Shown here: positions 1 through 64,000 of the stretch, piece by piece
Position numbering within the stretch: the first letter of the stretch is position 1
Layout: each line of letters starts with the position of its first letter
Origin: Coriobacteriaceae bacterium
Lineage (GTDB): Bacteria; Bacillota; Clostridia; Oscillospirales; CAG-272
Assembly (NCBI GenBank): GCA_963617165.1
Contig: CAVEOF010000003.1
Location: 11,070-75,069, forward strand
Direction of reading: 5' to 3'
DNA: 64,000 nucleotides
The notes under the pieces: generated by a model
The model's input: only the letters and a program-made list of their open reading frames with translations
Told to the model about the DNA's origin: nothing
Database searches by the model: none
Program-made: the position numbers and the translations under genes

Positions 1-61
1 AAAATCTCGGTTGTCATCGTTTGATCACCTCGCCTTTCATAGTGTAAGTGTTCATGCAAGT

Positions 62-2167
62 TCAAACCCATTCGGCATAGTAAGCGATAATAACGTCCTC
101 CCATGTTGTATGATCATCAATCCGCTGTGCAAGCAGCCCGGGTGCATCATCCCCGGTAAAGGCTGTGGAGTTGCTTGATGTTAAGTCCACCTTAAGCTCT
201 TCATGTGCGTTTGACAGGCTTGGGTCGGAAAAGGTAAATGCAAAGATCTTTGTAAGAACAATTCCATTCGAACCGTAAGAGCTCTCCGAGACACTTCCGA
301 TACCGATACGGAAAGAAACAGAGTAAGGATAAAGGTCTGCTCCCACGTCAAACGGTCGTGTTGTAACGTCAATGTAACGCCCGTCGTCATTCGTGGGTGA
401 GGGTATAAGAAATGAACCGTTAAACTTCCAACCGTCACCATATCCCGAAGCTCTGACGGCGTAGTGAATATGAATAGCTCCACCGCCTCCCGTTCCCTTT
501 AACGCGTAACGATTATCCGCGAATCTCTTAGCAATCAATTGATCGTCGGAGGGCGCATAAGTAAGCTGATTCGGCGCTGCAATCTGTCCGTTATCTGTGC
601 GCATAACAACGCCGAATTTGCCTTCGTTTCCTGTACTACCTTTTACATAGCTGTCTCCGGTAGAATTCGCTATATAGAAGAGCGTCCCCGACGTGGGAAC
701 ATTAAGCTTATTTACCTTGTTGTTCAGTGCAGTAGCGTTGCTTGTGATTCTCGCAGACAAGCCGCTTTCTGCGTCGGTGGCTCTGTTCTTTTCTGCGTCA
801 ATAAGAGCCTGAAGGGCTGCCGACGAAGTGCCGATACTGCCGCGAAGATCTGCGAGGGTGGTTTCGGAAATTCCGCTGTTGATGGCGCTCCACTGCGCCG
901 CGGTGAAACCCGAATTGTTGAGCTGATATTCTTTTCCCCACGAGGTGCCGTTCCATTTATAGCGGGTATAGACCGTTGTTCCGTCGGTGGAATTCCGATA
1001 AAGGAAGGCGTAGTCATTCTTCTCGACATAATACTTTGCCGAAGAGGCTGTCGTCTGCCAGCCAAGATTTTTGAATTCCGTCTCCGTCATGTCGAACGTC
1101 CCGCGGAAGGTCGACGTCGCCGTCGCGACGGAAGAGTTGACAAACGCTTTTGACGCGGCGGCGTTGTCCGCACTCGGGGTGAGAGGTACCAAAATGTCGC
1201 CGTTTGTCGTACGGGAAGGAATCACCCCTTGCCTAACGGCAGACGGTGACATCTCGAAAGCCGTCTGCTTACCGTTCGGATAGTCATCGCTTATTGCAAG
1301 AACTCCGTAAACTCTGGCTGTGTTGCCCTTTTCAGGCGGGTCGATCAGAGGCGGGGCGTCGCGTCTGCGGATCAGATCCTCGGGATTTTTCGGTTCTCCC
1401 TTGGCATACACGGTTCCGTCCTCCCGAACGGCGAACACCCGATCGACCTCAAACAGATCATCGACATTTGCGGGCGGGTTCTCCCCGAGAAGCGTCTGAT
1501 AGTCCCGCGTCGGCTCTTTCGGCGTTTCCGCCGTATCAAAGGGAAGCTGAACGAGAGAGCCTTTTTTTCCTCCGTTGCGGATATTCAGATCCGAAGGGTC
1601 TCCCGTATCGCCTTTTTCGCCTTTTTCGCCCGTTTCCCCCTTCAGCTCCCCTTTGTTGTAGGACGCCATGACCTCGGAGAAATTTTCGGCGTTGTTTTCG
1701 AGAGACTGAAGTCTGCCCTCGTATTCTTTGACGTCGTTGATCATCTCGACAAGAGCGGAAAACTCACTGGTAGACGCAAGGTTGATCGAAGAGATAACGA
1801 CCTCTTTGACCTGCATCGAGAAGATCGGAGCGAAGAGCACCGGGGCTTCCGCACCTTCCGCGCCTCTGCTTCCCGTGACCGTCAGCTGACAGTCGAAGGT
1901 TCCGACGCAGGCGGTCGTCTGCGCCGTGACGTCGTACAGGATCGTGCCCGTCGACGCATCGATCGTGCAATTGTTGACGAGGGTTGTCCCGTCGGGTTTT
2001 ATCACGGAAAGAAAGCAGGAGCAATCGCTCGTCAGCTTGTACGGCTTTCCGCCCTCGGTGAGGACGAACACGATATTTTTCGCCGTATCGTTTTTGTTAA
2101 ACTTCAGAAGCGCCTGCGAGCCTGTATCTCGGATATCCAGTGATACCCTGTAATTTGAATAGTTCAT
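62..2167 (-). CDS. Tail fibre / receptor-binding protein. N-terminus resembles the BppU-type baseplate-upper domain; has a collagen-like G-X-Y run.
   Basis: ORF 62..2191. Start preferred at MNYSNY (ATG 2167) with AAGGAG 8 nt upstream. GELKGETGEKGEKGDTGDP triplet repeat. Last large gene of the late operon. Confidence 0.6.
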   Translation of the reverse strand: MNYSNYRVSLDIRDTGSQALLKFNKNDTAKNIVFVLTEGGKPYKLTSDCSCFLSVIKPDGTTLVNNCTIDASTGTILYDVTAQTTACVGTFDCQLTVTGSRGAEGAEAPVLFAPIFSMQVKEVVISSINLASTSEFSALVEMINDVKEYEGRLQSLENNAENFSEVMASYNKGELKGETGEKGEKGDTGDPSDLNIRNGGKKGSLVQLPFDTAETPKEPTRDYQTLLGENPPANVDDLFEVDRVFAVREDGTVYAKGEPKNPEDLIRRRDAPPLIDPPEKGNTARVYGVLAISDDYPNGKQTAFEMSPSAVRQGVIPSRTTNGDILVPLTPSADNAAASKAFVNSSVATATSTFRGTFDMTETEFKNLGWQTTASSAKYYVEKNDYAFLYRNSTDGTTVYTRYKWNGTSWGKEYQLNNSGFTAAQWSAINSGISETTLADLRGSIGTSSAALQALIDAEKNRATDAESGLSARITSNATALNNKVNKLNVPTSGTLFYIANSTGDSYVKGSTGNEGKFGVVMRTDNGQIAAPNQLTYAPSDDQLIAKRFADNRYALKGTGGGGAIHIHYAVRASGYGDGWKFNGSFLIPSPTNDDGRYIDVTTRPFDVGADLYPYSVSFRIGIGSVSESSYGSNGIVLTKIFAFTFSDPSLSNAHEELKVDLTSSNSTAFTGDDAPGLLAQRIDDHTTWEDVIIAYYAEWV

Positions 2168-2250
2168 AGATCGGTTCTCCTTTGTGAACATGATACCACA
2201 CGGAAGGCGGGATCTTAAATCCCACCCCCGTGCGTTTTTTTGGCATTTTA

Positions 2251-5200
2251 TCAGAATGCCCCGAAGATCTTTCGGATGAGCGGGCGGAGGTCTCGATCGA
2301 TATTCTTGATCGGCAGACCGAAGAATTTCGCAAGCGCGCCGATGATGTCGGAGACCTTCCTGTAGGGGGACTTCCGACTGCTGTCGATGGACTGCAAGGC
2401 GCGGATGAGATCCTTGAAGAGGCTCATATCCAGTCGCGAGACATCGTACCCTTGGAAGAGCGAAACGATGTCCCGCAGGACGGGGATGTAGTTGAACGGC
2501 ATGATGTCGTCGAGGAACGAGTCGAGCGCCGATTCTCCGTATTTTTCAAGATAGGATTTCTCGTCGTCATCGTCTCTCCACGCGTACACCACCGCTTTCA
2601 AAAGCGAGTTCAGCACGATGGAAGCCAAGACCGCGCCGCCCGTCTTTGCGACGATGCCGGCACCTTTCGCGCCGCCCGTTCTCTTGCCGTTCACGAAAGC
2701 GTCGAGCATCATGTTCGCGGTGGTCGTCGGCTCCGCCATGAAGGCGGTCGCCATCTTCATGAGGCTGTTCTTGTTCCGCATGTTCGCACTGCGGGAAAGA
2801 ACGGAGTCATAGACCTGCGTCAGGTCTATCACGTCGGTAAAGCGTTTTCCCGCCTCCGTGAGAAGTTCTTCTCCGACGAGTTTTGTCGTGTCCGCCACCC
2901 ATGCCTTCGTCGCGTTCCAGATATGGCACCATGTGATCTCGTCCGCGAGGGCGGGCGCCCGCGAGAGCACATCGTCACGGTACGAGCCGTCTTTGAAAAA
3001 GGCTTTCAGCTTGTTTCGGAAGCCTTCGTACTCTTCGGACTTCGCCCACTCGAGCGAGCTTCGTCCCATGCCCGTGTCGAAGTACCCCATCTCCTTGATG
3101 CCCGCGACGGGCGCGTACTTCTTGCACTCTTCCCACGTCTCGGCGTGTTTCTTGAAATTCAGCTGTTTCAGGGAGGTTTTGATGAAATACCACGGGGAGA
3201 TGTACGCCATCGCGCGGCAGATCGCCGACGGCTGCTGAATCGTGACGGAAGCGGACATAAACACCGCGCCCTTCTTCGCAAGTCCCGTCAGCTTATCGAG
3301 CACGCCCGCGTCCTTGACTCTGACGCCGCCGTTCAGCTCGACGAGCAGATCCTTGATGTAGGTATTCGCCGCGTCGCCGCAGGTGTTCGCCAAGGTCGTG
3401 CGCACGGAGACGTCTTCGCCCTCGCCCCGCGCCTTATACTGCCATACCCGGTTGAAGTCCTCGAGCGGGAGCGTGAAGGCGTGATACATGGACATCTCGT
3501 TGCAATGCCCGACCCACACGTCGGTGAAGTTGCTCATGATGATGGGATTGTTCGCGCGCGGGGCGGTCGACTTCGTGAATCCCGCGTTCTTGATCTTCGC
3601 CTCTCCCTTCACCTCGTTCTCGGTATAGAGGAATTGCCCCGAGGACTTCAAGGGGAAGTAGTTCTTTTCTTTGAAGAGCTTCACGCCGTACATGGCGAGC
3701 GCGACCTCGTTTCCCTTTTCGCCCATGACCTCGGAGAGATACGCCTGCATGATGTCGGCGTATGCCTTTTGCTCTTCGGTGAGCGTGTTCAGGATCTCGG
3801 CGATCGTCGCCTCGGAGAGACGGTAGGCGCTCTTGTCGTTGACGGTGTACTTCATGGGAATCCCGAGCTTGTTCTTCTCCACGACCTCGATCGCGTCGTC
3901 GAAGACGATGCCGCCCTTCGTCAGGTGGTCGATCGCCTGCGGTCTCTTCGAGTAGGCGTAGAGCGAGAGGATCTGCTCCAAGGTCATGTCGAAGGTCTTG
4001 CCGCTCTCGGAGGTGAAGGTGTACTTCTTTGCGTAGTCCCATTTTGAGACGCCGTACGCCTTCTTCTGTTCTCTCAAAAAGTCGCGGGCGGCGGCAAAAT
4101 CCTTGTACCACACGGACTGCCCTTCGCGGACATTCTTATATAATTCCGTCAGGGTGTCCGAGCCGATCATGCGCATCGCGTAAATGGGTTTCAGGTTGTC
4201 CCATCCGAAGTTTTTGGTGATGTATTCCCAAAGTTTGGAGACCTTCCCGCGCTTGCCGTGCGTCTTCTCTGCCTGTGTCATGACCTCGGAGGCATACCAC
4301 TCGATCGTCTTCGCCTTGTCGAGGTGAAACGCCTTGTTCGCCTGTCTGACGGAGGTCAGGATCATCTTGTAGAGGTCATAGACCGCCTCGAGTTGTGCCA
4401 TGGTCATATCACGGATCGCGGTGTCCCCGACCTTGCGGATCACATCGTCGAGCTTGCCCTCGATGACCTCGTCGTGAGAATTCGCGATCAGCGGGTCGTC
4501 GGAGTTGATGATGTCCGCATAGGCGGCTTTGAGCTTTTGGAGCTTGCCCTGCATCGACTCGCCCTGCGCGGCGATACGGTTCCTTGTCTTGGTAAGCTCT
4601 TCGAGCATTTCGGGGTCGGTGGTCTTTTTGATCAGCTCGTCGTACTTCGCGACCCGTGCGTCCGCGCCGACGGTGTCCATATTGATCGCGTCGAGCGCCT
4701 CGGCGACGACCTTCTGCATACCGATCAGCACTTTATTCTTCGCAAGGTAGGCGTTCAGCTCGGCGACGATCTTCTTGACCTCACCTCTTGCCGCCGTCCG
4801 ATTCCGTCCTTCGATGGCATTCTTGCGGGATTCTCTGTTCTTGCGAACAATTTCGTTCACGGTTTCTGCGGTCTTCTGTCGATATTCATTTAGAGACTCG
4901 ACATACTTTTTCGCCTCTGCGCGCTTTGCCTTCGCCACTTCCCGCGAGAGAACATTCCGAAGTGCCTCGGACGCCTCGAGACGGAAAAGCTGTCTGTCGT
5001 ACTTCGTGATCCTCGCCTCGATCTCGCTCGCCGTACTTTGAAGCGAGCGGATCTTCTCGGTGTCCCTCGCGCCTTTGGCAAACGAAAGCTCTTTGATCTT
5101 TGCCCGGGTTCTCGAAAGCCGTTCTTCTTCCTGTTCCATCAGTCCGATCTTCGTCTTGTACTCATTGAGCTTTTGCCGCTCCGTCTCGTTCTTTGCGACC

Positions 5201-8200
5201 GTCCCGAGGGCGTTCGCGAGAAGCGTGCGGTTGGAAAGGTCTTCTCTCTCCGATAATTTGGAAAAACTTTTTTCGCTTTCTCTGTTGACATTTTCGGAGG
5301 TTTCGGATATAATATTAGTAAAGTTAGTCGTTGAAAGGCGAGCGGGCAATTGCAGCCCGTGAGTAGCCAACAATGTGCTAACTCTTTTTTTATCCTTCGA
5401 GTAGTATAAAACCTCGTCATTTTCTATCGCATACTCTACCAAAGATTTCGTGCTGCGCCCATAGGCGCTCGCGACAAAATTTGTATTCAGCCTGATAGAA
5501 TCGCCCAGCTCAACATCCAAATAAGTACCGTCCTGATTTATCCATACGGGTATAATCATTTCGCCCTTACTCGTCTGAATGTCAGTGATTGCCACAACGC
5601 TCTCAGCCGGATTCGTTTTTGATTTTACAATCATTACAGGGTCGGCGATTGCCTGCGGTATTTTCTTGATAAGCTCTGCACTCATTTCGGAATGCTTAGA
5701 AAGGATTTCCTTTACTTTTGAATTTCTCATAAGTAAAGGTTTGTTTTCAAATCCTATATCAAGCAATACTTGCGGCGTTTTTCCCACATAGAGGTCATAG
5801 TTCGGATCATGCCTGCCCGCGAGAACATCGTCAATCTGCGAAGAAAAACTTCTCTCGGAATACCGAATATCCGGGTCGGCGGTCGGCTTCAGGTTGTCCA
5901 TCCGTTTGATCTGATTGGAATCGAACGCGATGTATTCCTCGCCGCCGTTGTTGACGCCGTCATATCCGAGGCTCTCGAGGTATTCTCTCGCCTTGACGCC
6001 CGCGTTGTTCTGACCTTGGAATTTCTTCAGTGCCCGATATGCCTCCGACTCGCTCGCGGGATTTTTGATATTCAGATAGTACGCGCCGACATTCTCGCCG
6101 TAGCCGCCAGCGTCAATCTCCCACGGACTGAAGAACGACCCCTGAATATCCATGTTGGCGCGACCTTTGGCGCGGTCGAATACGGTGAATTTCTCCGAAG
6201 TGCCGTGATATACCACGAGCAGATTTCCGTCTTCGTCCCGGATCTTGGAATCCTTGAAAAACGCCTGCTGTTCGCGGGACAGGGACTCGCCTTCCGAGTT
6301 GCGGGGGGAATACAAAGCACTTTTTCCGATCTCTCCCTCGGGTCTCGCATCATATCCGTAATGCTTCAGCACATCTTCCGGAAGCACATCCGGAAAATAC
6401 CTGTTGACATATTCGAGAAGTTGTGCTATACTAATAGTGGAATCCGTAACGGGGGGTTGAATCCCCGGGCGCACTGAGCGCAGCGGATTCTCTTTTTTTG
6501 CATTAATCGCGTAGAGTACATCCATGGAAGCGAGCTCGTTGCTGAAACGATTGACAACGAATCTGACGGCGTACATTTCCCCGTTCTTCGCCGTTGCCGT
6601 GCCGATCAGCACATAACTTGACGCCGCTTCCGCTTTGCTCGGCACCAGTTCGTTGATCTGAATGGCGTTTTTCAGGATTTCTCCCGCGGCAAGCGTCACG
6701 CGGGCATAGGCAGCAAACCGTCTGTCGAGTCCGTGCTTGAGTCCTTGTGTCGAAAGAACCACATCGGTGCCGATGTCATCGACATAAACGCTCACGCTCC
6801 CGTCTTTGGTGTTGAATTTCCCTATCTTGGCGGCGTTTTTCTTGGCGGCGGATATGACATCGGCTCGGTTCTTCGGCACGGTATCTTCCAAAACGGTAAT
6901 TTTCATGTCCGGCTTTGAGACGAGAGAGTCATAGGTGTATCTATCGGATTGCTTTTCGGAAAAACTTTTTTCGCTTTCCCTATTGACTTTTTCGGAGTTT
7001 TTGTGTATACTACCCTCAGAAGCATTCTTGTTATAACTGTCTGCGTTATCTGCTTTCAGTTCACTGACCTGAGTGCTTCTTCTTTTTAGCGTTTCCGAAA
7101 ATTCCGTGTTTTTGCTATTGACAAATGCTCTTGCTTTGCGTATAATAGTATTAGAGTCAAGATTCGTTATAGCGTTGGGGAATTGTACCCCAAGGCTCAC
7201 TGACAAGTCTTGGCTTTTCTTTTTATCCCAATAGAGAACCGACTCGCTCTCCGCAAGTCTATTGAGAAAGGATTGAAAATTATTCCGACCGTAAGCGCTT
7301 GTCATAATGTTTGCGCTAATATGTGCTTTGTTCCATCTTCCGACACCGTTCAACATAATCGCGGCGATAACCGGTCTGTTCTCCGAGTCAATCGCCTCTG
7401 TTACGATGACAATGCTATCCGTTCTCGTGAAACTGTCTGCAATCATTACGGGAGACGAAATATATTCCGGAAGTTTTTTGACCACATCGACATCAATCCC
7501 GTGTCCGCCTGCGGAAACGATCTTTTTCAGATGTTTTGCGGTCATGAGGATTGGGAGTCTCGGCAGCCCTGCATCCAAAAGTAATTTCGGCGTGCCCGAC
7601 AATTTGAGATGGGTACTGTTTGTATCGGCACCGGAGAGAACATCATCGACCTGTGAAGAAAAACTTCTATCGGAATACTGAATACTCGCGGCGGCTGTCG
7701 ATTTTATATTGCTCTCCGCCTTGCGGAAATTCTGCAAGGCGTCGACGGCGGCGTCGGCGAAGATGTCGCGGATCGCCTCGACGCGGGTGAGCGTGTCGGC
7801 GGCGATGTCTCCGAGCAGGCTGTTCGCACTCTGCCCTCCGTAGTCGCCACGAAGTCTGCTTATGATTATCTTAAAGAAATCGACAATTTTCTGCAAAAGC
7901 GTCCGATCCGTCTTCGCGAGGCGGTCGGCGACTCTCGAGAGTGCGTCGGTGTCCGTGAAGATCTTCTCCGAGCACTTCGCCACGACCTCCGAATAGGCGA
8001 TGTCCCGCAGTTTGCTCTCCCCGAGATTCTTATACTTTTCCTGTTCTCTAAGCCGAAGGATCTCCTCGGTCAGCATGGAGGACACGGACTTTTGATCCAT
8101 GCCGAGTTCCTCAAAGAGGATGTCGGCATATTTTTTGAATTTTTCGGGGCTGAAGTCTTCGATGAAGTGGACAAACTCATGCGTGACGGTATAGGCGACG

Positions 8201-10980
8201 AGTCCCTCGCCCTTCACACTGCCCGAGTTCAGGTCGATGTGAATGCTTCCGTCTTCGGATATGTAGTAGCCGTTCTCCTTCCCGCTCTGCCGCTCCTCAA
8301 GGGTGGTTTCGTACACATAGACATTTGCGCCGAGCTTGGAGAGGATCTTCGCGAGGGCAAGTCCGCTCTTCTGCCTGTCGTTCAGCTTGCCGAATTTCGC
8401 ATCCGAGATCTTCCCGTCGACGACACGATGCTCGCCCTTGTAGACGGTATTCCCCTTGACGCTCGTCGGCGCCGTTTTCTTCGACGCGGCGTAGATCGCT
8501 TCGGTCTTGCCGAGGTTGTAGGCGGTCTTTCTCACGGCTTCCGTGAGCTTGGAGGTAAAGACACCCGAGGCAAGCTCGGAGGCATTCACGCCCTTCGCGC
8601 CGTACCAGTACGCGTCGCGGATGCCGAACGCGACGGAGATCATGCTCTTGCCGTCCGTCTCGAGCGCGTCCGCGAGCAGGGTATTCGCGGTATCGGCACC
8701 GACACCCATGTCGGCGATCACGGAATAGAGAACCGCCTCGCCTTTGGAGGAAAAGCTGATGTCCGAGGCGCGGACGGTCTCGCCGTTCTCGAGCTTCAGG
8801 GTAAGGTTGCCGTCCTCATTCGACACGACGGTGTCCCTTGCCGCGAGCGTGATCTTCTCGCCCGTTTTTGTGTTGATGGTTTCCCCGTCGTCGGTGAAGG
8901 AAAACTTCTCGGATAGGGATTTATCCATCTCCGACTTTTCGATCTTGCCCTCGAAATAATCGCGGATGATGCCTTCTCTGACCTCGGTATGATGCGCGTC
9001 CCGTTTGGCGATCTCCGAGCCTTCACCCTTCACGACCTTGTCGTACACCTTTTTCACCGAGGGATTCTTCATCGCCTTTTTGAGGTCAACCTCGCCGCCG
9101 TTATAGTCTTCGAGGAGGATCTCCGAGAGCTTCGCCGCCGCGCGCTTCGCCTTCTTCGCGCTCACGCCGTCCTCGGTCATTTGGTCGATCAGCGCCTTTT
9201 CGATGCTTCTGCGGTTGTTCTCGTTTTTCGCCTCGTTGATCTTCTGATCGAGGATGCCGACGTTCGTCGGGGTGGGCTTCTTTGCCACATTCTCGGCGTA
9301 CTTTCCGAGGGTCGAGTTTTCGCCGCTCTCCTTCGCGGTCTCGACGGCGAGGTTTTTCAGCGCGTCCACACCGCCGACATCTATGATGTTTTTGCCCTGT
9401 CGGTAGGTTCCGATGTCGTTCACCGTGTTGGAGACGAGATTCGTCGGCGCATTCATGACCGCCGCGGACAGTGCGCCGAGCGTGAAGCTGTACGCCAGTT
9501 CTTCGGCACTTGAAAAATCCCACTCGCCCGTGAAGATCGCATTGATCGCCGTAGAGCCGATGTCCTGAATGACCTCCTCGAGACCTTCCTGCACGGGGTC
9601 AATGACAAACTGATCGAAAAAGCGAAGAAGAGCGCGGGTGATCCCGTTCGCGGAAGACTGAAGACCTTTGACGAGCTTCGTCTTGCCGAGCGCCTTGCCT
9701 ACGAAATCGCCGCTCAGACCTCCGATCCTACCGAGGAAGTATTCGGACGCGCCTTCCCACACGCCGAGCACCGTGGACAATGCCCGCGCCTGCCCCTTGT
9801 TCATGCCGCTGTTCAGAAGCTCCTGATAGCTGTTTCCCGCGGCGGAAAGTCCCATCGCGGACACACCGACGATAGGACCTGCGGTGCCGCCCGTGACGGC
9901 GGAGAGAAGGATCGACGGGAACATATTGCCGATCGTGCTCGCCGTGTCATAACCGATCTGTCCGAGGGAGCTGCCGAGAAACTTGCCGCCCGTGTCCGCG
10001 AGATCCTCGCGCACGAGTCCCGCCGCGATCTGCATCGAGGTGGGCGCGATGGTATCGTCCCGCATGTTGAAGGCATTTTTGATCCCCTGTCCGAATTGGT
10101 CGATTCCCGCGCAAAATCCGAAGAGAAGCTCCTGCGCGGTGCTCCCTTCCACCTGACTGAAGATCTTTCCGCCTTCTCTCTCGGTGAGGACGCCGTCCAT
10201 ATTCTCGAGGAATTTCGCGGCGGTGCCCTGCTCGAGCTGTCCCGCGTTCTCCTTCGCCAAGAGGTAGTTATAGATGCTTGCCTCGTCGTCGTCCATGATG
10301 TTCGCGTATCGGTAGTCGCCCGTGATGTCCCCTCCGCCGCCTCTCACCTTCTGCGCCGTCTGCGTGCCGATGTTCGCGATATTGTCGCGGGAGAAGGTCA
10401 CGATGTTTTGGATCGGGGCGCCGTCTCTTCCGATACCGAAGAATTTGTGATCCTGCGCCTCTTCCCACGACGGGTTTTTGATGTTCGCTCCGAGTTTGGA
10501 ATAATACCCGAAGTCGTCGGCGGACATCATATCCTTCTTGTACTTGTCAAGATCGCGGGCGAACATGTATTTATCGTACGCGTCCGCGTTCGCAAACTGC
10601 GAATAGTAGCTCTGTATATCCCCGAAGCCGTTCAGGATGTCCGCGTAGGCTTGATAGGCGTCGGCGACGGACTTGACGGAGTCCTCCCCCTCGCCGTAGT
10701 CCGTGACGTACTGCTTCGCGGAGGAGAGCCGCGTGACGATCCCCGAGAGGCGCTTCTTCGTCTCCTCGAGAGAGCTTGCGTCCTTCCACCCGGCGTCGAG
10801 CTCGTTCAGCGCCTTGTTCAGATCCTCGAGATCGCGGTTCAGCGTGCCGTCGGTCAGGTCGCGATAGGTCTGATACTCGGAATAAGATCTCGTTTTTCTT
10901 CTTGTCTTTGTTTCCTTCTGCCCCGAAGACGAGTTTTTTTCAAGGTATTCGGAAAATGTTTTTGCTTTTTCCATCGTCAT
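2251..10980 (-). CDS. Giant (2,909 aa) multi-domain polyvalent virion/ejection-type protein: zincin metallopeptidase, H-Y-E ADP-ribosyltransferase-like domain, two MuF-C-like repeats, coiled coil, ~1000-aa C-terminal structural part.
   Basis: Single uninterrupted ORF with an AAGGGAG RBS. Motifs read directly from the translation (see domain features). Position is between virion proteins and the tail fibre. Confidence 0.8.
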   Translation of the reverse strand: MTMEKAKTFSEYLEKNSSSGQKETKTRRKTRSYSEYQTYRDLTDGTLNRDLEDLNKALNELDAGWKDASSLEETKKRLSGIVTRLSSAKQYVTDYGEGEDSVKSVADAYQAYADILNGFGDIQSYYSQFANADAYDKYMFARDLDKYKKDMMSADDFGYYSKLGANIKNPSWEEAQDHKFFGIGRDGAPIQNIVTFSRDNIANIGTQTAQKVRGGGGDITGDYRYANIMDDDEASIYNYLLAKENAGQLEQGTAAKFLENMDGVLTEREGGKIFSQVEGSTAQELLFGFCAGIDQFGQGIKNAFNMRDDTIAPTSMQIAAGLVREDLADTGGKFLGSSLGQIGYDTASTIGNMFPSILLSAVTGGTAGPIVGVSAMGLSAAGNSYQELLNSGMNKGQARALSTVLGVWEGASEYFLGRIGGLSGDFVGKALGKTKLVKGLQSSANGITRALLRFFDQFVIDPVQEGLEEVIQDIGSTAINAIFTGEWDFSSAEELAYSFTLGALSAAVMNAPTNLVSNTVNDIGTYRQGKNIIDVGGVDALKNLAVETAKESGENSTLGKYAENVAKKPTPTNVGILDQKINEAKNENNRRSIEKALIDQMTEDGVSAKKAKRAAAKLSEILLEDYNGGEVDLKKAMKNPSVKKVYDKVVKGEGSEIAKRDAHHTEVREGIIRDYFEGKIEKSEMDKSLSEKFSFTDDGETINTKTGEKITLAARDTVVSNEDGNLTLKLENGETVRASDISFSSKGEAVLYSVIADMGVGADTANTLLADALETDGKSMISVAFGIRDAYWYGAKGVNASELASGVFTSKLTEAVRKTAYNLGKTEAIYAASKKTAPTSVKGNTVYKGEHRVVDGKISDAKFGKLNDRQKSGLALAKILSKLGANVYVYETTLEERQSGKENGYYISEDGSIHIDLNSGSVKGEGLVAYTVTHEFVHFIEDFSPEKFKKYADILFEELGMDQKSVSSMLTEEILRLREQEKYKNLGESKLRDIAYSEVVAKCSEKIFTDTDALSRVADRLAKTDRTLLQKIVDFFKIIISRLRGDYGGQSANSLLGDIAADTLTRVEAIRDIFADAAVDALQNFRKAESNIKSTAAASIQYSDRSFSSQVDDVLSGADTNSTHLKLSGTPKLLLDAGLPRLPILMTAKHLKKIVSAGGHGIDVDVVKKLPEYISSPVMIADSFTRTDSIVIVTEAIDSENRPVIAAIMLNGVGRWNKAHISANIMTSAYGRNNFQSFLNRLAESESVLYWDKKKSQDLSVSLGVQFPNAITNLDSNTIIRKARAFVNSKNTEFSETLKRRSTQVSELKADNADSYNKNASEGSIHKNSEKVNRESEKSFSEKQSDRYTYDSLVSKPDMKITVLEDTVPKNRADVISAAKKNAAKIGKFNTKDGSVSVYVDDIGTDVVLSTQGLKHGLDRRFAAYARVTLAAGEILKNAIQINELVPSKAEAASSYVLIGTATAKNGEMYAVRFVVNRFSNELASMDVLYAINAKKENPLRSVRPGIQPPVTDSTISIAQLLEYVNRYFPDVLPEDVLKHYGYDARPEGEIGKSALYSPRNSEGESLSREQQAFFKDSKIRDEDGNLLVVYHGTSEKFTVFDRAKGRANMDIQGSFFSPWEIDAGGYGENVGAYYLNIKNPASESEAYRALKKFQGQNNAGVKAREYLESLGYDGVNNGGEEYIAFDSNQIKRMDNLKPTADPDIRYSERSFSSQIDDVLAGRHDPNYDLYVGKTPQVLLDIGFENKPLLMRNSKVKEILSKHSEMSAELIKKIPQAIADPVMIVKSKTNPAESVVAITDIQTSKGEMIIPVWINQDGTYLDVELGDSIRLNTNFVASAYGRSTKSLVEYAIENDEVLYYSKDKKRVSTLLATHGLQLPARLSTTNFTNIISETSENVNRESEKSFSKLSEREDLSNRTLLANALGTVAKNETERQKLNEYKTKIGLMEQEEERLSRTRAKIKELSFAKGARDTEKIRSLQSTASEIEARITKYDRQLFRLEASEALRNVLSREVAKAKRAEAKKYVESLNEYRQKTAETVNEIVRKNRESRKNAIEGRNRTAARGEVKKIVAELNAYLAKNKVLIGMQKVVAEALDAINMDTVGADARVAKYDELIKKTTDPEMLEELTKTRNRIAAQGESMQGKLQKLKAAYADIINSDDPLIANSHDEVIEGKLDDVIRKVGDTAIRDMTMAQLEAVYDLYKMILTSVRQANKAFHLDKAKTIEWYASEVMTQAEKTHGKRGKVSKLWEYITKNFGWDNLKPIYAMRMIGSDTLTELYKNVREGQSVWYKDFAAARDFLREQKKAYGVSKWDYAKKYTFTSESGKTFDMTLEQILSLYAYSKRPQAIDHLTKGGIVFDDAIEVVEKNKLGIPMKYTVNDKSAYRLSEATIAEILNTLTEEQKAYADIMQAYLSEVMGEKGNEVALAMYGVKLFKEKNYFPLKSSGQFLYTENEVKGEAKIKNAGFTKSTAPRANNPIIMSNFTDVWVGHCNEMSMYHAFTLPLEDFNRVWQYKARGEGEDVSVRTTLANTCGDAANTYIKDLLVELNGGVRVKDAGVLDKLTGLAKKGAVFMSASVTIQQPSAICRAMAYISPWYFIKTSLKQLNFKKHAETWEECKKYAPVAGIKEMGYFDTGMGRSSLEWAKSEEYEGFRNKLKAFFKDGSYRDDVLSRAPALADEITWCHIWNATKAWVADTTKLVGEELLTEAGKRFTDVIDLTQVYDSVLSRSANMRNKNSLMKMATAFMAEPTTTANMMLDAFVNGKRTGGAKGAGIVAKTGGAVLASIVLNSLLKAVVYAWRDDDDEKSYLEKYGESALDSFLDDIMPFNYIPVLRDIVSLFQGYDVSRLDMSLFKDLIRALQSIDSSRKSPYRKVSDIIGALAKFFGLPIKNIDRDLRPLIRKIFGAF
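5375..5865 (-). other. MuF-C-terminal-like domain, copy 2
   Basis: RYSERSFSSQIDDVLAG...KPLLMRNSKVKEIL...ADPVMIVKS...FVASAYGRSTK...VLYYSKDKK. Collinear with copy 1. Confidence 0.5.
5890..6245 (-). other. ADP-ribosyltransferase-like domain (H-Y-E type)
   Basis: LLVVYHGTSEKFTVFD ... GSFFSP ... VGAYYLNIK ... GGEEYIAFDSNQIK. The order H / Y-Y / E fits the PARP/diphtheria-toxin-class triad. Confidence 0.55.
6480..6945 (-). other. Conserved but unassigned domain of the giant protein
   Basis: YTYDSLVSKPDMKITVLED...STQGLKHGLDRRF...YVLIGTATAKNGEMYAVRFVVNRF...LYAINAKKE. Resembles modules seen in phage/ICE polyvalent proteins. No family call made. Confidence 0.35.
7200..7680 (-). other. MuF-C-terminal-like domain, copy 1 (about 165 aa)
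   Basis: QYSDRSFSSQVDDVLSG...LPILMTAKHLKKIV...SSPVMIADS...IMTSAYGRNNF...VLYWDKKK. Family name is from memory of the Pfam MuF_C pattern and is unverified. Confidence 0.5.
7980..8640 (-). other. Zincin-type metallopeptidase domain of the giant protein
   Basis: HEXXH motif in LVAYTVTHEFVHFIEDFSPEKF; HEFVH is encoded at 8167..8181. Domain limits are approximate. Confidence 0.6.
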
Positions 10981-11022
10981 GCTCCCTTTTATCTTTTCCG
11001 GAAATTGCCCCGTTTCTTGTGA

Positions 11023-12204
11023 TCATTTAAGCAAAAGCTTTTTTCTGCTGAGTTCATTGCTCCCCCCGTGTCTGACGCCGCCCTGAAGGTCATCGCTGCG
11101 GGGATCAATGCCGGTGCCGCTGCTTGCTGCGCGTTTGAAAGTATACTGTCCGCTCTTCTTTTCGCTACTGCTGCCGCTGCTACTCTGACTGCTTTTTCCG
11201 AGATTGCCCTGTTGCTTGTTATAGGACTCTCCCTCTTTCAGATTTGTGAGAGCCATCCGTATCTCTTCGGGGAGTTCTTCTATTCTGTACACATTGCCGT
11301 ACTGATCCGTCACCTCATCGTCTGCGTCGACACCTTTTCCCCAGTTGAACAGTCCGTTATCGGTATCCTTCGTTTTGGTGTAGGTTCTAATAGCAAGACC
11401 TTGCTGAATGTTATTGTCTTTGATATAGGCGAACATCTTGTCGGTATCGTAATCCTCAAACGAAGCGACGTATCGGTTCAGTGCATATTCTCCGCCTTCT
11501 TCATACGCTTTCGCCGCATTCAGAAGCATTTCCGAGGTCGGCGTTTTGAGCGAGGAGCTTGTGGGAAGCACCTCGTTGCCGTCGGTATCCTTCGTGACGC
11601 CGAGCTGAAGCTTATCCATCGCCATCTGATAGGCGTCGGTGTACATTCCGTAGTCATACGCCCGCTCCGTGTTGTATGCGTTCTCCGCATACTCTCGGTC
11701 GGTATTCCAACGGCTGACGGCGTCCTGCCATTCCCCATAGGCGGTGTCGTACTTATCCTTTTCGAGACCGTAGCGGGTGAGCAGATCCTGCCCCTCCTGA
11801 TTGTACTTGTCGAGGGCGAGCTGATAAAGCTCGGGCACCTTATCGTTCAGTCCCTGAAGATACCCCTGATAGGTCTGCTGACCGACCGTCGCGGCATAGG
11901 AATTCCCGTACCCGCCCGTCAGAGCGGATGCCTGTCCCATGGCGTCCATCATTGCCTGCTTGCCCTGCGTGATGTAGCGATCCTTGTACTGCTGATAGAG
12001 CATGTCCCCGTTGATGTCGTAGGAGAATTTCCCGCGGTTGTTGTACGCGTCGAGCGCGGACTGCACGGGGGCATAATTCGTGCTCTTGTCGAAGTCCTCC
12101 GGCTTTCTGCCCAAGATCTCGGACAGATCGGACTCGAGTTTCTTCGTCTTCTCGCTCGGGGTATATTCCCCCCTGTCCCAATAATCCTTGAAAGATATTG
12201 TCAT
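11023..12204 (-). CDS. Virion-associated protein of unknown function (393 aa; Tyr/Asp/Gln-rich with a Ser-rich tail)
   Basis: ORF in the late operon. Its start overlaps the upstream stop (TAATG). No recognisable enzymatic motif. Confidence 0.6.
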   Translation of the reverse strand: MTISFKDYWDRGEYTPSEKTKKLESDLSEILGRKPEDFDKSTNYAPVQSALDAYNNRGKFSYDINGDMLYQQYKDRYITQGKQAMMDAMGQASALTGGYGNSYAATVGQQTYQGYLQGLNDKVPELYQLALDKYNQEGQDLLTRYGLEKDKYDTAYGEWQDAVSRWNTDREYAENAYNTERAYDYGMYTDAYQMAMDKLQLGVTKDTDGNEVLPTSSSLKTPTSEMLLNAAKAYEEGGEYALNRYVASFEDYDTDKMFAYIKDNNIQQGLAIRTYTKTKDTDNGLFNWGKGVDADDEVTDQYGNVYRIEELPEEIRMALTNLKEGESYNKQQGNLGKSSQSSSGSSSEKKSGQYTFKRAASSGTGIDPRSDDLQGGVRHGGSNELSRKKLLLK

Positions 12205-12425
12205 TACGGCGCCTCCTCTCCCTTGCCGATTTCTGTTTCATACGCCGCCGCTTCCGCTCTCGCCTGCTCCTCGGCGGACGCTTTCAGCTGTAACCAGTAG
12301 TTACAGACGATCGGCTCGATGATGCAGGCGGGAAGACCGCTCCGCGCGATGGCGCTCTCGATCTCTGTCTTCAGCTCGCGCATTGCCATCGTCAAGGGTT
12401 TTGTGGGTTTCGTTTTTTCTTTCAT
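12204..12425 (-). CDS. Small late protein (73 aa)
   Basis: Internal start MKEKTKPTKP with AAGGAG upstream. The upstream 14 codons of the listed ORF lack an RBS. Confidence 0.5.
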   Translation of the reverse strand: MKEKTKPTKPLTMAMRELKTEIESAIARSGLPACIIEPIVCNYWLQLKASAEEQARAEAAAYETEIGKGEEAP

Positions 12426-12463
12426 TTCCGTGCTCCTTTTTCTTTCATTTCGTGATGGAAAAA

Positions 12464-13642
12464 TCAAATCGCTATTTCTCCGCCGCCCGAAGATGTGGCG
12501 ATGTCATACGAGCGGAATTCATACAGATAGTTAACATTCGTATTGTTGGACGAGAACAGGCGGTACACGATTCCGCTACCGTCCGACAGAAAATAGGTGA
12601 ACATATACCCTTTGGCAGAAGAAACCATTCCCCCGCCCGTTGTTGTCCCCTTGTAAGTTCCTCGAATTCCTGAAGAGGAATGAATGTTATCGTCTTCAAC
12701 GATGAAACCGCCGATGCGAACGGAGTCATCCGTTTTGTTTGCGTAAAATTTGCCCGGTACTTCGAGCGATGCGGCAGTAACATCGAGTGTGTTGATATAG
12801 TCGGTGGTAACCGTACCGCTTATGATTGTAGCGACGCCAAGAGTGTCCACATCGATATGCGAAGCGGTCAGTTTTCCATCGATGTTGGCGTCGGTGATCT
12901 TCAGCACACCGTCCTCGATGAGACACCCGCCGATCTCGCCCTCCCTCGCCGTGATGTTGCCCGTGATATTCGCGTCGTGTGCCTCGAGGGTTCCGTCGGG
13001 AAAATAGATCTTTTGCGGCGTGATATGGGCAAGCTCTTTGTCATTCCCCCAAAAGGAAATTCTATCCGCCGTGAAGGTGGTCGCAAGGTTCCGTCGGTCG
13101 ATCAACCTGTGACCGCCCGCGTCCGTCGTGGCGTTCAGAAGACCGACCCCGACGCCGTAGACGGGTTGCGAGCCGTCGTAGTAGAGCAGTCCCGTTTTGA
13201 TATAGGACTTATTCTCCACATCGCGGTCGGCATAGTCGCTCCGCAGGTTGGAGGTGTAGGAATACAGCTGTGTGATCCCGGTCGAGTTTGCTTCGAGCGT
13301 CGCTTTTGTTTCCTCTTTGTAGGTGCCGAAAACGGAGTTCGCAAGATAACTGCCCCCGAGTTCCACGCTTATCTTATCCGTCAGGGACTCGATAAAGTCC
13401 GCCGACTTGATAATCATAGACTTGATCGAGGCGTATGCCCCCTCGAGCTTTTCCTCCTCGCTTTGCGTGACGGACGGGGCGGACGTAGCAGAGCCTGTCA
13501 CTCCCGTCGCGTGCACCGCGCCCTCGATGGTATTCATCGAGAAATTCAGCTGCTCCGTCAGCCGATAGATGTATCTTGTCAATTGGGCGATCTTCTCGGT
13601 GTCCGAGCCTGTGATGCTCGGGAGTCTGAAATCAAAGCTCAT
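12464..13642 (-). CDS. Tail fibre/needle-like structural protein (392 aa)
   Basis: Repetitive beta-rich C-terminal half (ANITGNITAREGEIGG, ITDANIDGKLTASHIDVD), typical of phage fibres. ATGA overlap with the upstream gene. Confidence 0.55.
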   Translation of the reverse strand: MSFDFRLPSITGSDTEKIAQLTRYIYRLTEQLNFSMNTIEGAVHATGVTGSATSAPSVTQSEEEKLEGAYASIKSMIIKSADFIESLTDKISVELGGSYLANSVFGTYKEETKATLEANSTGITQLYSYTSNLRSDYADRDVENKSYIKTGLLYYDGSQPVYGVGVGLLNATTDAGGHRLIDRRNLATTFTADRISFWGNDKELAHITPQKIYFPDGTLEAHDANITGNITAREGEIGGCLIEDGVLKITDANIDGKLTASHIDVDTLGVATIISGTVTTDYINTLDVTAASLEVPGKFYANKTDDSVRIGGFIVEDDNIHSSSGIRGTYKGTTTGGGMVSSAKGYMFTYFLSDGSGIVYRLFSSNNTNVNYLYEFRSYDIATSSGGGEIAI

Positions 13643-15390
13643 CGTGTATCACTCCCTTGCTCGACGGTCTTCGTGATCGAGTAGATCTTCGCGTCCCCCT
13701 TGCCCTCGATGCGCAGGCGGAAATGGTCGCATCGGCGCGGCAGGATCGGCATAGCGAAGCTGTAAAGGCTCGCCGCCGTGCGCGTGCAGATGTGCTCCCA
13801 CTCGCCCATCGAATCGTACTGAATGAAAAACGAAACGGTAGAGCCGAGGTCGAGAGACATACGCACGTTCAGAGCGGAGATATACTTTCTGTCGGGGTAT
13901 TCCGCGCTGACGATGCCCGTCTCCGCCATCCACTCGACGCGTTTTTCTTCCGTTCTGCCTCCGATTATCGTGTAGATTCCGCTTTTTCCGTGTTCGATAT
14001 AACAGAGATCGTTCCGACAGGAGCAGAAGGCGTCGACCTGCGTGTTGTCCTCCTTGTGCCAAAGTCCCCGCGCGACGTCGAAGACGAAGAGCGTAAAGAC
14101 GCCGCTCTCGTCCTTCATCGAGACGTAGTATTTGTTCCCGTGCGCGCAGGCGACGGCGTTGCTGTAATTCACCTCACCGAGCGCGGAGGAGATCTCCGAC
14201 GGAAGGGAGCCGTCGTAGGCACAGATGCCCGTCTTCGCCTTATAAAAGAGCGTCTCGTTCACCATGGCGAGGCTCTTCCCGCTCCCCTTTTCCACGCCGC
14301 GGCAGGCGGTGGTCTGGATCTGATAATTCGCGGGATAACTCCCGTACACCTTGTGCACGAAATTCTCCTTGAAGAAGTGCGGATATCCGAGATAGGCGAA
14401 CGCACCCGTAAAAGCGCCGTCCGTGCCGACGCTCGCGACGTAGCTGTCGGTCGAGAGTCCCATGAAGCAATTCCAGTTTTTGAAATCCCCCTGCTTCGAG
14501 GCATAGATCTCGTTGACGGGCTTCCCGTCCGCAAGACCGTAGCGGCACCCCCACAGGCGGTTCCCCGACTCGATGATGAGATCCATCTCGGGCATCTTCC
14601 GCGCCACCGTCACGGACGTCTTGACGCTTTCCGTCTTGTCGAGCATCCCGAGGATCACGAGATAGTCGTCTCCCCGCTCCCATACGATAAAGGAGCCGTC
14701 GATCGCGGCGAGATCCGTGTTTTCCGTATTTCCCTTGAGTCCCGAGATCGTGACGCCGTCATATTGCGAAAAGGGCTTTCCGATGCCGGGCGCACCGATC
14801 TTGATATAGGTCGTCGCGACGGAGACCCACATCTCGCTTTTCTCGGAGTATTGCTTCAGGGTATGGGGTTTTGTCGATGTGTCGATCCAATATTGCTTGT
14901 CCGTCGGGGTCTCGGGTTCCTCCGTGCCGATGCTCTCGGCATAGGCGCTTCCGTCGAGCTTGCAGAGCGAAAAGGTGACCTCCGTCTCCTTCGCCGTCGT
15001 CACGCTCGCCTCTATGCTTCCGTAGTCGGTCGTATTTGTCGAATTGACATACTTTTTGTCGGGCAGAATGATGATATAGGCGCCCATGGAGACGAGCGTC
15101 TTCTCGGTGTAGGGGTCGAGCGTCAGCCCTTCCACCGCGTGCTCACCGATATACAGTGTCGTGCCGCCGACATAGCAGAGCGCGTCCTTTGCGAGAAGAC
15201 CGCGCGGCTTCTCCGCCCGGTTATAAATCCCCCGCTTCCCTCGCGGAGAGAGGAGCGGATAGTAAGCGGAGGTGAGGTTTTTCATATCGTAAAACTCGCC
15301 GTCCCCGATGCGGAGATTGTGGTTGTATCCCGCGAAGATCTCCGTCACCGTCCGCGACGCGGCGAGTACGTTCATTTTGGGAAGTCTCAT
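13639..15390 (-). CDS. Large virion protein (583 aa), possible tail hub/nozzle with propeller-like repeats
   Basis: Position after the capsid/connector genes. Repeated YxG...Y strands. No family confidently recognised. Confidence 0.5.
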   Translation of the reverse strand: MRLPKMNVLAASRTVTEIFAGYNHNLRIGDGEFYDMKNLTSAYYPLLSPRGKRGIYNRAEKPRGLLAKDALCYVGGTTLYIGEHAVEGLTLDPYTEKTLVSMGAYIIILPDKKYVNSTNTTDYGSIEASVTTAKETEVTFSLCKLDGSAYAESIGTEEPETPTDKQYWIDTSTKPHTLKQYSEKSEMWVSVATTYIKIGAPGIGKPFSQYDGVTISGLKGNTENTDLAAIDGSFIVWERGDDYLVILGMLDKTESVKTSVTVARKMPEMDLIIESGNRLWGCRYGLADGKPVNEIYASKQGDFKNWNCFMGLSTDSYVASVGTDGAFTGAFAYLGYPHFFKENFVHKVYGSYPANYQIQTTACRGVEKGSGKSLAMVNETLFYKAKTGICAYDGSLPSEISSALGEVNYSNAVACAHGNKYYVSMKDESGVFTLFVFDVARGLWHKEDNTQVDAFCSCRNDLCYIEHGKSGIYTIIGGRTEEKRVEWMAETGIVSAEYPDRKYISALNVRMSLDLGSTVSFFIQYDSMGEWEHICTRTAASLYSFAMPILPRRCDHFRLRIEGKGDAKIYSITKTVEQGSDTR

Positions 15391-15409
15391 GTTCTCCCCC
15401 CCTTCCGTA

Positions 15410-15435
15410 GAATTCAGAATTAAGAATTAAGAATT
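15410..15435. repeat. Left arm of a 26-bp perfect inverted repeat built from 7-nt AT-rich units (GAATTCA GAATTAA GAATTAA GAATT)
   Basis: Exact reverse complement of 15844..15869. The 7-nt tandem tract extends to 15445. Confidence 0.9.
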
Positions 15436-15446
15436 ATGAATTATGT

Positions 15447-15815
15447 TTAGTGAAATCTGATCTTTGTGCCTTTCGGCATGTGGGTTCTGTGGTACTGCCC
15501 GGAAAATGCCGTATACGCGGAATTGAACGCGGCGGCACTGTTGTTGTATTTGTCGTACTCGTTGTTTGCGTAGTCGATCTGCGCCTCGAGCCATTTGACA
15601 TAGATGTCGTCATACGGGGGCGGGACGAGAAGCACCGCGCCGAGATCTTCCTCCCCGTAGCCGACGAAAGGGGCGTTCTCCCCGCCCTCGTGGGTATCGA
15701 CGACCTCCGTGCGGATCATTCCGTCGAGTTTGGACAGCCATCCGAGCTTCGTCTCTTGCGCGAAGTTATTCGGCTTGATGTCGTCGGTATAATTGATCGC
15801 TTCGATAACGGTCAT
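15447..15815 (-). CDS. Small late protein (122 aa), possible head-tail adaptor. The gene is bracketed by the inverted repeats.
   Basis: ORF with an AAGGAG RBS. Function inferred from position only. Confidence 0.55.
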   Translation of the reverse strand: MTVIEAINYTDDIKPNNFAQETKLGWLSKLDGMIRTEVVDTHEGGENAPFVGYGEEDLGAVLLVPPPYDDIYVKWLEAQIDYANNEYDKYNNSAAAFNSAYTAFSGQYHRTHMPKGTKIRFH

Positions 15816-15843
15816 AAGTATCTCCTTGCAAAAACGAATTCAC

Positions 15844-15869
15844 AATTCTTAATTCTTAATTCTGAATTC
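15844..15869. repeat. Right arm of the 26-bp perfect inverted repeat
   Basis: AATTCTTAATTCTTAATTCTGAATTC is the reverse complement of 15410..15435. The tract extends to 15876. Confidence 0.9.
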
Positions 15870-15927
15870 TGAATTCGGTCTCTGTTTTTTAGCCAAACGG
15901 GGGCAATCTCTCGCCCCCGTTTTCTGC

Positions 15928-16155
15928 TTAGTGTTGTTCGTTCGCCGCGCGGAAGTCGTATGCTTCCGACTCCGCCTCTTCCCGATGGCGGAGCACCTCT
16001 GCCACGCACTCGGGCACCTCGACCTCGACGCCTCTCTTGATGAGCCATGTCCGCTCGTTCACAGAGACGAAGACGTCCCCTTCGTCGTTTCTCTCGCGAG
16101 GGATTTTGATCTTCACGAGCTTTTCTTTTTCGATCGTTGCCTTGGATTCTGCCAT
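15928..16155 (-). CDS. Small late protein (75 aa) following the capsid gene
   Basis: ORF with an RBS. A GC hairpin lies downstream at about 15896-15925. Confidence 0.5.
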   Translation of the reverse strand: MAESKATIEKEKLVKIKIPRERNDEGDVFVSVNERTWLIKRGVEVEVPECVAEVLRHREEAESEAYDFRAANEQH

Positions 16156-16211
16156 TTGATTTTCCTCCGTTAAAAATTGCGGGGAGGGAGTGTCCCTCCC
16201 CTATGATGTAC

Positions 16212-17303
16212 TTAGTTTGCCGCGGTCGTATCGTAATCGGGCGAGCAGGATTCCACGCGCACGATGTAATTCGGTACGAGCAGCTCCGCGGTCTTGGTCG
16301 CCTTCCAACCGACGGTCGAGCGCTGATCGAGGGGATCGGACGTACCCGCCGAACCCTTCTGCTTGACGATGGTCTGAAGACCGCCGCCCGTGATCTCGGT
16401 CACGCCGTAGGCGCCCTCGCCGAGGAACAGCGTCGCAAAGACGGAGTGATAGGTCGCGGGAGTATCTCCCGACGCCGCCGTCTTCACCGGGCAGGTGGAG
16501 TCGTTCCACACCTTCGCCTCGGTCGTCTCGACGAAGCGGACGCCGCCGATCTCGCCGATCTCGCCCGCATAGAGGTTTTCGGGAGTCGCGTACTTGTGCG
16601 CGTCGATCCACTCGGGGTCACGCATCAGGTCGTAGGCGACGTAGGGGTGAATGATGGCGACGTACTTGCCGCCGATGGTGGGCGCGTTCTGCCCGCGGAG
16701 CTTCGCGACGACCTTCTGAACCGTCTTGACGGTCAGCTTTGCGCTCGTATCGAGTCCCGATCTCGAGGTCACCGCCGTTTCCGCGGATGCCGCGACCTTC
16801 GAGCAATAGGACACGTTCGTGCCGCCGACGAGGATGTTTCTCGTCACGGTATCGAGCGTGACGCCCGCCTGTCTGCCGAGGAGCTTCGTCGCCTCGAGAA
16901 TGGTATTGTCGAGGGCGGTCAGCTCGAGGACATCGGACTGCTGAATGTAGTCGCCGTACTGGGCAACAGTCGCGGTCACGGCGGTCACGTCGAGTCTCTT
17001 GCCGACGGGCGTGACGCCTTCGGTCAGGGGCGTGGTCGCCTTCGGAAGGGCGGAAAACTTGCGAAATTCGATGGTCTTACCGCCGTTCTTCGGGATCGGT
17101 CTCTTCTGACCGAACTGGTCGTGCACGAGGGCGGCGGATGCCTCGTCGATGAGCGTCATGTCATAGAAGGTCTTCATCTCCGCGGAAAGCCCGTTGGCTC
17201 CGACGGGATCATACGCCCCCGATCTCGTGTCCGTGGTGACGTTGGTGTGCGTGGCGGTATCGGCAAAAAGCTGAAGGTCGACACCTCTCAAAAATTCTTT
17301 CAT
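16212..17303 (-). CDS. Major capsid protein with a Prp-type N-terminal propeptide
   Basis: 363 aa, directly after the scaffold gene. N-terminus is MKEFLRGVDLQLFADTAT. The DLQLFA motif is shared with the scaffold. Confidence 0.75.
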   Translation of the reverse strand: MKEFLRGVDLQLFADTATHTNVTTDTRSGAYDPVGANGLSAEMKTFYDMTLIDEASAALVHDQFGQKRPIPKNGGKTIEFRKFSALPKATTPLTEGVTPVGKRLDVTAVTATVAQYGDYIQQSDVLELTALDNTILEATKLLGRQAGVTLDTVTRNILVGGTNVSYCSKVAASAETAVTSRSGLDTSAKLTVKTVQKVVAKLRGQNAPTIGGKYVAIIHPYVAYDLMRDPEWIDAHKYATPENLYAGEIGEIGGVRFVETTEAKVWNDSTCPVKTAASGDTPATYHSVFATLFLGEGAYGVTEITGGGLQTIVKQKGSAGTSDPLDQRSTVGWKATKTAELLVPNYIVRVESCSPDYDTTAAN

Positions 17304-17363
17304 GTTAAAATCTCCTTTGTTTTTTAAGTTTTTTGACGGATAAGGAGATTTCGGATCTGCCTC

Positions 17364-18305
17364 TTAAAAGCGGATCTTCTCTCCCCTTGCGACCCTGCGG
17401 ATGATCTCCGCACGGTCTTCTTTCGTAAGCTGTGACACGTCGCTTTTAATGACGGCGGACGCCGAAGAGCCGATGCCGTTTTCCGTCGGTCTCGCTCCGC
17501 CCGCGATGATCCGGTTGACCGTCTTCTGCTCTGCCTGCTTGGCGGCAAAGCCCATGGCGGCGGGGATGATCTCATCCTTGTGCACCACGGTATACGCCGT
17601 GTCAACGTCGATCCCGCTGCGGAGAAGAGAGGCAAACTGCGGGTTTTTGATCTCTTCGCCGAGATTCAGAGAGGGGTATTTTGCCTTGGCGCGTTCTGCC
17701 TGTTCGATCCACCCGGCATAGATCTTCTTGGCTTCGTCGTCCGCCTTTCGGCTGTCCACCTGCCGTTTCAGCTCGGCGTTTTCTCTCTCCATCTTCTTGA
17801 CTTCCTTGAGCTGTTCCACGGTAAGCCCCCGTTCGAGTGCCTCATCCTCGTAGTAGGAATCGTCCTCTTCGATGGCTTTGACCAGCGCGCCGATATCGGA
17901 CGCGTCGGCGCCGTACTTTTTGGAAAGCATCTCAAGGACGGGAGAGAGCGCCTCGTACTTCTCGACGGTTTCCTTCGTCCCCTTGAGTCTCTTCTGAACG
18001 GTGTCCTGTACCCGCGCGTCGTAAAGGTCTTTGTACTCGCCCTTGATGAGCTTTTCAAATTCCGCGTTGCGATCGGGGGGCGTCGGGACACTGTCCTCGT
18101 CCGTTTTCCCATTGGCGGGATGGGATAGCTCCTCCTGCTTGCCGTATCTGACGCTCGCGAGAGGATTCTTGCTTTCTGCCTTGCTTTGCAGGTCGGAGAC
18201 ACCTGCCGTTACTCCCGTTGTTCCGTCGGCACCTGTGCCACCGTCTCCCGCTCCTTCTGCGAAGAGCTGAAGATCGATGCGACGGAGTTCTTTGCCGTTT
18301 TTCAT
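17364..18305 (-). CDS. Scaffolding protein (313 aa) with a DLQLFA propeptide motif
   Basis: Start at MKNGKELRRIDLQLFAEGAG. Highly charged and helical (KE-rich). Lies between Prp and the capsid gene. Confidence 0.7.
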   Translation of the reverse strand: MKNGKELRRIDLQLFAEGAGDGGTGADGTTGVTAGVSDLQSKAESKNPLASVRYGKQEELSHPANGKTDEDSVPTPPDRNAEFEKLIKGEYKDLYDARVQDTVQKRLKGTKETVEKYEALSPVLEMLSKKYGADASDIGALVKAIEEDDSYYEDEALERGLTVEQLKEVKKMERENAELKRQVDSRKADDEAKKIYAGWIEQAERAKAKYPSLNLGEEIKNPQFASLLRSGIDVDTAYTVVHKDEIIPAAMGFAAKQAEQKTVNRIIAGGARPTENGIGSSASAVIKSDVSQLTKEDRAEIIRRVARGEKIRF

Positions 18306-18360
18306 GTGATGATCCTTTCTGTCCGTCAAGTGGACGATCCTTTTGGTATATATTAAGGCG

Positions 18361-18705
18361 TTACGCCTGACCAAACGATATAAGTGTGACGTGGTGCGGG
18401 TAGCTTTCCGCAAGGAGCGCGTACCCTTCCTCTATCACCCGAAAGACACGGAGAAGCGCCCGATAGGCATCGGAGTCGCCCGCGGTGCAAAGAACGTGCG
18501 CGTCCCCCTCTGCGAGGCGGATCGAAGCATCGAGCCGTTCCCCGCGCTCCCGCGCCGTGTCGACGTTTTTCGCGAGGGTGTAGGTGAGGATCGAGACGGC
18601 GGCGCATACGATGTCCCGCCCCTTTTCTCCGCATCCCGCGTGTCCTTTGACGGTGAGAGACAGGCGTCTTTCCCCGTCGTCCTTTGCAAGGGTGATCTCG
18701 ATCAT
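18361..18705 (-). CDS. prp: Prp-like cysteine protease (ribosomal-processing protease family, DUF464)
   Basis: MIEITL...LTVKGHAGCGEKGRDIVCAAVSILT matches the GHA...D(I/V)VCAAVS signature. ATGA coupling to the upstream gene. Confidence 0.7.
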   Translation of the reverse strand: MIEITLAKDDGERRLSLTVKGHAGCGEKGRDIVCAAVSILTYTLAKNVDTARERGERLDASIRLAEGDAHVLCTAGDSDAYRALLRVFRVIEEGYALLAESYPHHVTLISFGQA

Positions 18706-18986
18706 CGGAACGTCCTCGACGCGTCGGTAAGCTCCGTGTCGGCGGGAAGATAGTCCGCGTTGTCGAAGAGGGCGAGGACGGTCTCCTTCTCCCCCATTCC
18801 GAGCCAATCGAGCACCGCCTCCCTGATCTCTTCGGGCTTCCTTGCCAACCCGTCGTCGAGGTCATACACGTCGAGGTTATCGAAGAACGTTCCCACCGCG
18901 GCGATCGCGGCGCGGAAGCCTTCGACAAACGCGCGGTCTTTCTCGCTCAGCTTGTCCGTTTCTTTTCTGTAATCGGGAATGTACAT
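18702..18986 (-). CDS. Small head-module protein (94 aa)
   Basis: C-terminal part of listed ORF 18702..19613, starting at MYIPDYRK with a GGAG RBS just after the portal stop. Confidence 0.5.
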   Translation of the reverse strand: MYIPDYRKETDKLSEKDRAFVEGFRAAIAAVGTFFDNLDVYDLDDGLARKPEEIREAVLDWLGMGEKETVLALFDNADYLPADTELTDASRTFR

Positions 18987-18997
18987 ATCCGTCTCCT

Positions 18998-21088
18998 TTA
19001 TGTCGGCGAGGTGGACTCTGCCACTCTCTGCCGTGCTTTTTTCGTGGTGGTGCTCTCTGCGCTTCCGCTCTCGCCGCCGAGCGCCTCGGTATCGTCCACC
19101 CGTGCCGCGGGATCGGTACCGTCGATCGGTGCGACGGGTGCGCCGCCCGAGAACTGCGCCATCAGCCCTTCGGCGATGTTGCTTCCGCGGCTCGCGTCGA
19201 CCATCCGAGCGAGCATGAGCATCTGCTGTTGCATCATCTGCATCTGACGGAACATGCCGCCGTTCTCCGCGATCTTCTGCATGACGAAGGTCTTGCGGTC
19301 GAAGTCCATCATGTCGAGACAGGCGAGCGCCTGATCGGCGAGCTGAGGATTGAAAAATCCCGCCTGATAAAACTGCAAGGCAAGCTCGTTTTGGCTCATC
19401 TTGGAATACGGACTCTGCTTCTGCGCGGTCACCTCGATGTCGAAGAGGGGCAGTCTGTACCCCATGTCGACGCCGAAGTCCGTCCCCTGTCCCTGCGGGC
19501 GGATGTTCGCGTTGCTGTATTGCACGTAGCGCGTGGCGCCACTCTCTCCCATGATGCGGAAGCATCGCGGCGTATCGTAAAACTGGCGGATCAGCTCGAT
19601 GCAGAGGATGCACAGCTTTCGGAACGCCCGATAGGACGCCTTGATATTATCGCGGGAGAGCTTCGAGCCTGCCTCCTGCATTGCCGCGATGGCGGACGCC
19701 GCCGTGACGCCGCTCGTCGTTCCTCCCGTGGAGATGTCTCGGTTCCCCGTCGTCTCCTTCAGCTCGTCGATCTTGTTGTTGATGACCGAGACGTAGATGT
19801 CGGAGAGAGGCTTTCCCTGCACGGGCTTGATGCTGTCGTCGCCGAGGTTGCCGTCCACGTGAACGAAGTCCTTCGAGAGGTCGGCATACTCTGCCTCGTT
19901 GACGGAGCCGTCGCTTCGGATGAAGTGCCGCGGCTTCGCGTTGGCGAGCATGTTCTCCATGATCGCCTGATTGCCTTTGTCGATGTACTGTTGCGCGTCC
20001 TTGCCGACGTCGATATATCCGAAGCCCGTCGGCGTCCCTTCCACGGGGAAAAGCACGTCGAAGACAAAGGGATATTCCCCGTGATCGTACCATCCGCGCT
20101 CCGCGAAGGCGGGGTCGTTTTCCGTGGCGAAGAGGACGACGTCATTCACGTACTTGCAATAGTGGAGCACGCGCCGCCCGCCGACGAATTTGCGATAGTA
20201 CCAGTCCACAACGACGGATTTCTCCGAGGTGTCGACCTTATCGTCGTATACGTACTTTGCGATATTGTCGCCGCCCCCGCCGAGCTTCCCCGAGAGTTGC
20301 GGGTATTTTTGCAGAAGCGCATCGTTGTCCGCAAGCTCTACGTGAAAGAGATTCGGGGACTTCTGTATGTCCGTGATCCCCGGCTCCCAAAAGAGATGCA
20401 GAAGGTCGATCTTGCAAAGGGCAATGTCACCGAGACCGCCGAGCTTCGTCTTGTCCCAAAACACGCCGTAAACGCCCGTGCCGGTCTTCAGCTTATACAT
20501 CCATACGTCCGAGTACACCTGCTCGAAGTCGCATTGATCGAGCACCACGGGAACGACGGAGGAGAGCATCTCCGCCTCCGCCCTGTCGCCCTCCTCTCTC
20601 GGGAGAATATTCGGCGACGGGAAGTTGTCCATCGCGTCGGCGTGCTTGTTCGCGATACAGTTGAAGAGCCACGCGGACACGGGCTTGATGCGGTCGTCTT
20701 CGCTCCGCATACATTCCCAGTGACGGAGCTTGTACCATTGCTCGTTGTCGACGATCTTCTGCTCGAGGTTGCTTTTCCCCTCTTTGTACCGATTCAGGAT
20801 GAGGTTCGCGTTCTGAAGCTGTTCTCTTCCGATCGGTTGCTCTATGACGCGAAAGCCGTTCACGGCGCCGTCCGCGAAGACGCCCTGCCCGTTTTGCATT
20901 TGCTCCCGTGCCCGTGCGACATAATCGCTCGCGGTCGGCTGCGGGGCGGACCGATGCCGCATCGTCTGCTCTTCGTAAGGCGCCTGCGCGTCGATGCTCC
21001 GTGATGCGGGGGCTTGTGCGATTGTTTTCTTTCTGATCTCCATTCCGTTCTCCGTCTGCCGCAGGAGCGGCTCATTCGATGATCTCAA
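18998..21088 (-). CDS. Portal protein
   Basis: About 690 aa, immediately after the large terminase. Call rests on size and position. The start could instead be MEIRKK at 21046. Confidence 0.65.
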   Translation of the reverse strand: MRSSNEPLLRQTENGMEIRKKTIAQAPASRSIDAQAPYEEQTMRHRSAPQPTASDYVARAREQMQNGQGVFADGAVNGFRVIEQPIGREQLQNANLILNRYKEGKSNLEQKIVDNEQWYKLRHWECMRSEDDRIKPVSAWLFNCIANKHADAMDNFPSPNILPREEGDRAEAEMLSSVVPVVLDQCDFEQVYSDVWMYKLKTGTGVYGVFWDKTKLGGLGDIALCKIDLLHLFWEPGITDIQKSPNLFHVELADNDALLQKYPQLSGKLGGGGDNIAKYVYDDKVDTSEKSVVVDWYYRKFVGGRRVLHYCKYVNDVVLFATENDPAFAERGWYDHGEYPFVFDVLFPVEGTPTGFGYIDVGKDAQQYIDKGNQAIMENMLANAKPRHFIRSDGSVNEAEYADLSKDFVHVDGNLGDDSIKPVQGKPLSDIYVSVINNKIDELKETTGNRDISTGGTTSGVTAASAIAAMQEAGSKLSRDNIKASYRAFRKLCILCIELIRQFYDTPRCFRIMGESGATRYVQYSNANIRPQGQGTDFGVDMGYRLPLFDIEVTAQKQSPYSKMSQNELALQFYQAGFFNPQLADQALACLDMMDFDRKTFVMQKIAENGGMFRQMQMMQQQMLMLARMVDASRGSNIAEGLMAQFSGGAPVAPIDGTDPAARVDDTEALGGESGSAESTTTKKARQRVAESTSPT

Positions 21089-22538
21089 ATCTTGTCTTCT
21101 TCGGTTTCGCCGTGATGTCCTCCTTCGGGATATCGAGGAACATCGCCATCGGCGACGAAAGGTATTTATCGGGTGCTTTGTTCGCTCTCGCCTTGATCGG
21201 GCGGGACATGCAGAAATACCGCCATTCGTCCGCCTGATGGTCTTCTCCGTCCGTGTCGAGGTCTTCCGTGCGGTTCTCGTCGTAGATCAGCGTCGGGATC
21301 GTCCGAAGGAACGCCCGACACCCCGAGAACACATACATCATCGGGTAGCCGTTCTCGTCGAAGGAGAGGCGGTAGTGACACTGAAGCCACCCCGAGAGGC
21401 GGTCATTGTCCCCCTTGGTGAAATAGACCCGATGCTTTGCCGCGGTCTCCGCGATGGACTCGCCCGTCTGTGCGTTCCATATCGCGGGGTCGGCGACGCC
21501 GATGATCTTCTTCCCTTTGAGCCATCGGTGCTCGCACTCGATCCTGCGGATCTCCGAGAACACCTCGTCGGGGATCATCTCGACGCCCGTGTTCGGTGTC
21601 TTCTTGCACCCGTAATACTCGAGAATGCGATATGCCACGCCGTCGGTATCGACCGCCCACCATCCGACGGAAAAGGGGTGATGATACCCCCAGTCGAAGG
21701 AACGGTAGATCGTCCAGCTTTCGGGAATCTCAAAGGGGGCGATCACATGCGTCCACCGCCTGTCCTCATAGTGCGCGGGGTCGTCCTTCCACTCCGAGAA
21801 ATACTGTCCCGTGTAGGAATTCCAGTCCCCGTACAAAAGCGCGTTTTTCTCCGCCTCGGGCATGGAGGCGAGCCTTGTGAGATACCCCGGGTCATTGGCG
21901 AGCAGGATCTTGTTATCGAAGACCGACGAGGGGACGAAGATGCGGGAACGGCGTCTTCTTTCCACTCTCCCGTCGGGGAAAGTGACGTCGACATCCTCCC
22001 ATATCGTCGTCATCGGCTTCGCCGCCGTGATGAACCTGTCCTTGACCCACCCGTGCCCGATGCCGCCGGGGTTGGCGGTCGCCCGAATATAGCACCTTGT
22101 GCCCTCCCCGTTCGGGCGGTTACGGGAGGAAAGGTAGATGTATTCGTCGTAGGTAAAGTGCGTCAGCTCATCGAACGCGATGAAGTCGTACGCCTTGCCT
22201 TGATAGTTGGTCTTGTCCTGCGAGTGTTGCATCGAGCCGAAGATGATCTTCGCCCCGCTCGGAAAGCGCCATGTGTGGTCGGTGCCGTTGTACCTTGCCC
22301 CGGGGAACGCCTGCGGGTAATACTTCAGGGACTTGTCGATCAGCTCGGTGAGTTGCGGATAGGTCTTGCGCAGGATCAGTCCCTTGTAGTGGGGAATGTG
22401 CACCTGCCTTGTCGCCTCGATCACGAGCGCGTCGCTCTTCCCTCCGCCCGCGGCACCGCCGTACAGCGCCTCGTCCTCGGGACGGGACATGAAAGCGAGT
22501 TGTCGCGGTTGCGGCTCCCATACGATACGGTCAGGCAT
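21072..22538 (-). CDS. terL: Terminase large subunit
   Basis: Walker A motif LYGGAAGGGKSDA. Start taken at MPDRIVWEPQ, overlapping the terS stop. Confidence 0.85.
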   Translation of the reverse strand: MPDRIVWEPQPRQLAFMSRPEDEALYGGAAGGGKSDALVIEATRQVHIPHYKGLILRKTYPQLTELIDKSLKYYPQAFPGARYNGTDHTWRFPSGAKIIFGSMQHSQDKTNYQGKAYDFIAFDELTHFTYDEYIYLSSRNRPNGEGTRCYIRATANPGGIGHGWVKDRFITAAKPMTTIWEDVDVTFPDGRVERRRRSRIFVPSSVFDNKILLANDPGYLTRLASMPEAEKNALLYGDWNSYTGQYFSEWKDDPAHYEDRRWTHVIAPFEIPESWTIYRSFDWGYHHPFSVGWWAVDTDGVAYRILEYYGCKKTPNTGVEMIPDEVFSEIRRIECEHRWLKGKKIIGVADPAIWNAQTGESIAETAAKHRVYFTKGDNDRLSGWLQCHYRLSFDENGYPMMYVFSGCRAFLRTIPTLIYDENRTEDLDTDGEDHQADEWRYFCMSRPIKARANKAPDKYLSSPMAMFLDIPKEDITAKPKKTRFEIIE

Positions 22539-23025
22539 CGTCGTCGCCCGCCTTCTCGCAAGACACTGCGGGGAGTACAAGGACGCCGTATTGTTCGCCC
22601 GTATTCTCTTCCGTCGTGCTCTCACGCTTCAGCTTCTCGATCCTTGCGATCTGCTCCTGCCTATCAAGCTCCGCCTTCAGACCCTTGATCTCTCGGAGAT
22701 CCTTCAGGGCGCCCGTAATATCGCGATATCCTCGACCCGCGACGGCGACGGCAAGAGACCCGTCGTCGATCCCGTCGCTGATCATCTGTAGCAGTTTGTC
22801 CGCGATGGACTCAAACATCTCCGCGCGCTTTGCCGACTGACTTGCCACGGATTCCACGATTTTTGCATTCGCTTTGGTTTCGCTTTGCTTCCGCAAGTCT
22901 GCCCATTTCTCACCGATTGCTCGTCTGGTGACGGAGCTGAGCGAAACTCCGTATTTCGCGGCAAGTTTGCGGTAACTTGTCCCACCTCGGATATACTCTG
23001 CCTTGATCTTTTTGAAATCCGGCAT
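22531..23025 (-). CDS. terS: Terminase small subunit (HTH-containing)
   Basis: MPDFKKIKAEYIRGGTSYRKLAAKYGVSLSSVTRRA, located upstream of terL. Confidence 0.7.
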   Translation of the reverse strand: MPDFKKIKAEYIRGGTSYRKLAAKYGVSLSSVTRRAIGEKWADLRKQSETKANAKIVESVASQSAKRAEMFESIADKLLQMISDGIDDGSLAVAVAGRGYRDITGALKDLREIKGLKAELDRQEQIARIEKLKRESTTEENTGEQYGVLVLPAVSCEKAGDDDA

Positions 23026-23047
23026 AGCATACCTCCTTTATGTTGCT

Positions 23048-23094
23048 ATTATAAAACGCGCCCCCCTCGAAACTAAATCCCACCCCCCTCAAAA
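23048..23094 (-). promoter_or_regulatory. Candidate late promoter: TATAAT -10, weak -35, and two CCCCCCTC(G/A)AAA direct repeats upstream
   Basis: -10 at 23048..23053 (minus strand). Repeats at 23061..23072 and 23083..23094. Confidence 0.35.
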
Positions 23095-23104
23095 AATTTT
23101 CAAA

Positions 23105-23131
23105 CAAAAAAGAGGGCGCCGAAGCACCCTC
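23105..23131 (-). terminator. Rho-independent terminator ending the early operon
   Basis: Minus-strand GAGGGTGC-TTCG-GCGCCCTC stem followed by TTTTTTG. Confidence 0.7.
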
Positions 23132-23142
23132 GTTTTGCGGGT

Positions 23143-23727
23143 TTATATGAGTCCCTCCACATAGCACCAAGACTGCGGGGGACGGTATAAATACGCACGA
23201 TCCTTTTTGTCTGCAACGCATTCGCAACAAGGGTATTCCGCTGCGGAGCATTCGTGGTGAACACAACCGACACAATAATCGCACTCATCGTATTTATGAA
23301 CATAAAAATCGCCAAGTTCCCGCGGCTTGTCGTAGATTTTGAGGTCGGAGATGTGCCAAGCGTAACAATACTTTCCGTTCGCGTATTCGTGCAATTCCTC
23401 TTCTGTCAAGCACGCCATTCCGACAAGTTGTTTTTCGATCTCATGCAGTCCCACGCGTAATAGACTCCGATCATCTGTGCAAACGTTGTAAAGTGGCGTT
23501 ATGCAATCGCACACAAACTCGCCGATAACCTGCCCGCGCCCCGTGTAAAGCACATGCCCGTCCTCGTCGACGAATGTCGGCATATCCGACCGCGCTTTTG
23601 TCTCGTATATGTAGCACTTGAACGGCGTTTTAATCTCCGGTCGCGTCTTGCGCACCTCTATCGTCTTCTTGCCGCTCGCTATGAGGTCACACCACTTCGG
23701 GTGTATGCTGATAAGTACAGATTTCAT
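23143..23727 (-). CDS. ASCH (PUA-like) domain protein with a Cys-rich C-terminus
   Basis: MKSVLISIHPKWCDLIASGKKTIEVRKTRP is a typical ASCH N-terminus. The C-terminus has CDYCVGC...CCEC. Confidence 0.6.
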   Translation of the reverse strand: MKSVLISIHPKWCDLIASGKKTIEVRKTRPEIKTPFKCYIYETKARSDMPTFVDEDGHVLYTGRGQVIGEFVCDCITPLYNVCTDDRSLLRVGLHEIEKQLVGMACLTEEELHEYANGKYCYAWHISDLKIYDKPRELGDFYVHKYDECDYCVGCVHHECSAAEYPCCECVADKKDRAYLYRPPQSWCYVEGLI

Positions 23728-24056
23728 TTCTTCACGGTCGCCTCCCCGTAAAGATCTATATTTTCATATTCCGCCCGAATCTCCAATACATCAAGGTATT
23801 GACGCATACAATGTTCTTGATTTTCTAATACAAAAATCGGGCAATCGGTATTAAATTCAAGCGTATTCGCTCTGTATCGAGTGAGCATCCGGTGCAGCTT
23901 TTCCATGCGCGTTTTTGTTTGAAAATACTCTGCCTTGAATCTTTCTTTGTAATCACCGCTTTCCATCATCTTTGTGGTTTCTTTGAGTTCCATTTTATTT
24001 TCTCCTTCTGTTTTCTTTCCGTTTTGTCTGCTGAAAATTATTTTGATTTTTTTCAT
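23724..24056 (-). CDS. Hypothetical early protein
   Basis: ORF with ATGA coupling. An alternative start is MELKETT. Confidence 0.45.
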   Translation of the reverse strand: MKKIKIIFSRQNGKKTEGENKMELKETTKMMESGDYKERFKAEYFQTKTRMEKLHRMLTRYRANTLEFNTDCPIFVLENQEHCMRQYLDVLEIRAEYENIDLYGEATVKK

Positions 24057-24343
24057 TTTAGGGCTTGACTTTTTTTAGCAGGTCTTTCTTCAAGTGCCTT
24101 TTCGGCTTCTTCGACGTCAAACAATCGCAAGGCATCGCTTTCCGTAAATGCGGTCGCCAAGACATTCCAATGGTCTACCGTGCACCTCTCGCCGTTTCTT
24201 ATGAGCACATCGCCCTTTTTACACGGCAGACGCACCCATTCGGATTTGTCGGTGAAGCATTTCCAGCGCGATATATCATCATCGCCATCATTCTTTATGA
24301 ATTGTCTGCACGCTTCATAATGCAAACAGTCTTTACATGTCAT
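24053..24343 (-). CDS. Hypothetical Cys-containing early protein
   Basis: ORF, translationally coupled on both sides. Confidence 0.45.
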   Translation of the reverse strand: MTCKDCLHYEACRQFIKNDGDDDISRWKCFTDKSEWVRLPCKKGDVLIRNGERCTVDHWNVLATAFTESDALRLFDVEEAEKALEERPAKKSQALK

Positions 24344-24633
24344 TCACTCTCGCCTCCGTCCATCTTCGCGCCGCACCACGGGCAATAGGTATATCTCGTG
24401 CGGATCATGTTTGCGGTCTGCCCGCAAAGTGAGCAGACACGGCGATAGCTCCATGTAGAGGTCGGCACGGTACGAAGCCACTTCCCGTGCTTCACTTCCT
24501 GCACATCGGCGGTGGGTGCATTATCCAACATTTGCATGATTTTATAAATTTTCATGCTTTCATCAGAAATCATTCCGTGATACTCGTCCATCAGTTTGGC
24601 GTTAATTCTATCCGCGTCAATGTATCTGCTCAT
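24340..24633 (-). CDS. Hypothetical protein with a C-terminal zinc ribbon
   Basis: Start MSRYIDAD with an AGGAGGG RBS. Has CSLCG...CPWCG. Confidence 0.5.
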   Translation of the reverse strand: MSRYIDADRINAKLMDEYHGMISDESMKIYKIMQMLDNAPTADVQEVKHGKWLRTVPTSTWSYRRVCSLCGQTANMIRTRYTYCPWCGAKMDGGESE

Positions 24634-24817
24634 CGCTTGCCCTCCTGTTCCACGCTTCGAGCGCCAAAGATCGGTTATCACAGACTTTTGTTCTGCACCC
24701 GCAAAACATGCATTGCAAATAGCATTTTTCTTCTCGTTTCATTGTGTATGGATTATAACTAAATACATATTGCGGTAAATATTCGCCGCAAAAAGGGCAA
24801 TTGCGCAGTTCATTCAT
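24617..24817 (-). CDS. lar: Lar-family restriction-alleviation-like protein
   Basis: MNELRNCPFCG...CMFCGC...ALEAWNRRA matches the CPFCG / CxxCG / A..WNrR pattern of the Lar family. Confidence 0.6.
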   Translation of the reverse strand: MNELRNCPFCGEYLPQYVFSYNPYTMKREEKCYLQCMFCGCRTKVCDNRSLALEAWNRRASDEQIH

Positions 24818-24962
24818 CGTCTTTTCTCCTTTCCCCGTGATAGCCTCCGAGCTTTGTTTTCATTCGGACATCGGAGGTGTCGTCCTCGTAGTGGAGGAAT
24901 GTCTCCCCCTCCCTCAGATCGCGGAATTCGCACGACCGTTTCATTTCCGTTGTGATCTTCAC
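24810..24962 (-). CDS. Small hypothetical protein (50 aa, GTG start)
   Basis: GGAGGAGG RBS. GTGA overlap with the upstream 54-aa ORF. This is the C-terminal part of listed ORF 24810..25115. Confidence 0.35.
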   Translation of the reverse strand: MKITTEMKRSCEFRDLREGETFLHYEDDTSDVRMKTKLGGYHGERRKDDE

Positions 24963-25123
24963 GTGTCCTCCTCCGCATAAATGATCTTTTTCAAAACGCC
25001 GACGCCGCTTTCCTTTTCCCGCCGCAGTTTCACGGCGTAGCCGAGCTTGACGAGCAGTGCCGCCACGGTCTTTGTTTCTTCGTCGGTAAGTGCACTGCCG
25101 CCTTTTTGTACGCATATTTTCAT
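24959..25123 (-). CDS. Small hypothetical protein (54 aa; not in the ORF track)
   Basis: My translation is MKICVQKGGSALTDEETKTVAALLVKLGYAVKLRREKESGVGVLKKIIYAEEDT. GGAGGAG RBS upstream. Confidence 0.4.
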   Translation of the reverse strand: MKICVQKGGSALTDEETKTVAALLVKLGYAVKLRREKESGVGVLKKIIYAEEDT

Positions 25124-25133
25124 GTCTCCTCCT

Positions 25134-25472
25134 TCAGATCTCCCTGATCTTGATTCCGTGTAGATAGAGCATCAGCTTTCGCTTGAGTATGTACTCCGCC
25201 GTCCTGACGCCCTTCGTGTCCTCGACGACCGTCCCGCCCGCCTCTTTGTCGAAGTAGACGAAGTCCGCGCGGTAGGCGACCTCCCTTTCGAGGAGCTTCC
25301 CGCGCGCGTCCCTCTGCGTCGGGAGCAGAACATATTTTACCTGCCGTCTAAGCTCCGATATCTTCCCCGCCTTTTGCAAAAGGCAAAGCTCCGACCACCG
25401 CCGCGCCTCTTTGAGGGAATCGAAGCGCATGCCGGCGACGGTGACTTTTTGATTGTGATATTTGTTTTTCAT
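25134..25472 (-). CDS. DUF1064-family PD-(D/E)xK nuclease-like protein (intact motifs)
   Basis: MKNKYHNQKVTVAGMRFDSLKEA...YRADFVYFD...VVEDTKG...KRKLM. Confidence 0.65.
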   Translation of the reverse strand: MKNKYHNQKVTVAGMRFDSLKEARRWSELCLLQKAGKISELRRQVKYVLLPTQRDARGKLLEREVAYRADFVYFDKEAGGTVVEDTKGVRTAEYILKRKLMLYLHGIKIREI

Positions 25473-25684
25473 AGATCCTCGTATTTTCGCGAAAGCATCT
25501 CGGCAATGCGGCACTTCTCGTAACAGCCGATGCAATGCTTCAGCTTATACGGTCGCTTGTCCAACTCGTTGCCGAAGGTGAGCTGAAGCGACGTCCCGCC
25601 GCACACGCCCTCGCAAAAGATGTGCCACTTGTCCTCGCTCGAATAAAAGGGGCACTTCACAGACTTGTCCTCATACCGATCCAT
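25469..25684 (-). CDS. Cys-rich small protein (71 aa)
   Basis: Start MDRYEDKS with a GAGGAG RBS. Multiple CxxC-like pairs. Confidence 0.45.
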   Translation of the reverse strand: MDRYEDKSVKCPFYSSEDKWHIFCEGVCGGTSLQLTFGNELDKRPYKLKHCIGCYEKCRIAEMLSRKYEDL

Positions 25685-25715
25685 CACGCGCGCTCCTCTC
25701 TTGTTCCCGTCATTT

Positions 25716-26564
25716 TCATTTCGCGTTGTATGTTCGGTCAAGCGCGAGTCTGAACGCCTCCTCGGGGTCGAAGTTCCCGTACCGCTCCCGCGTCTTTCTC
25801 ACGGTCTTCGGTCGCTCGGAGGAGGAATCCTCCGCCCACCACTTGAGGATCGTCTGATAGTGGTTGTGGACTCTCGCACCCTTCTCGAGAATGAAGTCGG
25901 CGAGCCGTCCGACATAAACGCCGAACATCTCCGCGCCGAGCGTCTCGGTGAGCTTCGCTTTCTGTTCCTCGGTCAGGTGCACGACGCCCCGTCCGAATCC
26001 CCCGTTCCCGAAAATTTGCATGTTTTCTTTGCCGTCGGTCGTCGTCGCGGCGGCGATCTCGCCGCTACTTCTACTCTCTGACTCTTGTATCTTTCTCTTT
26101 TCTCTTACTCTATTATCTTTCTCTGTGTGACATTGTCCCGACAGTGTCCGGACATTGTCCGCCAAAAGTGGGACATTGTCCGTTTTCTCGATTTTTTGCC
26201 GCGCCCTCTGCACCCTTTTTCGGAGGGCGTCTTCCCCCTCGCTCCCCGTGTTGGAGACCGCGTAGGGGAAGAAAAAGCTGACATTGTCCGAGGTCTCCGC
26301 GAGTCCGCAGTGAAGCAGATAGGTGAGCGTCATTTTCACATTGTCGGCATCTTCGTCGAGGTCGAGCGCAAGCTCCTCCGCGGCATCGCTTTCGAGTCCC
26401 GTCCATTTGAGGATTCCCTCGGTCTTCATGGCGAGGAGCTGTAACTTCAGGTAAATGATCGTGTAGGTATCGCCGCCCGCCATGCGCCGCAGTTTCTTGA
26501 TCCTCTTGGAATCGAAGAAGTCGTCGTGTAGCTTCAGCCAGTAGAACCGTTTTCCGTCCGCCAT
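25716..26564 (-). CDS. Phage replisome organizer (N-terminal domain family)
   Basis: MADGKRFYWLKLHDDFFDSKRIKKLRRMAGGDTYTIIYLKLQLLAM. Confidence 0.65.
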   Translation of the reverse strand: MADGKRFYWLKLHDDFFDSKRIKKLRRMAGGDTYTIIYLKLQLLAMKTEGILKWTGLESDAAEELALDLDEDADNVKMTLTYLLHCGLAETSDNVSFFFPYAVSNTGSEGEDALRKRVQRARQKIEKTDNVPLLADNVRTLSGQCHTEKDNRVREKRKIQESESRSSGEIAAATTTDGKENMQIFGNGGFGRGVVHLTEEQKAKLTETLGAEMFGVYVGRLADFILEKGARVHNHYQTILKWWAEDSSSERPKTVRKTRERYGNFDPEEAFRLALDRTYNAK

Positions 26565-26576
26565 CGTCTCACCGCC

Positions 26577-26993
26577 TCAAAACGGAAGGTCACCGTCGTC
26601 GGGCGCCTCGACAGACGCCGCAGGAGACGCGTAGGGACTCGTGTACGGAGGATAGACGCTCGCGGGAGTATTTACGCCCCCGTCGTCCTTCTTCGCGCTC
26701 TCGGCGAAAAATGCGCCGTCACAGAGGATCTCGTAGACGGTGTGCTTCGCGCCGTCCTTTTCGTACTTCCGCGAGGTGAGCTTTCCCTCGATCCCGATGC
26801 CGTCCCCCTTACGGAAATACTTGCAGATGAATTCCGCGGTCTTGTTCCACGCGCAGACGGTGAAGAAGTCGGTGTTCTCCCCGTCCTTGCGGATCGCGAC
26901 GGAGAATGAGATCACGCTTTTCCCCGACTGCGTCTGTTTTAACTCGAGGTCGGAAGCCACTCTCCCGACCAAGATCACCTTGTTGTATGCCAT
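26577..26993 (-). CDS. ssb: Single-stranded DNA-binding protein
   Basis: MAYNKVILVGRVASDLELKQTQSGK... OB-fold pattern with an acidic tail DDGDLPF. Confidence 0.85.
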   Translation of the reverse strand: MAYNKVILVGRVASDLELKQTQSGKSVISFSVAIRKDGENTDFFTVCAWNKTAEFICKYFRKGDGIGIEGKLTSRKYEKDGAKHTVYEILCDGAFFAESAKKDDGGVNTPASVYPPYTSPYASPAASVEAPDDGDLPF

Positions 26994-26994
26994 G

Positions 26995-27213
26995 TCAACC
27001 CTCCACGAGCGAATACCTTGCGAATCGCGTCGGTTCTCCGAGTCGGTTCTTTCCCGTGACAAACTCGGTCTTGACACGGTGCCCCATGTTCTTGATGTCG
27101 TTGATGCGGGAGGCGAGCCGCATACACCCGAGGTCGCTCACCGCCTCGAGCGGCGTGATGCTCCCGAACACTCTCATGTAATTGATGATCTTCTGACATT
27201 GCGTGACTTTCAT
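26995..27213 (-). CDS. Winged-helix/HTH DNA-binding protein (HTH_39-like)
   Basis: KIINYMRVFGSITPLEAVSDLGCMRLASRINDIKNMGHRV...RFARYSL. Confidence 0.5.
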   Translation of the reverse strand: MKVTQCQKIINYMRVFGSITPLEAVSDLGCMRLASRINDIKNMGHRVKTEFVTGKNRLGEPTRFARYSLVEG

Positions 27214-27226
27214 CTTTTTTGCTCCT

Positions 27227-27511
27227 TTACAGATAGTTTTTATAAAATTCCTGTCGAAATTTCTCGGCAGACCAGTTGTAGTGCTCCATCGCTTTCTTCT
27301 GCGCGTATGCCTGAAGACGCAGGCGCAGCTCCTTATTCTGATGCACGCCCTGCGGCGGCTCGTTATGGCAGAAGTGACAGAGCCTGACGACGAGACCGTA
27401 CCGTTCCGACTTGCTCCTCAGCGCACCGCCGAAGACATGATGCACCTCGAGCCACTGCCCCGAGCCGCACACAAAGCACCGCGTCCCGTCCTTTTGCAAA
27501 ATGCTTTTCAT
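27227..27511 (-). CDS. HNH-like zinc-binding nuclease-family protein (94 aa)
   Basis: MKSILQKDGTRCFVCGSGQWLEVHHVFGG...LCHFCHNEPPQGVH. ATGA coupling with the upstream gene. Confidence 0.5.
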   Translation of the reverse strand: MKSILQKDGTRCFVCGSGQWLEVHHVFGGALRSKSERYGLVVRLCHFCHNEPPQGVHQNKELRLRLQAYAQKKAMEHYNWSAEKFRQEFYKNYL

Positions 27512-28050
27512 CTCTCTCCCCACAGTGCCGCCATCCTCGCGATCTCGTCGGGCGTCTCGGTCGGGATTCCCTGATTCTTGCAATCCCTGACGATCAGATC
27601 GAGAAGGCGCGACATCTGCGCCGTGTCGTAGGTGGACGAGCCGTAGTAGAGAATGACGTTCGTGCACCCGGGGATCTTGCTCGGGAAGGTCTCCGTCTGC
27701 CAGCCGAGACCGTTTTTGTGCCACCCGTCGCACAGCCTGTCCACGGCGCCGTCCTTGACGCACACGATCTCGGAATTGCCGCCGATGTGGCGGATGTACT
27801 CGCGGTAAACGGTCTCCTTGGATTCCTTCAGCACGGCGGCGAGTCTGTCCATCAAGACCCACGCGTACGCGTTCGCGTCGAGAGAGCGTCTGGCACGGTA
27901 CGGCTTCACCTCGATGGAGAGCTTTTCGCACCCGTTCATATCGTCTACCAGTTGCCTGAAGTCTCCCGCCTCGTTGACCTCGAGCGTGAGGCAGGGCTTC
28001 CCGCTTCGGAAGTCGATATTTGCCCCGACGATCTTCCCCGTCACTTTCAT
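27508..28050 (-). CDS. NinB/Orf-like recombination mediator
   Basis: Start MKVTGKIV. RSLDANAYAWVLMDRLA and GSSTYDTAQMSRLLDLI resemble lambda NinB RSLDQN...STS motifs (from memory). Confidence 0.5.
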   Translation of the reverse strand: MKVTGKIVGANIDFRSGKPCLTLEVNEAGDFRQLVDDMNGCEKLSIEVKPYRARRSLDANAYAWVLMDRLAAVLKESKETVYREYIRHIGGNSEIVCVKDGAVDRLCDGWHKNGLGWQTETFPSKIPGCTNVILYYGSSTYDTAQMSRLLDLIVRDCKNQGIPTETPDEIARMAALWGER

Positions 28051-28595
28051 GGAAATCTCCCTTCTGCCAAACATTTTGCAAGGTATTTGAGGTTCGGAAG
28101 GTACGCTTCGCGAATCCATCCCTCGTCGTAAGAAATCGGAAATTCTTGTCTTCTGTCGCTTTCGATCGGTCTGAAGTAGTTGTCGTAGTCCTCTTTCGTC
28201 AGACCGTACGCGACGATCTTCGCCTTCCTGTACCCGGTGGCAAACATCTGCACCTGCACCTGACGGACATACTTTTTCGGCAACGAAAACCCCTTTTCGA
28301 GCCGATAGGTCTTGCACTCGTAGATCGTGTCGCCGTCGTTGCCGTCAAGGTTCACGCGCAGCCTCAGATCCTCGAGGATCACCTGTCGGTCAAGCTCCAT
28401 CGGTACGCCGAGCGACTCGAGAATACGGTGCTCGAGATGGGTGCCCGCCGAGGTGTACTTGTTTTCAAAGTGATCTCTGTCGATGCCGAGTTTCTGAAGC
28501 CACCACTTCGCGAAGGTGTCGGATGTCCGCTTGCCGATGATCTTATCGGTGTCGGACGCGCCGAAATACCCGCTCCTGTCCTTCGACTCGATCAT
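28047..28595 (-). CDS. YqaJ-like (lambda-exonuclease fold) recombination exonuclease
   Basis: GASDTDKIIG, NLDGNDGDTIYECKT, QVQVQM. Confidence 0.65.
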   Translation of the reverse strand: MIESKDRSGYFGASDTDKIIGKRTSDTFAKWWLQKLGIDRDHFENKYTSAGTHLEHRILESLGVPMELDRQVILEDLRLRVNLDGNDGDTIYECKTYRLEKGFSLPKKYVRQVQVQMFATGYRKAKIVAYGLTKEDYDNYFRPIESDRRQEFPISYDEGWIREAYLPNLKYLAKCLAEGRFP

Positions 28596-29215
28596 ATCGC
28601 CTGCATCTTCTTTTCAAAGCGATCGAGCTGATCGAAGAAGGTGAACAGCACCTTGACCTCGTCCTCGGACATGCCGCACTTCTCCGCGATCTCTTTTGTC
28701 GTGAGGTGCTTTGTGCGGAGGATGTTCGTGTACTCCTGCTGAAATCTCTCCTTGATGGCGAAGATCTGATGCTTCGTGAGATCCTCGTCGTCGGCGCGGT
28801 CTTCCTCTCCCCCCGCCCACAGGGAAAACCCGAGTCCGTACCGAAGCGCCACCGCCTTGACAAACGCACGCGTCATTGCCTTAAATACGACATTCTGATT
28901 GAGCGAATTGTCCTTTACGGGACTGATCCCGTTGAGAAGCGGATAGCTGTAAATGAAGCGGTCGTCGTCGACCACGACCTCGATGCGCACCTCGTAGCAA
29001 CGATTGATATTGCCCGACTTGTCGACAAACTCACGGTCGGACATGAAGAGGCTGCTCCCGTTCTCGTTATACACGGGCGAGAAGAAGACCTTCTCGGCGC
29101 CGTTCTCGTGGAGCAGATCGACCACGGATGCCCACGGGAGATAGTCCGCGCCGTCCCTCTGTTTGATATAACGGGTGACATCCGTCTCCCGAAGCTCTTT
29201 GAAGCTTTTCAGCAT
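28592..29215 (-). CDS. Rad52/Sak-like single-strand annealing protein
   Basis: YLPWASVVDLL...CYEVRIEV...AMTRAFVKAVALRYGLGFSLW. Confidence 0.6.
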   Translation of the reverse strand: MLKSFKELRETDVTRYIKQRDGADYLPWASVVDLLHENGAEKVFFSPVYNENGSSLFMSDREFVDKSGNINRCYEVRIEVVVDDDRFIYSYPLLNGISPVKDNSLNQNVVFKAMTRAFVKAVALRYGLGFSLWAGGEEDRADDEDLTKHQIFAIKERFQQEYTNILRTKHLTTKEIAEKCGMSEDEVKVLFTFFDQLDRFEKKMQAI

Positions 29216-29252
29216 TTTCTTTTCCCTCCTTCTTGAAAAAGGTATATTTGAT

Positions 29253-29447
29253 TTAAGATTTTTTGAGAAACAGATCTTTCAGGCACTCCTCGCAGAGCTC
29301 TTCCCCGTCGACCTCGTAGATGTCGTCAAGCTCCTCGCCGCACTTGTCGCAGACGTGGACTTCCACCCTGCGGCGCGGACACGCCGCGCCGAGGCAGTGC
29401 ATCCCGAGGTCCTCGCACCCGAGGCACTGGTTTTCAAACCGTATCAT
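29253..29447 (-). CDS. Zinc-ribbon small protein
   Basis: CLGC...CDKCGEEL...CEEC. Confidence 0.45.
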   Translation of the reverse strand: MIRFENQCLGCEDLGMHCLGAACPRRRVEVHVCDKCGEELDDIYEVDGEELCEECLKDLFLKKS

Positions 29448-29763
29448 CTTTCCCCTCCGCGGGTGCCTCGTCTTCCGACGCCTTCGCAGGTTCCGTCGCT
29501 TCGTCCTCTTCGATGTTCACCAGTTGCCGATCGCAGTAGTTGATTCTGTCGAGAAGTTCTTTGGACATATCCTCGACGATAGCGAGAACGGCGGAGAGAT
29601 TTTTTGCAAGTGCCACATAATCCTCTGCGGTTCGTTTGTCCTCCGGGATCTTCTCAAAATCGGACAGGCACTCCTTTGCGCAGTTCAAGAATCCCGCATT
29701 GACGATCTGACCTTTCTTGATGCATTCCATTTTGGTGTTGATGTAATACTCTCTGTCAAGCAT
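29434..29763 (-). CDS. Hypothetical early protein (109 aa)
   Basis: Start MLDREYY with a GAGGAG RBS. Confidence 0.45.
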   Translation of the reverse strand: MLDREYYINTKMECIKKGQIVNAGFLNCAKECLSDFEKIPEDKRTAEDYVALAKNLSAVLAIVEDMSKELLDRINYCDRQLVNIEEDEATEPAKASEDEAPAEGKDDTV

Positions 29764-29944
29764 ATTCGATCTCCTCATGTATAAAAATTTTGATTTTCTT
29801 TTTCTCTCCGACCTTCCCGGTGCCGATCGCCGCCGAAAAGGTACCCGCGGGGCGCGCCGTCTCTTTTTTCGGAAGCAACGCCTCGATCTTCTCGCGATCC
29901 GCCCGTTTCTCTTCGGGCGTCGCGTAACAGGTGTAGTAGCTCAT
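29756..29944 (-). CDS. Hypothetical early protein (62 aa)
   Basis: Start MSYYTCYATPEEK with a GGAG RBS. Confidence 0.4.
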   Translation of the reverse strand: MSYYTCYATPEEKRADREKIEALLPKKETARPAGTFSAAIGTGKVGEKKKIKIFIHEEIEYA

Positions 29945-29960
29945 CGTCCGTGATCTCCTC

Positions 29961-30182
29961 TTACGCTTCCTCGTCGTAGCCTTCGATGTCTTCAAACATC
30001 TTTTCCGTGATGCCGACGCCGAGCAGCTTCATCCCCCGCTTCTCAAGATCGCGCAGGGTGTAAAGATACTGTCTTCTGCGGTATTTGCGCCGCTGTTCCG
30101 CCCGCGCGACTCTCACCGCCTCGGAGGCGTTCAGCCGCTCGATCTCCGCTTCCACCTCTTCGTCCGTCAAAAATTCTCTCAT
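29961..30182 (-). CDS. Hypothetical early protein (73 aa)
   Basis: ORF in the early operon. Confidence 0.4.
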   Translation of the reverse strand: MREFLTDEEVEAEIERLNASEAVRVARAEQRRKYRRRQYLYTLRDLEKRGMKLLGVGITEKMFEDIEGYDEEA

Positions 30183-30361
30183 GATTCTTTCCTTTCTTTT
30201 TCTTTTGCTCGCATTTCTGCTTCTTGTCTTTGGCTTTCGCGTGTGATTTCTTTTCCATCCGATTTTCTGTAAACACGGAATTTCAGATCGATGCCTCTTG
30301 TCGCATAAATGTCGACGAGAGCATCAAACAGATTGAGGATATTCATTTGGTTTCCTTCCAT
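30179..30361 (-). CDS. Small early protein; paralog of the 40-aa ORF at 32827..32949
   Basis: MNILNLFDALVDIYATRGIDLKFRV aligns with MDIIKLFEALIEIYKARGIDLTFKV. The start is either 30361 or 30346. Confidence 0.5.
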   Translation of the reverse strand: MEGNQMNILNLFDALVDIYATRGIDLKFRVYRKSDGKEITRESQRQEAEMRAKEKERKES

Positions 30362-30428
30362 AATCTCGCCCTCCTTGTGTCGACTTTTGCCTTACTGGTT
30401 GCTTAGATCCAGTTCTCGTTTGTTCAAT

Positions 30429-30644
30429 TTATTGAACTAACAAGGTAAAAAAATAGAGCTGAATACTCGCATCGTCTATACCGAGTATATCGGACGCTTT
30501 CTTGATTTCGCTTTGCGAAAAATCAACTTTCTGATTAAGTTTTTGCGAAATAGTCCTTTCGGACAGGTTCATTCGCTCTGCGAACTCTGCTTGTGTTCCA
30601 CAACGCTCTTTGATTTTCCCGAGCAATTTTGAGTAGTCGTACAT
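30429..30644 (-). CDS. Cro-like XRE-family HTH regulator (71 aa)
   Basis: MYDYSKLLGKIKERCGTQAEFAERMNLSERTISQKLN. AAAGGAGAA RBS. Divergent from the repressor gene. Confidence 0.7.
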   Translation of the reverse strand: MYDYSKLLGKIKERCGTQAEFAERMNLSERTISQKLNQKVDFSQSEIKKASDILGIDDASIQLYFFTLLVQ

Positions 30645-30669
30645 TCTCCGTTCTCCTTTATAGATTTGA

Positions 30670-30688
30670 TGTTCAGCTCGCCTGAACA
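30670..30688. promoter_or_regulatory. Candidate operator: TGTTCAG-N5-CTGAACA perfect inverted repeat between the early promoter and the cro-like gene
   Basis: Read directly from the sequence. A related GTTCAA-TTTA-TTGAAC repeat lies at 30422..30437. Confidence 0.45.
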
Positions 30689-30693
30689 ATCTT

Positions 30694-30722
30694 AGTATAG
30701 CACCCAAAAAGTCAATTGTCAA
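30694..30722 (-). promoter_or_regulatory. Early (lytic) promoter
   Basis: Minus-strand TTGACA (30717..30722), 17-nt spacer, TATACT (30694..30699). Confidence 0.6.
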
Positions 30723-30762
30723 GAGCTTTTGCTCAACTTTTTGATTTTTTTACTCAAAACAC

Positions 30763-30791
30763 TTGAACTTTTCTTCGGGCTATGTTATAAT
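30763..30791 (+). promoter_or_regulatory. Repressor (lysogenic) promoter
   Basis: TTGAAC (30763..30768), 17-nt spacer, TATAAT (30786..30791) with an upstream TG. Confidence 0.6.
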
Positions 30792-30824
30792 GGTGTCGTA
30801 AACACGGAAACGAGGTAATAAAAT

Positions 30825-31508
30825 ATGAAAAATGCTACGACGGCGTCAAGATTAAAAGAATTGATGTCGGAAAGGAATTTGAGACAGATTGATATTATCG
30901 AAAAATGTCAGCCATATTGCGAAAAATACGGTGTAAAAATGGGAAGAAACGACCTTTCTCAATATCTGTCGGGAAAGTTTCAACCTAAACAATTAAAGCT
31001 CACCGTTCTGTCTTTGGCTTTGAATGTCAGCGAGGCATGGCTGATGGGATATGATGTTCCAAAATCAAGATTTGCCACAACCGCCGACTACAGCAACATC
31101 AGCAACCTCCGCCCCGTAGAAAAACAAAGAATCCCGATGCTCGGCAGGATCGCCTGCGGTAAGCCGATCTATGCGGAGGAAGAGCATGAGTGCTATGTCG
31201 CCGCAGGGGCAAAGATGGACGCCGACTTCTGCCTCACCTGTCAGGGAGACAGTATGACAGGCGCGGGAATCCATGACGGCGATATCGTTTTCATCAAGCA
31301 GCAGGAATCCGTCGACAACGGACGGATCGCCGCGATCATTATCGGCGAAGAAGCAACGCTGAAACGGGTGTACTACTTCCCCGAGACTGCAAAGCTCGTT
31401 CTGCAAGCGGAAAACCCGAAGTACGAGCCGCTTGTCTACACGGGCGAAGAGCTGAACAACATCAAGATCATCGGAAGAGCCGTCGCCTACATGAGCGCCA
31501 TTGTTTGA
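30825..31508 (+). CDS. CI/LexA-like repressor: XRE HTH plus S24 self-cleaving peptidase domain
   Basis: N-terminal HTH. IACGKP cleavage-site-like motif. GDSM (Ser) and LKRV (Lys) dyad. Confidence 0.8.
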   Translation: MKNATTASRLKELMSERNLRQIDIIEKCQPYCEKYGVKMGRNDLSQYLSGKFQPKQLKLTVLSLALNVSEAWLMGYDVPKSRFATTADYSNISNLRPVEKQRIPMLGRIACGKPIYAEEEHECYVAAGAKMDADFCLTCQGDSMTGAGIHDGDIVFIKQQESVDNGRIAAIIIGEEATLKRVYYFPETAKLVLQAENPKYEPLVYTGEELNNIKIIGRAVAYMSAIV

Positions 31509-31537
31509 TATAATAAATATCGGAAAGGGTTCACGGT

Positions 31538-31759
31538 ATGAAATTCGGTGAAAAAATAAAAATGCTCCGCGAAGAAAGGCAAATGTCTCTTGCAGAGTTT
31601 GCGGAAGTGCTCGGAACATCAAAGCAAGTGTTGAGCAGATATGAAAGAGGCGAGAACACGCCAAAAATAACGACAGTGATGCAATATGCCGAAGCATTAG
31701 GCGTGCAACCCTCATTTTTAATGGACGATAAAACGACTTGCAATATGACATCGAATTAA
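31538..31759 (+). CDS. XRE-family HTH protein (73 aa)
   Basis: KIKMLREERQMSLAEFAEVLGTSKQVLSRYERGENTP. Confidence 0.65.
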   Translation: MKFGEKIKMLREERQMSLAEFAEVLGTSKQVLSRYERGENTPKITTVMQYAEALGVQPSFLMDDKTTCNMTSN

Positions 31760-31891
31760 CACTCACCCCACATGAGAAATCTGTTATTATCGCCTACCGC
31801 AACAGTCCGAGTATGCAGCGCGCCGTAGACAAGCTTCTCGGCGTAGAAGAGGACTGAAAATAAATTTGAATTGTAATAGGGGGAGAAGAGT

Positions 31892-32113
31892 ATGAAAGAA
31901 TCATGGTATTGCCCCGACTGTGATGATGATACGACCGATACGAGAGTAATTGAAAAGGAGCAGACATTTTCTGTGAAAGGAAAACCAATTACTCTTATCG
32001 CAAAAGTCAGGGTGTGTGCGCATTGCGGTGAAGAAATTATCGATGAAGCCCTCGACGGAGTTACGCTGAAGCGCCTTTACGATACATACGAGAGGTTATC
32101 AAATGCAAAATAA
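31892..32113 (+). CDS. YgiT/MqsA-N-type zinc-ribbon protein (no HTH domain)
   Basis: YCPDCDDD...VKGKPITL...VCAHCGEEIIDE. Same layout as the MqsA N-terminal domain. Confidence 0.55.
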   Translation: MKESWYCPDCDDDTTDTRVIEKEQTFSVKGKPITLIAKVRVCAHCGEEIIDEALDGVTLKRLYDTYERLSNAK

Positions 32114-32134
32114 ATTCTCGAGACCAAAAGAAAA

Positions 32135-32158
32135 CCGCGCCTTCAAAAGAAGGCGCGG
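32135..32158 (-). terminator. GC hairpin terminator between convergent units
   Basis: CCGCGCCTTC-AAAA-GAAGGCGCGG. A T-run follows on the minus strand. Confidence 0.55.
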
Positions 32159-32205
32159 GGGGGTAAATCGCACGATTCAAATTCAGTCAAGATCTCGCGG
32201 TTCTT

Positions 32206-32424
32206 TCACGCATCGATCCCGATCTTGTCCCAGTCAATTGCTTCGCTGTCCACAAAGCCGCTGTTTTCGGCTTGTTTGATCTGCTCCGCTTCTGCCGCGG
32301 TCACTTTCGTAAAATCGGAGTCCCACGCGAGAATTAACTTTTTGATAAATTCATAAGCAAACACCTTGTCAGCATCCGGCAGAAGATCCATCAAACGCGC
32401 GGCTTCCATTGCTATATTCGACAT
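32206..32424 (-). CDS. Putative antitoxin (72 aa, acidic; no recognisable DNA-binding fold)
   Basis: Start MSNIAMEAARL with an AAGGAGG RBS, 14 nt after the toxin stop. Confidence 0.5.
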   Translation of the reverse strand: MSNIAMEAARLMDLLPDADKVFAYEFIKKLILAWDSDFTKVTAAEAEQIKQAENSGFVDSEAIDWDKIGIDA

Positions 32425-32437
32425 ATGCTCCACCTCC

Positions 32438-32707
32438 TTATTTATAAATATCTCCGCGATTTCCGATTTCAATCACGAGAACGATCTCGATCGCTTCTTC
32501 TTCGCCGATCCGGTAGATAACTCTCCATGCTCCGACTCGAAGTCTTTTTGTCCCGTCACTGTACCCCTGCATCGGCTTAATATCCCCGACAGGTGGTTGA
32601 CACGTCAAGCCTTCGATCGCATCACGAATTCGTTTCACCGATTTCTTGTCCAATTTTGAGAGAAATTTAAGTGCATTCTTTGAATACTTGATTTTCATCT
32701 TGTCCAC
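32438..32707 (-). CDS. RelE/ParE-family type II toxin
   Basis: KIKYSKNALKFLSKLDKKSVKRIRDAIEGL...KPMQGY...RLRVGAWRVIY...VLVIEIGNRGDIYK. Confidence 0.75.
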   Translation of the reverse strand: MDKMKIKYSKNALKFLSKLDKKSVKRIRDAIEGLTCQPPVGDIKPMQGYSDGTKRLRVGAWRVIYRIGEEEAIEIVLVIEIGNRGDIYK

Positions 32708-32769
32708 TGACGATTCTCCGTAAAAGCAAATTCTTTCTTTATCCCGTTTGACAGATCCTTTTCATTTGT

Positions 32770-32798
32770 ATTTTATCACGATAACAGGATAATGTCAA
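32770..32798 (-). promoter_or_regulatory. Promoter of the toxin cassette with an embedded TTATCACGATAA palindrome
   Basis: Minus-strand TTGACA (32793..32798), 17-nt spacer, TAAAAT (32770..32775). The palindrome overlaps the -10/spacer junction. Confidence 0.55.
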
Positions 32799-32826
32799 TA
32801 TGTTTTGCATTTTTCCGAAAAATTCC

Positions 32827-32949
32827 CTATCCTCGAATCACGATGAAAGCGTCGTCGTCTTCCCCTTTCTTCTTTACCTTAAAGGTAAGGTCGATTCCCC
32901 TTGCTTTGTAGATCTCGATCAATGCCTCGAATAGTTTGATGATATCCAT
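32827..32949 (-). CDS. 40-aa ORF (not in the ORF track); paralog of 30179..30361
   Basis: My translation is MDIIKLFEALIEIYKARGIDLTFKVKKKGEDDDAFIVIRG. GGGAGA RBS. Confidence 0.45.
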   Translation of the reverse strand: MDIIKLFEALIEIYKARGIDLTFKVKKKGEDDDAFIVIRG

Positions 32950-33047
32950 GTTGTTTTTTCTCCCTTCAATATGTATTTTTGTGTCATATATATGAGTCGG
33001 GACGAATAGAATATACCACAGGACACGAAAAAGAAAGGAAATCTATC

Positions 33048-33362
33048 ATGCGTAAAATTTACGGAGGGTTACCATTACTCAAAAGAAAGGACGCCCGGTA
33101 CGAAGAGCTTATCGCTCTTCAAAACGAGGGAAAAATTTCCGATCTCCGATGTCATGAACAATTTCTTCTGATTCCACAGCAAAACGACAAGAACGGACAC
33201 CGCTTGTATTGGGAAGAAACATACTCCCCTGATTTCGTATACTTCGACCACACAGAAAACCGAACCGTCGCGGAGGATCTCGACGATCATAAGCGCTGTG
33301 ATTTCCCGATCAAAAGAAAATTGATGTTGTATGTCCACGGGATTAAAGTAAAGGAATTATAA
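33048..33362 (+). CDS. Degenerate DUF1064-like protein A (N-terminally shortened; EDTKG changed to EDLDD)
   Basis: Aligns with the 25134..25472 product from RYEELIALQNEGKISDL to KRKLMLYVHGIKV. Confidence 0.6.
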   Translation: MRKIYGGLPLLKRKDARYEELIALQNEGKISDLRCHEQFLLIPQQNDKNGHRLYWEETYSPDFVYFDHTENRTVAEDLDDHKRCDFPIKRKLMLYVHGIKVKEL

Positions 33363-33379
33363 AGAGAGGAGTGCATCTC

Positions 33380-33697
33380 ATGAGTGCCACCATAGACTAT
33401 TTCATTCCCACGGAAAAGGAACGATACGAAACATTGCTCGCCCTTCAGAAGAAAGGAAAAATCTCCGACCTGCGAAGAAGAGTAAAATATGTTCTGATCC
33501 CCACGCAAAGAGATGAAAACGGGAAAGTCGTAGAGCGCGAAGTTGCCTACTACGCAAACTTCGTCTACTTTGACAACGAAGAGCAGGAAACAGTCGTGGA
33601 AGACACGAAGAGAAACCATCCTTGGGACTATTTTCTCAAAAAAGCCTTGATGTTATATGTACACGGAATTCAAGTTAGGGAGCCTCGCAAAATATGA
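33380..33697 (+). CDS. Degenerate DUF1064-like protein B (N-terminally shortened; ADF changed to ANF). Translationally coupled to the integrase.
   Basis: Same alignment as protein A. ATGA overlap with the integrase start at 33694. Confidence 0.6.
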   Translation: MSATIDYFIPTEKERYETLLALQKKGKISDLRRRVKYVLIPTQRDENGKVVEREVAYYANFVYFDNEEQETVVEDTKRNHPWDYFLKKALMLYVHGIQVREPRKI

Positions 33698-35037
33698 ATG
33701 AACCGAAAACCGTCGGAGGGTACATTCGCGTATCGACCGAAGAGCAATCGCGAAACGGACTCTCCCTCGAGTCTCAAAGAGCGGACATCGAAGACTACTG
33801 CCGCCGCATGGGGTATCGGATCGAGAGATTTTACATAGACGCCGGTATCACCGCACGAAAGTCCCTTTACAAGCGCGTCGCCTTCATGGACATGATGCGC
33901 GATGTGCAGTCGAAACGGATCAATCACATCGTCGTTCTTCGTCTCGACCGCTTCTTCCGCAATGTGTATGACTATCACCGAATGATGCACGAGCACCTCG
34001 ACCCCGCCGGGTGCGGTTGGTCCGCCGTCAAGGAAGACTACGACACCACGACGACGAACGGGCGCCTGATGATCAACCTCCGCCTCTCCATCGCGGAGCA
34101 GGAGTGCGATCAGGACTCCGACAGAATCAAGGATGTCTTCGCAAACCGGATCAAGGAAGGCTATGTCGTGACAGGTCACCCGCCCCTCGGATATAAGATA
34201 GAAAACAAGCGCCTCGTCCCCGACGAGAACGCCGACCTCGTGCGGGAGATCTTCGACTCCTTCCTCCGTCTGAATTCCATTCGCCTCGTTCTTCTCGATC
34301 TGCGGGAAAGGCTACATGTGGACATGAAGTACGACCGCATCAACAGCACCCTGCGGAAGAAGATCTACATCGGGCATAACAGAAGCAACAAAAATTACTG
34401 TGAGCCGATCGTCTCGGAGGAAACATTCAACGCCGTGCAACGCGGGCTTGACAACAACATCCGTGCGAGAGGCACAAGGAAGGTCTACATCTTCTCAAGA
34501 CTGATAAAGTGCGCCTGTTGCGGGCACTCCATGGCGGGCAGTTCCCCGAACGCGTACAAGAATTGCAACCCGTTTATGTACTACCGATGCAATTTCGCCT
34601 ACCAAAACCTGACCTGCAATAACCGCCACAACACCAACGAAGCCGCCGTTGAACAGTACCTTCTCGAAAATATCGAGACTCTGATCCGCAATTACATTTA
34701 CGAGGTCGAAGCAAAAGAAAGATCTGCCCCTGCCCCGCGTAAGGGAAACAGAAAGCAGATCGAAGCGAAAATCGAGCGTGTCATGGAGTTGTATATCAAT
34801 AAGGTGATCGAGCTTGACGAATTCCGAAGAAGAAGAGACGAGCTACAAGCGCAGATCGTCGACGACGAGGTAGAACCGAAGAAGACCGACCTCACCGCCG
34901 TCAAAGCCTTCCTCAATAGCGGATTCAAAGAAGTGTACGGCAATCTCTCCCCACTCGAAAAACGCACTCTGTGGCGAAAAATCGTCAAAGAAATCATCTG
35001 TGAAGGAAGCGAAGTCAAAGAGGTTGTTTTTTTGTAG
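33694..35037 (+). CDS. Large serine recombinase (prophage integrase)
   Basis: GYIRVSTEEQ catalytic-Ser motif. Resolvase domain, recombinase domain and a CACCGH...YYRC zinc ribbon. 447 aa. Confidence 0.9.
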   Translation: MNEPKTVGGYIRVSTEEQSRNGLSLESQRADIEDYCRRMGYRIERFYIDAGITARKSLYKRVAFMDMMRDVQSKRINHIVVLRLDRFFRNVYDYHRMMHEHLDPAGCGWSAVKEDYDTTTTNGRLMINLRLSIAEQECDQDSDRIKDVFANRIKEGYVVTGHPPLGYKIENKRLVPDENADLVREIFDSFLRLNSIRLVLLDLRERLHVDMKYDRINSTLRKKIYIGHNRSNKNYCEPIVSEETFNAVQRGLDNNIRARGTRKVYIFSRLIKCACCGHSMAGSSPNAYKNCNPFMYYRCNFAYQNLTCNNRHNTNEAAVEQYLLENIETLIRNYIYEVEAKERSAPAPRKGNRKQIEAKIERVMELYINKVIELDEFRRRRDELQAQIVDDEVEPKKTDLTAVKAFLNSGFKEVYGNLSPLEKRTLWRKIVKEIICEGSEVKEVVFL

Positions 35038-35061
35038 CACGATTTCTACTAACTCGTGTAT
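35038..35061. other. Prophage-host junction (att core expected here)
   Basis: Lies between the integrase stop (35037) and the last ATPase-homologous codon (PEG, 35062..35070). Confidence 0.55.
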
Positions 35062-35943
35062 GCCTTCAGGGACCGCGACGACAACGACGGTGATCATCAG
35101 GGTCAGGGCGTGGATCAGGGTGGAAAATACGAAGCTCGGGTTGCCGAAGGAGGCGAGGATCTTCGCGCCGACGAAGCCGTTGTCTGCGACGAAGCGGTTG
35201 AACAGATAGGTCAGCGCGACGAACGCCGCCATCACGTAGCCGATCTTGCTGATCTGCGAGGCGAGCCGGGAGAGGCGGAGCTTCAGCGGGCTCTCCCGCG
35301 TCTCGCTCTGGACGTCCTTCGCTACCATGCCGTAATAGGTATTGCCGCCGACGCGGCCGACCTTCATCTCCCCTTCGCCCGAGGTGACGACCGCGCCGCG
35401 GTAGACCTTGGTCGGCTCGTGGAGATCCCAGCGCTCCGACGGAGCGCCCGCGTGCTTCTCCGCGTCGGCGCTCTCGCCGTTCAGCGCGGAGAGGTCGAGG
35501 CGCACGCTCCCAGAGGTCAGCGTGCCGTCCGCCGGTACCTGCTCTCCCGCGGAGAGCAGTACCAGATCGCCGACGACAAGCTCGGAGATCGGAAGGCGCA
35601 CCACCTCGCCGTCACGCACGGCAAGGCAGCACGCCTCCTCTCCCTCCGCCTGCATGTCGGCGAAGGCGCGCTCGCTCCCGTATTCCGACGCGGTGGAGAC
35701 CGTCGTCGCGATCAATACGGCGATCAGAATGCCCGAAACCTCGAACCAGTTGCACCGCCCGAACGTGAATACCACCTCGGCAAGCAGTGCGAACATCAAT
35801 ACTTTAATGATCGGGTCACCGAGATTTTCAAAAAATTTACGGAGGAAGCCCTTGGTCTTCTCGCGTGTCAGCGAATTGTCCCCGTGCTTCTCGCGGGAAA
35901 GTCGGACTTCCTCTTCGGTCAAGCCGCGTTTTGCTTTCTTCAT
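35062..35943 (-). pseudogene. 5' fragment (about 294 codons) of a P-type Ca2+-ATPase-like gene, split by the prophage
   Basis: MKKAKRGLTEEEVRLSREKHGDNSL...VVVVAVPEG. The frame then runs into prophage DNA (IHELVEIV...) instead of the canonical PEGLP continuation. Confidence 0.75.
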
Positions 35944-36306
35944 TGCACACTCCTTCGGATCGCGTTCCTTCTGCAAAAACTATATGAGAGCGCGTCCCGA
36001 AACATTCGTACAAGCGTCCTGCGAAAGAAATTTTTCGCAGGGGCGCTTTGTTTTTGCTTTTTTCCCTGCCCGCCGTCGTTTTTCTCCGACATTCGTGCCG
36101 CGGGGCGAAAGCTTTTCGTCTTCGTTTTTATTGTCTTTTCGCACAAATTCTTTTGTTGAAGTTGCATAACCGAATTTTCGAATAGCGTATTTATATGCAA
36201 AAATCGTCAAAAAGTTGATTGAATTTCCCTATTTTTTCAGAGGGCAAGTATGATATAATAAAAAATGTAAGAGTGGTTTCGATCCGCCTCGTTTTTTTCC
36301 ATACTT

Positions 36307-36332
36307 GTCGGGAAAAGTATAATTTTCCTGAC
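36307..36332. promoter_or_regulatory. 26-bp near-palindrome 1 (GTCGGGAAAAGTATAATTTTCCTGAC)
   Basis: Inverted arms around a central TATAAT. Related to the site at 36432..36457. Confidence 0.5.
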
Positions 36333-36431
36333 ACGAGGCAAAGAAAAAAAGAGCCGCAAAAAATCCGCTTGCAAGCTCTTTTTTAGGTTAAAAATCACTC
36401 CGGGACCGACGAAAAACCGAAGGAATGCACT

Positions 36432-36457
36432 GTCAAGAAAGGTATACTTTTCCTGAC
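36432..36457. promoter_or_regulatory. 26-bp near-palindrome 2 (GTCAAGAAAGGTATACTTTTCCTGAC)
   Basis: Same architecture, 125 bp from site 1 and about 100 bp upstream of the 36560 start. Confidence 0.5.
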
Positions 36458-36559
36458 ACCCCACCGCGGCATATGCGGCGCGCCCTCGGGGCTTCGAAAA
36501 TGACGCGAACCCGACGCGAATTTCGGGAATTTTGGCATTTGGTAAGAAAGGACAAAATC

Positions 36560-38950
36560 ATGCAAAGAAAACGCAAATTTCTCCTGTGGATTCCCGTTCT
36601 GGTGCTTCTTTGTGCCGCTTTTACCGTGTTTTGCGCGGCGGATGAGACGGCGGAGAGCACCGATAGCGCAACCTTTATTTTTATAACAGACAACACAACG
36701 ACTGATCCTGTCGAGGTCGCGAGAAGAACCTACAAGGTCGGCGATGAGCTTCCCTTCTCGTTCGATCTGGAGGCATCAAAGCAAACCTTCGAGATCGACC
36801 TCCATAATTTTTACGCACAGTTTACGTCGGCTACATTCATAAAGGACGGTGCGGAAGAGTCACAGAGCGTTAGCGAGCTTCCGACAACGATTACCGTAGC
36901 CGACTGCGGCGAATACGTAATCACACTGAAGGGTAAGGATGTCAGAAAAGTATATGCGTCTATTATTCGTCCCGCGAAAAATATGATTGCGTATCTTGCC
37001 AATGTCGACGCTTTTATAGGCGCCTCCACTCTGAACGATGCTATTGTAGCCGGTGAAAAGATTTTAATTACTTTCCACGAAAACGGCTCGTTGCCCGCAA
37101 TTGATTTCACAAAAGACAACAGGTCTGGCGCCACCGATACAGCAACCGATAAAAAACCTATCGTCTATATAGACTTCAACGGTCAGTCGCTGAACGTAAG
37201 CGAACAAGTTAACACTCTCTTCAATTTCAAGACGGCAAACGGTAATAGCTATGTGAACCCGCACTATTTTTACTCGAGCAGACCGGGGGCACAGATCACT
37301 GCCACCAATGCCACCTTCCTGAGAGGCGCGAGAAACTGCGCTTATTACATCGGCTCCGTAGATTTCACAATGAAAAAATTCGTTGACTATGATGAGAAGA
37401 TCAGTGTGCAGGCAGATGGCGCTAACCTGAGCATCGCATGTCGTGCACTGTACACGGTTGATTATTTGTCCGGACACTGTTATGCCGACGGCATCACGTA
37501 TCGTCAAACCACACCGAACAATACGACAGGAAACAAGCTCGGTGCGCTGTGCTATGTTGCCGGCGGCGAAGCGACAAACAACCCGACACTTGAAATCACA
37601 AATTCGACCCTCTATCTTGAAAACGGTAGTTTTTCCGCGACCGCGTCGAGCGCGATTACTGCGGGACTCCAGAGCGCCCTCACCATTAAAGATTCGCGTA
37701 TGTATCTTCGAAGCGGCGTAACCTACCGCAACAATGCAACCTATGAGAAGTCAAGCATTGAGCTTGTCAACACCGAGATATACTCCGCCGATAAGCTTGG
37801 CTCTCTTGTCGAAAACAAGCTCTTCGCAAGATGCGACAGAGCGACGGAAGGGCGCATTACCTACCTCTATCAATGGGTCGACTCGGATAAGAGTGCCAAA
37901 GCGACTTTGGTGGACGGCGACGAGAATCCTCTTTTTGCGGAAGCCTGGGTAATCGGAGCGACACCTGTTTTTGAGTATAATCCCTTCGGTGACAGAGGTA
38001 CCTATACTTATTACGCTACCGCAGATGAGCCGATCTCGGCTGACAAGTCCTATTTGGGAACGCTCAAGAGCAGTGCGTCGAAGATCACGGGTAATCTTAC
38101 TCTTTACGCAAACATCACCTTCAACCTCTATTTCAAGGCTGACACTTACATCACGGGCGTGACGTATACGCATCCCAATGGGGAAACAAAGATCGATGTC
38201 ACTTTCGAAGAAAAAGATCTTGTCACCTTGAGTGATGGAGACTACTACCTCTTCAAGATCGACAACATCTCTCCGAAGAACCTCTCCGAGGCGTTCACTC
38301 TTGACGTCCACCTCGAAAAGGACGGAACGACGGCAACCTACACGGTCAGCACTTCCCTTTCGAAGTACGCCTCCTCGGTTCTCAAAGATACCAATACCGA
38401 CGACAAGACGAAAGCGGGCAAGAACCTCGTTCTTGCTCTTCTCGATTACGTCTACGAAATGTCGATCGCCTTCAAAGACGAAAGCGACACAGACACCGCA
38501 GGACTGGATGCAATCAAGAAGGGACTCGGTTATTACGGGTACACGCGCGAGACATGGGAAGGTCCCGGAACGATTCCTACCCCGGGTAACATCACGGCGG
38601 CTTCGCTCAAGCTTGCGAGTACGCCCGGTTTCATCTTCTTCCTGAGCAGTGATTACGAAAAGACGAATGAAATCAACGTCACGGTGAACGGAACGGAAAC
38701 GGACTACACCGTCACACACGATGGAGATAACCACTACTTCATCGTGAGTAACATCCACGTCTCGAAGTACAACGAAGACCTGACAGTAAAAGTCGAGGGT
38801 GGCGAAGCCTTCGTCTACAATCTCGATGCCTACATGCAGGGCTTCATCAAAAAAGGGGAAGAGGTTCCCGCCTATGCGCACGCACTTTACAGCTACGTTC
38901 TCGCGGCACAAGCCTACCTTGCTACCCCCGACACACAGGTAACCGAGTGA
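36560..38950 (+). CDS. Secreted large protein (796 aa) with a signal peptide and a probable beta-helix-like repeat region
   Basis: MQRKRKFLLWIPVLVLLCAAFTVFCAADE. Repeated NSTLYLENGS / KDSRMYLRSG type turns. Confidence 0.6.
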   Translation: MQRKRKFLLWIPVLVLLCAAFTVFCAADETAESTDSATFIFITDNTTTDPVEVARRTYKVGDELPFSFDLEASKQTFEIDLHNFYAQFTSATFIKDGAEESQSVSELPTTITVADCGEYVITLKGKDVRKVYASIIRPAKNMIAYLANVDAFIGASTLNDAIVAGEKILITFHENGSLPAIDFTKDNRSGATDTATDKKPIVYIDFNGQSLNVSEQVNTLFNFKTANGNSYVNPHYFYSSRPGAQITATNATFLRGARNCAYYIGSVDFTMKKFVDYDEKISVQADGANLSIACRALYTVDYLSGHCYADGITYRQTTPNNTTGNKLGALCYVAGGEATNNPTLEITNSTLYLENGSFSATASSAITAGLQSALTIKDSRMYLRSGVTYRNNATYEKSSIELVNTEIYSADKLGSLVENKLFARCDRATEGRITYLYQWVDSDKSAKATLVDGDENPLFAEAWVIGATPVFEYNPFGDRGTYTYYATADEPISADKSYLGTLKSSASKITGNLTLYANITFNLYFKADTYITGVTYTHPNGETKIDVTFEEKDLVTLSDGDYYLFKIDNISPKNLSEAFTLDVHLEKDGTTATYTVSTSLSKYASSVLKDTNTDDKTKAGKNLVLALLDYVYEMSIAFKDESDTDTAGLDAIKKGLGYYGYTRETWEGPGTIPTPGNITAASLKLASTPGFIFFLSSDYEKTNEINVTVNGTETDYTVTHDGDNHYFIVSNIHVSKYNEDLTVKVEGGEAFVYNLDAYMQGFIKKGEEVPAYAHALYSYVLAAQAYLATPDTQVTE

Positions 38951-38964
38951 AAGGAGAAACGAAC

Positions 38965-39108
38965 ATGAAACAGTATACCAAAGCAGATCTCGAGCTTCTC
39001 CTTCTCGAAACGAAGGACGTCATTCTGACGAGCAGCCCGCAGGGCCTGTGGGACGATCCGGAGCACGAATCCGCCTTTGGCTTTGACGACATCTTTTTGC
39101 CGGAATAA
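38965..39108 (+). CDS. 47-aa ORF (not in the ORF track)
   Basis: AAGGAGAAACGAAC-ATG. My translation is MKQYTKADLELLLLETKDVILTSSPQGLWDDPEHESAFGFDDIFLPE. Confidence 0.4.
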   Translation: MKQYTKADLELLLLETKDVILTSSPQGLWDDPEHESAFGFDDIFLPE

Positions 39109-39324
39109 AGCATCGCATGACCCTCTCCCTTTGAGAGCTCTTTCGAGACTTCGTAAGGGAGCCGCCGAGCGGAGCGAAGCGTTTTGCTACTTCCTATCCG
39201 CGGAGCAGATCTCCCTACCGATGGCAAAAGCGCGTCGGTAGGGAGCCAAACACGACAGCTTATACGGGAGTCCCTCCTGAAGAGGCGCAAGCGGAATTTG
39301 CCCCCTTCTCTCCCGAAAAGCTCA

Positions 39325-39355
39325 CCTCCCGAGAATGCCCTCGGGAGGTTTTTTA
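39325..39355 (+). terminator. Rho-independent terminator
   Basis: CCTCCCGAG-AATGCC-CTCGGGAGG followed by TTTTTTATT. Confidence 0.75.
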
Positions 39356-39650
39356 TTGCTTTCCGCTTTTTTGCTTGCGTTTTGCCCGATTTTGCTTTTT
39401 CGTTTTTTTGCTTTTTTGTCTTTTTTCTGTCTTTTGTTTTTTTCGCGTTTTCTGTCTTTTTAACGCTTCTTGTTTTTTGTCGCTTGTCAGTTTCCCTTTT
39501 GCGTTTGCCGAAGCCTTTCCTCTCGAGTGCGCCCGATGCCGTTTTCCCTTTTGAAACGCGGGGCTTTCTCTTTTTGCAGCGCTTTCTCTTTTCGCAGGGC
39601 TTTCTCTTTTCGTGGGGCTTTCTAACATGGCGAGTTCTGTCACACGGAAG
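39353..39650. repeat. Pyrimidine-rich low-complexity tract ending in about 3.5 x 18-nt tandem repeats (GCTTTCTCTTTTCGCAGG)
   Basis: Read directly. Similar tracts lie at about 36040-36140, 44690-44910 and 45790-45960. Confidence 0.7.
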
Positions 39651-39761
39651 ATCAAAGACAGTAGGATATGTCATACGAAAAACAGAAAAAGAGATTGAAA
39701 AGCGGAGGGGAACGTGCTATAATCGAAGGAGAATCAAGATCATCCGAAAGGAGAATTTGTC

Positions 39762-41687
39762 ATGAAGCTTCGTGCGCCTGCACTTCCCTTAATTACCGTT
39801 GACCCTTACTTTTCGATCTGGTCGGAGGGGGATGCCCTAAATTTTACCCCCACCGTGCACTGGACGGGAAAGAAAAACGAAATTTTCGGCACCGTGACCG
39901 TGGACGGGGAGACCGAGTCCTTCCTCGGCTACGAGAATAAGGTTCGGAAAATGACCGAGACCTACCGCGACTGGGACGCGCTCAACACCCGCGTCACCAT
40001 GGAGAACGAGAAGATCCGTCTTTTCATTCGGTTTATGACCCCTCTGCTCCCGAAAGAGCCTGCTCTGCTCTCCCGCCCCGTCTCTTATATGGCGGTCTCC
40101 TACGAGAGCAAGGACAAGCGCCCCCACGAGGTCACGCTCACCCTCTCGGTGAATTTCACCCTTTGCAAAAATCATCCGCTCGACGCCGACGGTGTCGACG
40201 TCACCTTCCCCGAGATCGCGGGGCTCTCCACCGTGAAGATGGGCAATGCCGTACAGAAGCCCCTCTCGGAGAGCGGAGACGACATCCGCATCAACTGGGG
40301 CTATTTTCTCTGCGCGGTGAAGGATACCGCGGCGAAGTGGGAAAAGGTGCCCGAGGGACTCTGGCGCGCGCCGCTCGCCTATCGTATCACCAGTGCCGTG
40401 AAGGAGGGAGAGGAGCGCCTGTTCCTCTTTGCCTATGACGACATTTTCTCGATCGACTACTTCGGCACCTTCTTAAAGTCCTATTGGAACAAGGACGGCA
40501 AGACCATCGAGACCGCGATCGCGGAGGCGGCGGCGGACTACCCCGTCGTCGGAGAAGCCGCCGACGCGTTCTCGGACGAGCTGACGGCGAAGGCATATCT
40601 TTCGGGCGGGGAAAAATACGCCGACATCTGCTCTCTTGCCTACCGTCAGGTCATTGCGGCGCATAAGCTCGCCGTCACGCCCGAGGGCGAGCTGCTCTGG
40701 ATCTCGAAGGAATGCTCTTCGAACGGTTGCGGCGCGACGGTCGACGTCTCCTATCCGTCGATCCCCATGTTCCTTTATTACAATCCCGAGCTTGTCAAGG
40801 GAATGCTCCGCCCGATCTACCGCTACGTGACGAGCGGGGCGTGGAGCTTTGACTTCGCGCCGCACGACGTCGGGCAATTCCCCATTCTGCACGGGCAGGT
40901 CTACGGGCTCGACCGTTCGACGGGGAAATTGCAGGAGCGCTTCCAGATGCCCGTCGAGGAATGCGGCAACATGATTATCATGGAAACAAACGTCGCCCTT
41001 GCCGAAAGGGACGCTTCCTTCGCCAAGGAGCATTACGACATTCTGAAGCAGTGGGCGGAATACCTGATCCGCTTCGGTGACGATCCCGAGGATCAGCTCT
41101 GCACCGACGACTTCGCGGGGCATCTCGCGCACAACTGCAACCTGACGTTGAAGGCAATTCTCGGCATTGCGGGCATGGGCATCCTTTCCGACATGCTGGG
41201 AGATGCTTCCGCCGCGGAGCACTACCGTGCGCTTGCGAAGGAGAAGGCAAAGGGCTTCATGACCCGCGCCGCGAACGGCGACGGCTCGACCCGTCTCGCC
41301 TTCGACCGTCCGGGCACCTACTCTATGAAATACAATATGGTTTGGGATAAGGTTTGGGGCACCGAGCTCTTCCCCGCCGACTTCGTGCGCGAGGAGCTCG
41401 AGACGCTCATCTCCCACACGAACCGTTACGGGCTTCCCCTCGACAGCCGCGCGGATTATACCAAATCCGACTGGCTCGTCTGGACGGCGACCATGGCGGA
41501 CAGCCGCGCTCTGTTCGGAAAATTCATTGCTCCCCTTTGGCGCGCGTACAACGAATCCGCGTCCCGCGTCCCGCTGAGCGACTGGTTCGACACGCTCTCG
41601 GGGCTCGAGGTGAGCTTCCGTCACCGCACCGTGCAGGGCGGACTCTTCCTCAAGATGCTTGCCGACGACGGAAAGCTGCATCTTTGA
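39762..41687 (+). CDS. Glutaminase-A-like / DUF4965-DUF1793 family protein
   Basis: MKLRAPALPLITVDPYFSIWSEGDAL...HWTGK N-terminus is typical of this family. 641 aa. Confidence 0.6.
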   Translation: MKLRAPALPLITVDPYFSIWSEGDALNFTPTVHWTGKKNEIFGTVTVDGETESFLGYENKVRKMTETYRDWDALNTRVTMENEKIRLFIRFMTPLLPKEPALLSRPVSYMAVSYESKDKRPHEVTLTLSVNFTLCKNHPLDADGVDVTFPEIAGLSTVKMGNAVQKPLSESGDDIRINWGYFLCAVKDTAAKWEKVPEGLWRAPLAYRITSAVKEGEERLFLFAYDDIFSIDYFGTFLKSYWNKDGKTIETAIAEAAADYPVVGEAADAFSDELTAKAYLSGGEKYADICSLAYRQVIAAHKLAVTPEGELLWISKECSSNGCGATVDVSYPSIPMFLYYNPELVKGMLRPIYRYVTSGAWSFDFAPHDVGQFPILHGQVYGLDRSTGKLQERFQMPVEECGNMIIMETNVALAERDASFAKEHYDILKQWAEYLIRFGDDPEDQLCTDDFAGHLAHNCNLTLKAILGIAGMGILSDMLGDASAAEHYRALAKEKAKGFMTRAANGDGSTRLAFDRPGTYSMKYNMVWDKVWGTELFPADFVREELETLISHTNRYGLPLDSRADYTKSDWLVWTATMADSRALFGKFIAPLWRAYNESASRVPLSDWFDTLSGLEVSFRHRTVQGGLFLKMLADDGKLHL

Positions 41688-41742
41688 TTTTTCACCCGAT
41701 GCGCCTAAAAATCAATCGATTTGACTATAATTATTAACAAAA

Positions 41743-41787
41743 ACAGAGTCTATCTTCTCGTATTTGGGAAGATAGACTCTGTTTTTG
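41743..41787 (+). terminator. Terminator hairpin (15-bp stem)
   Basis: ACAGAGTCTATCTTC...GAAGATAGACTCTGT followed by TTTT. Confidence 0.75.
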
Positions 41788-41944
41788 CTATGTTTGCTTT
41801 TTAGATCTTTTTTGCATTTTCTTCGCATTTTCTGACGTCTGTCAAAGGCATTAACAAAAAAATCGGATCGTGTGCGGTTTTGCGCAGATCTGTTTTTTGT
41901 TTTACTTTTTGTTCTTTTGATAGTGTTTCACGCAGGCGTCGGTA

Positions 41945-42190
41945 AAGAAAAATCATCGACCAAGAGCGGGAAACCATCGGCGAAGAATGAAAAATCATCA
42001 GCCAAAGGCGCCCCCTCGACCAAGAGAGAAAAACCATCAGCCAAGAGGGAGACCCCTCGGCAAAGGATGAAAAATCACCAACCAAGAGGGGCAACCATCG
42101 GCGAAGAGAGAAAAATCATCAGCCAAGAGAGGCGGCCATCGGCAAAGATGGGAAAATTATCGGTCAAGAGGGGGAAATCATTCCGTTCGG
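41945..42190. repeat. About 12 degenerate tandem units of about 21 nt (alternating AAAAATCATCAGCCAAGAGRG / AACCATCGGCGAAGARAG)
   Basis: Purine-rich array between convergent genes. The last unit overlaps the stop of the gmk-like gene. Confidence 0.75.
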
Positions 42191-42840
42191 TAGTTTTGCT
42201 TTTCCTCTGCCGCGCGGGCGAATTCCTTTGCGAGGGACTCTTTTTCCGTCTCGCTTTGCGCGTCTCCCCGCTCCATCGCCGAGAGGATCTGCGCGGCGCA
42301 TGTCGCGGCGTCCTCACACGGTAAGAGGAGATCGAAAAGAGGAAGGCGCTCCCCCATTGCGAGGTATTCCGCGATGTTCCGCTCCTTGCGCGTGGTGAAA
42401 CGGAGCAGTGCGTCGACGCTCGGCGCCGAGGCAAGCTCCCTTGCGTAGAGGCGTTCTTCCATCACGTTGAGGTCGCCGTAAAGATAGACGGCATAGGTAT
42501 CGGCGGCGTACTCGCTCGCGCGGAAGGAGGCGACGCCCCGACTGTCGAGGATCAGGAGGGGGCACTTCCCTTCCTCGCGAATCCTCACGAGCTCGCTGCG
42601 TGGCGTGCCGTAGCGGTGCCCCGCGATGAGGCTGTGCTCGACGAAGGCGCCGTGCGCGAGTTTTTCCGAAAACTCCTCTTCGGTGACGTAAAAATACTCG
42701 CCGTCGTGGGCGTCGCCGCGGCGCTCTCTCGTCGTGACCGAGCGGACAAGGGCGAAGTGCCCGCCCGCGATCAGTCTGTCGGCGACCGTCGACTTCCCGA
42801 CTGCGGAGGGACCTGCCAGAATGAGAATGTTCTTTTTCAT
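42178..42840 (-). CDS. Guanylate-kinase-like P-loop protein
   Basis: ILAGPSAVGKST; RSVTTRERRGDAHDGEYFYV. Confidence 0.6.
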   Translation of the reverse strand: MKKNILILAGPSAVGKSTVADRLIAGGHFALVRSVTTRERRGDAHDGEYFYVTEEEFSEKLAHGAFVEHSLIAGHRYGTPRSELVRIREEGKCPLLILDSRGVASFRASEYAADTYAVYLYGDLNVMEERLYARELASAPSVDALLRFTTRKERNIAEYLAMGERLPLFDLLLPCEDAATCAAQILSAMERGDAQSETEKESLAKEFARAAEEKQNYRTE

Positions 42841-42866
42841 CTTGCTTTTCTTCGGCGTTCGCGCGC

Positions 42867-44156
42867 TTATTTCTTCGGGTTGAGCTTTTCTTTTCCGCCC
42901 ATGTAGGGACGGAGGACGACGGGAATGTTCACGCTGCCGTCGGCGTTCAGGTTATTTTCAAGGAAGGCGATCAGCATACGCGGGGGGGCTACGACGGTAT
43001 TGTTCAGCGTATGGGCAAGGTAGGTCTTTCCGTCCTCGCCGCGGACGCGGATCTTCAAGCGTCTTGCCTGTGCGTCGCCGAGGTTCGAGCAGGAGCCGAC
43101 CTCGAAATACTTCTTCTGTCTCGGCGACCATGCCTCCACGTCGAGGGACTTCACCTTCAGGTCGGCGAGGTCACCCGAGCAGCACTCGAGCGTGCGGACG
43201 GGGATGTCCATCGAGCGGAAGAGGTCGACCGTGTTCTTCCAGAGCTTGTCGAACCAGAACTTCGAATCCTCGGGCTTGCAGACGACGATCATCTCCTGCT
43301 TCTCAAACTGGTGGATGCGATAAACGCCGCGCTCCTCGAGACCGTGCGCGCCCTTCTCCTTACGGAAGCAGGGAGAATACGAGGTCAGCGTATAGGGGAG
43401 CTCCGCCTCGGGGCAGATCTGATCGATGAATTTACCGATCATTGAGTGCTCGGACGTGCCGATGAGGTAGAGATCCTCTCCCTCGATCTTATACATCATT
43501 GCGTCCATCTCGGCGAAGGACATGACGCCCGTCACGACGTTCGAGCGGATCATAAAGGGCGGGACGCAGTAGGTAAAGCCGCGGTCGATCATAAAATCAC
43601 GGGCATAGGCGATCACGGCGGAATGCAGTCTCGCGATGTCTCCCATGAGATAATAGAAGCCGTTGCCCGCCACGCGGCGCGCGCTGTCGAGGTCGATGCC
43701 TGCGAAGCGCTCCATAATATCGGTATGGTAGGGAATCTCAAAATCGGGGACGACCGGGTCGCCGAAGCGCTCGATCTCCACGTTCTCGCTGTCGTCCTTT
43801 CCGATCGGAACCGAGGGATCTATGATGTTCGGGATGACCATCATGATCTTTCTGACCTTCTCCTCGAGCTCGGTCTCCTTTTCTTCGAGCGCCGCGAGCT
43901 CTGTCGCCTGCTCGGCGACGAGCTTCTTTGCCGCCTCTGCCTCCTCGAATTTCTTCTGTCCCATCAGGGCGCCGATGGACTTTGAGACCTTGTTGCGGTT
44001 GGCACGGAGCTCGTCCGCGCGCTGTTTGCTCGCGCGGAGCTCGGCGTCGAGGGCGATCACCTCGTCGACCAAGGGGAGCTTCTGATCCTGGAATTTGTTT
44101 TTGATGTTCTGCTTGACGATCTCGGGGTTCTCCCTGAGGAATTTCATGTCCAGCAT
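42867..44156 (-). CDS. serS: Seryl-tRNA synthetase
   Basis: 429 aa. N-terminal coiled coil, class II core (TSEHSM, FRKEKGAHG...) and a T-box leader upstream. Confidence 0.9.
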   Translation of the reverse strand: MLDMKFLRENPEIVKQNIKNKFQDQKLPLVDEVIALDAELRASKQRADELRANRNKVSKSIGALMGQKKFEEAEAAKKLVAEQATELAALEEKETELEEKVRKIMMVIPNIIDPSVPIGKDDSENVEIERFGDPVVPDFEIPYHTDIMERFAGIDLDSARRVAGNGFYYLMGDIARLHSAVIAYARDFMIDRGFTYCVPPFMIRSNVVTGVMSFAEMDAMMYKIEGEDLYLIGTSEHSMIGKFIDQICPEAELPYTLTSYSPCFRKEKGAHGLEERGVYRIHQFEKQEMIVVCKPEDSKFWFDKLWKNTVDLFRSMDIPVRTLECCSGDLADLKVKSLDVEAWSPRQKKYFEVGSCSNLGDAQARRLKIRVRGEDGKTYLAHTLNNTVVAPPRMLIAFLENNLNADGSVNIPVVLRPYMGGKEKLNPKK

Positions 44157-44244
44157 AGTAGTTTCCTCCGTTTTATATCTGTTTTTATTTTTTTGTCATA
44201 TAGAAAGGCTATCCGAAAAACACGCGAGCGGGCAGTCGGTCAAG

Positions 44245-44294
44245 ATCACGGGCATAGGTGATCACGGCGGAATGCAGTCTCGCGATGTCTCCCA
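44245..44294. repeat. 50-nt direct copy (49/50) of serS-internal segment 43596..43645, sitting in the serS 5' UTR
   Basis: ATCACGGGCATAGG(T/C)GATCACGGCGGAATGCAGTCTCGCGATGTCTCCCA occurs at both positions. Confidence 0.9.
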
Positions 44295-44295
44295 A

Positions 44296-44515
44296 AACAA
44301 AAAAGCCGATTCCCTCCCGCATATGGGACGAATCGACTCCGTGTTGCCACCCAAATTGAAGCGTGACGCGCACGCTCCCACTCAAAGACCGATAAGGGGG
44401 TCTCCCTCGGCTCCTCGCCGACGCTCGGAAAGCGGAAAGCAGGGGCTCCTCCGACCGCTCACACCGCCCGCGGTCTCTCTGATTTCGGTCGCCTATGCCA
44501 TTCTTTCGTCACAGC
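44296..44515 (-). promoter_or_regulatory. T-box riboswitch leader of serS
   Basis: Minus strand has AGAGAG and GGTGTGAG stem-I elements. T-box AATTTGGGTGGCAACACGG lies at about 44341-44358. A terminator hairpin plus TTTTTTGTTTT follows. Confidence 0.7.
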
Positions 44516-44521
44516 ATCTTT

Positions 44522-44550
44522 ATTATATCCGAAGTTTCGCGGAATTGCAA
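44522..44550 (-). promoter_or_regulatory. serS promoter
   Basis: TTGCAA (44545..44550), 17-nt spacer, TATAAT (44522..44527) on the minus strand. Confidence 0.6.
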
Positions 44551-44911
44551 GAGGTTTTCGAAATTTTTCCGAGATTTTTTCTCCCCTGTCGAAAAAGAGA
44601 GCGTAAGACGACATGATTTTTCTATGAAAAGCAGAAGAGGCGCAGAAAACAAAAAAGCACGCAGAAAATCTGCGGCGTCTTTGTTTATCACCGACAAAAT
44701 CCTTTGTTTTTCGTATGATTTCTTTGTTTTCTCTCTTTTTTTCGAATTTTTGCCTTGATTTCCGCATTTCGTTTTTCATTTCTCTTTTGCTTCGGCGTCT
44801 CGGGCTTGCCCCCTCCCGGTTTTTTCTTTTCTTTATGGTTCTCGCTTCGGGGTTCTTTTTTGTATCGGTGTTTTTCTTCTCTCTTTTCGGCTTTTTCTTT
44901 CCGCAAAAAGG

Positions 44912-44959
44912 GGCTGTCGCAAATAGGCTTTTCAAAGACCTATTTGCGACAGCCTTTTA
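44912..44959. terminator. Bidirectional terminator (16-bp perfect stem)
   Basis: GGCTGTCGCAAATAGG...CCTATTTGCGACAGCC, flanked by an A-run and a T-run. Confidence 0.7.
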
Positions 44960-45241
44960 TCTAGTGAAATAAGGATAGGTTAAGAAATCTAGAGAATTTA
45001 ATTCATTTATTAAACTCATCAACTCATCATTATTCTCATAATTATGAAATCCAGCCCTATCTTTATATTTTTGTGCTAATCGAGTAGATTTTACTTCAAC
45101 AGTAAGCCCTCCTGATTGTCTAATTTTTTCTCTTGTATCAGCTGATAATTTTGCACCTTCATTGATTACAGCATTATTAATTAAAGAAACTAAATCAGAC
45201 TTTAATTCTTGTATTAAAAATCCATCAAAAGGAGCATGCAA
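44957..45241 (-). pseudogene. AT-rich orphan ORF, probably the 3' remnant of a foreign gene next to ssrA
   Basis: GC content drops sharply between 44960 and 45340. The frame is open upstream but has only a TTG start. Confidence 0.4.
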
Positions 45242-45371
45242 TTTATAATTATCTGCTCTAAAGCTATCATAAGAGTGATAGGTCTCTATTTTTTTTACGG
45301 AAAGGGATAATCTCCCTTTTTACTGCAAGAAAAAAAGGTCTGATAATTGTATCAAACCTTTGCTTCTTATA

Positions 45372-45740
45372 TGGTGGAGCCGACGGGAATCGAACCCGTG
45401 TCCAAAAACCCGTTGATATGACTTTCTCCGCAGACAGTCACTCTTTTGAGATTTCCCCTCGGGGAGCGCCGGGTGACAGGCTCTCAGGTCGGGTAGCCCT
45501 TTTCTCCATGACCGACGCAAGGGCGAAGTATCGGTGCATGTTCACTACTCATTTGACGCACGGTCGGAGCCGTAGTCCTCTCCGACGGTACGGGCGGCAT
45601 GAAAATGCCGCGACACGGCTTACGCCGCTACAGCAACTCTGTTGTTGTCGTTTATTGTTTAAGTCGGACGGTTTTACGGGATCTTCCTGCCCGCTGCGCT
45701 TATCATACCGCAAAGTCCCTGTCGAAACCATTACGGCCCC
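45372..45740 (-). ncRNA. ssrA: tmRNA (SsrA)
   Basis: 5' GGGGCCGTAATGGTTTCGAC. 3' GGTTCGATTCCCGTCGGCTCCACCA. Acceptor stem has a G3:U pair. Candidate tag frame is ...NDNNRVAVAA with TAA at 45620..45622. Confidence 0.9.
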
Positions 45741-46258
45741 GGATCGGAGGAAAGAGTGACCTCTTTCTTCCCTATTATACCCGAATCCTTCGGAATTGTC
45801 AAGAGCGAAGACTGTCGCAGTTGCGATTTTTCGCTCTTTTTTTCGTTCTTTGCGCGCCGCTTTGTCCGAAAAACGAAAGGGGGTGCTTTTTTCGGGCGCG
45901 GTCGGGGCATTCCGTTTCGGTGCAGGCAGGTCATTCCGTTTCGATTTCCGCGGATCGCCTGATCGTTTTCGTGTCCGAACGACATCCTCTTCCCTCCTCC
46001 GCACCATTGCAAAAAAGGCGGGCATCGCGGTCGCGTTTTGTTACCCTATGCTAACACCCGTCTTTGACGAAAGTATACGAAAAACGTGTTGTTTTGTCAA
46101 GAGGAATTTACAAAAAATCATTGCAAAAATTGCCCTATTTTCTTGTGAAAAATTTCACGAAAATGCGGAAAGCCCTTGAAAATAACAAAGAGGTATGGTA
46201 TAATGTTTATAATTGGTATGTAAAAAATAACATGACCAAATTCCAAGGAGGATTTCAT

Positions 46259-46753
46259 ATGCTCAAGAAATTATCCACCGTGCCCTTCAACGGGACGAAG
46301 GAGCAGGAAGCACAGCTGAAGGCGATCATCGAAGAGAACAAATGCGATAAGAGCCGCCTCATGGCTGTCATGCAAGAAGCGCAAGGCATCTACGGCTACC
46401 TTCCGATGGAGGTACAGAACATGATCGCCGAGGGAATGGAGGTTCCGCTCGAAAAGGTATACGGTGTCTCCACCTTCTACGCGCAGTTCTCGCTGACGCC
46501 GAAGGGTGAATACAATGTATCGGTCTGCCTCGGCACCGCCTGCTACGTCAAGGGCTCGGGCGAGATCTACGACAAGCTTCAGGAGGTGCTCGGCATCGGC
46601 GCCGAAGAGTGCACCCCCGACCGCAAATTCTCCCTTACCGCCTGCCGTTGCATCGGCGCGTGCGGTCTTGCCCCCGTCTTCACGGTGAATGAAGAGGTCT
46701 ACGGCAGACTCGGCGTCGGCGACGTGGAAGGCATCATCGCAAAGTACAGATAA
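46259..46753 (+). CDS. NuoE/HydC-like thioredoxin-fold [2Fe-2S] subunit
   Basis: Start MLKKLSTV with an AAGGAGGA RBS. VCLGTACYVKG...ACRCIGACGLAP. Confidence 0.8.
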   Translation: MLKKLSTVPFNGTKEQEAQLKAIIEENKCDKSRLMAVMQEAQGIYGYLPMEVQNMIAEGMEVPLEKVYGVSTFYAQFSLTPKGEYNVSVCLGTACYVKGSGEIYDKLQEVLGIGAEECTPDRKFSLTACRCIGACGLAPVFTVNEEVYGRLGVGDVEGIIAKYR

Positions 46754-46798
46754 AACGCCCCGTTTTATGACCCGTCTTTTGAAAGGAAGGATACGCCC

Positions 46799-47152
46799 GT
46801 GAAAATCCGAACCATCCGCGATCTTCTCTCGGCGACTCTCCTCGCGGGAGAAGAGCTCCTCGATACCGAGGTGACCTCCGCCTGCTCCAGCGATATGATG
46901 AGCGACGTGCTCGCCTACGTCAAGGACCAAGGAGTCCTTCTGACGGGACTCGTCAACGGACAGGTGATCCGCACTGCCGCCATGATGGATATGCTCTGCG
47001 TCGTCTTTGTCCGTGACAAGGCGCCGACCGCGGAGATCCTCACCCTTGCGCGCGAATGCGGCATTGCCGTGATGCAGACCGCGCACCGCGCCTATGAGGC
47101 GGCGGGAAAGCTGTATCTCGCGGGACTCGGCAGGTGCCCCGAAGATGAGTGA
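46799..47152 (+). CDS. DRTGG-domain-like small regulatory protein
   Basis: GTG start. SDVLAYVKDQGVLLTGLVNGQVIRTA. Typical companion of hydrogenase regulatory cassettes. Confidence 0.5.
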   Translation: MKIRTIRDLLSATLLAGEELLDTEVTSACSSDMMSDVLAYVKDQGVLLTGLVNGQVIRTAAMMDMLCVVFVRDKAPTAEILTLARECGIAVMQTAHRAYEAAGKLYLAGLGRCPEDE

Positions 47153-47567
47153 GGCACTCCGCTTTCATTTCGACGTCGACGGCGAGAATTTTTCCTCCGC
47201 GGGCGAGGCTTCGGTCGCGGTAAAGAAAAAACTTCGTCAGCTCGGCTATCCGCCCGAGATCATCCGCAAGGTGGCGATCGCCATGTACGAGGGAGAGATC
47301 AACATGGTCATCCATGCGCACGGCGGCGATGCCGACGTCACGGTCGGCGAGGACGAGATCACCATCGTCCTGCGGGACGAGGGACCGGGAATCCCCGATG
47401 TAGCGCTTGCCATGCAGGAGGGGTACTCCACGGCGAAGGATCAGATCCGCGCCCTCGGCTTCGGTGCTGGCATGGGGCTTCCCAATATGAAAAAGAACAC
47501 AGATTTCCTTCAGATCGACACGAAGGTCGGAGCGGGAACCACCGTTACGATGAAGGTCTTCCTCTGA
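47145..47567 (+). CDS. RsbW/anti-sigma-like GHKL ATPase (serine-kinase fold)
   Basis: LRDEGPGIPD...GFGAGMGLPNM...GTTVTM. Confidence 0.6.
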   Translation: MSEALRFHFDVDGENFSSAGEASVAVKKKLRQLGYPPEIIRKVAIAMYEGEINMVIHAHGGDADVTVGEDEITIVLRDEGPGIPDVALAMQEGYSTAKDQIRALGFGAGMGLPNMKKNTDFLQIDTKVGAGTTVTMKVFL

Positions 47568-47601
47568 CGCTCCCCTTCAAAAAATCTTCGGAGGTGGCAT
47601 T

Positions 47602-48918
47602 ATGTCGCACGGATATCTTCATTCCGTCTCTCTCGACATTGAAAAATGCAAGGGCTGTACCACCTGCTTGAAGCGGTGCCCGACCGAGGCGATCCGCATC
47701 CGTGACGGGCACGCCGCCATTCGCTCCGAGCGTTGCATCAGCTGCGGCGAATGCATCAAGCTTTGCCCGCACAAGGCGAAGCGGGCGATCTCCGACCCCC
47801 TTTCCGCAATCAAGGATTACCCTTACGCGATCGCGCTTCCCGCGCCGTCGCTGTACGGGCAGTTTGACAATCTCGACGACATTGACCGCGTTCTCGCGGG
47901 GCTTCTCGCACTCGGATTTTCCGACGTGTTTGAGGTTGCCGCCGCCGCGGAACTTGTCTCTGCGTACACAAGACTTTACATAAACCGTACCGACATCAAG
48001 AAACCCGTTATCTCTTCCGCCTGCCCGGCGATCACGCGCATGATCTCAAAGAACTATCCGTATCTTTGCGAAAACGTCATGCCGATCCTCCCGCCCGTGG
48101 ACATTGCCGCCATGCTGGCGAGAAAAAAGGCAAAGGAAGAGCATCCCGAGCTTCGCGACGAGGACATCGGTATTCTCTTCATTTCCCCCTGCCCCGCCAA
48201 GGTCAGCTACGTAAAAAACGAGGGTGGAAAAGGCTCGCCCGTGGACGCCGTACTTTCGGTGCGCGACGTGTATTTCGCACTGCTCGACGTAATGAAGCGA
48301 CAGGGCGACGAGCTACCCGAGTTAAAAAGCGCCGGCATGATCGGCATCGGCTGGGCGACGACGGGCGGTGAATCTACCGCCGTCTTCAATTCGCATTACC
48401 TTGCCGCGGACGGGATCGAAAACTGCATCCGCGTTCTCGAGCAGATCGACAATTCGGATCTCACGGGACTGGATTTCGTGGAGCTGAACGCCTGCGACGG
48501 CGGTTGCGTCGGCGGCGCAATGACGGTGGCAAATCCCTACATCGCACAGGCGAGACTTCAGACCCTGCGGCGCTATCTCCCCGTTTCTCCCAACCGACCA
48601 GCGAGCGAATGGATTCCCGACGACTTTTTCAACAAACAATCGGTGGAATACGACCCCTATCACCGTCTTTCCCCCGACCGTAAGGAAGCCATGCGCATGA
48701 TGCGGGAGATCGAGGAGATCGGAAAGACGCTGCCCGGGATCGACTGCGGTTCCTGCGGCGCGCCGACCTGCATGTCCTTCGCCGAGGATATCGTCAAAGG
48801 CGAGACCACCGCCGACGAGTGCACCGTCAACATGCGGATGCTCTTCCATCGATACCTCGAAGAACACAAAGAAGCATCGCGACGACCCGCTCCGCGGGAA
48901 AAGGAGGCTCCGTCATGA
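47602..48918 (+). CDS. HydS-like (sensory-type) [FeFe]-hydrogenase homolog: 2x[4Fe-4S] ferredoxin, H-domain, C-terminal 4-Cys motif
   Basis: CKGCTTCLKRCP/CISCGECIKLCP. L1-like SSACPA, L2-like SPCPAK, L3-like ELNACDGGCVGG. C-terminal DCGSCGAPTC. Confidence 0.7.
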   Translation: MSHGYLHSVSLDIEKCKGCTTCLKRCPTEAIRIRDGHAAIRSERCISCGECIKLCPHKAKRAISDPLSAIKDYPYAIALPAPSLYGQFDNLDDIDRVLAGLLALGFSDVFEVAAAAELVSAYTRLYINRTDIKKPVISSACPAITRMISKNYPYLCENVMPILPPVDIAAMLARKKAKEEHPELRDEDIGILFISPCPAKVSYVKNEGGKGSPVDAVLSVRDVYFALLDVMKRQGDELPELKSAGMIGIGWATTGGESTAVFNSHYLAADGIENCIRVLEQIDNSDLTGLDFVELNACDGGCVGGAMTVANPYIAQARLQTLRRYLPVSPNRPASEWIPDDFFNKQSVEYDPYHRLSPDRKEAMRMMREIEEIGKTLPGIDCGSCGAPTCMSFAEDIVKGETTADECTVNMRMLFHRYLEEHKEASRRPAPREKEAPS

Positions 48919-49253
48919 CGGTAGAAGCACTTGCAAAGTCCCTCGGGTTGACCTCCCTCACGGGAGAGCTTCCGACACGAGAAATCACGGGCGTATATGC
49001 CGGCGACCTGCTCAGTCGGGCGATGGGAAAGATCAAAGAAGGTGATCTCTGGATCACCATTATGACCAACAAAAACGTCGTAGCGGTTGCCGAGCTCGGC
49101 GACCCCGCGGCGATCCTCTTCTCGGAAGGTACGGTACCGATGCCCGACGCCCTCGAGGCGGCACGGGAAAACGGTGTCGCGCTCCTCTCCTCGGAAAAGA
49201 GCACCTACGACCTCTGTCTTGCCGTCGGCGAGGCGCTCTCGGAGGCGGGGTGA
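48915..49253 (+). CDS. Second DRTGG-like small protein
   Basis: ATGA coupling to the upstream gene. AGDLLSRAMG...TNKNVVAVA. Confidence 0.45.
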   Translation: MTVEALAKSLGLTSLTGELPTREITGVYAGDLLSRAMGKIKEGDLWITIMTNKNVVAVAELGDPAAILFSEGTVPMPDALEAARENGVALLSSEKSTYDLCLAVGEALSEAG

Positions 49254-49987
49254 CCCCCTACTTTTGCGACCTGCACATTCATTCCTGCCTTTCCCCCTGT
49301 GCCGACGACGATATGACGCCCGCCAACATTGCGGGGATGGCGGCACTGAACGGATTGCAGATTGTCGCTCTGACCGATCACAACACTTCGGCGAATTGTC
49401 CGCCCTTCTTCCGACATGCAAAGCGCCTCGGGCTCATCCCCGTCGGCGGCATGGAGCTGACGACGGCGGAGGACATTCACGCCGTGTGCCTGTTCCCCGA
49501 CCTTGACGGCGCGATGGCGTTCGACGAATTCGTCACCGCGCGGCGGTGCAAGATCCCGAACCGCATCGACCTCTTCGGCAACCAATACCTCATGAACGAC
49601 GAGGACGAGATCTGCGGCGAGATCCCCGAGCTTCTGATTCCCGCGACGGATATTTCGCTCTCCGAGGCGCACGCCGAGGTGACGGCAAGAGGCGGTGTCC
49701 TCTATCCCGCGCACATCGACCGTACCTCGAACGGACTTCTCGCGGTTCTCGGTGATTTTCCGCCGACGCCGCGGTTCACCGCCTACGAGCTTCACGACAA
49801 GGAAAGTGCCGAGACGCTTGCAAAGCGGCATCCGCTCTGCTCGCAGCTTGTGCGGACGGTTTCGTCGGACGCGCATCATCTGTGGGACATTGCGGAAGCG
49901 GACTTTTCGATCTCACTCGAAGATACGCCGTATTCCTCTGATCGTGTCAGGCGCGCTTTGCTCTCGCTTTTGCGTGGTGAAGGTTAA
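49250..49987 (+). CDS. PHP-domain metal-dependent phosphoesterase
   Basis: CDLHIHSCLSPCA...ALTDHNT...YPAHIDR. GTG start overlaps the upstream stop. Confidence 0.7.
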   Translation: MTPYFCDLHIHSCLSPCADDDMTPANIAGMAALNGLQIVALTDHNTSANCPPFFRHAKRLGLIPVGGMELTTAEDIHAVCLFPDLDGAMAFDEFVTARRCKIPNRIDLFGNQYLMNDEDEICGEIPELLIPATDISLSEAHAEVTARGGVLYPAHIDRTSNGLLAVLGDFPPTPRFTAYELHDKESAETLAKRHPLCSQLVRTVSSDAHHLWDIAEADFSISLEDTPYSSDRVRRALLSLLRGEG

Positions 49988-50282
49988 AAAACAAGCAAAA
50001 AGCAAACAATTCTTTTCATAATTTATAGATCCTCTCATAAAGATCGGAGAGAAACGCGTGGCGCGATGGTCTTGCGGAACGTGTGAAATGTGATGCAAAT
50101 AGGTCAGCAGTAAGCTTTTTGAAGATTTTTTCGCAAGGCTTAACGCACGAAACTTTTGAGTTTTTCTACAGAGCGTGACACGCGGAACGCAGGAAAAGCG
50201 AAACGGTTTCCGTTTTCTCTCAAGCGGTTCTCCCCCCTCGCATCTCCCCTTTTCGGAAAAGATCATACAAAGAGGAGCGGCT

Positions 50283-51200
50283 ATGGACGAATTTTCCCTT
50301 TATGTCCTTGACATTGTGATGAACTCCTTGCGCGCAGGCGCAACGAGAATTCATATTACCCTCACCGAGGAAGGCGATCTTCTAGACTTCACGGTGGAGG
50401 ACAACGGATGCGGCATGACGGCAGAGCAGATCGCGAAGCTGTCCGACCCCTTCTTCACGACGCGGACGACGCGGCGTGTCGGGCTCGGCGTGCCGTTTCT
50501 AAAAATGCTTGCCGAAATGACGGGCGGCTTCGTGCGTGTGGTTTCTACCCCCGCGCCGAAGCAATCAAAGCCTTGCGAAGGTGAGGCAACTTCCGCAGCG
50601 GCGGAATCGATGCCTTGTGAAAGCGAGGCAACTCCCGTGACGACGGAATCGATGCCTTGCGAGCGCGGGGTGACTTCCCTGTCGGAAGCATCTGCTCCTT
50701 GCGAGCGCGAGGTGGCTTCCCCGTCGGAAGCATCTGCTCCTTGCGAGCGCGAGGTGGCTTCCCCGTCGGAAGCATCTGCTCCCCTCGAGCGCGAGGTGGC
50801 TTCCCCGTCGGAAGCATCCGCTCCCCTCGAGAGTAGGAAGGCTTCCGCTTCTGTTCAGACTGCTCCGTCGGAGCTTTGCGATGAAGGTGCCCGCGCACAC
50901 GCCTCTTTGCCAATGACGGCGCACGGAACGTGCATCACCGCGCGATTCGGCAGGCATCACATCGACTTTCTCCCTCTCGGCGATATGGCGGGCACGCTCG
51001 TCACCCTGATTCAGGGGGCGCCTACCTGCGACTTCTTCTTCCGTCATACAAGAGACGGCGGAGAGGTCTCCCTCTCGACCGAAGAGATCCGCTCGGTCCT
51101 CGGCGACGGTATTTCGCTTGCCGAACCGGAGATCCTCGCATGGATCGGAGAAAACCTGCGGGAGCAATACGCGGCGCTTCCGAAGGAGGGCGAAAGATAA
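50283..51200 (+). CDS. GHKL (HATPase_c) protein interrupted by an in-frame tandem-repeat insertion of about 100 aa
   Basis: VEDNGCGM, RVGLGVPFLK and, after the insertion, HGTCITARF. Confidence 0.65.
   Translation: MDEFSLYVLDIVMNSLRAGATRIHITLTEEGDLLDFTVEDNGCGMTAEQIAKLSDPFFTTRTTRRVGLGVPFLKMLAEMTGGFVRVVSTPAPKQSKPCEGEATSAAAESMPCESEATPVTTESMPCERGVTSLSEASAPCEREVASPSEASAPCEREVASPSEASAPLEREVASPSEASAPLESRKASASVQTAPSELCDEGARAHASLPMTAHGTCITARFGRHHIDFLPLGDMAGTLVTLIQGAPTCDFFFRHTRDGGEVSLSTEEIRSVLGDGISLAEPEILAWIGENLREQYAALPKEGER
50571..50864 (+). repeat. About 7 x 42-nt (14-aa) in-frame tandem repeats (PCEREVASPSEASA consensus)
   Basis: Units start at 50571, 50613, 50655, 50697, 50739, 50781 and 50823. 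The central units are near-identical. Confidence 0.9.
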
Positions 51201-51323
51201 CGCCACTTCCAAAGGAGGGCAAGGTAACGCCGCTCTCCGAGGGAAGGCGAGGGATAGCTCCCTTTCCGACCGAAAGCAAGGATAATGTCACTTCCGAAAG
51301 AAGGCGTAAAATAACGCGCAAGC
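51182..51323. repeat. 5 degenerate 28-29-nt tandem units (GAAGGAGGGCGAAAGATAACGCCACTTCC-like)
   Basis: Units at 51182, 51211, 51239, 51268 and 51296. The first overlaps the stop of the GHKL gene. Confidence 0.7.
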
Positions 51324-51523
51324 GGCTCGTCCCGATGGTTCTCGGCAATCGAACGGGAACAAGGCGGCACGGGCGCGCGGCAGATGTTCCCTGTCCTGCG
51401 CCGCGAACGGCGCACCGACCGACGGGTAGCCCCCGAGTCCCCGTCCAAGTCGACACGAGCCTCGGGTTTCCAAAAGTCAATAAATAAAATTATAAATATG
51501 AAGATTAGGAAGGAAATTCAGTT

Positions 51524-51895
51524 ATGAAGTCTATCGAAGAACTCATGGCAATCAAAGCGCGGATGCAGGACAAGGTTGCACTCCGCCACGCGAACGGGCA
51601 TCTCCGCGTTGTCGTCGGCATGGCGACCTGTGGCATTGCGGCGGGCGCGCGCCCCGTACTGAACGCTTTCGTCGAAGGCGTGAATGACGCGGGACTTTCC
51701 ACGAGCGTCACCGTGACCCAGACCGGCTGCATCGGCATCTGCCAGTATGAGCCCGTCGTCGAGGTCTACGAAGAGGGGAAAGAAAAGGTTACTTATGTAA
51801 AAATGACTCCCGAGCGTGTCTCGGAAGTGATTGAAAAGCATATCAAGGGCGGCAAGCCGGTCATGGAATACACCATCGGCGCTGTCAAACTTTAA
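51524..51895 (+). CDS. Thioredoxin-like [2Fe-2S] ferredoxin (small hydrogenase-associated subunit)
   Basis: VVGMATCGIAAGA...QTGCIGICQYEP. Confidence 0.7.
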   Translation: MKSIEELMAIKARMQDKVALRHANGHLRVVVGMATCGIAAGARPVLNAFVEGVNDAGLSTSVTVTQTGCIGICQYEPVVEVYEEGKEKVTYVKMTPERVSEVIEKHIKGGKPVMEYTIGAVKL

Positions 51896-51911
51896 TTAGG
51901 AGGAAGTCTGA

Positions 51912-53735
51912 ATGTTTCGTTCTCATGTACTGATTTGCGGCGGTACCGGCTGTACCTCTTCGGGCAGCACGGCACTCCGCGAAAAGCTCGCCGCCGAACT
52001 GAAGGCAAAGGGACTCGAGGAGGAGATCAAGATCGTACAGACCGGTTGCTTCGGTCTTTGCGCGCTCGGCCCCATCATGATCGTCTATCCCGAAGGCACG
52101 TTTTACAGCCGTGTCACGGTCGATGACATCCCCGAGATCGTCGAGGAGCACCTGTTGAAGGGTCGTATCGTCGAGCGTCTTGTTTACAACGACACGGGTG
52201 CCAAGACGGGAGAGGAAGAGGCGGTCGCCGCTTCCCTTTCCGAGACGGGCTTCTACAAGAAGCAAAAGCGCGTCGCGCTCCGTAACTGCGGTGTCATCAA
52301 CCCCGAGGTGATCGATGAATACATAGCGATGGACGGTTACTTCGCGCTGGCGAAGGTTCTGAAGGAAATGACTCCCGACGATGTCATCAAGTGCATCACC
52401 GACTCGGGTCTTCGCGGCAGAGGCGGCGGAGGATTCCCCACGGGTCGGAAGTGGAGCTTTGCAAAGGCGTCGGTCGGCGACAAGAAGTACGTCGTCTGCA
52501 ACGCGGACGAGGGCGACCCCGGCGCGTTCATGGACCGTTCGGTGCTTGAGGGCGACCCGCACTGCGTGCTCGAAGCCATGGCGATCGCCGGCTATGCCGT
52601 CGGTGCCGACGAGGGCTGGATCTACGTCCGTGCCGAATACCCCATCGCGGTCAAGAGACTGACCATCGCGCTGGCACAGGCGAGAGAGTACGGTCTGCTC
52701 GGTAAGGACATCCTCGGCTCGGGCTTCAATTTCGATATTCATATTCGTCTCGGCGCGGGCGCGTTCGTCTGCGGTGAGGAGACGGCGCTCATGACCTCCA
52801 TCGAGGGCAACCGCGGCGAGCCGCGTCCCCGTCCTCCCTTCCCTGCCGTCAAGGGTCTTTTCGGTTGCCCGACGGTAGAAAACAACGTCGAGACCTTCGC
52901 CAACATCCCGCAGATCATTCTTCAAGGTGCCGAATGGTTCGCCTCCATGGGTACCGAGAAGTCGAAGGGCACCAAGGTCTTCGCTCTCGGCGGTAAGATT
53001 CAGCACACGGGTCTTGTCGAGATCCCGATGGGTACCACCCTTCGCGAGATCATCGAGGAGATCGGCGGCGGCATTCCGAACGGTAAGAAATTCAAGGCGG
53101 CGCAGACGGGCGGTCCTTCCGGCGGTTGTATTCCCGCGTCCCTGATCGACACGCCTGTCGACTACGACAACCTTGTCGCCATCGGCTGTATGATGGGTTC
53201 GGGCGGTCTGATCGTCATGGATGAGGACACCTGTATGGTCGATATGGCGAAATTCTTCCTTGAATTCACCGTTGACGAGTCCTGCGGCAAGTGCACTCCC
53301 TGCCGTGTCGGTACGAGACGTCTTCTCGAGATCCTCGAAAAGATCACCTCGGGCAACGGCACGCTCGAAGATATCGACAGACTCGAGGAGCTCTGCCACT
53401 ACATCAAAGAAAACTCCCTCTGCGGTCTCGGACAGACCGCGCCGAACCCCGTTCTCGCCACGCTGAAATTCTTCCGTGACGAGTACATCGCGCATGTCGT
53501 GGACAAGAAGTGCCCTGCCGGCGTCTGCAAGAACCTTCTCACCTTCACGATCGACAAAGACAAGTGTATCGGTTGCGGCAAGTGCGCAAAGAACTGCCCC
53601 GCCGACACCATCCACAAGACCGACTACATCGCTCCCGGTCACAAGCTGCCCTCCTACGAAATCGATCCGTCGAAGTGCGTGAAGTGCGGTGCCTGCATGT
53701 CCGGCTGTAAGTTCGGCGCGATTTCCAAGAAGTAA
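51912..53735 (+). CDS. hydB: NuoF/HydB-like NAD(P)H-FMN subunit with extra Fe-S domains
   Basis: GRGGGGFPTGRKW; ESCGKCTPCR; C-terminal 2x CxxCxxCxxxCP. Confidence 0.85.
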   Translation: MFRSHVLICGGTGCTSSGSTALREKLAAELKAKGLEEEIKIVQTGCFGLCALGPIMIVYPEGTFYSRVTVDDIPEIVEEHLLKGRIVERLVYNDTGAKTGEEEAVAASLSETGFYKKQKRVALRNCGVINPEVIDEYIAMDGYFALAKVLKEMTPDDVIKCITDSGLRGRGGGGFPTGRKWSFAKASVGDKKYVVCNADEGDPGAFMDRSVLEGDPHCVLEAMAIAGYAVGADEGWIYVRAEYPIAVKRLTIALAQAREYGLLGKDILGSGFNFDIHIRLGAGAFVCGEETALMTSIEGNRGEPRPRPPFPAVKGLFGCPTVENNVETFANIPQIILQGAEWFASMGTEKSKGTKVFALGGKIQHTGLVEIPMGTTLREIIEEIGGGIPNGKKFKAAQTGGPSGGCIPASLIDTPVDYDNLVAIGCMMGSGGLIVMDEDTCMVDMAKFFLEFTVDESCGKCTPCRVGTRRLLEILEKITSGNGTLEDIDRLEELCHYIKENSLCGLGQTAPNPVLATLKFFRDEYIAHVVDKKCPAGVCKNLLTFTIDKDKCIGCGKCAKNCPADTIHKTDYIAPGHKLPSYEIDPSKCVKCGACMSGCKFGAISKK

Positions 53736-53754
53736 TCGAAGGAGGACGCAAACC

Positions 53755-55506
53755 ATGGAAATGATCAATTGTAAAGTCAACGGCATCGCCGTCAGTGTAC
53801 CGAAGGGCTCGACGATCCTCGAAGCCGCCCGCACCGCGGGGGTCGAGATCCCGACGCTTTGCTACATGAAGAAGCTGAATGAGATCGGTGCCTGCCGTAT
53901 CTGCGTCGTCGAAGCAACGGGCGCCCGCGGACTTGTTACCGCGTGCGTATACCCCGTCGCCGAGGGAATGGAGATCCGCACCAACACGCCGAAGGTCAGA
54001 GCCGCACGCAAGACCACGCTCGAGCTCATTCTTTCGACCCACGACAAGAGCTGCCTTTCCTGCCCCCGCTCCACCAACTGCGAGCTTCAGACGCTCTGCT
54101 ACGAGTACGGCGTGGACGCAAAGGCGTTCGAGGGCTTCAAGCCGACCTACGCGCTTGACTTCTCTACCCCGCACCTTGTCAGAAACAACAACAAATGCAT
54201 TCTCTGCCGTCGTTGCGTCGCCGCCTGCCGCGAACAGTTCGTTTCGGTCATCGGCGCGAACAACCGCGGTATCGACACCTGCATCGGTCAGGCATTCGAC
54301 ATCTCGCTTGCCGAAACGCCCTGCATCTCCTGCGGACAGTGCACCGTGATCTGCCCGACCGCCGCACTGACCGAGCGTGACGACACCGACAAGGTGTGGG
54401 AAGCGCTCTCCGACCCCGAAAAGCACGTAGTCGTTCAGACCGCGCCCTCCATCCGTGCGACGCTCGGCGAATGCTTCGGTATGCCTGTCGGCACGAACGT
54501 CGAGGGCAAGATGGTCGCGGCGCTCCGCCGTCTCGGCTTCGAGCAGGTGTTCGACACCGACACCGCGGCGGACTTCACCATCGTCGAAGAAGCGACCGAG
54601 CTTCTCGAGCGCGTGAAAAACGGCGGGGTGCTCCCGATGATCACCTCCTGCTCTCCCGGATGGGTCAAGTTCTGCGAGTACTACTATCCCGAGCAGCTCT
54701 CGCACCTTTCCTCCTGCAAGTCGCCCCAGCAGATGGGCGGCGCCCTGCTCAAGACCTATTGGGCAGACAAGATGGGGTATGACCCGAAGGATGTTTACGT
54801 CGTTTCGATCATGCCCTGTACCGCGAAGAAGTTCGAGGTCGGCAGAGAGGATATGTCCGCCGCCGGCGACGGAATTCCCGACGTCGACGTGGCGCTCACC
54901 ACCCGTGAGCTTGCCCGTATGATCGCACGCGCGGGCATCAAGTTCACCGCGCTTCCCGACGAGGATTTCGACCCCGCATTCGGCGTAGATACCGGTGCCG
55001 CCGTCATCTTCGGTGCAACGGGCGGCGTTATGGAGGCGGCTCTCCGCACGGCAAACGACGTACTGACGGGCAAGGACAACAAGGCGATCGACTTCACCGA
55101 AGTCCGCGGCATGGAAGGCGTGAAGGAAGCGACCTACGACATCGCGGGAATGCAGATCAAGGTTGCCGTCGCCTCGGGTGCGAAGAACGCGAAGGCGGTC
55201 ATGGATAAGATCAAAAACGGCGAAGCCGACTGGACCTTCGTCGAGATCATGGGTTGCCCCGGCGGCTGTGTCAACGGCGGCGGTCAGCCGATCCAGCCTC
55301 AGCACGTGCGCGACACGGTAGACCTCAAGGGTCTGCGTGCCAAGGCGCTCTATGATCAGGATGCGGCAATGCCGATGCGTAAGTCGCACAAGAACCCGAT
55401 CATCAAAGAGGTTTACGACAACTATTTCGGCGGCTCCTACGGCTGTGAGAAGGCACATCACACGCTCCACACCTCCTACGTCGCAAGAAAGAGATACGGA
55501 AAGTAA
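53755..55506 (+). CDS. hydA: [FeFe]-hydrogenase catalytic subunit (M3-type architecture)
   Basis: N-terminal 2Fe-2S and F-clusters. H-cluster motifs are TSCSPGW (non-canonical), MPCTAKKFE and EIMGCPGGCVNGGGQP. Confidence 0.85.
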   Translation: MEMINCKVNGIAVSVPKGSTILEAARTAGVEIPTLCYMKKLNEIGACRICVVEATGARGLVTACVYPVAEGMEIRTNTPKVRAARKTTLELILSTHDKSCLSCPRSTNCELQTLCYEYGVDAKAFEGFKPTYALDFSTPHLVRNNNKCILCRRCVAACREQFVSVIGANNRGIDTCIGQAFDISLAETPCISCGQCTVICPTAALTERDDTDKVWEALSDPEKHVVVQTAPSIRATLGECFGMPVGTNVEGKMVAALRRLGFEQVFDTDTAADFTIVEEATELLERVKNGGVLPMITSCSPGWVKFCEYYYPEQLSHLSSCKSPQQMGGALLKTYWADKMGYDPKDVYVVSIMPCTAKKFEVGREDMSAAGDGIPDVDVALTTRELARMIARAGIKFTALPDEDFDPAFGVDTGAAVIFGATGGVMEAALRTANDVLTGKDNKAIDFTEVRGMEGVKEATYDIAGMQIKVAVASGAKNAKAVMDKIKNGEADWTFVEIMGCPGGCVNGGGQPIQPQHVRDTVDLKGLRAKALYDQDAAMPMRKSHKNPIIKEVYDNYFGGSYGCEKAHHTLHTSYVARKRYGK

Positions 55507-55572
55507 TTTTTCCCGCTTTGGCGGACAACGCTTTTCCTTTCGCTTTGGCGGACGGATGCTTTGTTTCCCTTC

Positions 55573-55612
55573 GGCGGACAGATCCAAACGGCTCTGTCCG
55601 CCGCTTTTTCGT
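55573..55612 (+). terminator. Terminator after hydA
   Basis: GGCGGACAG...CTGTCCGCC followed by GCTTTTTCGTTT. Confidence 0.65.
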
Positions 55613-55624
55613 TTCGGATGCCCC

Positions 55625-55965
55625 TTCTGCACGGGCGAAACGTGCGGCAAAGGAGGCGTTGATTCGAACGCCTTACGCACGGCGAAAGTGCGTCTTGGAA
55701 GCGTTGGTGCGATGCCTTGCGCGCGGCGACAGTGCGTTTTGGAAGCGTTGGTTCGAACGCCTTACGCACGGCGAAAGTGTGTTTCGGAAGCGTTGGTTCG
55801 AGCGTCTTACGCACGGCAAAAGTGCGTTTCGGAAGCGTTGGTTTGAAGTCTTGCTCGTGGTGAAAAGTGCGTCTTGAAAGCGTTGGTTTGAAGCCTTGCT
55901 CGTAGCGAAAGTGCGTTTCGGAAGCGTTGGTTCGAATTTCTTGCGCGTGTGCATTTTGGGAGCAT
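55625..55965. repeat. Array of 7 tandem 44-45-nt units, each with two potential hairpins / a GTTCGAAC palindrome
   Basis: Units start at 55656, 55701, 55745, 55790, 55835, 55880 and 55924. A lead-in hairpin CACGGGCGAAACGTG is at about 55629. Confidence 0.85.
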
Positions 55966-56079
55966 TTTGACACCTTGCGCTAAAAATTCACATTTTCTCT
56001 CTTGAAGATGTAGCGCATTTTCGGTATCATAGAAGCAGAATACAGTGTCCCGCGTGCGGGACGGAAAGGACGGTTTGAT

Positions 56080-57198
56080 TTGCACCCTTTTTGTGAAGTG
56101 AAAAAGAATTTCGGCTTCGGATGTATGCGGCTGCCGATGAAGGACGGCGAGGTCGACCTCGTAGAATTCTCCGAGATGGTGGATGAATTTCTGAACGAGG
56201 GCTTCAACTACTTCGACACCGCGCACGGCTACCTCGAAGGAAAAAGCGAAGTGGCACTCCGCCACGCCCTCGTCGACCGATACCCGCGTGAGCGGTATCT
56301 GCTCGCCGACAAGCTGACTGCTCCTTATTTTCAAAGCGCGGAGGACGTCCGCCCGTTCTTTGAAAAGCAACTCGAGATTTGCGGCGTCGATTACTTCGAT
56401 TTCTACTTAATGCACGCGCAAAGTAAAGAAAACTTTGCAAAATTCAAGAAATGCCGTGCCTACGAGCAGGCTTTCGAGCTGAAGGCGGAGGGAAAGATCC
56501 GTCACGTCGGGCTCTCTTTCCACGATACGGCGGATGTGCTCGAGGAGATTCTGACGACCTATCCCGATGTCGAGTTCGTTCAGCTTCAGCTCAACTACGT
56601 CGACTGGGAAGACCCTGCCGTGCAATCGCGGAAATGCTACGAGGTCGCGGCAAAGCATCATAAGCCCGTCGTCGTCATGGAGCCCGTCAAGGGCGGAACG
56701 CTCGTCAACCTCCCCGCGGACGCGAAGGAGGTGCTGACCGCGCTTCACGGCGGAAGCATCGCAAGCTATGCCGTCCGTTTTGCCGCGGGACATGACAACG
56801 TATTCATGGTGCTCTCGGGCATGAGCAATCTTGCGCAAATGCGGGACAATCTCTCCTACATGAAGGACTTCAAGCCCCTCTCGGAGACGGAGCAAGAAGC
56901 CGTCGGCAAGGTGCGCAAGATCCTGACATCCTTGCACGCGATCCCCTGCACCGCCTGCCGCTACTGCACCGAGGGGTGCCCGAAGCATATCTCCATTCCC
57001 GACCTGTTCTCCTGCCTGAACGCGAAGAACATTTACCACGACTGGAATGCGGATTATTATTACGGCGAGGTCTATACCAAGCACGGCGGACGCGCCTCCG
57101 ACTGCATTGCCTGCGGCAAATGCGAGAAGGTCTGCCCGCAGCACCTCAAGATCCGTGCTCTTCTTCGCGACGTGGCGCGGGAATTCGATCATCAATGA
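56080..57198 (+). CDS. Aldo/keto reductase fused to a C-terminal 2x[4Fe-4S]-type Cys motif domain
   Basis: FGFGCMRLP...FDTAHGY. CTACRYCTEGCP and CIACGKCEKVCP. Start is uncertain (TTG 56080 or GTG 56098). Confidence 0.7.
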   Translation: MHPFCEVKKNFGFGCMRLPMKDGEVDLVEFSEMVDEFLNEGFNYFDTAHGYLEGKSEVALRHALVDRYPRERYLLADKLTAPYFQSAEDVRPFFEKQLEICGVDYFDFYLMHAQSKENFAKFKKCRAYEQAFELKAEGKIRHVGLSFHDTADVLEEILTTYPDVEFVQLQLNYVDWEDPAVQSRKCYEVAAKHHKPVVVMEPVKGGTLVNLPADAKEVLTALHGGSIASYAVRFAAGHDNVFMVLSGMSNLAQMRDNLSYMKDFKPLSETEQEAVGKVRKILTSLHAIPCTACRYCTEGCPKHISIPDLFSCLNAKNIYHDWNADYYYGEVYTKHGGRASDCIACGKCEKVCPQHLKIRALLRDVAREFDHQ

Positions 57199-57337
57199 TC
57201 TCTCCTTTGCTCTGTCCCTTTCCATAAAAGCGTTTGATTTGTTCCCCTCTGTAAGGGTACCGGAGCTGTTGCCATTCATAAAGGGATCGGATCTGTTACC
57301 CTCCATAAAAATTAAGAATACGAAAGGATATTTTTCC

Positions 57338-57919
57338 ATGTTAGATACCGTTCTTCGTCGGCGCGGCGCTACCGCGGGCACACGAATGCTCGCAAAGCTT
57401 GCCGTTGCCTTCGCCGTTGTGATCTCCGCGGTGCTCCTGCCGCAGCTCGTCCATCTTGTCTACGGTGCGCCGGGTGGCGTCCGCTTCCTCCCGATGTATC
57501 TTCCCGTTCTGATCGGCGGCGCCCTTCTCGGCTACCGCGTCGGACTTTGCGTCGGCGTTCTCTCTCCCGTCGTGAGCTATCTCGTTACCTCGCTCTCGGG
57601 GTCGCCGATGCCTGCCGCCCTGCGTCTGCCCTTCATGGCGGCAGAGCTCGCCGTCTTTGCCCTCGTCATGGGACTGTTCTCGAAGAAGATCGCGAAGACG
57701 CCCCTTCTCGCCTTCCCTGCCGTATGGTGTGCCGAGCTGCTCGGTCGCGGCACGTTTCTTCTCTCTTCCGCCCTCTTCGGCTCGCTTGCGAATCTTCCGC
57801 CCGAGACGGTTCTCTCGCAGATCGTGGCGGGACTCCCGGGACTTCTCATTCAGGCGCTTCTCGCGCCCGCGCTGATCCTGCTTCTCGCGAAGCTTCTGCG
57901 CACGGGGGACGAGGCGTGA
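57338..57919 (+). CDS. Integral membrane protein, ECF-transporter S-component-like
   Basis: 193 aa with about 5-6 hydrophobic helices. Start MLDTVLRRR. Confidence 0.45.
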   Translation: MLDTVLRRRGATAGTRMLAKLAVAFAVVISAVLLPQLVHLVYGAPGGVRFLPMYLPVLIGGALLGYRVGLCVGVLSPVVSYLVTSLSGSPMPAALRLPFMAAELAVFALVMGLFSKKIAKTPLLAFPAVWCAELLGRGTFLLSSALFGSLANLPPETVLSQIVAGLPGLLIQALLAPALILLLAKLLRTGDEA

Positions 57920-58335
57920 GGGACATTGAGACCGCAAAGGCGGCGCTCGGCGAGCATTCGATCGCCATCGTCTGTCGTGGGGAATGCTTCACCGACGACG
58001 GGCGCGGGATCTCCCCGATGTTAGACCTGATCGGTCGCAAAGCGGACCTTCGCGATGCCGCGGTCGCCGACCGAATCGTCGGGCGTGCCGCCGCCCTGCT
58101 CTTCCTGTATGCGGGTGTGCGCGAGGTATGGGCAACGGTGATCTCCCGCCCTGCGCTTGCGACGCTCCTTTCCGCGGGCGTCTCTTGCCGCTATGACTCG
58201 CTGACGGAGAATATCATCAACCGCAAGGGTGACGGCATCTGCCCGATGGAAAGCACCGTCCGCGGGATCTGTGACCCGGAAGAAGCATATTGCCTGCTCC
58301 TTCGGAAGCGGGATGAGATGAGACACGCAAAATAA
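57916..58335 (+). CDS. DUF1893-like protein
   Basis: GTG start overlapping the upstream stop. ...DRIVGRAAALLFLYAGV...ENIINRKGDGICPME. Confidence 0.45.
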   Translation: MRDIETAKAALGEHSIAIVCRGECFTDDGRGISPMLDLIGRKADLRDAAVADRIVGRAAALLFLYAGVREVWATVISRPALATLLSAGVSCRYDSLTENIINRKGDGICPMESTVRGICDPEEAYCLLLRKRDEMRHAK

Positions 58336-58399
58336 GCGTCCGTAAGACCTCGGAGCGCGGCTATCGACGATGCCTTACCGCGCCCCGCACCTATAAAAA

Positions 58400-58435
58400 C
58401 CGCCCCCGCACAATTTTCGTGCAGGGGCGGTTTTT
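58400..58435. terminator. Bidirectional terminator between convergent genes
   Basis: CCGCCCCCGCAC...GTGCAGGGGCGG, flanked by AAAA and TTTTT. Confidence 0.7.
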
Positions 58436-58471
58436 AGTTCTTTGCCAATAGGATGGAGAAAATATAGCAAA

Positions 58472-59065
58472 TCAAGTATGGGAATGCTTTCCTTCAAGGA
58501 AATAGGTCGCCTCGCTGTCCGCGGTGGAGAGTGCGAAGGCGAGGGGGAACATCTCGAAGGCGGCGGCGACGTTGCGCGCGTCCTCGGTCGAGGAATAGCC
58601 CATGTGATAGCGGATGGCGAATGCCTCTTCCCTCGAGAGCTTCATGAAGGGGGTGATCATATAGACGCTCTTTTCTCCGTGACCGTAGGGCATCGGGTCG
58701 TCAAACTCGAAGGTATCGACTCTCTGCCAGACGCCTTTCTCGTCCTTCACGTTGCGGAATCCCTTCTTATACACGCCGATCTTACAAAGGTCGTGGAGCA
58801 AAGAAACCACCGCGATACTCTCATCGGAATAGCTCATATGTAAATCATTCTTTGCATGATCGCTATTTAAGTAGCCGACAAGGCAATCGTAGACGTTCAG
58901 AGAATGCTGAACGAGTCCGCCCTCTACCGAGGAATGAAAGCGTGCACTCGCGGGTGCGGTGAAAAAATCCGAGGCGGGAGAAAGAAGGTATTCGAGCAGC
59001 TTATCCGCGCCCTCTCTCTGAATATTTTTGTTATAAACTTCGATGAAGCGTTCTTTCGCGGTCAT
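58472..59065 (-). CDS. HD-domain phosphohydrolase
   Basis: SARFHSS...GGLVQHSL...SLLHDLCK. Confidence 0.7.
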   Translation of the reverse strand: MTAKERFIEVYNKNIQREGADKLLEYLLSPASDFFTAPASARFHSSVEGGLVQHSLNVYDCLVGYLNSDHAKNDLHMSYSDESIAVVSLLHDLCKIGVYKKGFRNVKDEKGVWQRVDTFEFDDPMPYGHGEKSVYMITPFMKLSREEAFAIRYHMGYSSTEDARNVAAAFEMFPLAFALSTADSEATYFLEGKHSHT

Positions 59066-59076
59066 GAGTCGCTCCT

Positions 59077-60864
59077 TTACGTAAGATCAAAGGTAAGAGA
59101 AAATTCTTTCTCTCCGTTTTTGAGTTCAAAATCCAGAAGATAGGTGACGCGCTGTCTTCCCGTCGACCAGACCTCCGTCTCGGTGTGTACCTTCGGGGTC
59201 AAGTGTGCGGCGTCATAGGCGATCGTCAGCGTCTCACCGCCCGAGGTCACCGTTACGGTCCCCTCGCCCGTGAGCTTCGGCTCTGTCGTGGCGATAAAGC
59301 GTTCGGTCACCGAGGAGGGCGTCTCGGAGAAGCGGTAGGTGTCGGTCAGGCGGAGTGCACCGCTCTTTCTGTCAAAATGAAGGTCGCGCACAAGGGAGAG
59401 AAGGGTCGCGTCGCCGTATGCGGCGGCAATGTCGGCGCTCATCCCGTCCTCGCGAAGTGCGACATCGTGCGCGGCGTGCGTCTTCCCGTCGAGCTGATAG
59501 GTCCCGTTCACGATCGGAACGCTGTGACTGCGGGAGGAGCAACAGAAGAATTCGTAGCGTTTCGGAGAGAAATAATCCTTATTATATTCTCCGCTCCCGA
59601 TGTCGTGAAGCAGGATCTTTCCGTGACGATAAATCTCGAAACCGCCGATGTCGTTGTGGTTGTGCGATTCCGCATTGCTCCCAGCCTTTGCGGCAACGGA
59701 GGTTCCGTTCTCCGCCGTGGAGATATACCACTGCGCGTCGGGGAAAAGGTAGGTGCCCGCGGTAACGTCTTCCTTCTCGGGAAGCGTCTCGTCGGTCGTC
59801 CAAAGAAGCTTGCGCAGCATCAGAGCGAAGCGGAAGCATCCGCGGCGCTCGCAGGTCTTCACAAGATAGGCGCGACAGGGCTTCGGTACATCGGGATAGA
59901 GCTTTCCGAAGAAGGAGAGCAACCAGAGCGACTGGCGTGCACCGGCTCCGCCCGCGTCCGAGAAGGAGACGCCGAGCTCGCCCTCGAAAATGCACTTCTG
60001 ACGGAAGGTCGCGATCCTGTGGACCTTCTCGTCCTCGAAGAGGTTGATCTTCCCTTCCGTGCGGCGGCGCAGAGTCTCGGCAAACGAACAGAAGTAGCCG
60101 AAGCCGTAATCCCAATAGCCGATGCCCTCAAGGCACGCGCCGTCCTCGGGGAAGCCCGAGAGGAAATAGGTCATCGAATCGAGCGTTGCGGCGAGGAATT
60201 TGGCAAGAGCGGCGTTGTCCCGCATCTCGTAGATCGCCGCAATGCCGCAACTACCCGCGCAGACTGCCGCCCAGTTGTTCGTTCCCTTTCTCCACCAATA
60301 ATTCTCATAGTAGCGGTCAAAAATACGCACCTTGATCTCCCGTCTGACGCGGGCAACGACGATCGGAGAAAGGAGATCGCCGACGAGGGACAGGATCTCT
60401 GCCATCGTCTCACCGGTCTCCGCGGCGAAGAGGTCGACGACCTGTGCATCGGTCTGCACCTTCGTAAGCCCCGTGCCGTACAGATGCGCGGGGAGCGCCC
60501 ACGTGTACTCGTCGCACACCGCCCAAAGGATATCCTCGAGCGCGGCAATGTCCTCGGGCTTCCGATACAGCCATGCGAGGAAGCCGAAGGTCTGAAGCTT
60601 TCCGCGGCGGGGGAAATATCCGTTTTCACTGCTTTCGTACATGGCGCGGTTGCCATCCGTCTCAAAGCGCTTGAAAAGCGAGAAGGGGATCACCGTCGTC
60701 GGCTTGTTTCGGAGCTCATCCGAAAAAGCGACCGCGTCCGCGAGCATATCGGAAAGGTTCGGGTTGTGAAGGATGCGCTCTCTGTCCGCGTCGGTGTAGC
60801 GGGCGCTATCCGGGTTTGTCTGTTCGAGCAATTCGAAGAGCTCGGCTTCCGTATACTGTTTCAT
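59077..60864 (-). CDS. Heparinase II/III-like protein, copy A (595 aa, no signal peptide)
   Basis: NNWAAVCAGSCGIAA; ESHNHNDIGGFEIY. Paralog of 61056..62840. Confidence 0.6.
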   Translation of the reverse strand: MKQYTEAELFELLEQTNPDSARYTDADRERILHNPNLSDMLADAVAFSDELRNKPTTVIPFSLFKRFETDGNRAMYESSENGYFPRRGKLQTFGFLAWLYRKPEDIAALEDILWAVCDEYTWALPAHLYGTGLTKVQTDAQVVDLFAAETGETMAEILSLVGDLLSPIVVARVRREIKVRIFDRYYENYWWRKGTNNWAAVCAGSCGIAAIYEMRDNAALAKFLAATLDSMTYFLSGFPEDGACLEGIGYWDYGFGYFCSFAETLRRRTEGKINLFEDEKVHRIATFRQKCIFEGELGVSFSDAGGAGARQSLWLLSFFGKLYPDVPKPCRAYLVKTCERRGCFRFALMLRKLLWTTDETLPEKEDVTAGTYLFPDAQWYISTAENGTSVAAKAGSNAESHNHNDIGGFEIYRHGKILLHDIGSGEYNKDYFSPKRYEFFCCSSRSHSVPIVNGTYQLDGKTHAAHDVALREDGMSADIAAAYGDATLLSLVRDLHFDRKSGALRLTDTYRFSETPSSVTERFIATTEPKLTGEGTVTVTSGGETLTIAYDAAHLTPKVHTETEVWSTGRQRVTYLLDFELKNGEKEFSLTFDLT

Positions 60865-60948
60865 CGTGTGAGAAACTCCTTTATGTTATGTTTTTTCAGA
60901 TAAGAGATGCTTCGTTCGAGACCTTCTAAGGTTTTGACCTCGAGGAAA
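60865..60948 (-). pseudogene. Duplicated 3' fragment of the isomerase gene (compare 62841..62925)
   Basis: Near-identical DNA to the region upstream of copy B, including ...GAGACCTTCTAAGGTTTTGACCTCGAG. Confidence 0.7.
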
Positions 60949-60999
60949 CGGATTTCATCGGCGGACAGACGGGCAAGGTGTGTCCGCCGATGAAATCCG
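60949..60999. repeat. 19-bp perfect-stem hairpin at the duplication junction
   Basis: CGGATTTCATCGGCGGACA - 13 nt - TGTCCGCCGATGAAATCCG. Confidence 0.85.
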
Positions 61000-61002
61000 G
61001 CA

Positions 61003-61055
61003 CCCCCGCTCCGAATATTTTTGTCATAAATATCGACAGAGCGCTTTTTGCGGTT
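61003..61055 (-). pseudogene. Diverged duplicate of the 5' end of the HD gene (compare 59010..59065)
   Basis: GAATATTTTTGT(C/T)ATAAA...GCG(C/T)T(T/C)TTT(G/C)GCGGT similarity to the HD gene start region. Confidence 0.5.
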
Positions 61056-62840
61056 TTATGTTAAATCAAAGGTAAGAGAAAATTCTTTTTCTCCGCTTTT
61101 CAGCTCGAAGTCCAGAAGATAGGTGACGCGCTGCCATCCCGTCGACCAGACCTCCGTCTCGGTATGCACATTCGGGGTCAGGCGTGCGGCGTCATAGGCG
61201 ATCGTCAGCGCCTCACCGCCCGAGATCACCGTTACGATCCCCTCGCCCGTGAGCTTTGGCTCCGTCGTGGCGATAAAGCGTTCGGTCACCGAGGATGGCA
61301 TCTCGGAGAAGCGGTAGGTATCGGTCAATCGGAGTGCGCCGCTCTTTCTGTCGAAGTGAAGGTCTCGCACAAGGGAGAGAAGGGTCGCGTCGCCGTATGC
61401 GGCGGCAATGTCGGCGCTCATCCCGTCCTCGCGGAGCGTGACATCGTGCGCGGCGTGCGTCTTCCCGTCGAGCTGATAGGTCCCGTTTACGATCGGGACG
61501 CTGTGACTGCGGGAGGAGCAGCAGAAGAAGTCATAGCGCTTTGAGGAGAAATAATCCTTGGTATATTCTCCTTTCCCGATGTCATAGAGTAAAATTTCTC
61601 CGTGACGATAGATCTCGAAAACGCCAATATCGTTGTGGTTATGCGGCTCCGCGTTATTGCCTGCCTTTGCGATGAGAGAGGTACCGTTTTCCGATGTGGA
61701 AATATACCACTGCGCATCGGGGAGAAGATAAGTACCCGCAACATTGCCCTCTTCTTCGGGAAGTGTCTCATCGGTCGTCCAAACCAGACTTCGCAACATT
61801 AAGGCAAAGCGAAAGCAACCGTGCCGCTGAAAGGTTTTTAAGCGATAAGCACGAGACGGCTTCGGAAAATCGGGGTACATTTTTCCATAGAAGGAAATGT
61901 GAGCGAGAGAACGGGACGCGCTACCATCCGCATCCGAGAAAGAGACCCCGAGTCCTCCCTCAAACACGCATTTTTGACTGAAGGCCGCAATCCTGCCAAT
62001 CTTTTCGTCCTCAAACAGGTTGATCCTCCCTTCCGTACGACGACGCAAGGTCTCGGCAAACGCGGAAAAGTAACCGAATCCGTATTCCCAATAACCGATG
62101 CCTTCAAGACATGTGCCGTCCTCCGGAAAACCGGAAAGAAAGCATGTCATTGACTTCAATACCGAATCTAACAATTTCGCAAGAGCGGCATTGTCCCGCA
62201 TCTCATAGATCGCCGCAATGCCACAGCTTCCCGCGCAGACCGCCGTCCAGTTGTTCGTTCCCTTCTTCCACCAATAATTCTCATAGTAGCGGTCAAAAAT
62301 ACGCACCTTGACTTCCCGTCTGACACGGGCCACGACGATCGGGGAAAGAAGATTTCCGACGAGAGAAAGAATTTCTGTCAGCGCTTCTCCCGTTTCCGCG
62401 GCAAAAAGGTCAATGACCTGTGCATCGGTCTGCACCTTGGAGAGACCCGTCCCCCCGAGATGTGCGGGGAGCGCCCACGTGTACTCGTCGCACACCGCCC
62501 AGAGAATATCCTCGAGCGCGGCAATGTCCTCGGGCTTCCGATACAGCCATGCGAGAATGCCAAATGTTTGAAGCTTTCCGCGGCGGGGAAAGTACCCGTT
62601 TTCGCTTTTTTCATACATGACGCGGTTGCCGTCCGTCTCAAAGCGCTTGAAAAGCGAGAAGGGGATCACCGTCGTCGGCTTGTTTCGGAGCTCATCCGAA
62701 AAAGCGACCGCGTCCGCGAGCATATCGGAAAGGTTCGGGTTGTGAAGGATGCGCTCTCTGTCCGCGTCGGTGTAGCGGGCGCTATCCGGGTTTGTCTGTT
62801 CGAGCAATTCGAAGAGCTCGGCTTCCGTATACTGTTTCAT
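61056..62840 (-). CDS. Heparinase II/III-like protein, copy B (594 aa)
   Basis: Collinear with copy A. N-terminal 73 aa are identical and the central part is diverged. Confidence 0.6.
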   Translation of the reverse strand: MKQYTEAELFELLEQTNPDSARYTDADRERILHNPNLSDMLADAVAFSDELRNKPTTVIPFSLFKRFETDGNRVMYEKSENGYFPRRGKLQTFGILAWLYRKPEDIAALEDILWAVCDEYTWALPAHLGGTGLSKVQTDAQVIDLFAAETGEALTEILSLVGNLLSPIVVARVRREVKVRIFDRYYENYWWKKGTNNWTAVCAGSCGIAAIYEMRDNAALAKLLDSVLKSMTCFLSGFPEDGTCLEGIGYWEYGFGYFSAFAETLRRRTEGRINLFEDEKIGRIAAFSQKCVFEGGLGVSFSDADGSASRSLAHISFYGKMYPDFPKPSRAYRLKTFQRHGCFRFALMLRSLVWTTDETLPEEEGNVAGTYLLPDAQWYISTSENGTSLIAKAGNNAEPHNHNDIGVFEIYRHGEILLYDIGKGEYTKDYFSSKRYDFFCCSSRSHSVPIVNGTYQLDGKTHAAHDVTLREDGMSADIAAAYGDATLLSLVRDLHFDRKSGALRLTDTYRFSEMPSSVTERFIATTEPKLTGEGIVTVISGGEALTIAYDAARLTPNVHTETEVWSTGWQRVTYLLDFELKSGEKEFSLTFDLT

Positions 62841-63685
62841 CGTGTGAGAAATTCCTTTATGTTATGTTTTTTCAGATAAGAAATACTTTGTTCGAGACCT
62901 TCTAAGGTTTTGACCTCGAGAAGGCAGGTCGCGTCGGCGGGCAGGCGGGAAAGATATGCGCGAATGTCCGCGATCCCCTCTCCGAGAGGAAGATGCGCAT
63001 GGCGTCCGTCGCTGTCGTGCAGGTGCATATGGCGAAGCCTTTCCGCGTAGATGTCGAAGACGGGCAGATCTGCGTTCGCAAGTGAGAGCATGTGTCCCGT
63101 GTCGAGGGTCAGCGCAAAGACGGGGCTCTTCATGAACACCTCCGAGAGCGCCTGCGTCTGACTTTCGGTAAAGGGAGAGGAATCTACGTTTTCGATGGCG
63201 ACGCGAAGGGGTGCGTCCCCGATCGTCTCCTCACACATCCGCGCAAAGTCGCGCACACGGGCGAGGTATTCCTCCCGATAGATGTCGTTTAACAGAACCA
63301 CGCGGTCGGGCAGGGTCACGTAAATTCCCTTTTGCAGGTGCAGATTGACGATCGGCGCACCGATCGCAAGCGCAAAGCGCAGAGTGTCCCGCATGACGTC
63401 GAAATAACAAGCCGACACCCGCGGATCGAAATTGAAGGGATCGAGCCCCTCGTCGGCGTGGATCGTATAGAACACGCGATGCGCCCGCGAGAGCGAAAGG
63501 CAATGCCCGACATCGAGCGTGTCGGACCTGTATTGCGGAAAGCTCATGTTGATCTCGACAAAATCGAGACCGAAGCGCTCCGCCGCCAAAACACAGTCGT
63601 CAAGGTCGTGACATTCGATCAGATTCGGCATTCCGAATTTCAAAAGATCACACTCCTCCCTTCCTATATCTACTGTCTTTTCCAT
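62837..63685 (-). CDS. Sugar-phosphate isomerase/epimerase (xylose-isomerase-like TIM barrel)
   Basis: Start MEKTVDIG. ...VAIENVDSSP...LTLDTGHM...HMHLHDSDG. Confidence 0.6.
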   Translation of the reverse strand: MEKTVDIGREECDLLKFGMPNLIECHDLDDCVLAAERFGLDFVEINMSFPQYRSDTLDVGHCLSLSRAHRVFYTIHADEGLDPFNFDPRVSACYFDVMRDTLRFALAIGAPIVNLHLQKGIYVTLPDRVVLLNDIYREEYLARVRDFARMCEETIGDAPLRVAIENVDSSPFTESQTQALSEVFMKSPVFALTLDTGHMLSLANADLPVFDIYAERLRHMHLHDSDGRHAHLPLGEGIADIRAYLSRLPADATCLLEVKTLEGLEQSISYLKKHNIKEFLTR

Positions 63686-63765
63686 TCTACCACACCCTGC
63701 TTTTTTTGTCAATTCCGCACCGAAAAATATTTTCGCGAAAAAGAAAAAAACTTTTGCAAAACCTC

Positions 63766-63794
63766 TTGACAAACGATTTCGTTTTGTGTATAAT
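63766..63794 (+). promoter_or_regulatory. Consensus sigma-A-type promoter of the tRNA gene
   Basis: TTGACA, 17-nt spacer, TATAAT with an upstream TGTG. Confidence 0.7.
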
Positions 63795-63805
63795 AGTAAG
63801 CGTCC

Positions 63806-63889
63806 GCGGGAGTGGCGGAACTGGCAGACGCGCACGTTTGAGGGGCGTGTGATTCCATCGTACGGGTTCAAGTCCCGTCTCCCGCACCA
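63806..63889 (+). tRNA. tRNA-Leu (anticodon GAG), CCA encoded
   Basis: Hand-folded: acceptor GCGGGAG/CTCCCGC, D arm GCG...CGC, anticodon stem CACGT/GCGTG with loop TTGAGGG, long variable arm, T arm ACGGG-TTCAAGT-CCCGT. Confidence 0.85.
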
Positions 63890-63898
63890 AACAAGAAT

Positions 63899-63940
63899 AA
63901 AACGAACCCGAGAGAAAATCTTGAGTTCGTTTTGTTTTTT
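63899..63940 (+). terminator. Weak terminator after the tRNA
   Basis: AAAACGAAC...GTTCGTTTT followed by GTTTTTT. Confidence 0.45.
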
Positions 63941-64000
63941 GCAAGAGATTATTTAGGACTAAAAATCAAACTATAAATACATCACAACCTTTAACCGAGT

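Follow-up and report, generated by a model that had tools for sequence, protein, structure and literature searches.

The DarB protein of phage P1 has a methylase-helicase composition, and MuF-toxin fusions were reportedly described by Jamet and colleagues in 2017 as effectors packaged in the phage head. The Dar proteins of P1 and the Alt protein of T4 are packaged as well (summarised in PMC5512222). The polyvalent proteins, a class already described by Iyer et al. (2017; PMC5512222), are giant chains of two or more unrelated enzymatic or effector domains, encoded among late virion genes or in conjugation loci and predicted to enter the recipient cell along with the DNA. They are a predicted first strike on host defences, and almost none of them has been tested. 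Their hallmark domains include MuF-C/PBECR and LPD modules, an ADP-ribosyltransferase clade, ART-PolyVal, with an H-Y-D configuration (H in strand 1, Y in strand 2, D in strand 5), and a zincin metallopeptidase, MPTase, whose core has a helix at its N-terminal end, then a sheet of three strands and a pair of helices at its C-terminal end. According to a proposal of these authors, polyvalent proteins process themselves by means of the MPTase; the founding example of this domain is found in the N4 vRNAP, which is packaged unprocessed (PMC5512222). Among giant podovirus proteins, the 2,811-aa polyvalent protein gp47 of Stx phage phi24B was revealed by mass spectrometry of virions; it has been suggested to be an ejection protein, and the authors propose peptidoglycan as the substrate of its metallopeptidase. 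The gp50 protein of N4 is ejected: a putative membrane-spanning domain at its N-terminus is followed by an enzyme in the centre, an HExxH subdomain and, at the C-terminus, a large domain of helices.

The window (the whole stretch of 64,000 nucleotides that was analysed) holds a prophage visible from position 1 to approximately 35 kb, about a quarter of which is taken up by a single 8.7-kb ORF, as had been estimated in a first-pass annotation of this DNA. A GGGAG ribosome-binding site precedes the ATG at 10980 by 1-2 nt and that at 10974 by 7 nt; judging from the sequence, the latter is probably the true start, yielding a product of 2907 aa. An identical protein from public assemblies (P0001) is encoded by a gene called at 2907 aa. 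All the motifs that the annotation had listed were located at their places in the translation (Table 1). Its reading of the product as a polyvalent protein was upheld by the two Pfam MuF_C stretches together with ART-PolyVal, by the retention of HExxH and by the podovirus-like gene order. The 2,907-2,909-aa protein carries two MuF_C modules, an ART-PolyVal, an LPD3-like module and a zincin on one chain, its gene lies between head/neck genes and the tail fibre of the prophage, and it almost certainly belongs to the class. The profile hits that had been anticipated were obtained in part: MuF_C and ART-PolyVal scored above the Pfam cut-offs, while LPD3 remained below its cut-off and MPTase-PolyVal gave no match in the protein's own copy. 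The giant chain of unrelated domains, the hallmark modules and the extensive shuffling among relatives are all as described by Iyer et al. (2017). The protein departs from that description in its N- and C-terminal frame of about 2,000 aa, for which there is no Pfam or NCBIfam model, and in a zincin clade missed by PF18818. Its conserved frame surrounds a swappable centre. Overall, we consider quite likely an explanation in which the protein would be packaged and ejected, its modules acting in the host, and in which, more tentatively, it would be cut by its zincin, most plausibly at the joints.

Table 1. Position of the giant gene, its domains, motifs and joints, and of neighbouring prophage genes in the window.
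Feature	Position (nt)	Strand	Residues (aa)	Remarks
Tail-fibre protein with BppU_N domain	62-2191	minus		downstream neighbour
Whole ORF	2251-10980	minus		2909 codons + stop, uninterrupted; 2907 aa from ATG 10974
N-terminal frame	7696-10683	minus	~100-1095	mostly helical; no Pfam or NCBIfam model
Gly/Ala-rich hydrophobic part of N-terminal frame	9421-9993	minus	330-520	membrane-helix-like stretch at 353-375
Zincin-like metallopeptidase domain	7951-8433	minus	~850-1010	putative third ligand E998 (nt 7987-7989)
HEFVH	8167-8181		934-938	zincin motif
Joint 1 (IQYSDRS)	7663-7683	minus	1100-1106	N-terminal frame / MuF_C-1; low-confidence end of N-terminal model
MuF_C module 1 (PBECR, predicted RNase fold)	7111-7683	minus	1100-1290	best Pfam stretch 1159-1257
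YSDRSFSSQ			from 1102	
Joint 2 (KQSDR)	6940-6954	minus	1343-1347	MuF_C-1 + linker / LPD3-like module
LPD3-like module with C-terminal extension	6301-6963	minus	1340-1560	holds STQGLKHGLDRRF...VRFVVNRF
STQGLKHGLDRRF			from 1410	
VRFVVNRF			from 1472	
Joint 3 (ALYSPR)	6301-6318	minus	1555-1560	LPD3-like module / ART
ART-PolyVal ADP-ribosyltransferase module	5866-6300	minus	1561-1705	triad H1592, Y1635, D1674
VVYHGT			from 1589	ART motif
GAYYLN			from 1632	ART motif
EEYIAF			from 1681	ART motif
Joint 4 (IRYSERS)	5848-5868	minus	1705-1711	ART / MuF_C-2
MuF_C module 2 (PBECR)	5296-5865	minus	1706-1895	second Pfam PF18819 stretch
YSERSFSSQ			from 1707	
Joint 5 (KLSERE)	5242-5259	minus	1908-1913	MuF_C-2 + linker / C-terminal frame; pLDDT below 50
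C-terminal frame	2254-5253	minus	~1910-2909	helical/coiled-coil stretch, alpha-rich body, hydrophobic helix, acidic run
Long helical or coiled-coil stretch	4741-5187	minus	~1932-2080	AlphaFold2 helices
Hydrophobic helix of C-terminal frame	2581-2655	minus	2776-2800	
Upstream late operon	11023-23025	minus		393-, 87- and 392-aa proteins; 583-aa phrog_511 'internal virion protein'; 122-aa protein
Major head protein	16212-17303	minus		upstream late operon
349-aa protein	17364-18413	minus		sole match phrog_13908
P22-type portal	18998-21088	minus		upstream late operon
Large terminase	21072-22625	minus		upstream late operon
Small terminase	22531-23025	minus		upstream late operon

By its sequence context, the gene belongs to the late operon of a prophage that resembles a podovirus. 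The placement between virion proteins and the tail fibre noted in the initial annotation was confirmed, with the late operon upstream, a BppU_N tail fibre downstream and a podovirus-like order of genes, which is the same in two further loci (L002 and L003). The prophage also encodes a replisome organiser, an S24 repressor and a serine recombinase.

A coverage map of the homologues revealed conserved termini and a variable centre. The N-terminal frame is common to 55-97 of 119 homologues per 50-aa bin and has invariant residues that include S379, G392, E409 and E469. Its best-conserved portion is the segment from aa 330 to 520, where Gly and Ala make up 25% of the residues (10-19% in the rest of the protein) and the sole Pfam match is LPD14, weak and sub-threshold. 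This segment had been annotated as Gly/Ala-rich and hydrophobic; the composition stands, and hydrophobicity typical of a membrane helix is confined to aa 353-375. The C-terminal frame has another stretch of this kind at aa 2776-2800. Membrane insertion is backed, in the hydropathy analysis, by just these two weakly hydrophobic helices. From aa 2000 on, the C-terminal frame is found in 96-116 of 119 homologues, and in fewer upstream of that position. It matches phrog_22978 (E = 6e-247), yields 4,191 cluster representatives at E <= 1e-3 and contains an acidic run that reads RDDDDE here and RDDDEDE in the consensus. The long charged coiled coil of the earlier description corresponds to long AlphaFold2 helices. 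The model of the C-terminal frame (pTM 0.67) has 74 BFVD matches at E <= 1e-3 and, among the matches listed, all are phage giant proteins; for one annotated 'structural protein', from Tenacibaculum phage Gundel_1, a literature search was unproductive. Against PDB structures released up to April 2026, no match to the C-terminal frame was obtained by fold (Foldseek, E <= 0.001) or by sequence, and none at E <= 0.001 to the 1,100-aa N-terminal model with Foldseek. The top Foldseek matches of the frame models, helical or transporter-like, were judged to be noise. PDB sequence searches with the whole protein, a family profile and a zincin profile returned nothing meaningful, and an NCBIfam search of the protein gave zero matches. 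The frame is common to a very large family of proteins of 2,300-4,800 aa from phages of gut Clostridia, one member of which (P0023; 2,300 aa, zero Pfam domains) consists of the frame alone.

Variability is limited to aa 1100-1910. The order of modules in this cassette, MuF_C, LPD3-like, ART and a second MuF_C, is unique among 120 proteins. At the same place, homologues carry extra ARTs, other PBECRs, an SNF2 helicase with an adenine methylase, a C5 methylase, a nucleotidyltransferase or an M23 peptidase, the latter fitting a passage through the cell wall. The two MuF_C stretches together match PF18819 with E = 2.8e-38 (130.6 bits; cut-off 27.6). The pair of collinear modules of about 165 aa that had been recognised by eye is thus a pair of Pfam MuF_C copies, 32% identical over 188 aa (E = 7e-30). 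A structural role for MuF-C was rejected, as this is a predicted RNase domain of the BECR fold. In the BECR fold, catalysis calls on a His of the N-terminal helix and, in strand 4, on a Ser or Thr. Copy 1 has an H at about aa 1154 (TAKHLKK) and copy 2 a K at the aligned position; as the usual helix histidine is replaced, copy 2 may be inactive. In the alignment of the two copies with each other, (T/A)SAYGR is kept in both.

The "additional conserved module" of the first-pass annotation proved to be real, being found in 24 homologues (26 copies), and by sequence comparison it is a divergent LPD3. The direct match to PF18798 (17.6 bits, E = 0.0044) does not reach the cut-off of 27. From aa 1401 onward the region aligns with P0116 from residue 1188 onward, where Pfam finds LPD3 at E = 6.4e-15. 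The ADP-ribosyltransferase assignment was borne out by PF18760 (Tox-ART-HYD2 clade), matched at aa 1582-1699 with E = 9.4e-20 and 72.2 bits (cut-off 31.2). The H-Y-E triad proposed for it was discarded in favour of H-Y-D on the basis of residue counts over 78 copies from 60 homologues. In these copies, H1592 is kept in 61 (with R in 14 more), Y1635 in 67 and D1674, within GYDG, in 75, as against only 31 that keep E1682 of EEYIAF. The third conserved residue is therefore D1674.

The HEFVH sequence, previously read as a zincin motif, is supported as such by the conservation of H934, E935 and H938, by an acidic residue at position 998, by the AlphaFold2 order of elements and by weak zincin-family matches of homologues. 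Loss of HExxH among homologues had been set as a ground for abandoning this reading; the motif is in fact retained, one HDxxH exception aside, by about 110 homologues with identities as low as ~20%, and the reading therefore stood. The three motif residues do not vary, and the 21 sequences sampled all have an acidic residue, E or D, at position 998. In the model (pLDDT mostly 67-92), HExxH lies on a helix at 928-943 and position 998 on a helix at 988-1003, preceded by H868-882, E886-890, E904-907 and E912-916. This predicted order of a helix, three strands, the HExxH helix and the Glu helix fits the zincin core of Iyer et al. The region of the protein in the window has no Pfam match even at E <= 10, including MPTase-PolyVal (PF18818), and Foldseek run on the whole N-terminal model did not detect a zincin. 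In the corresponding regions of 21 homologues, weak matches recur to DUF6782 (six), MPTase-PolyVal (four, the best at E = 5e-5) and M78 (three). By these sequence comparisons, the domain is a clade related to MPTase-PolyVal that lies outside the scored membership of PF18818. Initially read as one of the effectors, the zincin is no swappable module: in 103 of 120 proteins it occurs once and always in first position, and it belongs to the conserved frame.

The modules are linked by a conserved D-I-R-Y-S-(D/E)-R-D motif. In the protein, S[DEP]R occurs five times, every time at a module boundary. The strict motif was counted 145 times (13.5 expected), and 118 of the 122 mapped occurrences fall in the variable centre. 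Enrichment of plain YS.R was set aside in favour of this stricter motif and of boundary mapping, since about half of it is due to the conserved frame motif YAYSKR. The possibility that the motif merely flanks ART modules was also rejected, because the C-terminal frame start and the LPD3-like and MuF_C modules bear it whatever precedes them. In homologues, the LPD3-like module stands directly after DIRYSDR; the start of the C-terminal frame, located by a motif search in 24 homologues, begins in most of them with [YF]S[DE]R....SNRxLLANAL. Module exchange between close relatives breaks right behind the Ser codon of the motif. This was read from L002, the closest relative readable codon by codon: blocks of 94-97% DNA identity start and stop at joints, and the order of modules differs between the two genes. 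At joint 3 the identity blocks change partner exactly behind the Ser codon, and a 94% block with L002 starts at joint 5. Upstream of joint 1, a DNA block of 94% identity with the closest relative stops some 10 aa short of the joint. Codons inside the motif vary synonymously, and the motif extends beyond a 6-nt microhomology, with D at -1 in 61% and D at +6 in 47%. Word searches of the main text of PMC5512222 returned neither the DIRYSDRD joint nor breakpoints at the joint, and P0114, which is also polyvalent and has the same modules but no detected frame match, lacks the motif. It is conceivable, if rather doubtful, that D-I-R-Y-S|(D/E)-R-D doubles as an in-frame recombination joint and as the recognition site of the invariant zincin; it could also be only a linker or recombination joint. 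If the dual role were true, any module placed between two joints would be packaged, injected and cut loose automatically, and thousands of phage lineages of gut Clostridia would be using a general plug-in frame for delivery.

In the scheme that we favour, synthesis of the giant protein would be late, alongside that of the virion proteins, and its frame would direct it into the head. At infection, it would be pushed with the DNA out through the short tail, with the hydrophobic helices assisting its membrane crossing, and the chain would be cut by the zincin, the YS|xR joints being the most plausible sites. Once released, the RNase-fold, LPD3-like and ART modules would attack RNA and proteins in the host cytoplasm ahead of phage gene expression, so that defence would be blunted or the host taken over. 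Analogy with characterised proteins makes packaging and ejection reasonably likely, and cleavage at the joints by the zincin is a tentative proposal.

The great length, partial coiled coil and Gly/Ala-rich hydrophobic segment of the protein, and the position of its gene just upstream of the tail fibre, would also suit a tape measure, or another tail protein with a structural role alone, in a phage with a long tail, its enzyme-like motifs being incidental; some BFVD relatives even lie on contigs labelled (automatically) Siphoviridae or Myoviridae. This reading is very improbable and was rejected. Neither the window nor loci L001-L003 have tail-tube, sheath or chaperone genes, L002 and L003 also lack a tape-measure gene, and tape-measure families are not matched by the protein in Pfam, PHROGs or NCBIfam. 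The portal is of the P22 type, the closest cultured relatives of the capsid are Bacillus and Paenibacillus podophages, and homologues vary in length from 2,300 to 4,800 aa by virtue of their enzyme cassettes, which would be unexpected of a ruler. Moreover, the catalytic domains score far over threshold and their catalytic residues are conserved. A different proposal accepts the enzymes and has them work unpackaged, either within the cell that makes them or once it has lysed, for instance to exclude superinfecting phages or to poison competitors. ART and BECR domains are indeed known from polymorphic toxins too, and virion incorporation is an inference for the family. Yet the gene is embedded in a structural operon, general annotation of its surroundings brought up neither a secretion signal nor an immunity gene, the frame of ~2,000 aa (more than 4,000 cluster representatives) lacks an enzymatic signature, as fits a role in assembly or delivery, and the nearest studied analogues (phi24B gp47 and N4 gp50, as well as the P1 Dar proteins and T4 Alt according to PMC5512222) are packaged, all of which renders an unpackaged protein improbable.

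It is harder to decide whether a packaged and ejected protein is cut at its joints. The zincin might instead act on host proteins, on the cell wall or in other processing, the motif being a flexible linker for in-frame exchange, an alternative that we credit with a little less than an even chance. Breakpoints in near-identical genes fall exactly at the motif, for which selection for viable recombinants suffices and proteolysis is unneeded; the MPTase-bearing N4 vRNAP stays whole in the virion (PMC5512222), and the phi24B peptidase has peptidoglycan as its proposed target. On the other hand, the motif is conserved as amino acids through synonymous codon changes and beyond the microhomology, the zincin stands out as the frame's sole invariant enzyme and co-occurs with motif-bounded cassettes, and a 2,900-aa chain of unrelated activities plausibly needs cutting, as argued by Iyer et al. 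(PMC5512222).

The protein divides cleanly into a putative delivery frame, a single invariant protease and cargo modules with clear limits. The example is abundant, with more than 4,000 cluster representatives for the C-terminal frame, and the joint motif and exact breakpoints predict the sites of chain cutting and module exchange. The cassettes, with their ART, RNase-fold, methylase-helicase and nucleotidyltransferase modules, are candidate counter-defence enzymes of gut phages, and the frame, if it accepts foreign inserts, is a possible protein-delivery tool for gut Clostridia.

Resemblance to the ejection proteins of T7 (gp14-16), P22 (gp7/16/20) and N4 (gp50-52) is one of gene position, size and layout only; similarity of the frame to characterised ejection proteins and to the large proteins of 933W, N4 and Page was undetected in sequence or fold. 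Like the proteins of the Stx phages (phi24B gp47; 933W ST933Wp72, 2,806 aa), the protein is a giant polyvalent product ending the late operon of a temperate podovirus. Its MuF_C module 1 is ~25% identical to the MuF_C region of the 933W protein (E = 9e-10) and the HExxH regions share a similar local pattern. The Stx-phage protein differs in its other domains (LPD5, LPD1 and LPD38, with no ART), in lacking the strict joint motif and in its Gram-negative host, and homology between the frame and the 933W protein was undetected (hhalign probability below 2%). With N4 gp50 (Schitoviridae), an ejected podovirus-head protein of about 3,500 aa, it shares the putative membrane-spanning N-terminus, an enzymatic cargo in the centre, a zincin-like HExxH and a large helical C-terminal domain (~110 kDa in N4) without known structural relatives. 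The cargo of gp50 is an RNA polymerase, and its HExxH subdomain follows the cargo, whereas that of the protein in the window precedes it. Comparison by hhalign of the family profile with the gp50 C-terminal domain (probability 0.7%) and with Bacillus phage Page gp20 was not significant; the top stretches against the 933W protein and the N4 vRNAP C-terminal domain were the HExxH regions, neither significant and a hint only.

T4 Alt, P1 DarB/DdrB and the MuF-toxin fusions are enzymes made in advance that enter the cell together with the DNA, as the protein in the window would by analogy. ADP-ribosyltransferase activity is a feature of Alt too, which is of the R-S-E type and single-function, and Pfam finds no MuF N-terminal domain in the protein in the window. 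The Dar proteins come from a myovirus; DdrB bears an MPTase and undergoes processing, and the methylase-helicase make-up of DarB parallels the SNF2-plus-methylase cassettes found in homologues of the protein in the window.

The giant gene lies within a minus-strand late operon of an integrated prophage; of the part of this prophage that the window shows (position 1 to ~35 kb), the gene takes up about a quarter, as the first-pass annotation had estimated. Also borne out was the reading of a single uninterrupted ORF (2251..10980, minus strand, 2909 codons), and a check of the translation recovered each listed motif at its position. A GGGAG ribosome-binding site is found 1-2 nt ahead of the ATG at 10980, which is too near, whereas its spacing to the ATG at 10974 is a suitable 7 nt; translation therefore probably starts at M3 (ATG 10974) to give 2907 aa, matching in length the public gene call for an identical protein, P0001. 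Elsewhere the prophage encodes a replisome organiser, a Sak-type annealing protein, an S24 repressor and a serine recombinase. The repressor (LexA/CI-type) and the large recombinase mark its lysogeny end. Beyond it are host genes, including those for glutaminase A, SerRS, tmRNA (tag DNNRVAVAA) and Fe-hydrogenase. The same gene order was found on independent contigs carrying an identical or ~90%-identical giant gene; on these contigs no tape-measure or tail-tube genes were found, only small genes past the fibre. By capsid, the closest cultured relatives are Page and Pony, podophages of Bacillus megaterium (38% identity), and Paenibacillus phage API480. In gut samples, related genes occur in MAGs assigned to Oscillospiraceae, Eubacteriales and further Clostridia.

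Features of the window and of the giant protein (nucleotide positions in the window; late-operon genes in order)
Feature	Position (nt)	Position (aa)	Strand	Remark
Late operon, 1-2			minus	Small terminase, then large terminase
Late operon, 3			minus	P22-type portal
Late operon, 4			minus	349-aa protein, sole match phrog_13908 (unknown function)
Late operon, 5			minus	Major head protein
Late operon, 6			minus	Five small/unassigned proteins, one being phrog_511 'internal virion protein'
Late operon, 7-8			minus	Giant gene, then BppU_N tail-fibre protein
Coverage zone 1		~100-1095		Conserved N-terminal
Coverage zone 2		1100-1900		Variable centre
Coverage zone 3		~1910-2909		Conserved C-terminal
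Repeated linker, first copy	~6955-6993	1330-1342	minus
Repeated linker, second copy	~5266-5304	1893-1905	minus
S24 repressor	30825-31508		plus
Large serine recombinase	33694-35037		plus
Next ORF past recombinase	36425-38950		plus	841 aa; no Pfam match
tmRNA gene	45372-45740		minus	Host part
tRNA-Leu(GAG)	63806-63889		plus	Host part

A public-protein search returned 220 relatives of 2,300-4,800 aa, mostly from contigs of ~40-45 kb. Their coverage of the query defines a conserved N- and C-terminal frame around a variable cassette. One relative, P0023 (2,300 aa, contig of ~39 kb), has the N-terminal frame fused straight to the C-terminal frame and contains no Pfam domain at all; as a natural frame-only member it would offer a good minimal construct for packaging work. 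Used alone, the C-terminal frame retrieved 4,191 cluster representatives at E <= 1e-3, of which 2,839 remained at E <= 1e-30, and no Pfam or NCBIfam model lies over either frame half. Its AlphaFold2 model (pTM 0.67) matches 74 BFVD models, those listed all being phage giant proteins; Foldseek gave no match in a PDB copy that apparently predates the N4 gp50 C2 domain coordinates. Among 120 proteins of the family, 103 have a single zincin that always comes first, followed in many different orders by ART (73 copies), LPD3-like (26) and MuF_C (22) modules, the order in the query being unique. Further cassettes carried by homologues include PBECR5, PBECR3, an SNF2 helicase with an adenine methylase, a C5 methylase, a Pol-beta-type nucleotidyltransferase and an M23 peptidase. 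A Cys-containing central module (consensus N.DY....D.S..C.KR ... AC..CYVE..R ... IP.H.SG), absent from the window protein, was seen in more than half of 53 aligned giant proteins.

Within the cassette of the window protein, Pfam identifies MuF_C twice (E = 2.8e-38) and ART-PolyVal once (aa 1582-1699, E = 9.4e-20). The MuF-C-like duplication that had been proposed consists indeed of two modules, 32% identical to each other, but its nature needs correcting: MuF_C is a PBECR domain, MuF-C having been classed by Iyer et al. as a phage BECR-fold (PBECR) predicted RNase (PMC5512222). A linker, (K/N)VNRESEKSFS, is repeated after each MuF_C module just ahead of the next joint, so that the duplicated unit comprises MuF_C and this tail. 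For the ART module (aa 1561-1705), alignment of 78 copies from 60 homologues showed H1592, Y1635 and D1674 (in GYDG) to be conserved, whereas the Glu originally picked as the third residue is kept in only 31 of the copies. The H-Y-E triad is thus replaced by H-Y-D, in agreement with the configuration given by Iyer et al. for the polyvalent ART clade (PMC5512222). The "additional conserved module" does recur (26 copies in 24 homologues) and can now be described as LPD3-like: it scores under the Pfam threshold for LPD3 and aligns to a region of the homologue P0116 that Pfam calls LPD3 (E = 6.4e-15).

In the window protein itself, no Pfam family matches the HEFVH region (putative zincin domain, aa ~850-1010). 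About 110 homologues, some as little as ~20% identical, nonetheless retain HExxH, a single HDxxH being the exception; H934, E935 and H938 do not vary, and the residue at 998 is Glu or Asp throughout. Recurring weak Pfam matches among 21 homologous regions all fall in zincin families: DUF6782 (6/21), MPTase-PolyVal (4/21, best E = 5e-5), M78 (3/21), eCIS_core, M91, M64, M76 and YgjP. AlphaFold2 (pLDDT mostly 67-92 over the stretch) predicts a helix at 868-882, strands at 886-890, 904-907 and 912-916, the HExxH helix at 928-943 and a later helix at 988-1003 bearing E998, an order consistent with the description of the zincin core in PMC5512222. Since a Foldseek search with the whole 1,100-aa N-terminal model gave nothing significant, the fold is predicted rather than matched. 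Together, conservation, the weak matches of the homologues and the modelled order support assignment of the HEFVH region to the zincins, as first suggested, but as part of the conserved frame.

The five module boundaries of the query each carry one of its five occurrences of S[DEP]R. Across the 120 homologues, the pattern [IVTL][RQK][YFH]S.[RK] was observed 145 times against 13.5 expected; the variable centre, with 36% of the residues, accounts for 118 of the 122 occurrences that were mapped. The logo reads D-(I/V)-(R/K)-(Y/F)-S-(D/E)-R-D; a peptide of this type is PTADPDIRYSERSFSS. The motif trails ART modules as 'NxxPTSxPDIRYSDRD' and directly precedes MuF_C, LPD3-like and C-terminal-frame starts regardless of the preceding module. 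Around joints 1 and 5, pLDDT is < 50. Word searches of the main text of PMC5512222 turned up no such joint motif. When the gene was compared with that of its closest relative (contig L002, 10001-19777, encoding P0002), blocks of 94-97% DNA identity were seen to start and stop at joints while the module order differs: in L002, ART precedes the LPD3-like module, the second MuF_C is missing, and ~560 aa of other sequence follow the N-terminal frame. At joints readable codon by codon, the partner switches directly after the Ser codon (...TTGTATTCC/CCCCGC... versus ...TTGTATTCC/GAGCGC...). The comparison points to recent module rearrangement at joints. Synonymous codons are used within the motif (Arg AGA/CGC/CGG/AGG/CGT; Ser TCC/TCT/TCA/TCG), which, in this small sample, indicates that the peptide itself is constrained and not just any microhomology.

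The domain content and late-operon position, in a prophage of podovirus-like type, support the first-pass interpretation of a polyvalent protein. That the product is instead a tape-measure or structural tail protein is very unlikely: it has no match to such a family, long-tail genes are lacking, the head is related to those of podoviruses, and the enzyme cassettes cause length to vary. Possibly it is a late protein that is not packaged, but this would leave unexplained a conserved non-enzymatic frame of 2,000 aa inside a structural operon. We favour delivery, whereby the frame would direct the protein into the head and then through tail and membrane, hydrophobic helices at aa 353-375 and 2776-2800 perhaps helping membrane passage. 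The zincin would then cut the chain, most plausibly at the joints, and the released modules would act in the cytoplasm on RNA and proteins of the host. The NAD+ requirement of ART favours this site; the methylase and helicase cassettes found in homologues depend on DNA, SAM and ATP. That a joint is a recombination linker only, with the zincin acting elsewhere, is a serious rival to which we give somewhat less than an even chance. The double role, recombination site and zincin cleavage site at once, we put forward tentatively, as less likely than not.

Precedents exist for such delivery. The 2,811-aa polyvalent protein gp47 of phi24B has been found in virions, and an ejection role was proposed for it; N4 gp50, which is ejected, runs from an N-terminal domain through an enzyme and an HExxH subdomain to a large helical C-terminal domain; and Iyer et al., who propose self-processing by the MPTase, summarise the cases of P1 DdrB and T4 Alt (PMC5512222). 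The giant proteins encoded by 933W, N4 and Page show no detectable homology to the query frame. Polyvalent proteins have been recognised as a class since 2017, and public databases already label relatives of this one 'PolyVal'. What is added here is a very abundant unmodelled, putative delivery frame, a single invariant protease and a precise joint motif, which together make processing and module exchange directly testable.

The 933W giant protein contains YSLR (aa 1075) near the LPD5 start, YSRK (aa 1462) near the LPD1 end, and a HEIIH region (aa 1507-1609) weakly matching the query-family zincin HMM (5.6 bits); these elements may distantly reflect the layout seen in the query. In L002, the portal gene is separated from the next one downstream by a gene for a Prp-type cysteine peptidase (2184-2528), a second candidate protease for virion-protein processing; the corresponding stretch of the window is at ~18.4-18.9 kb.
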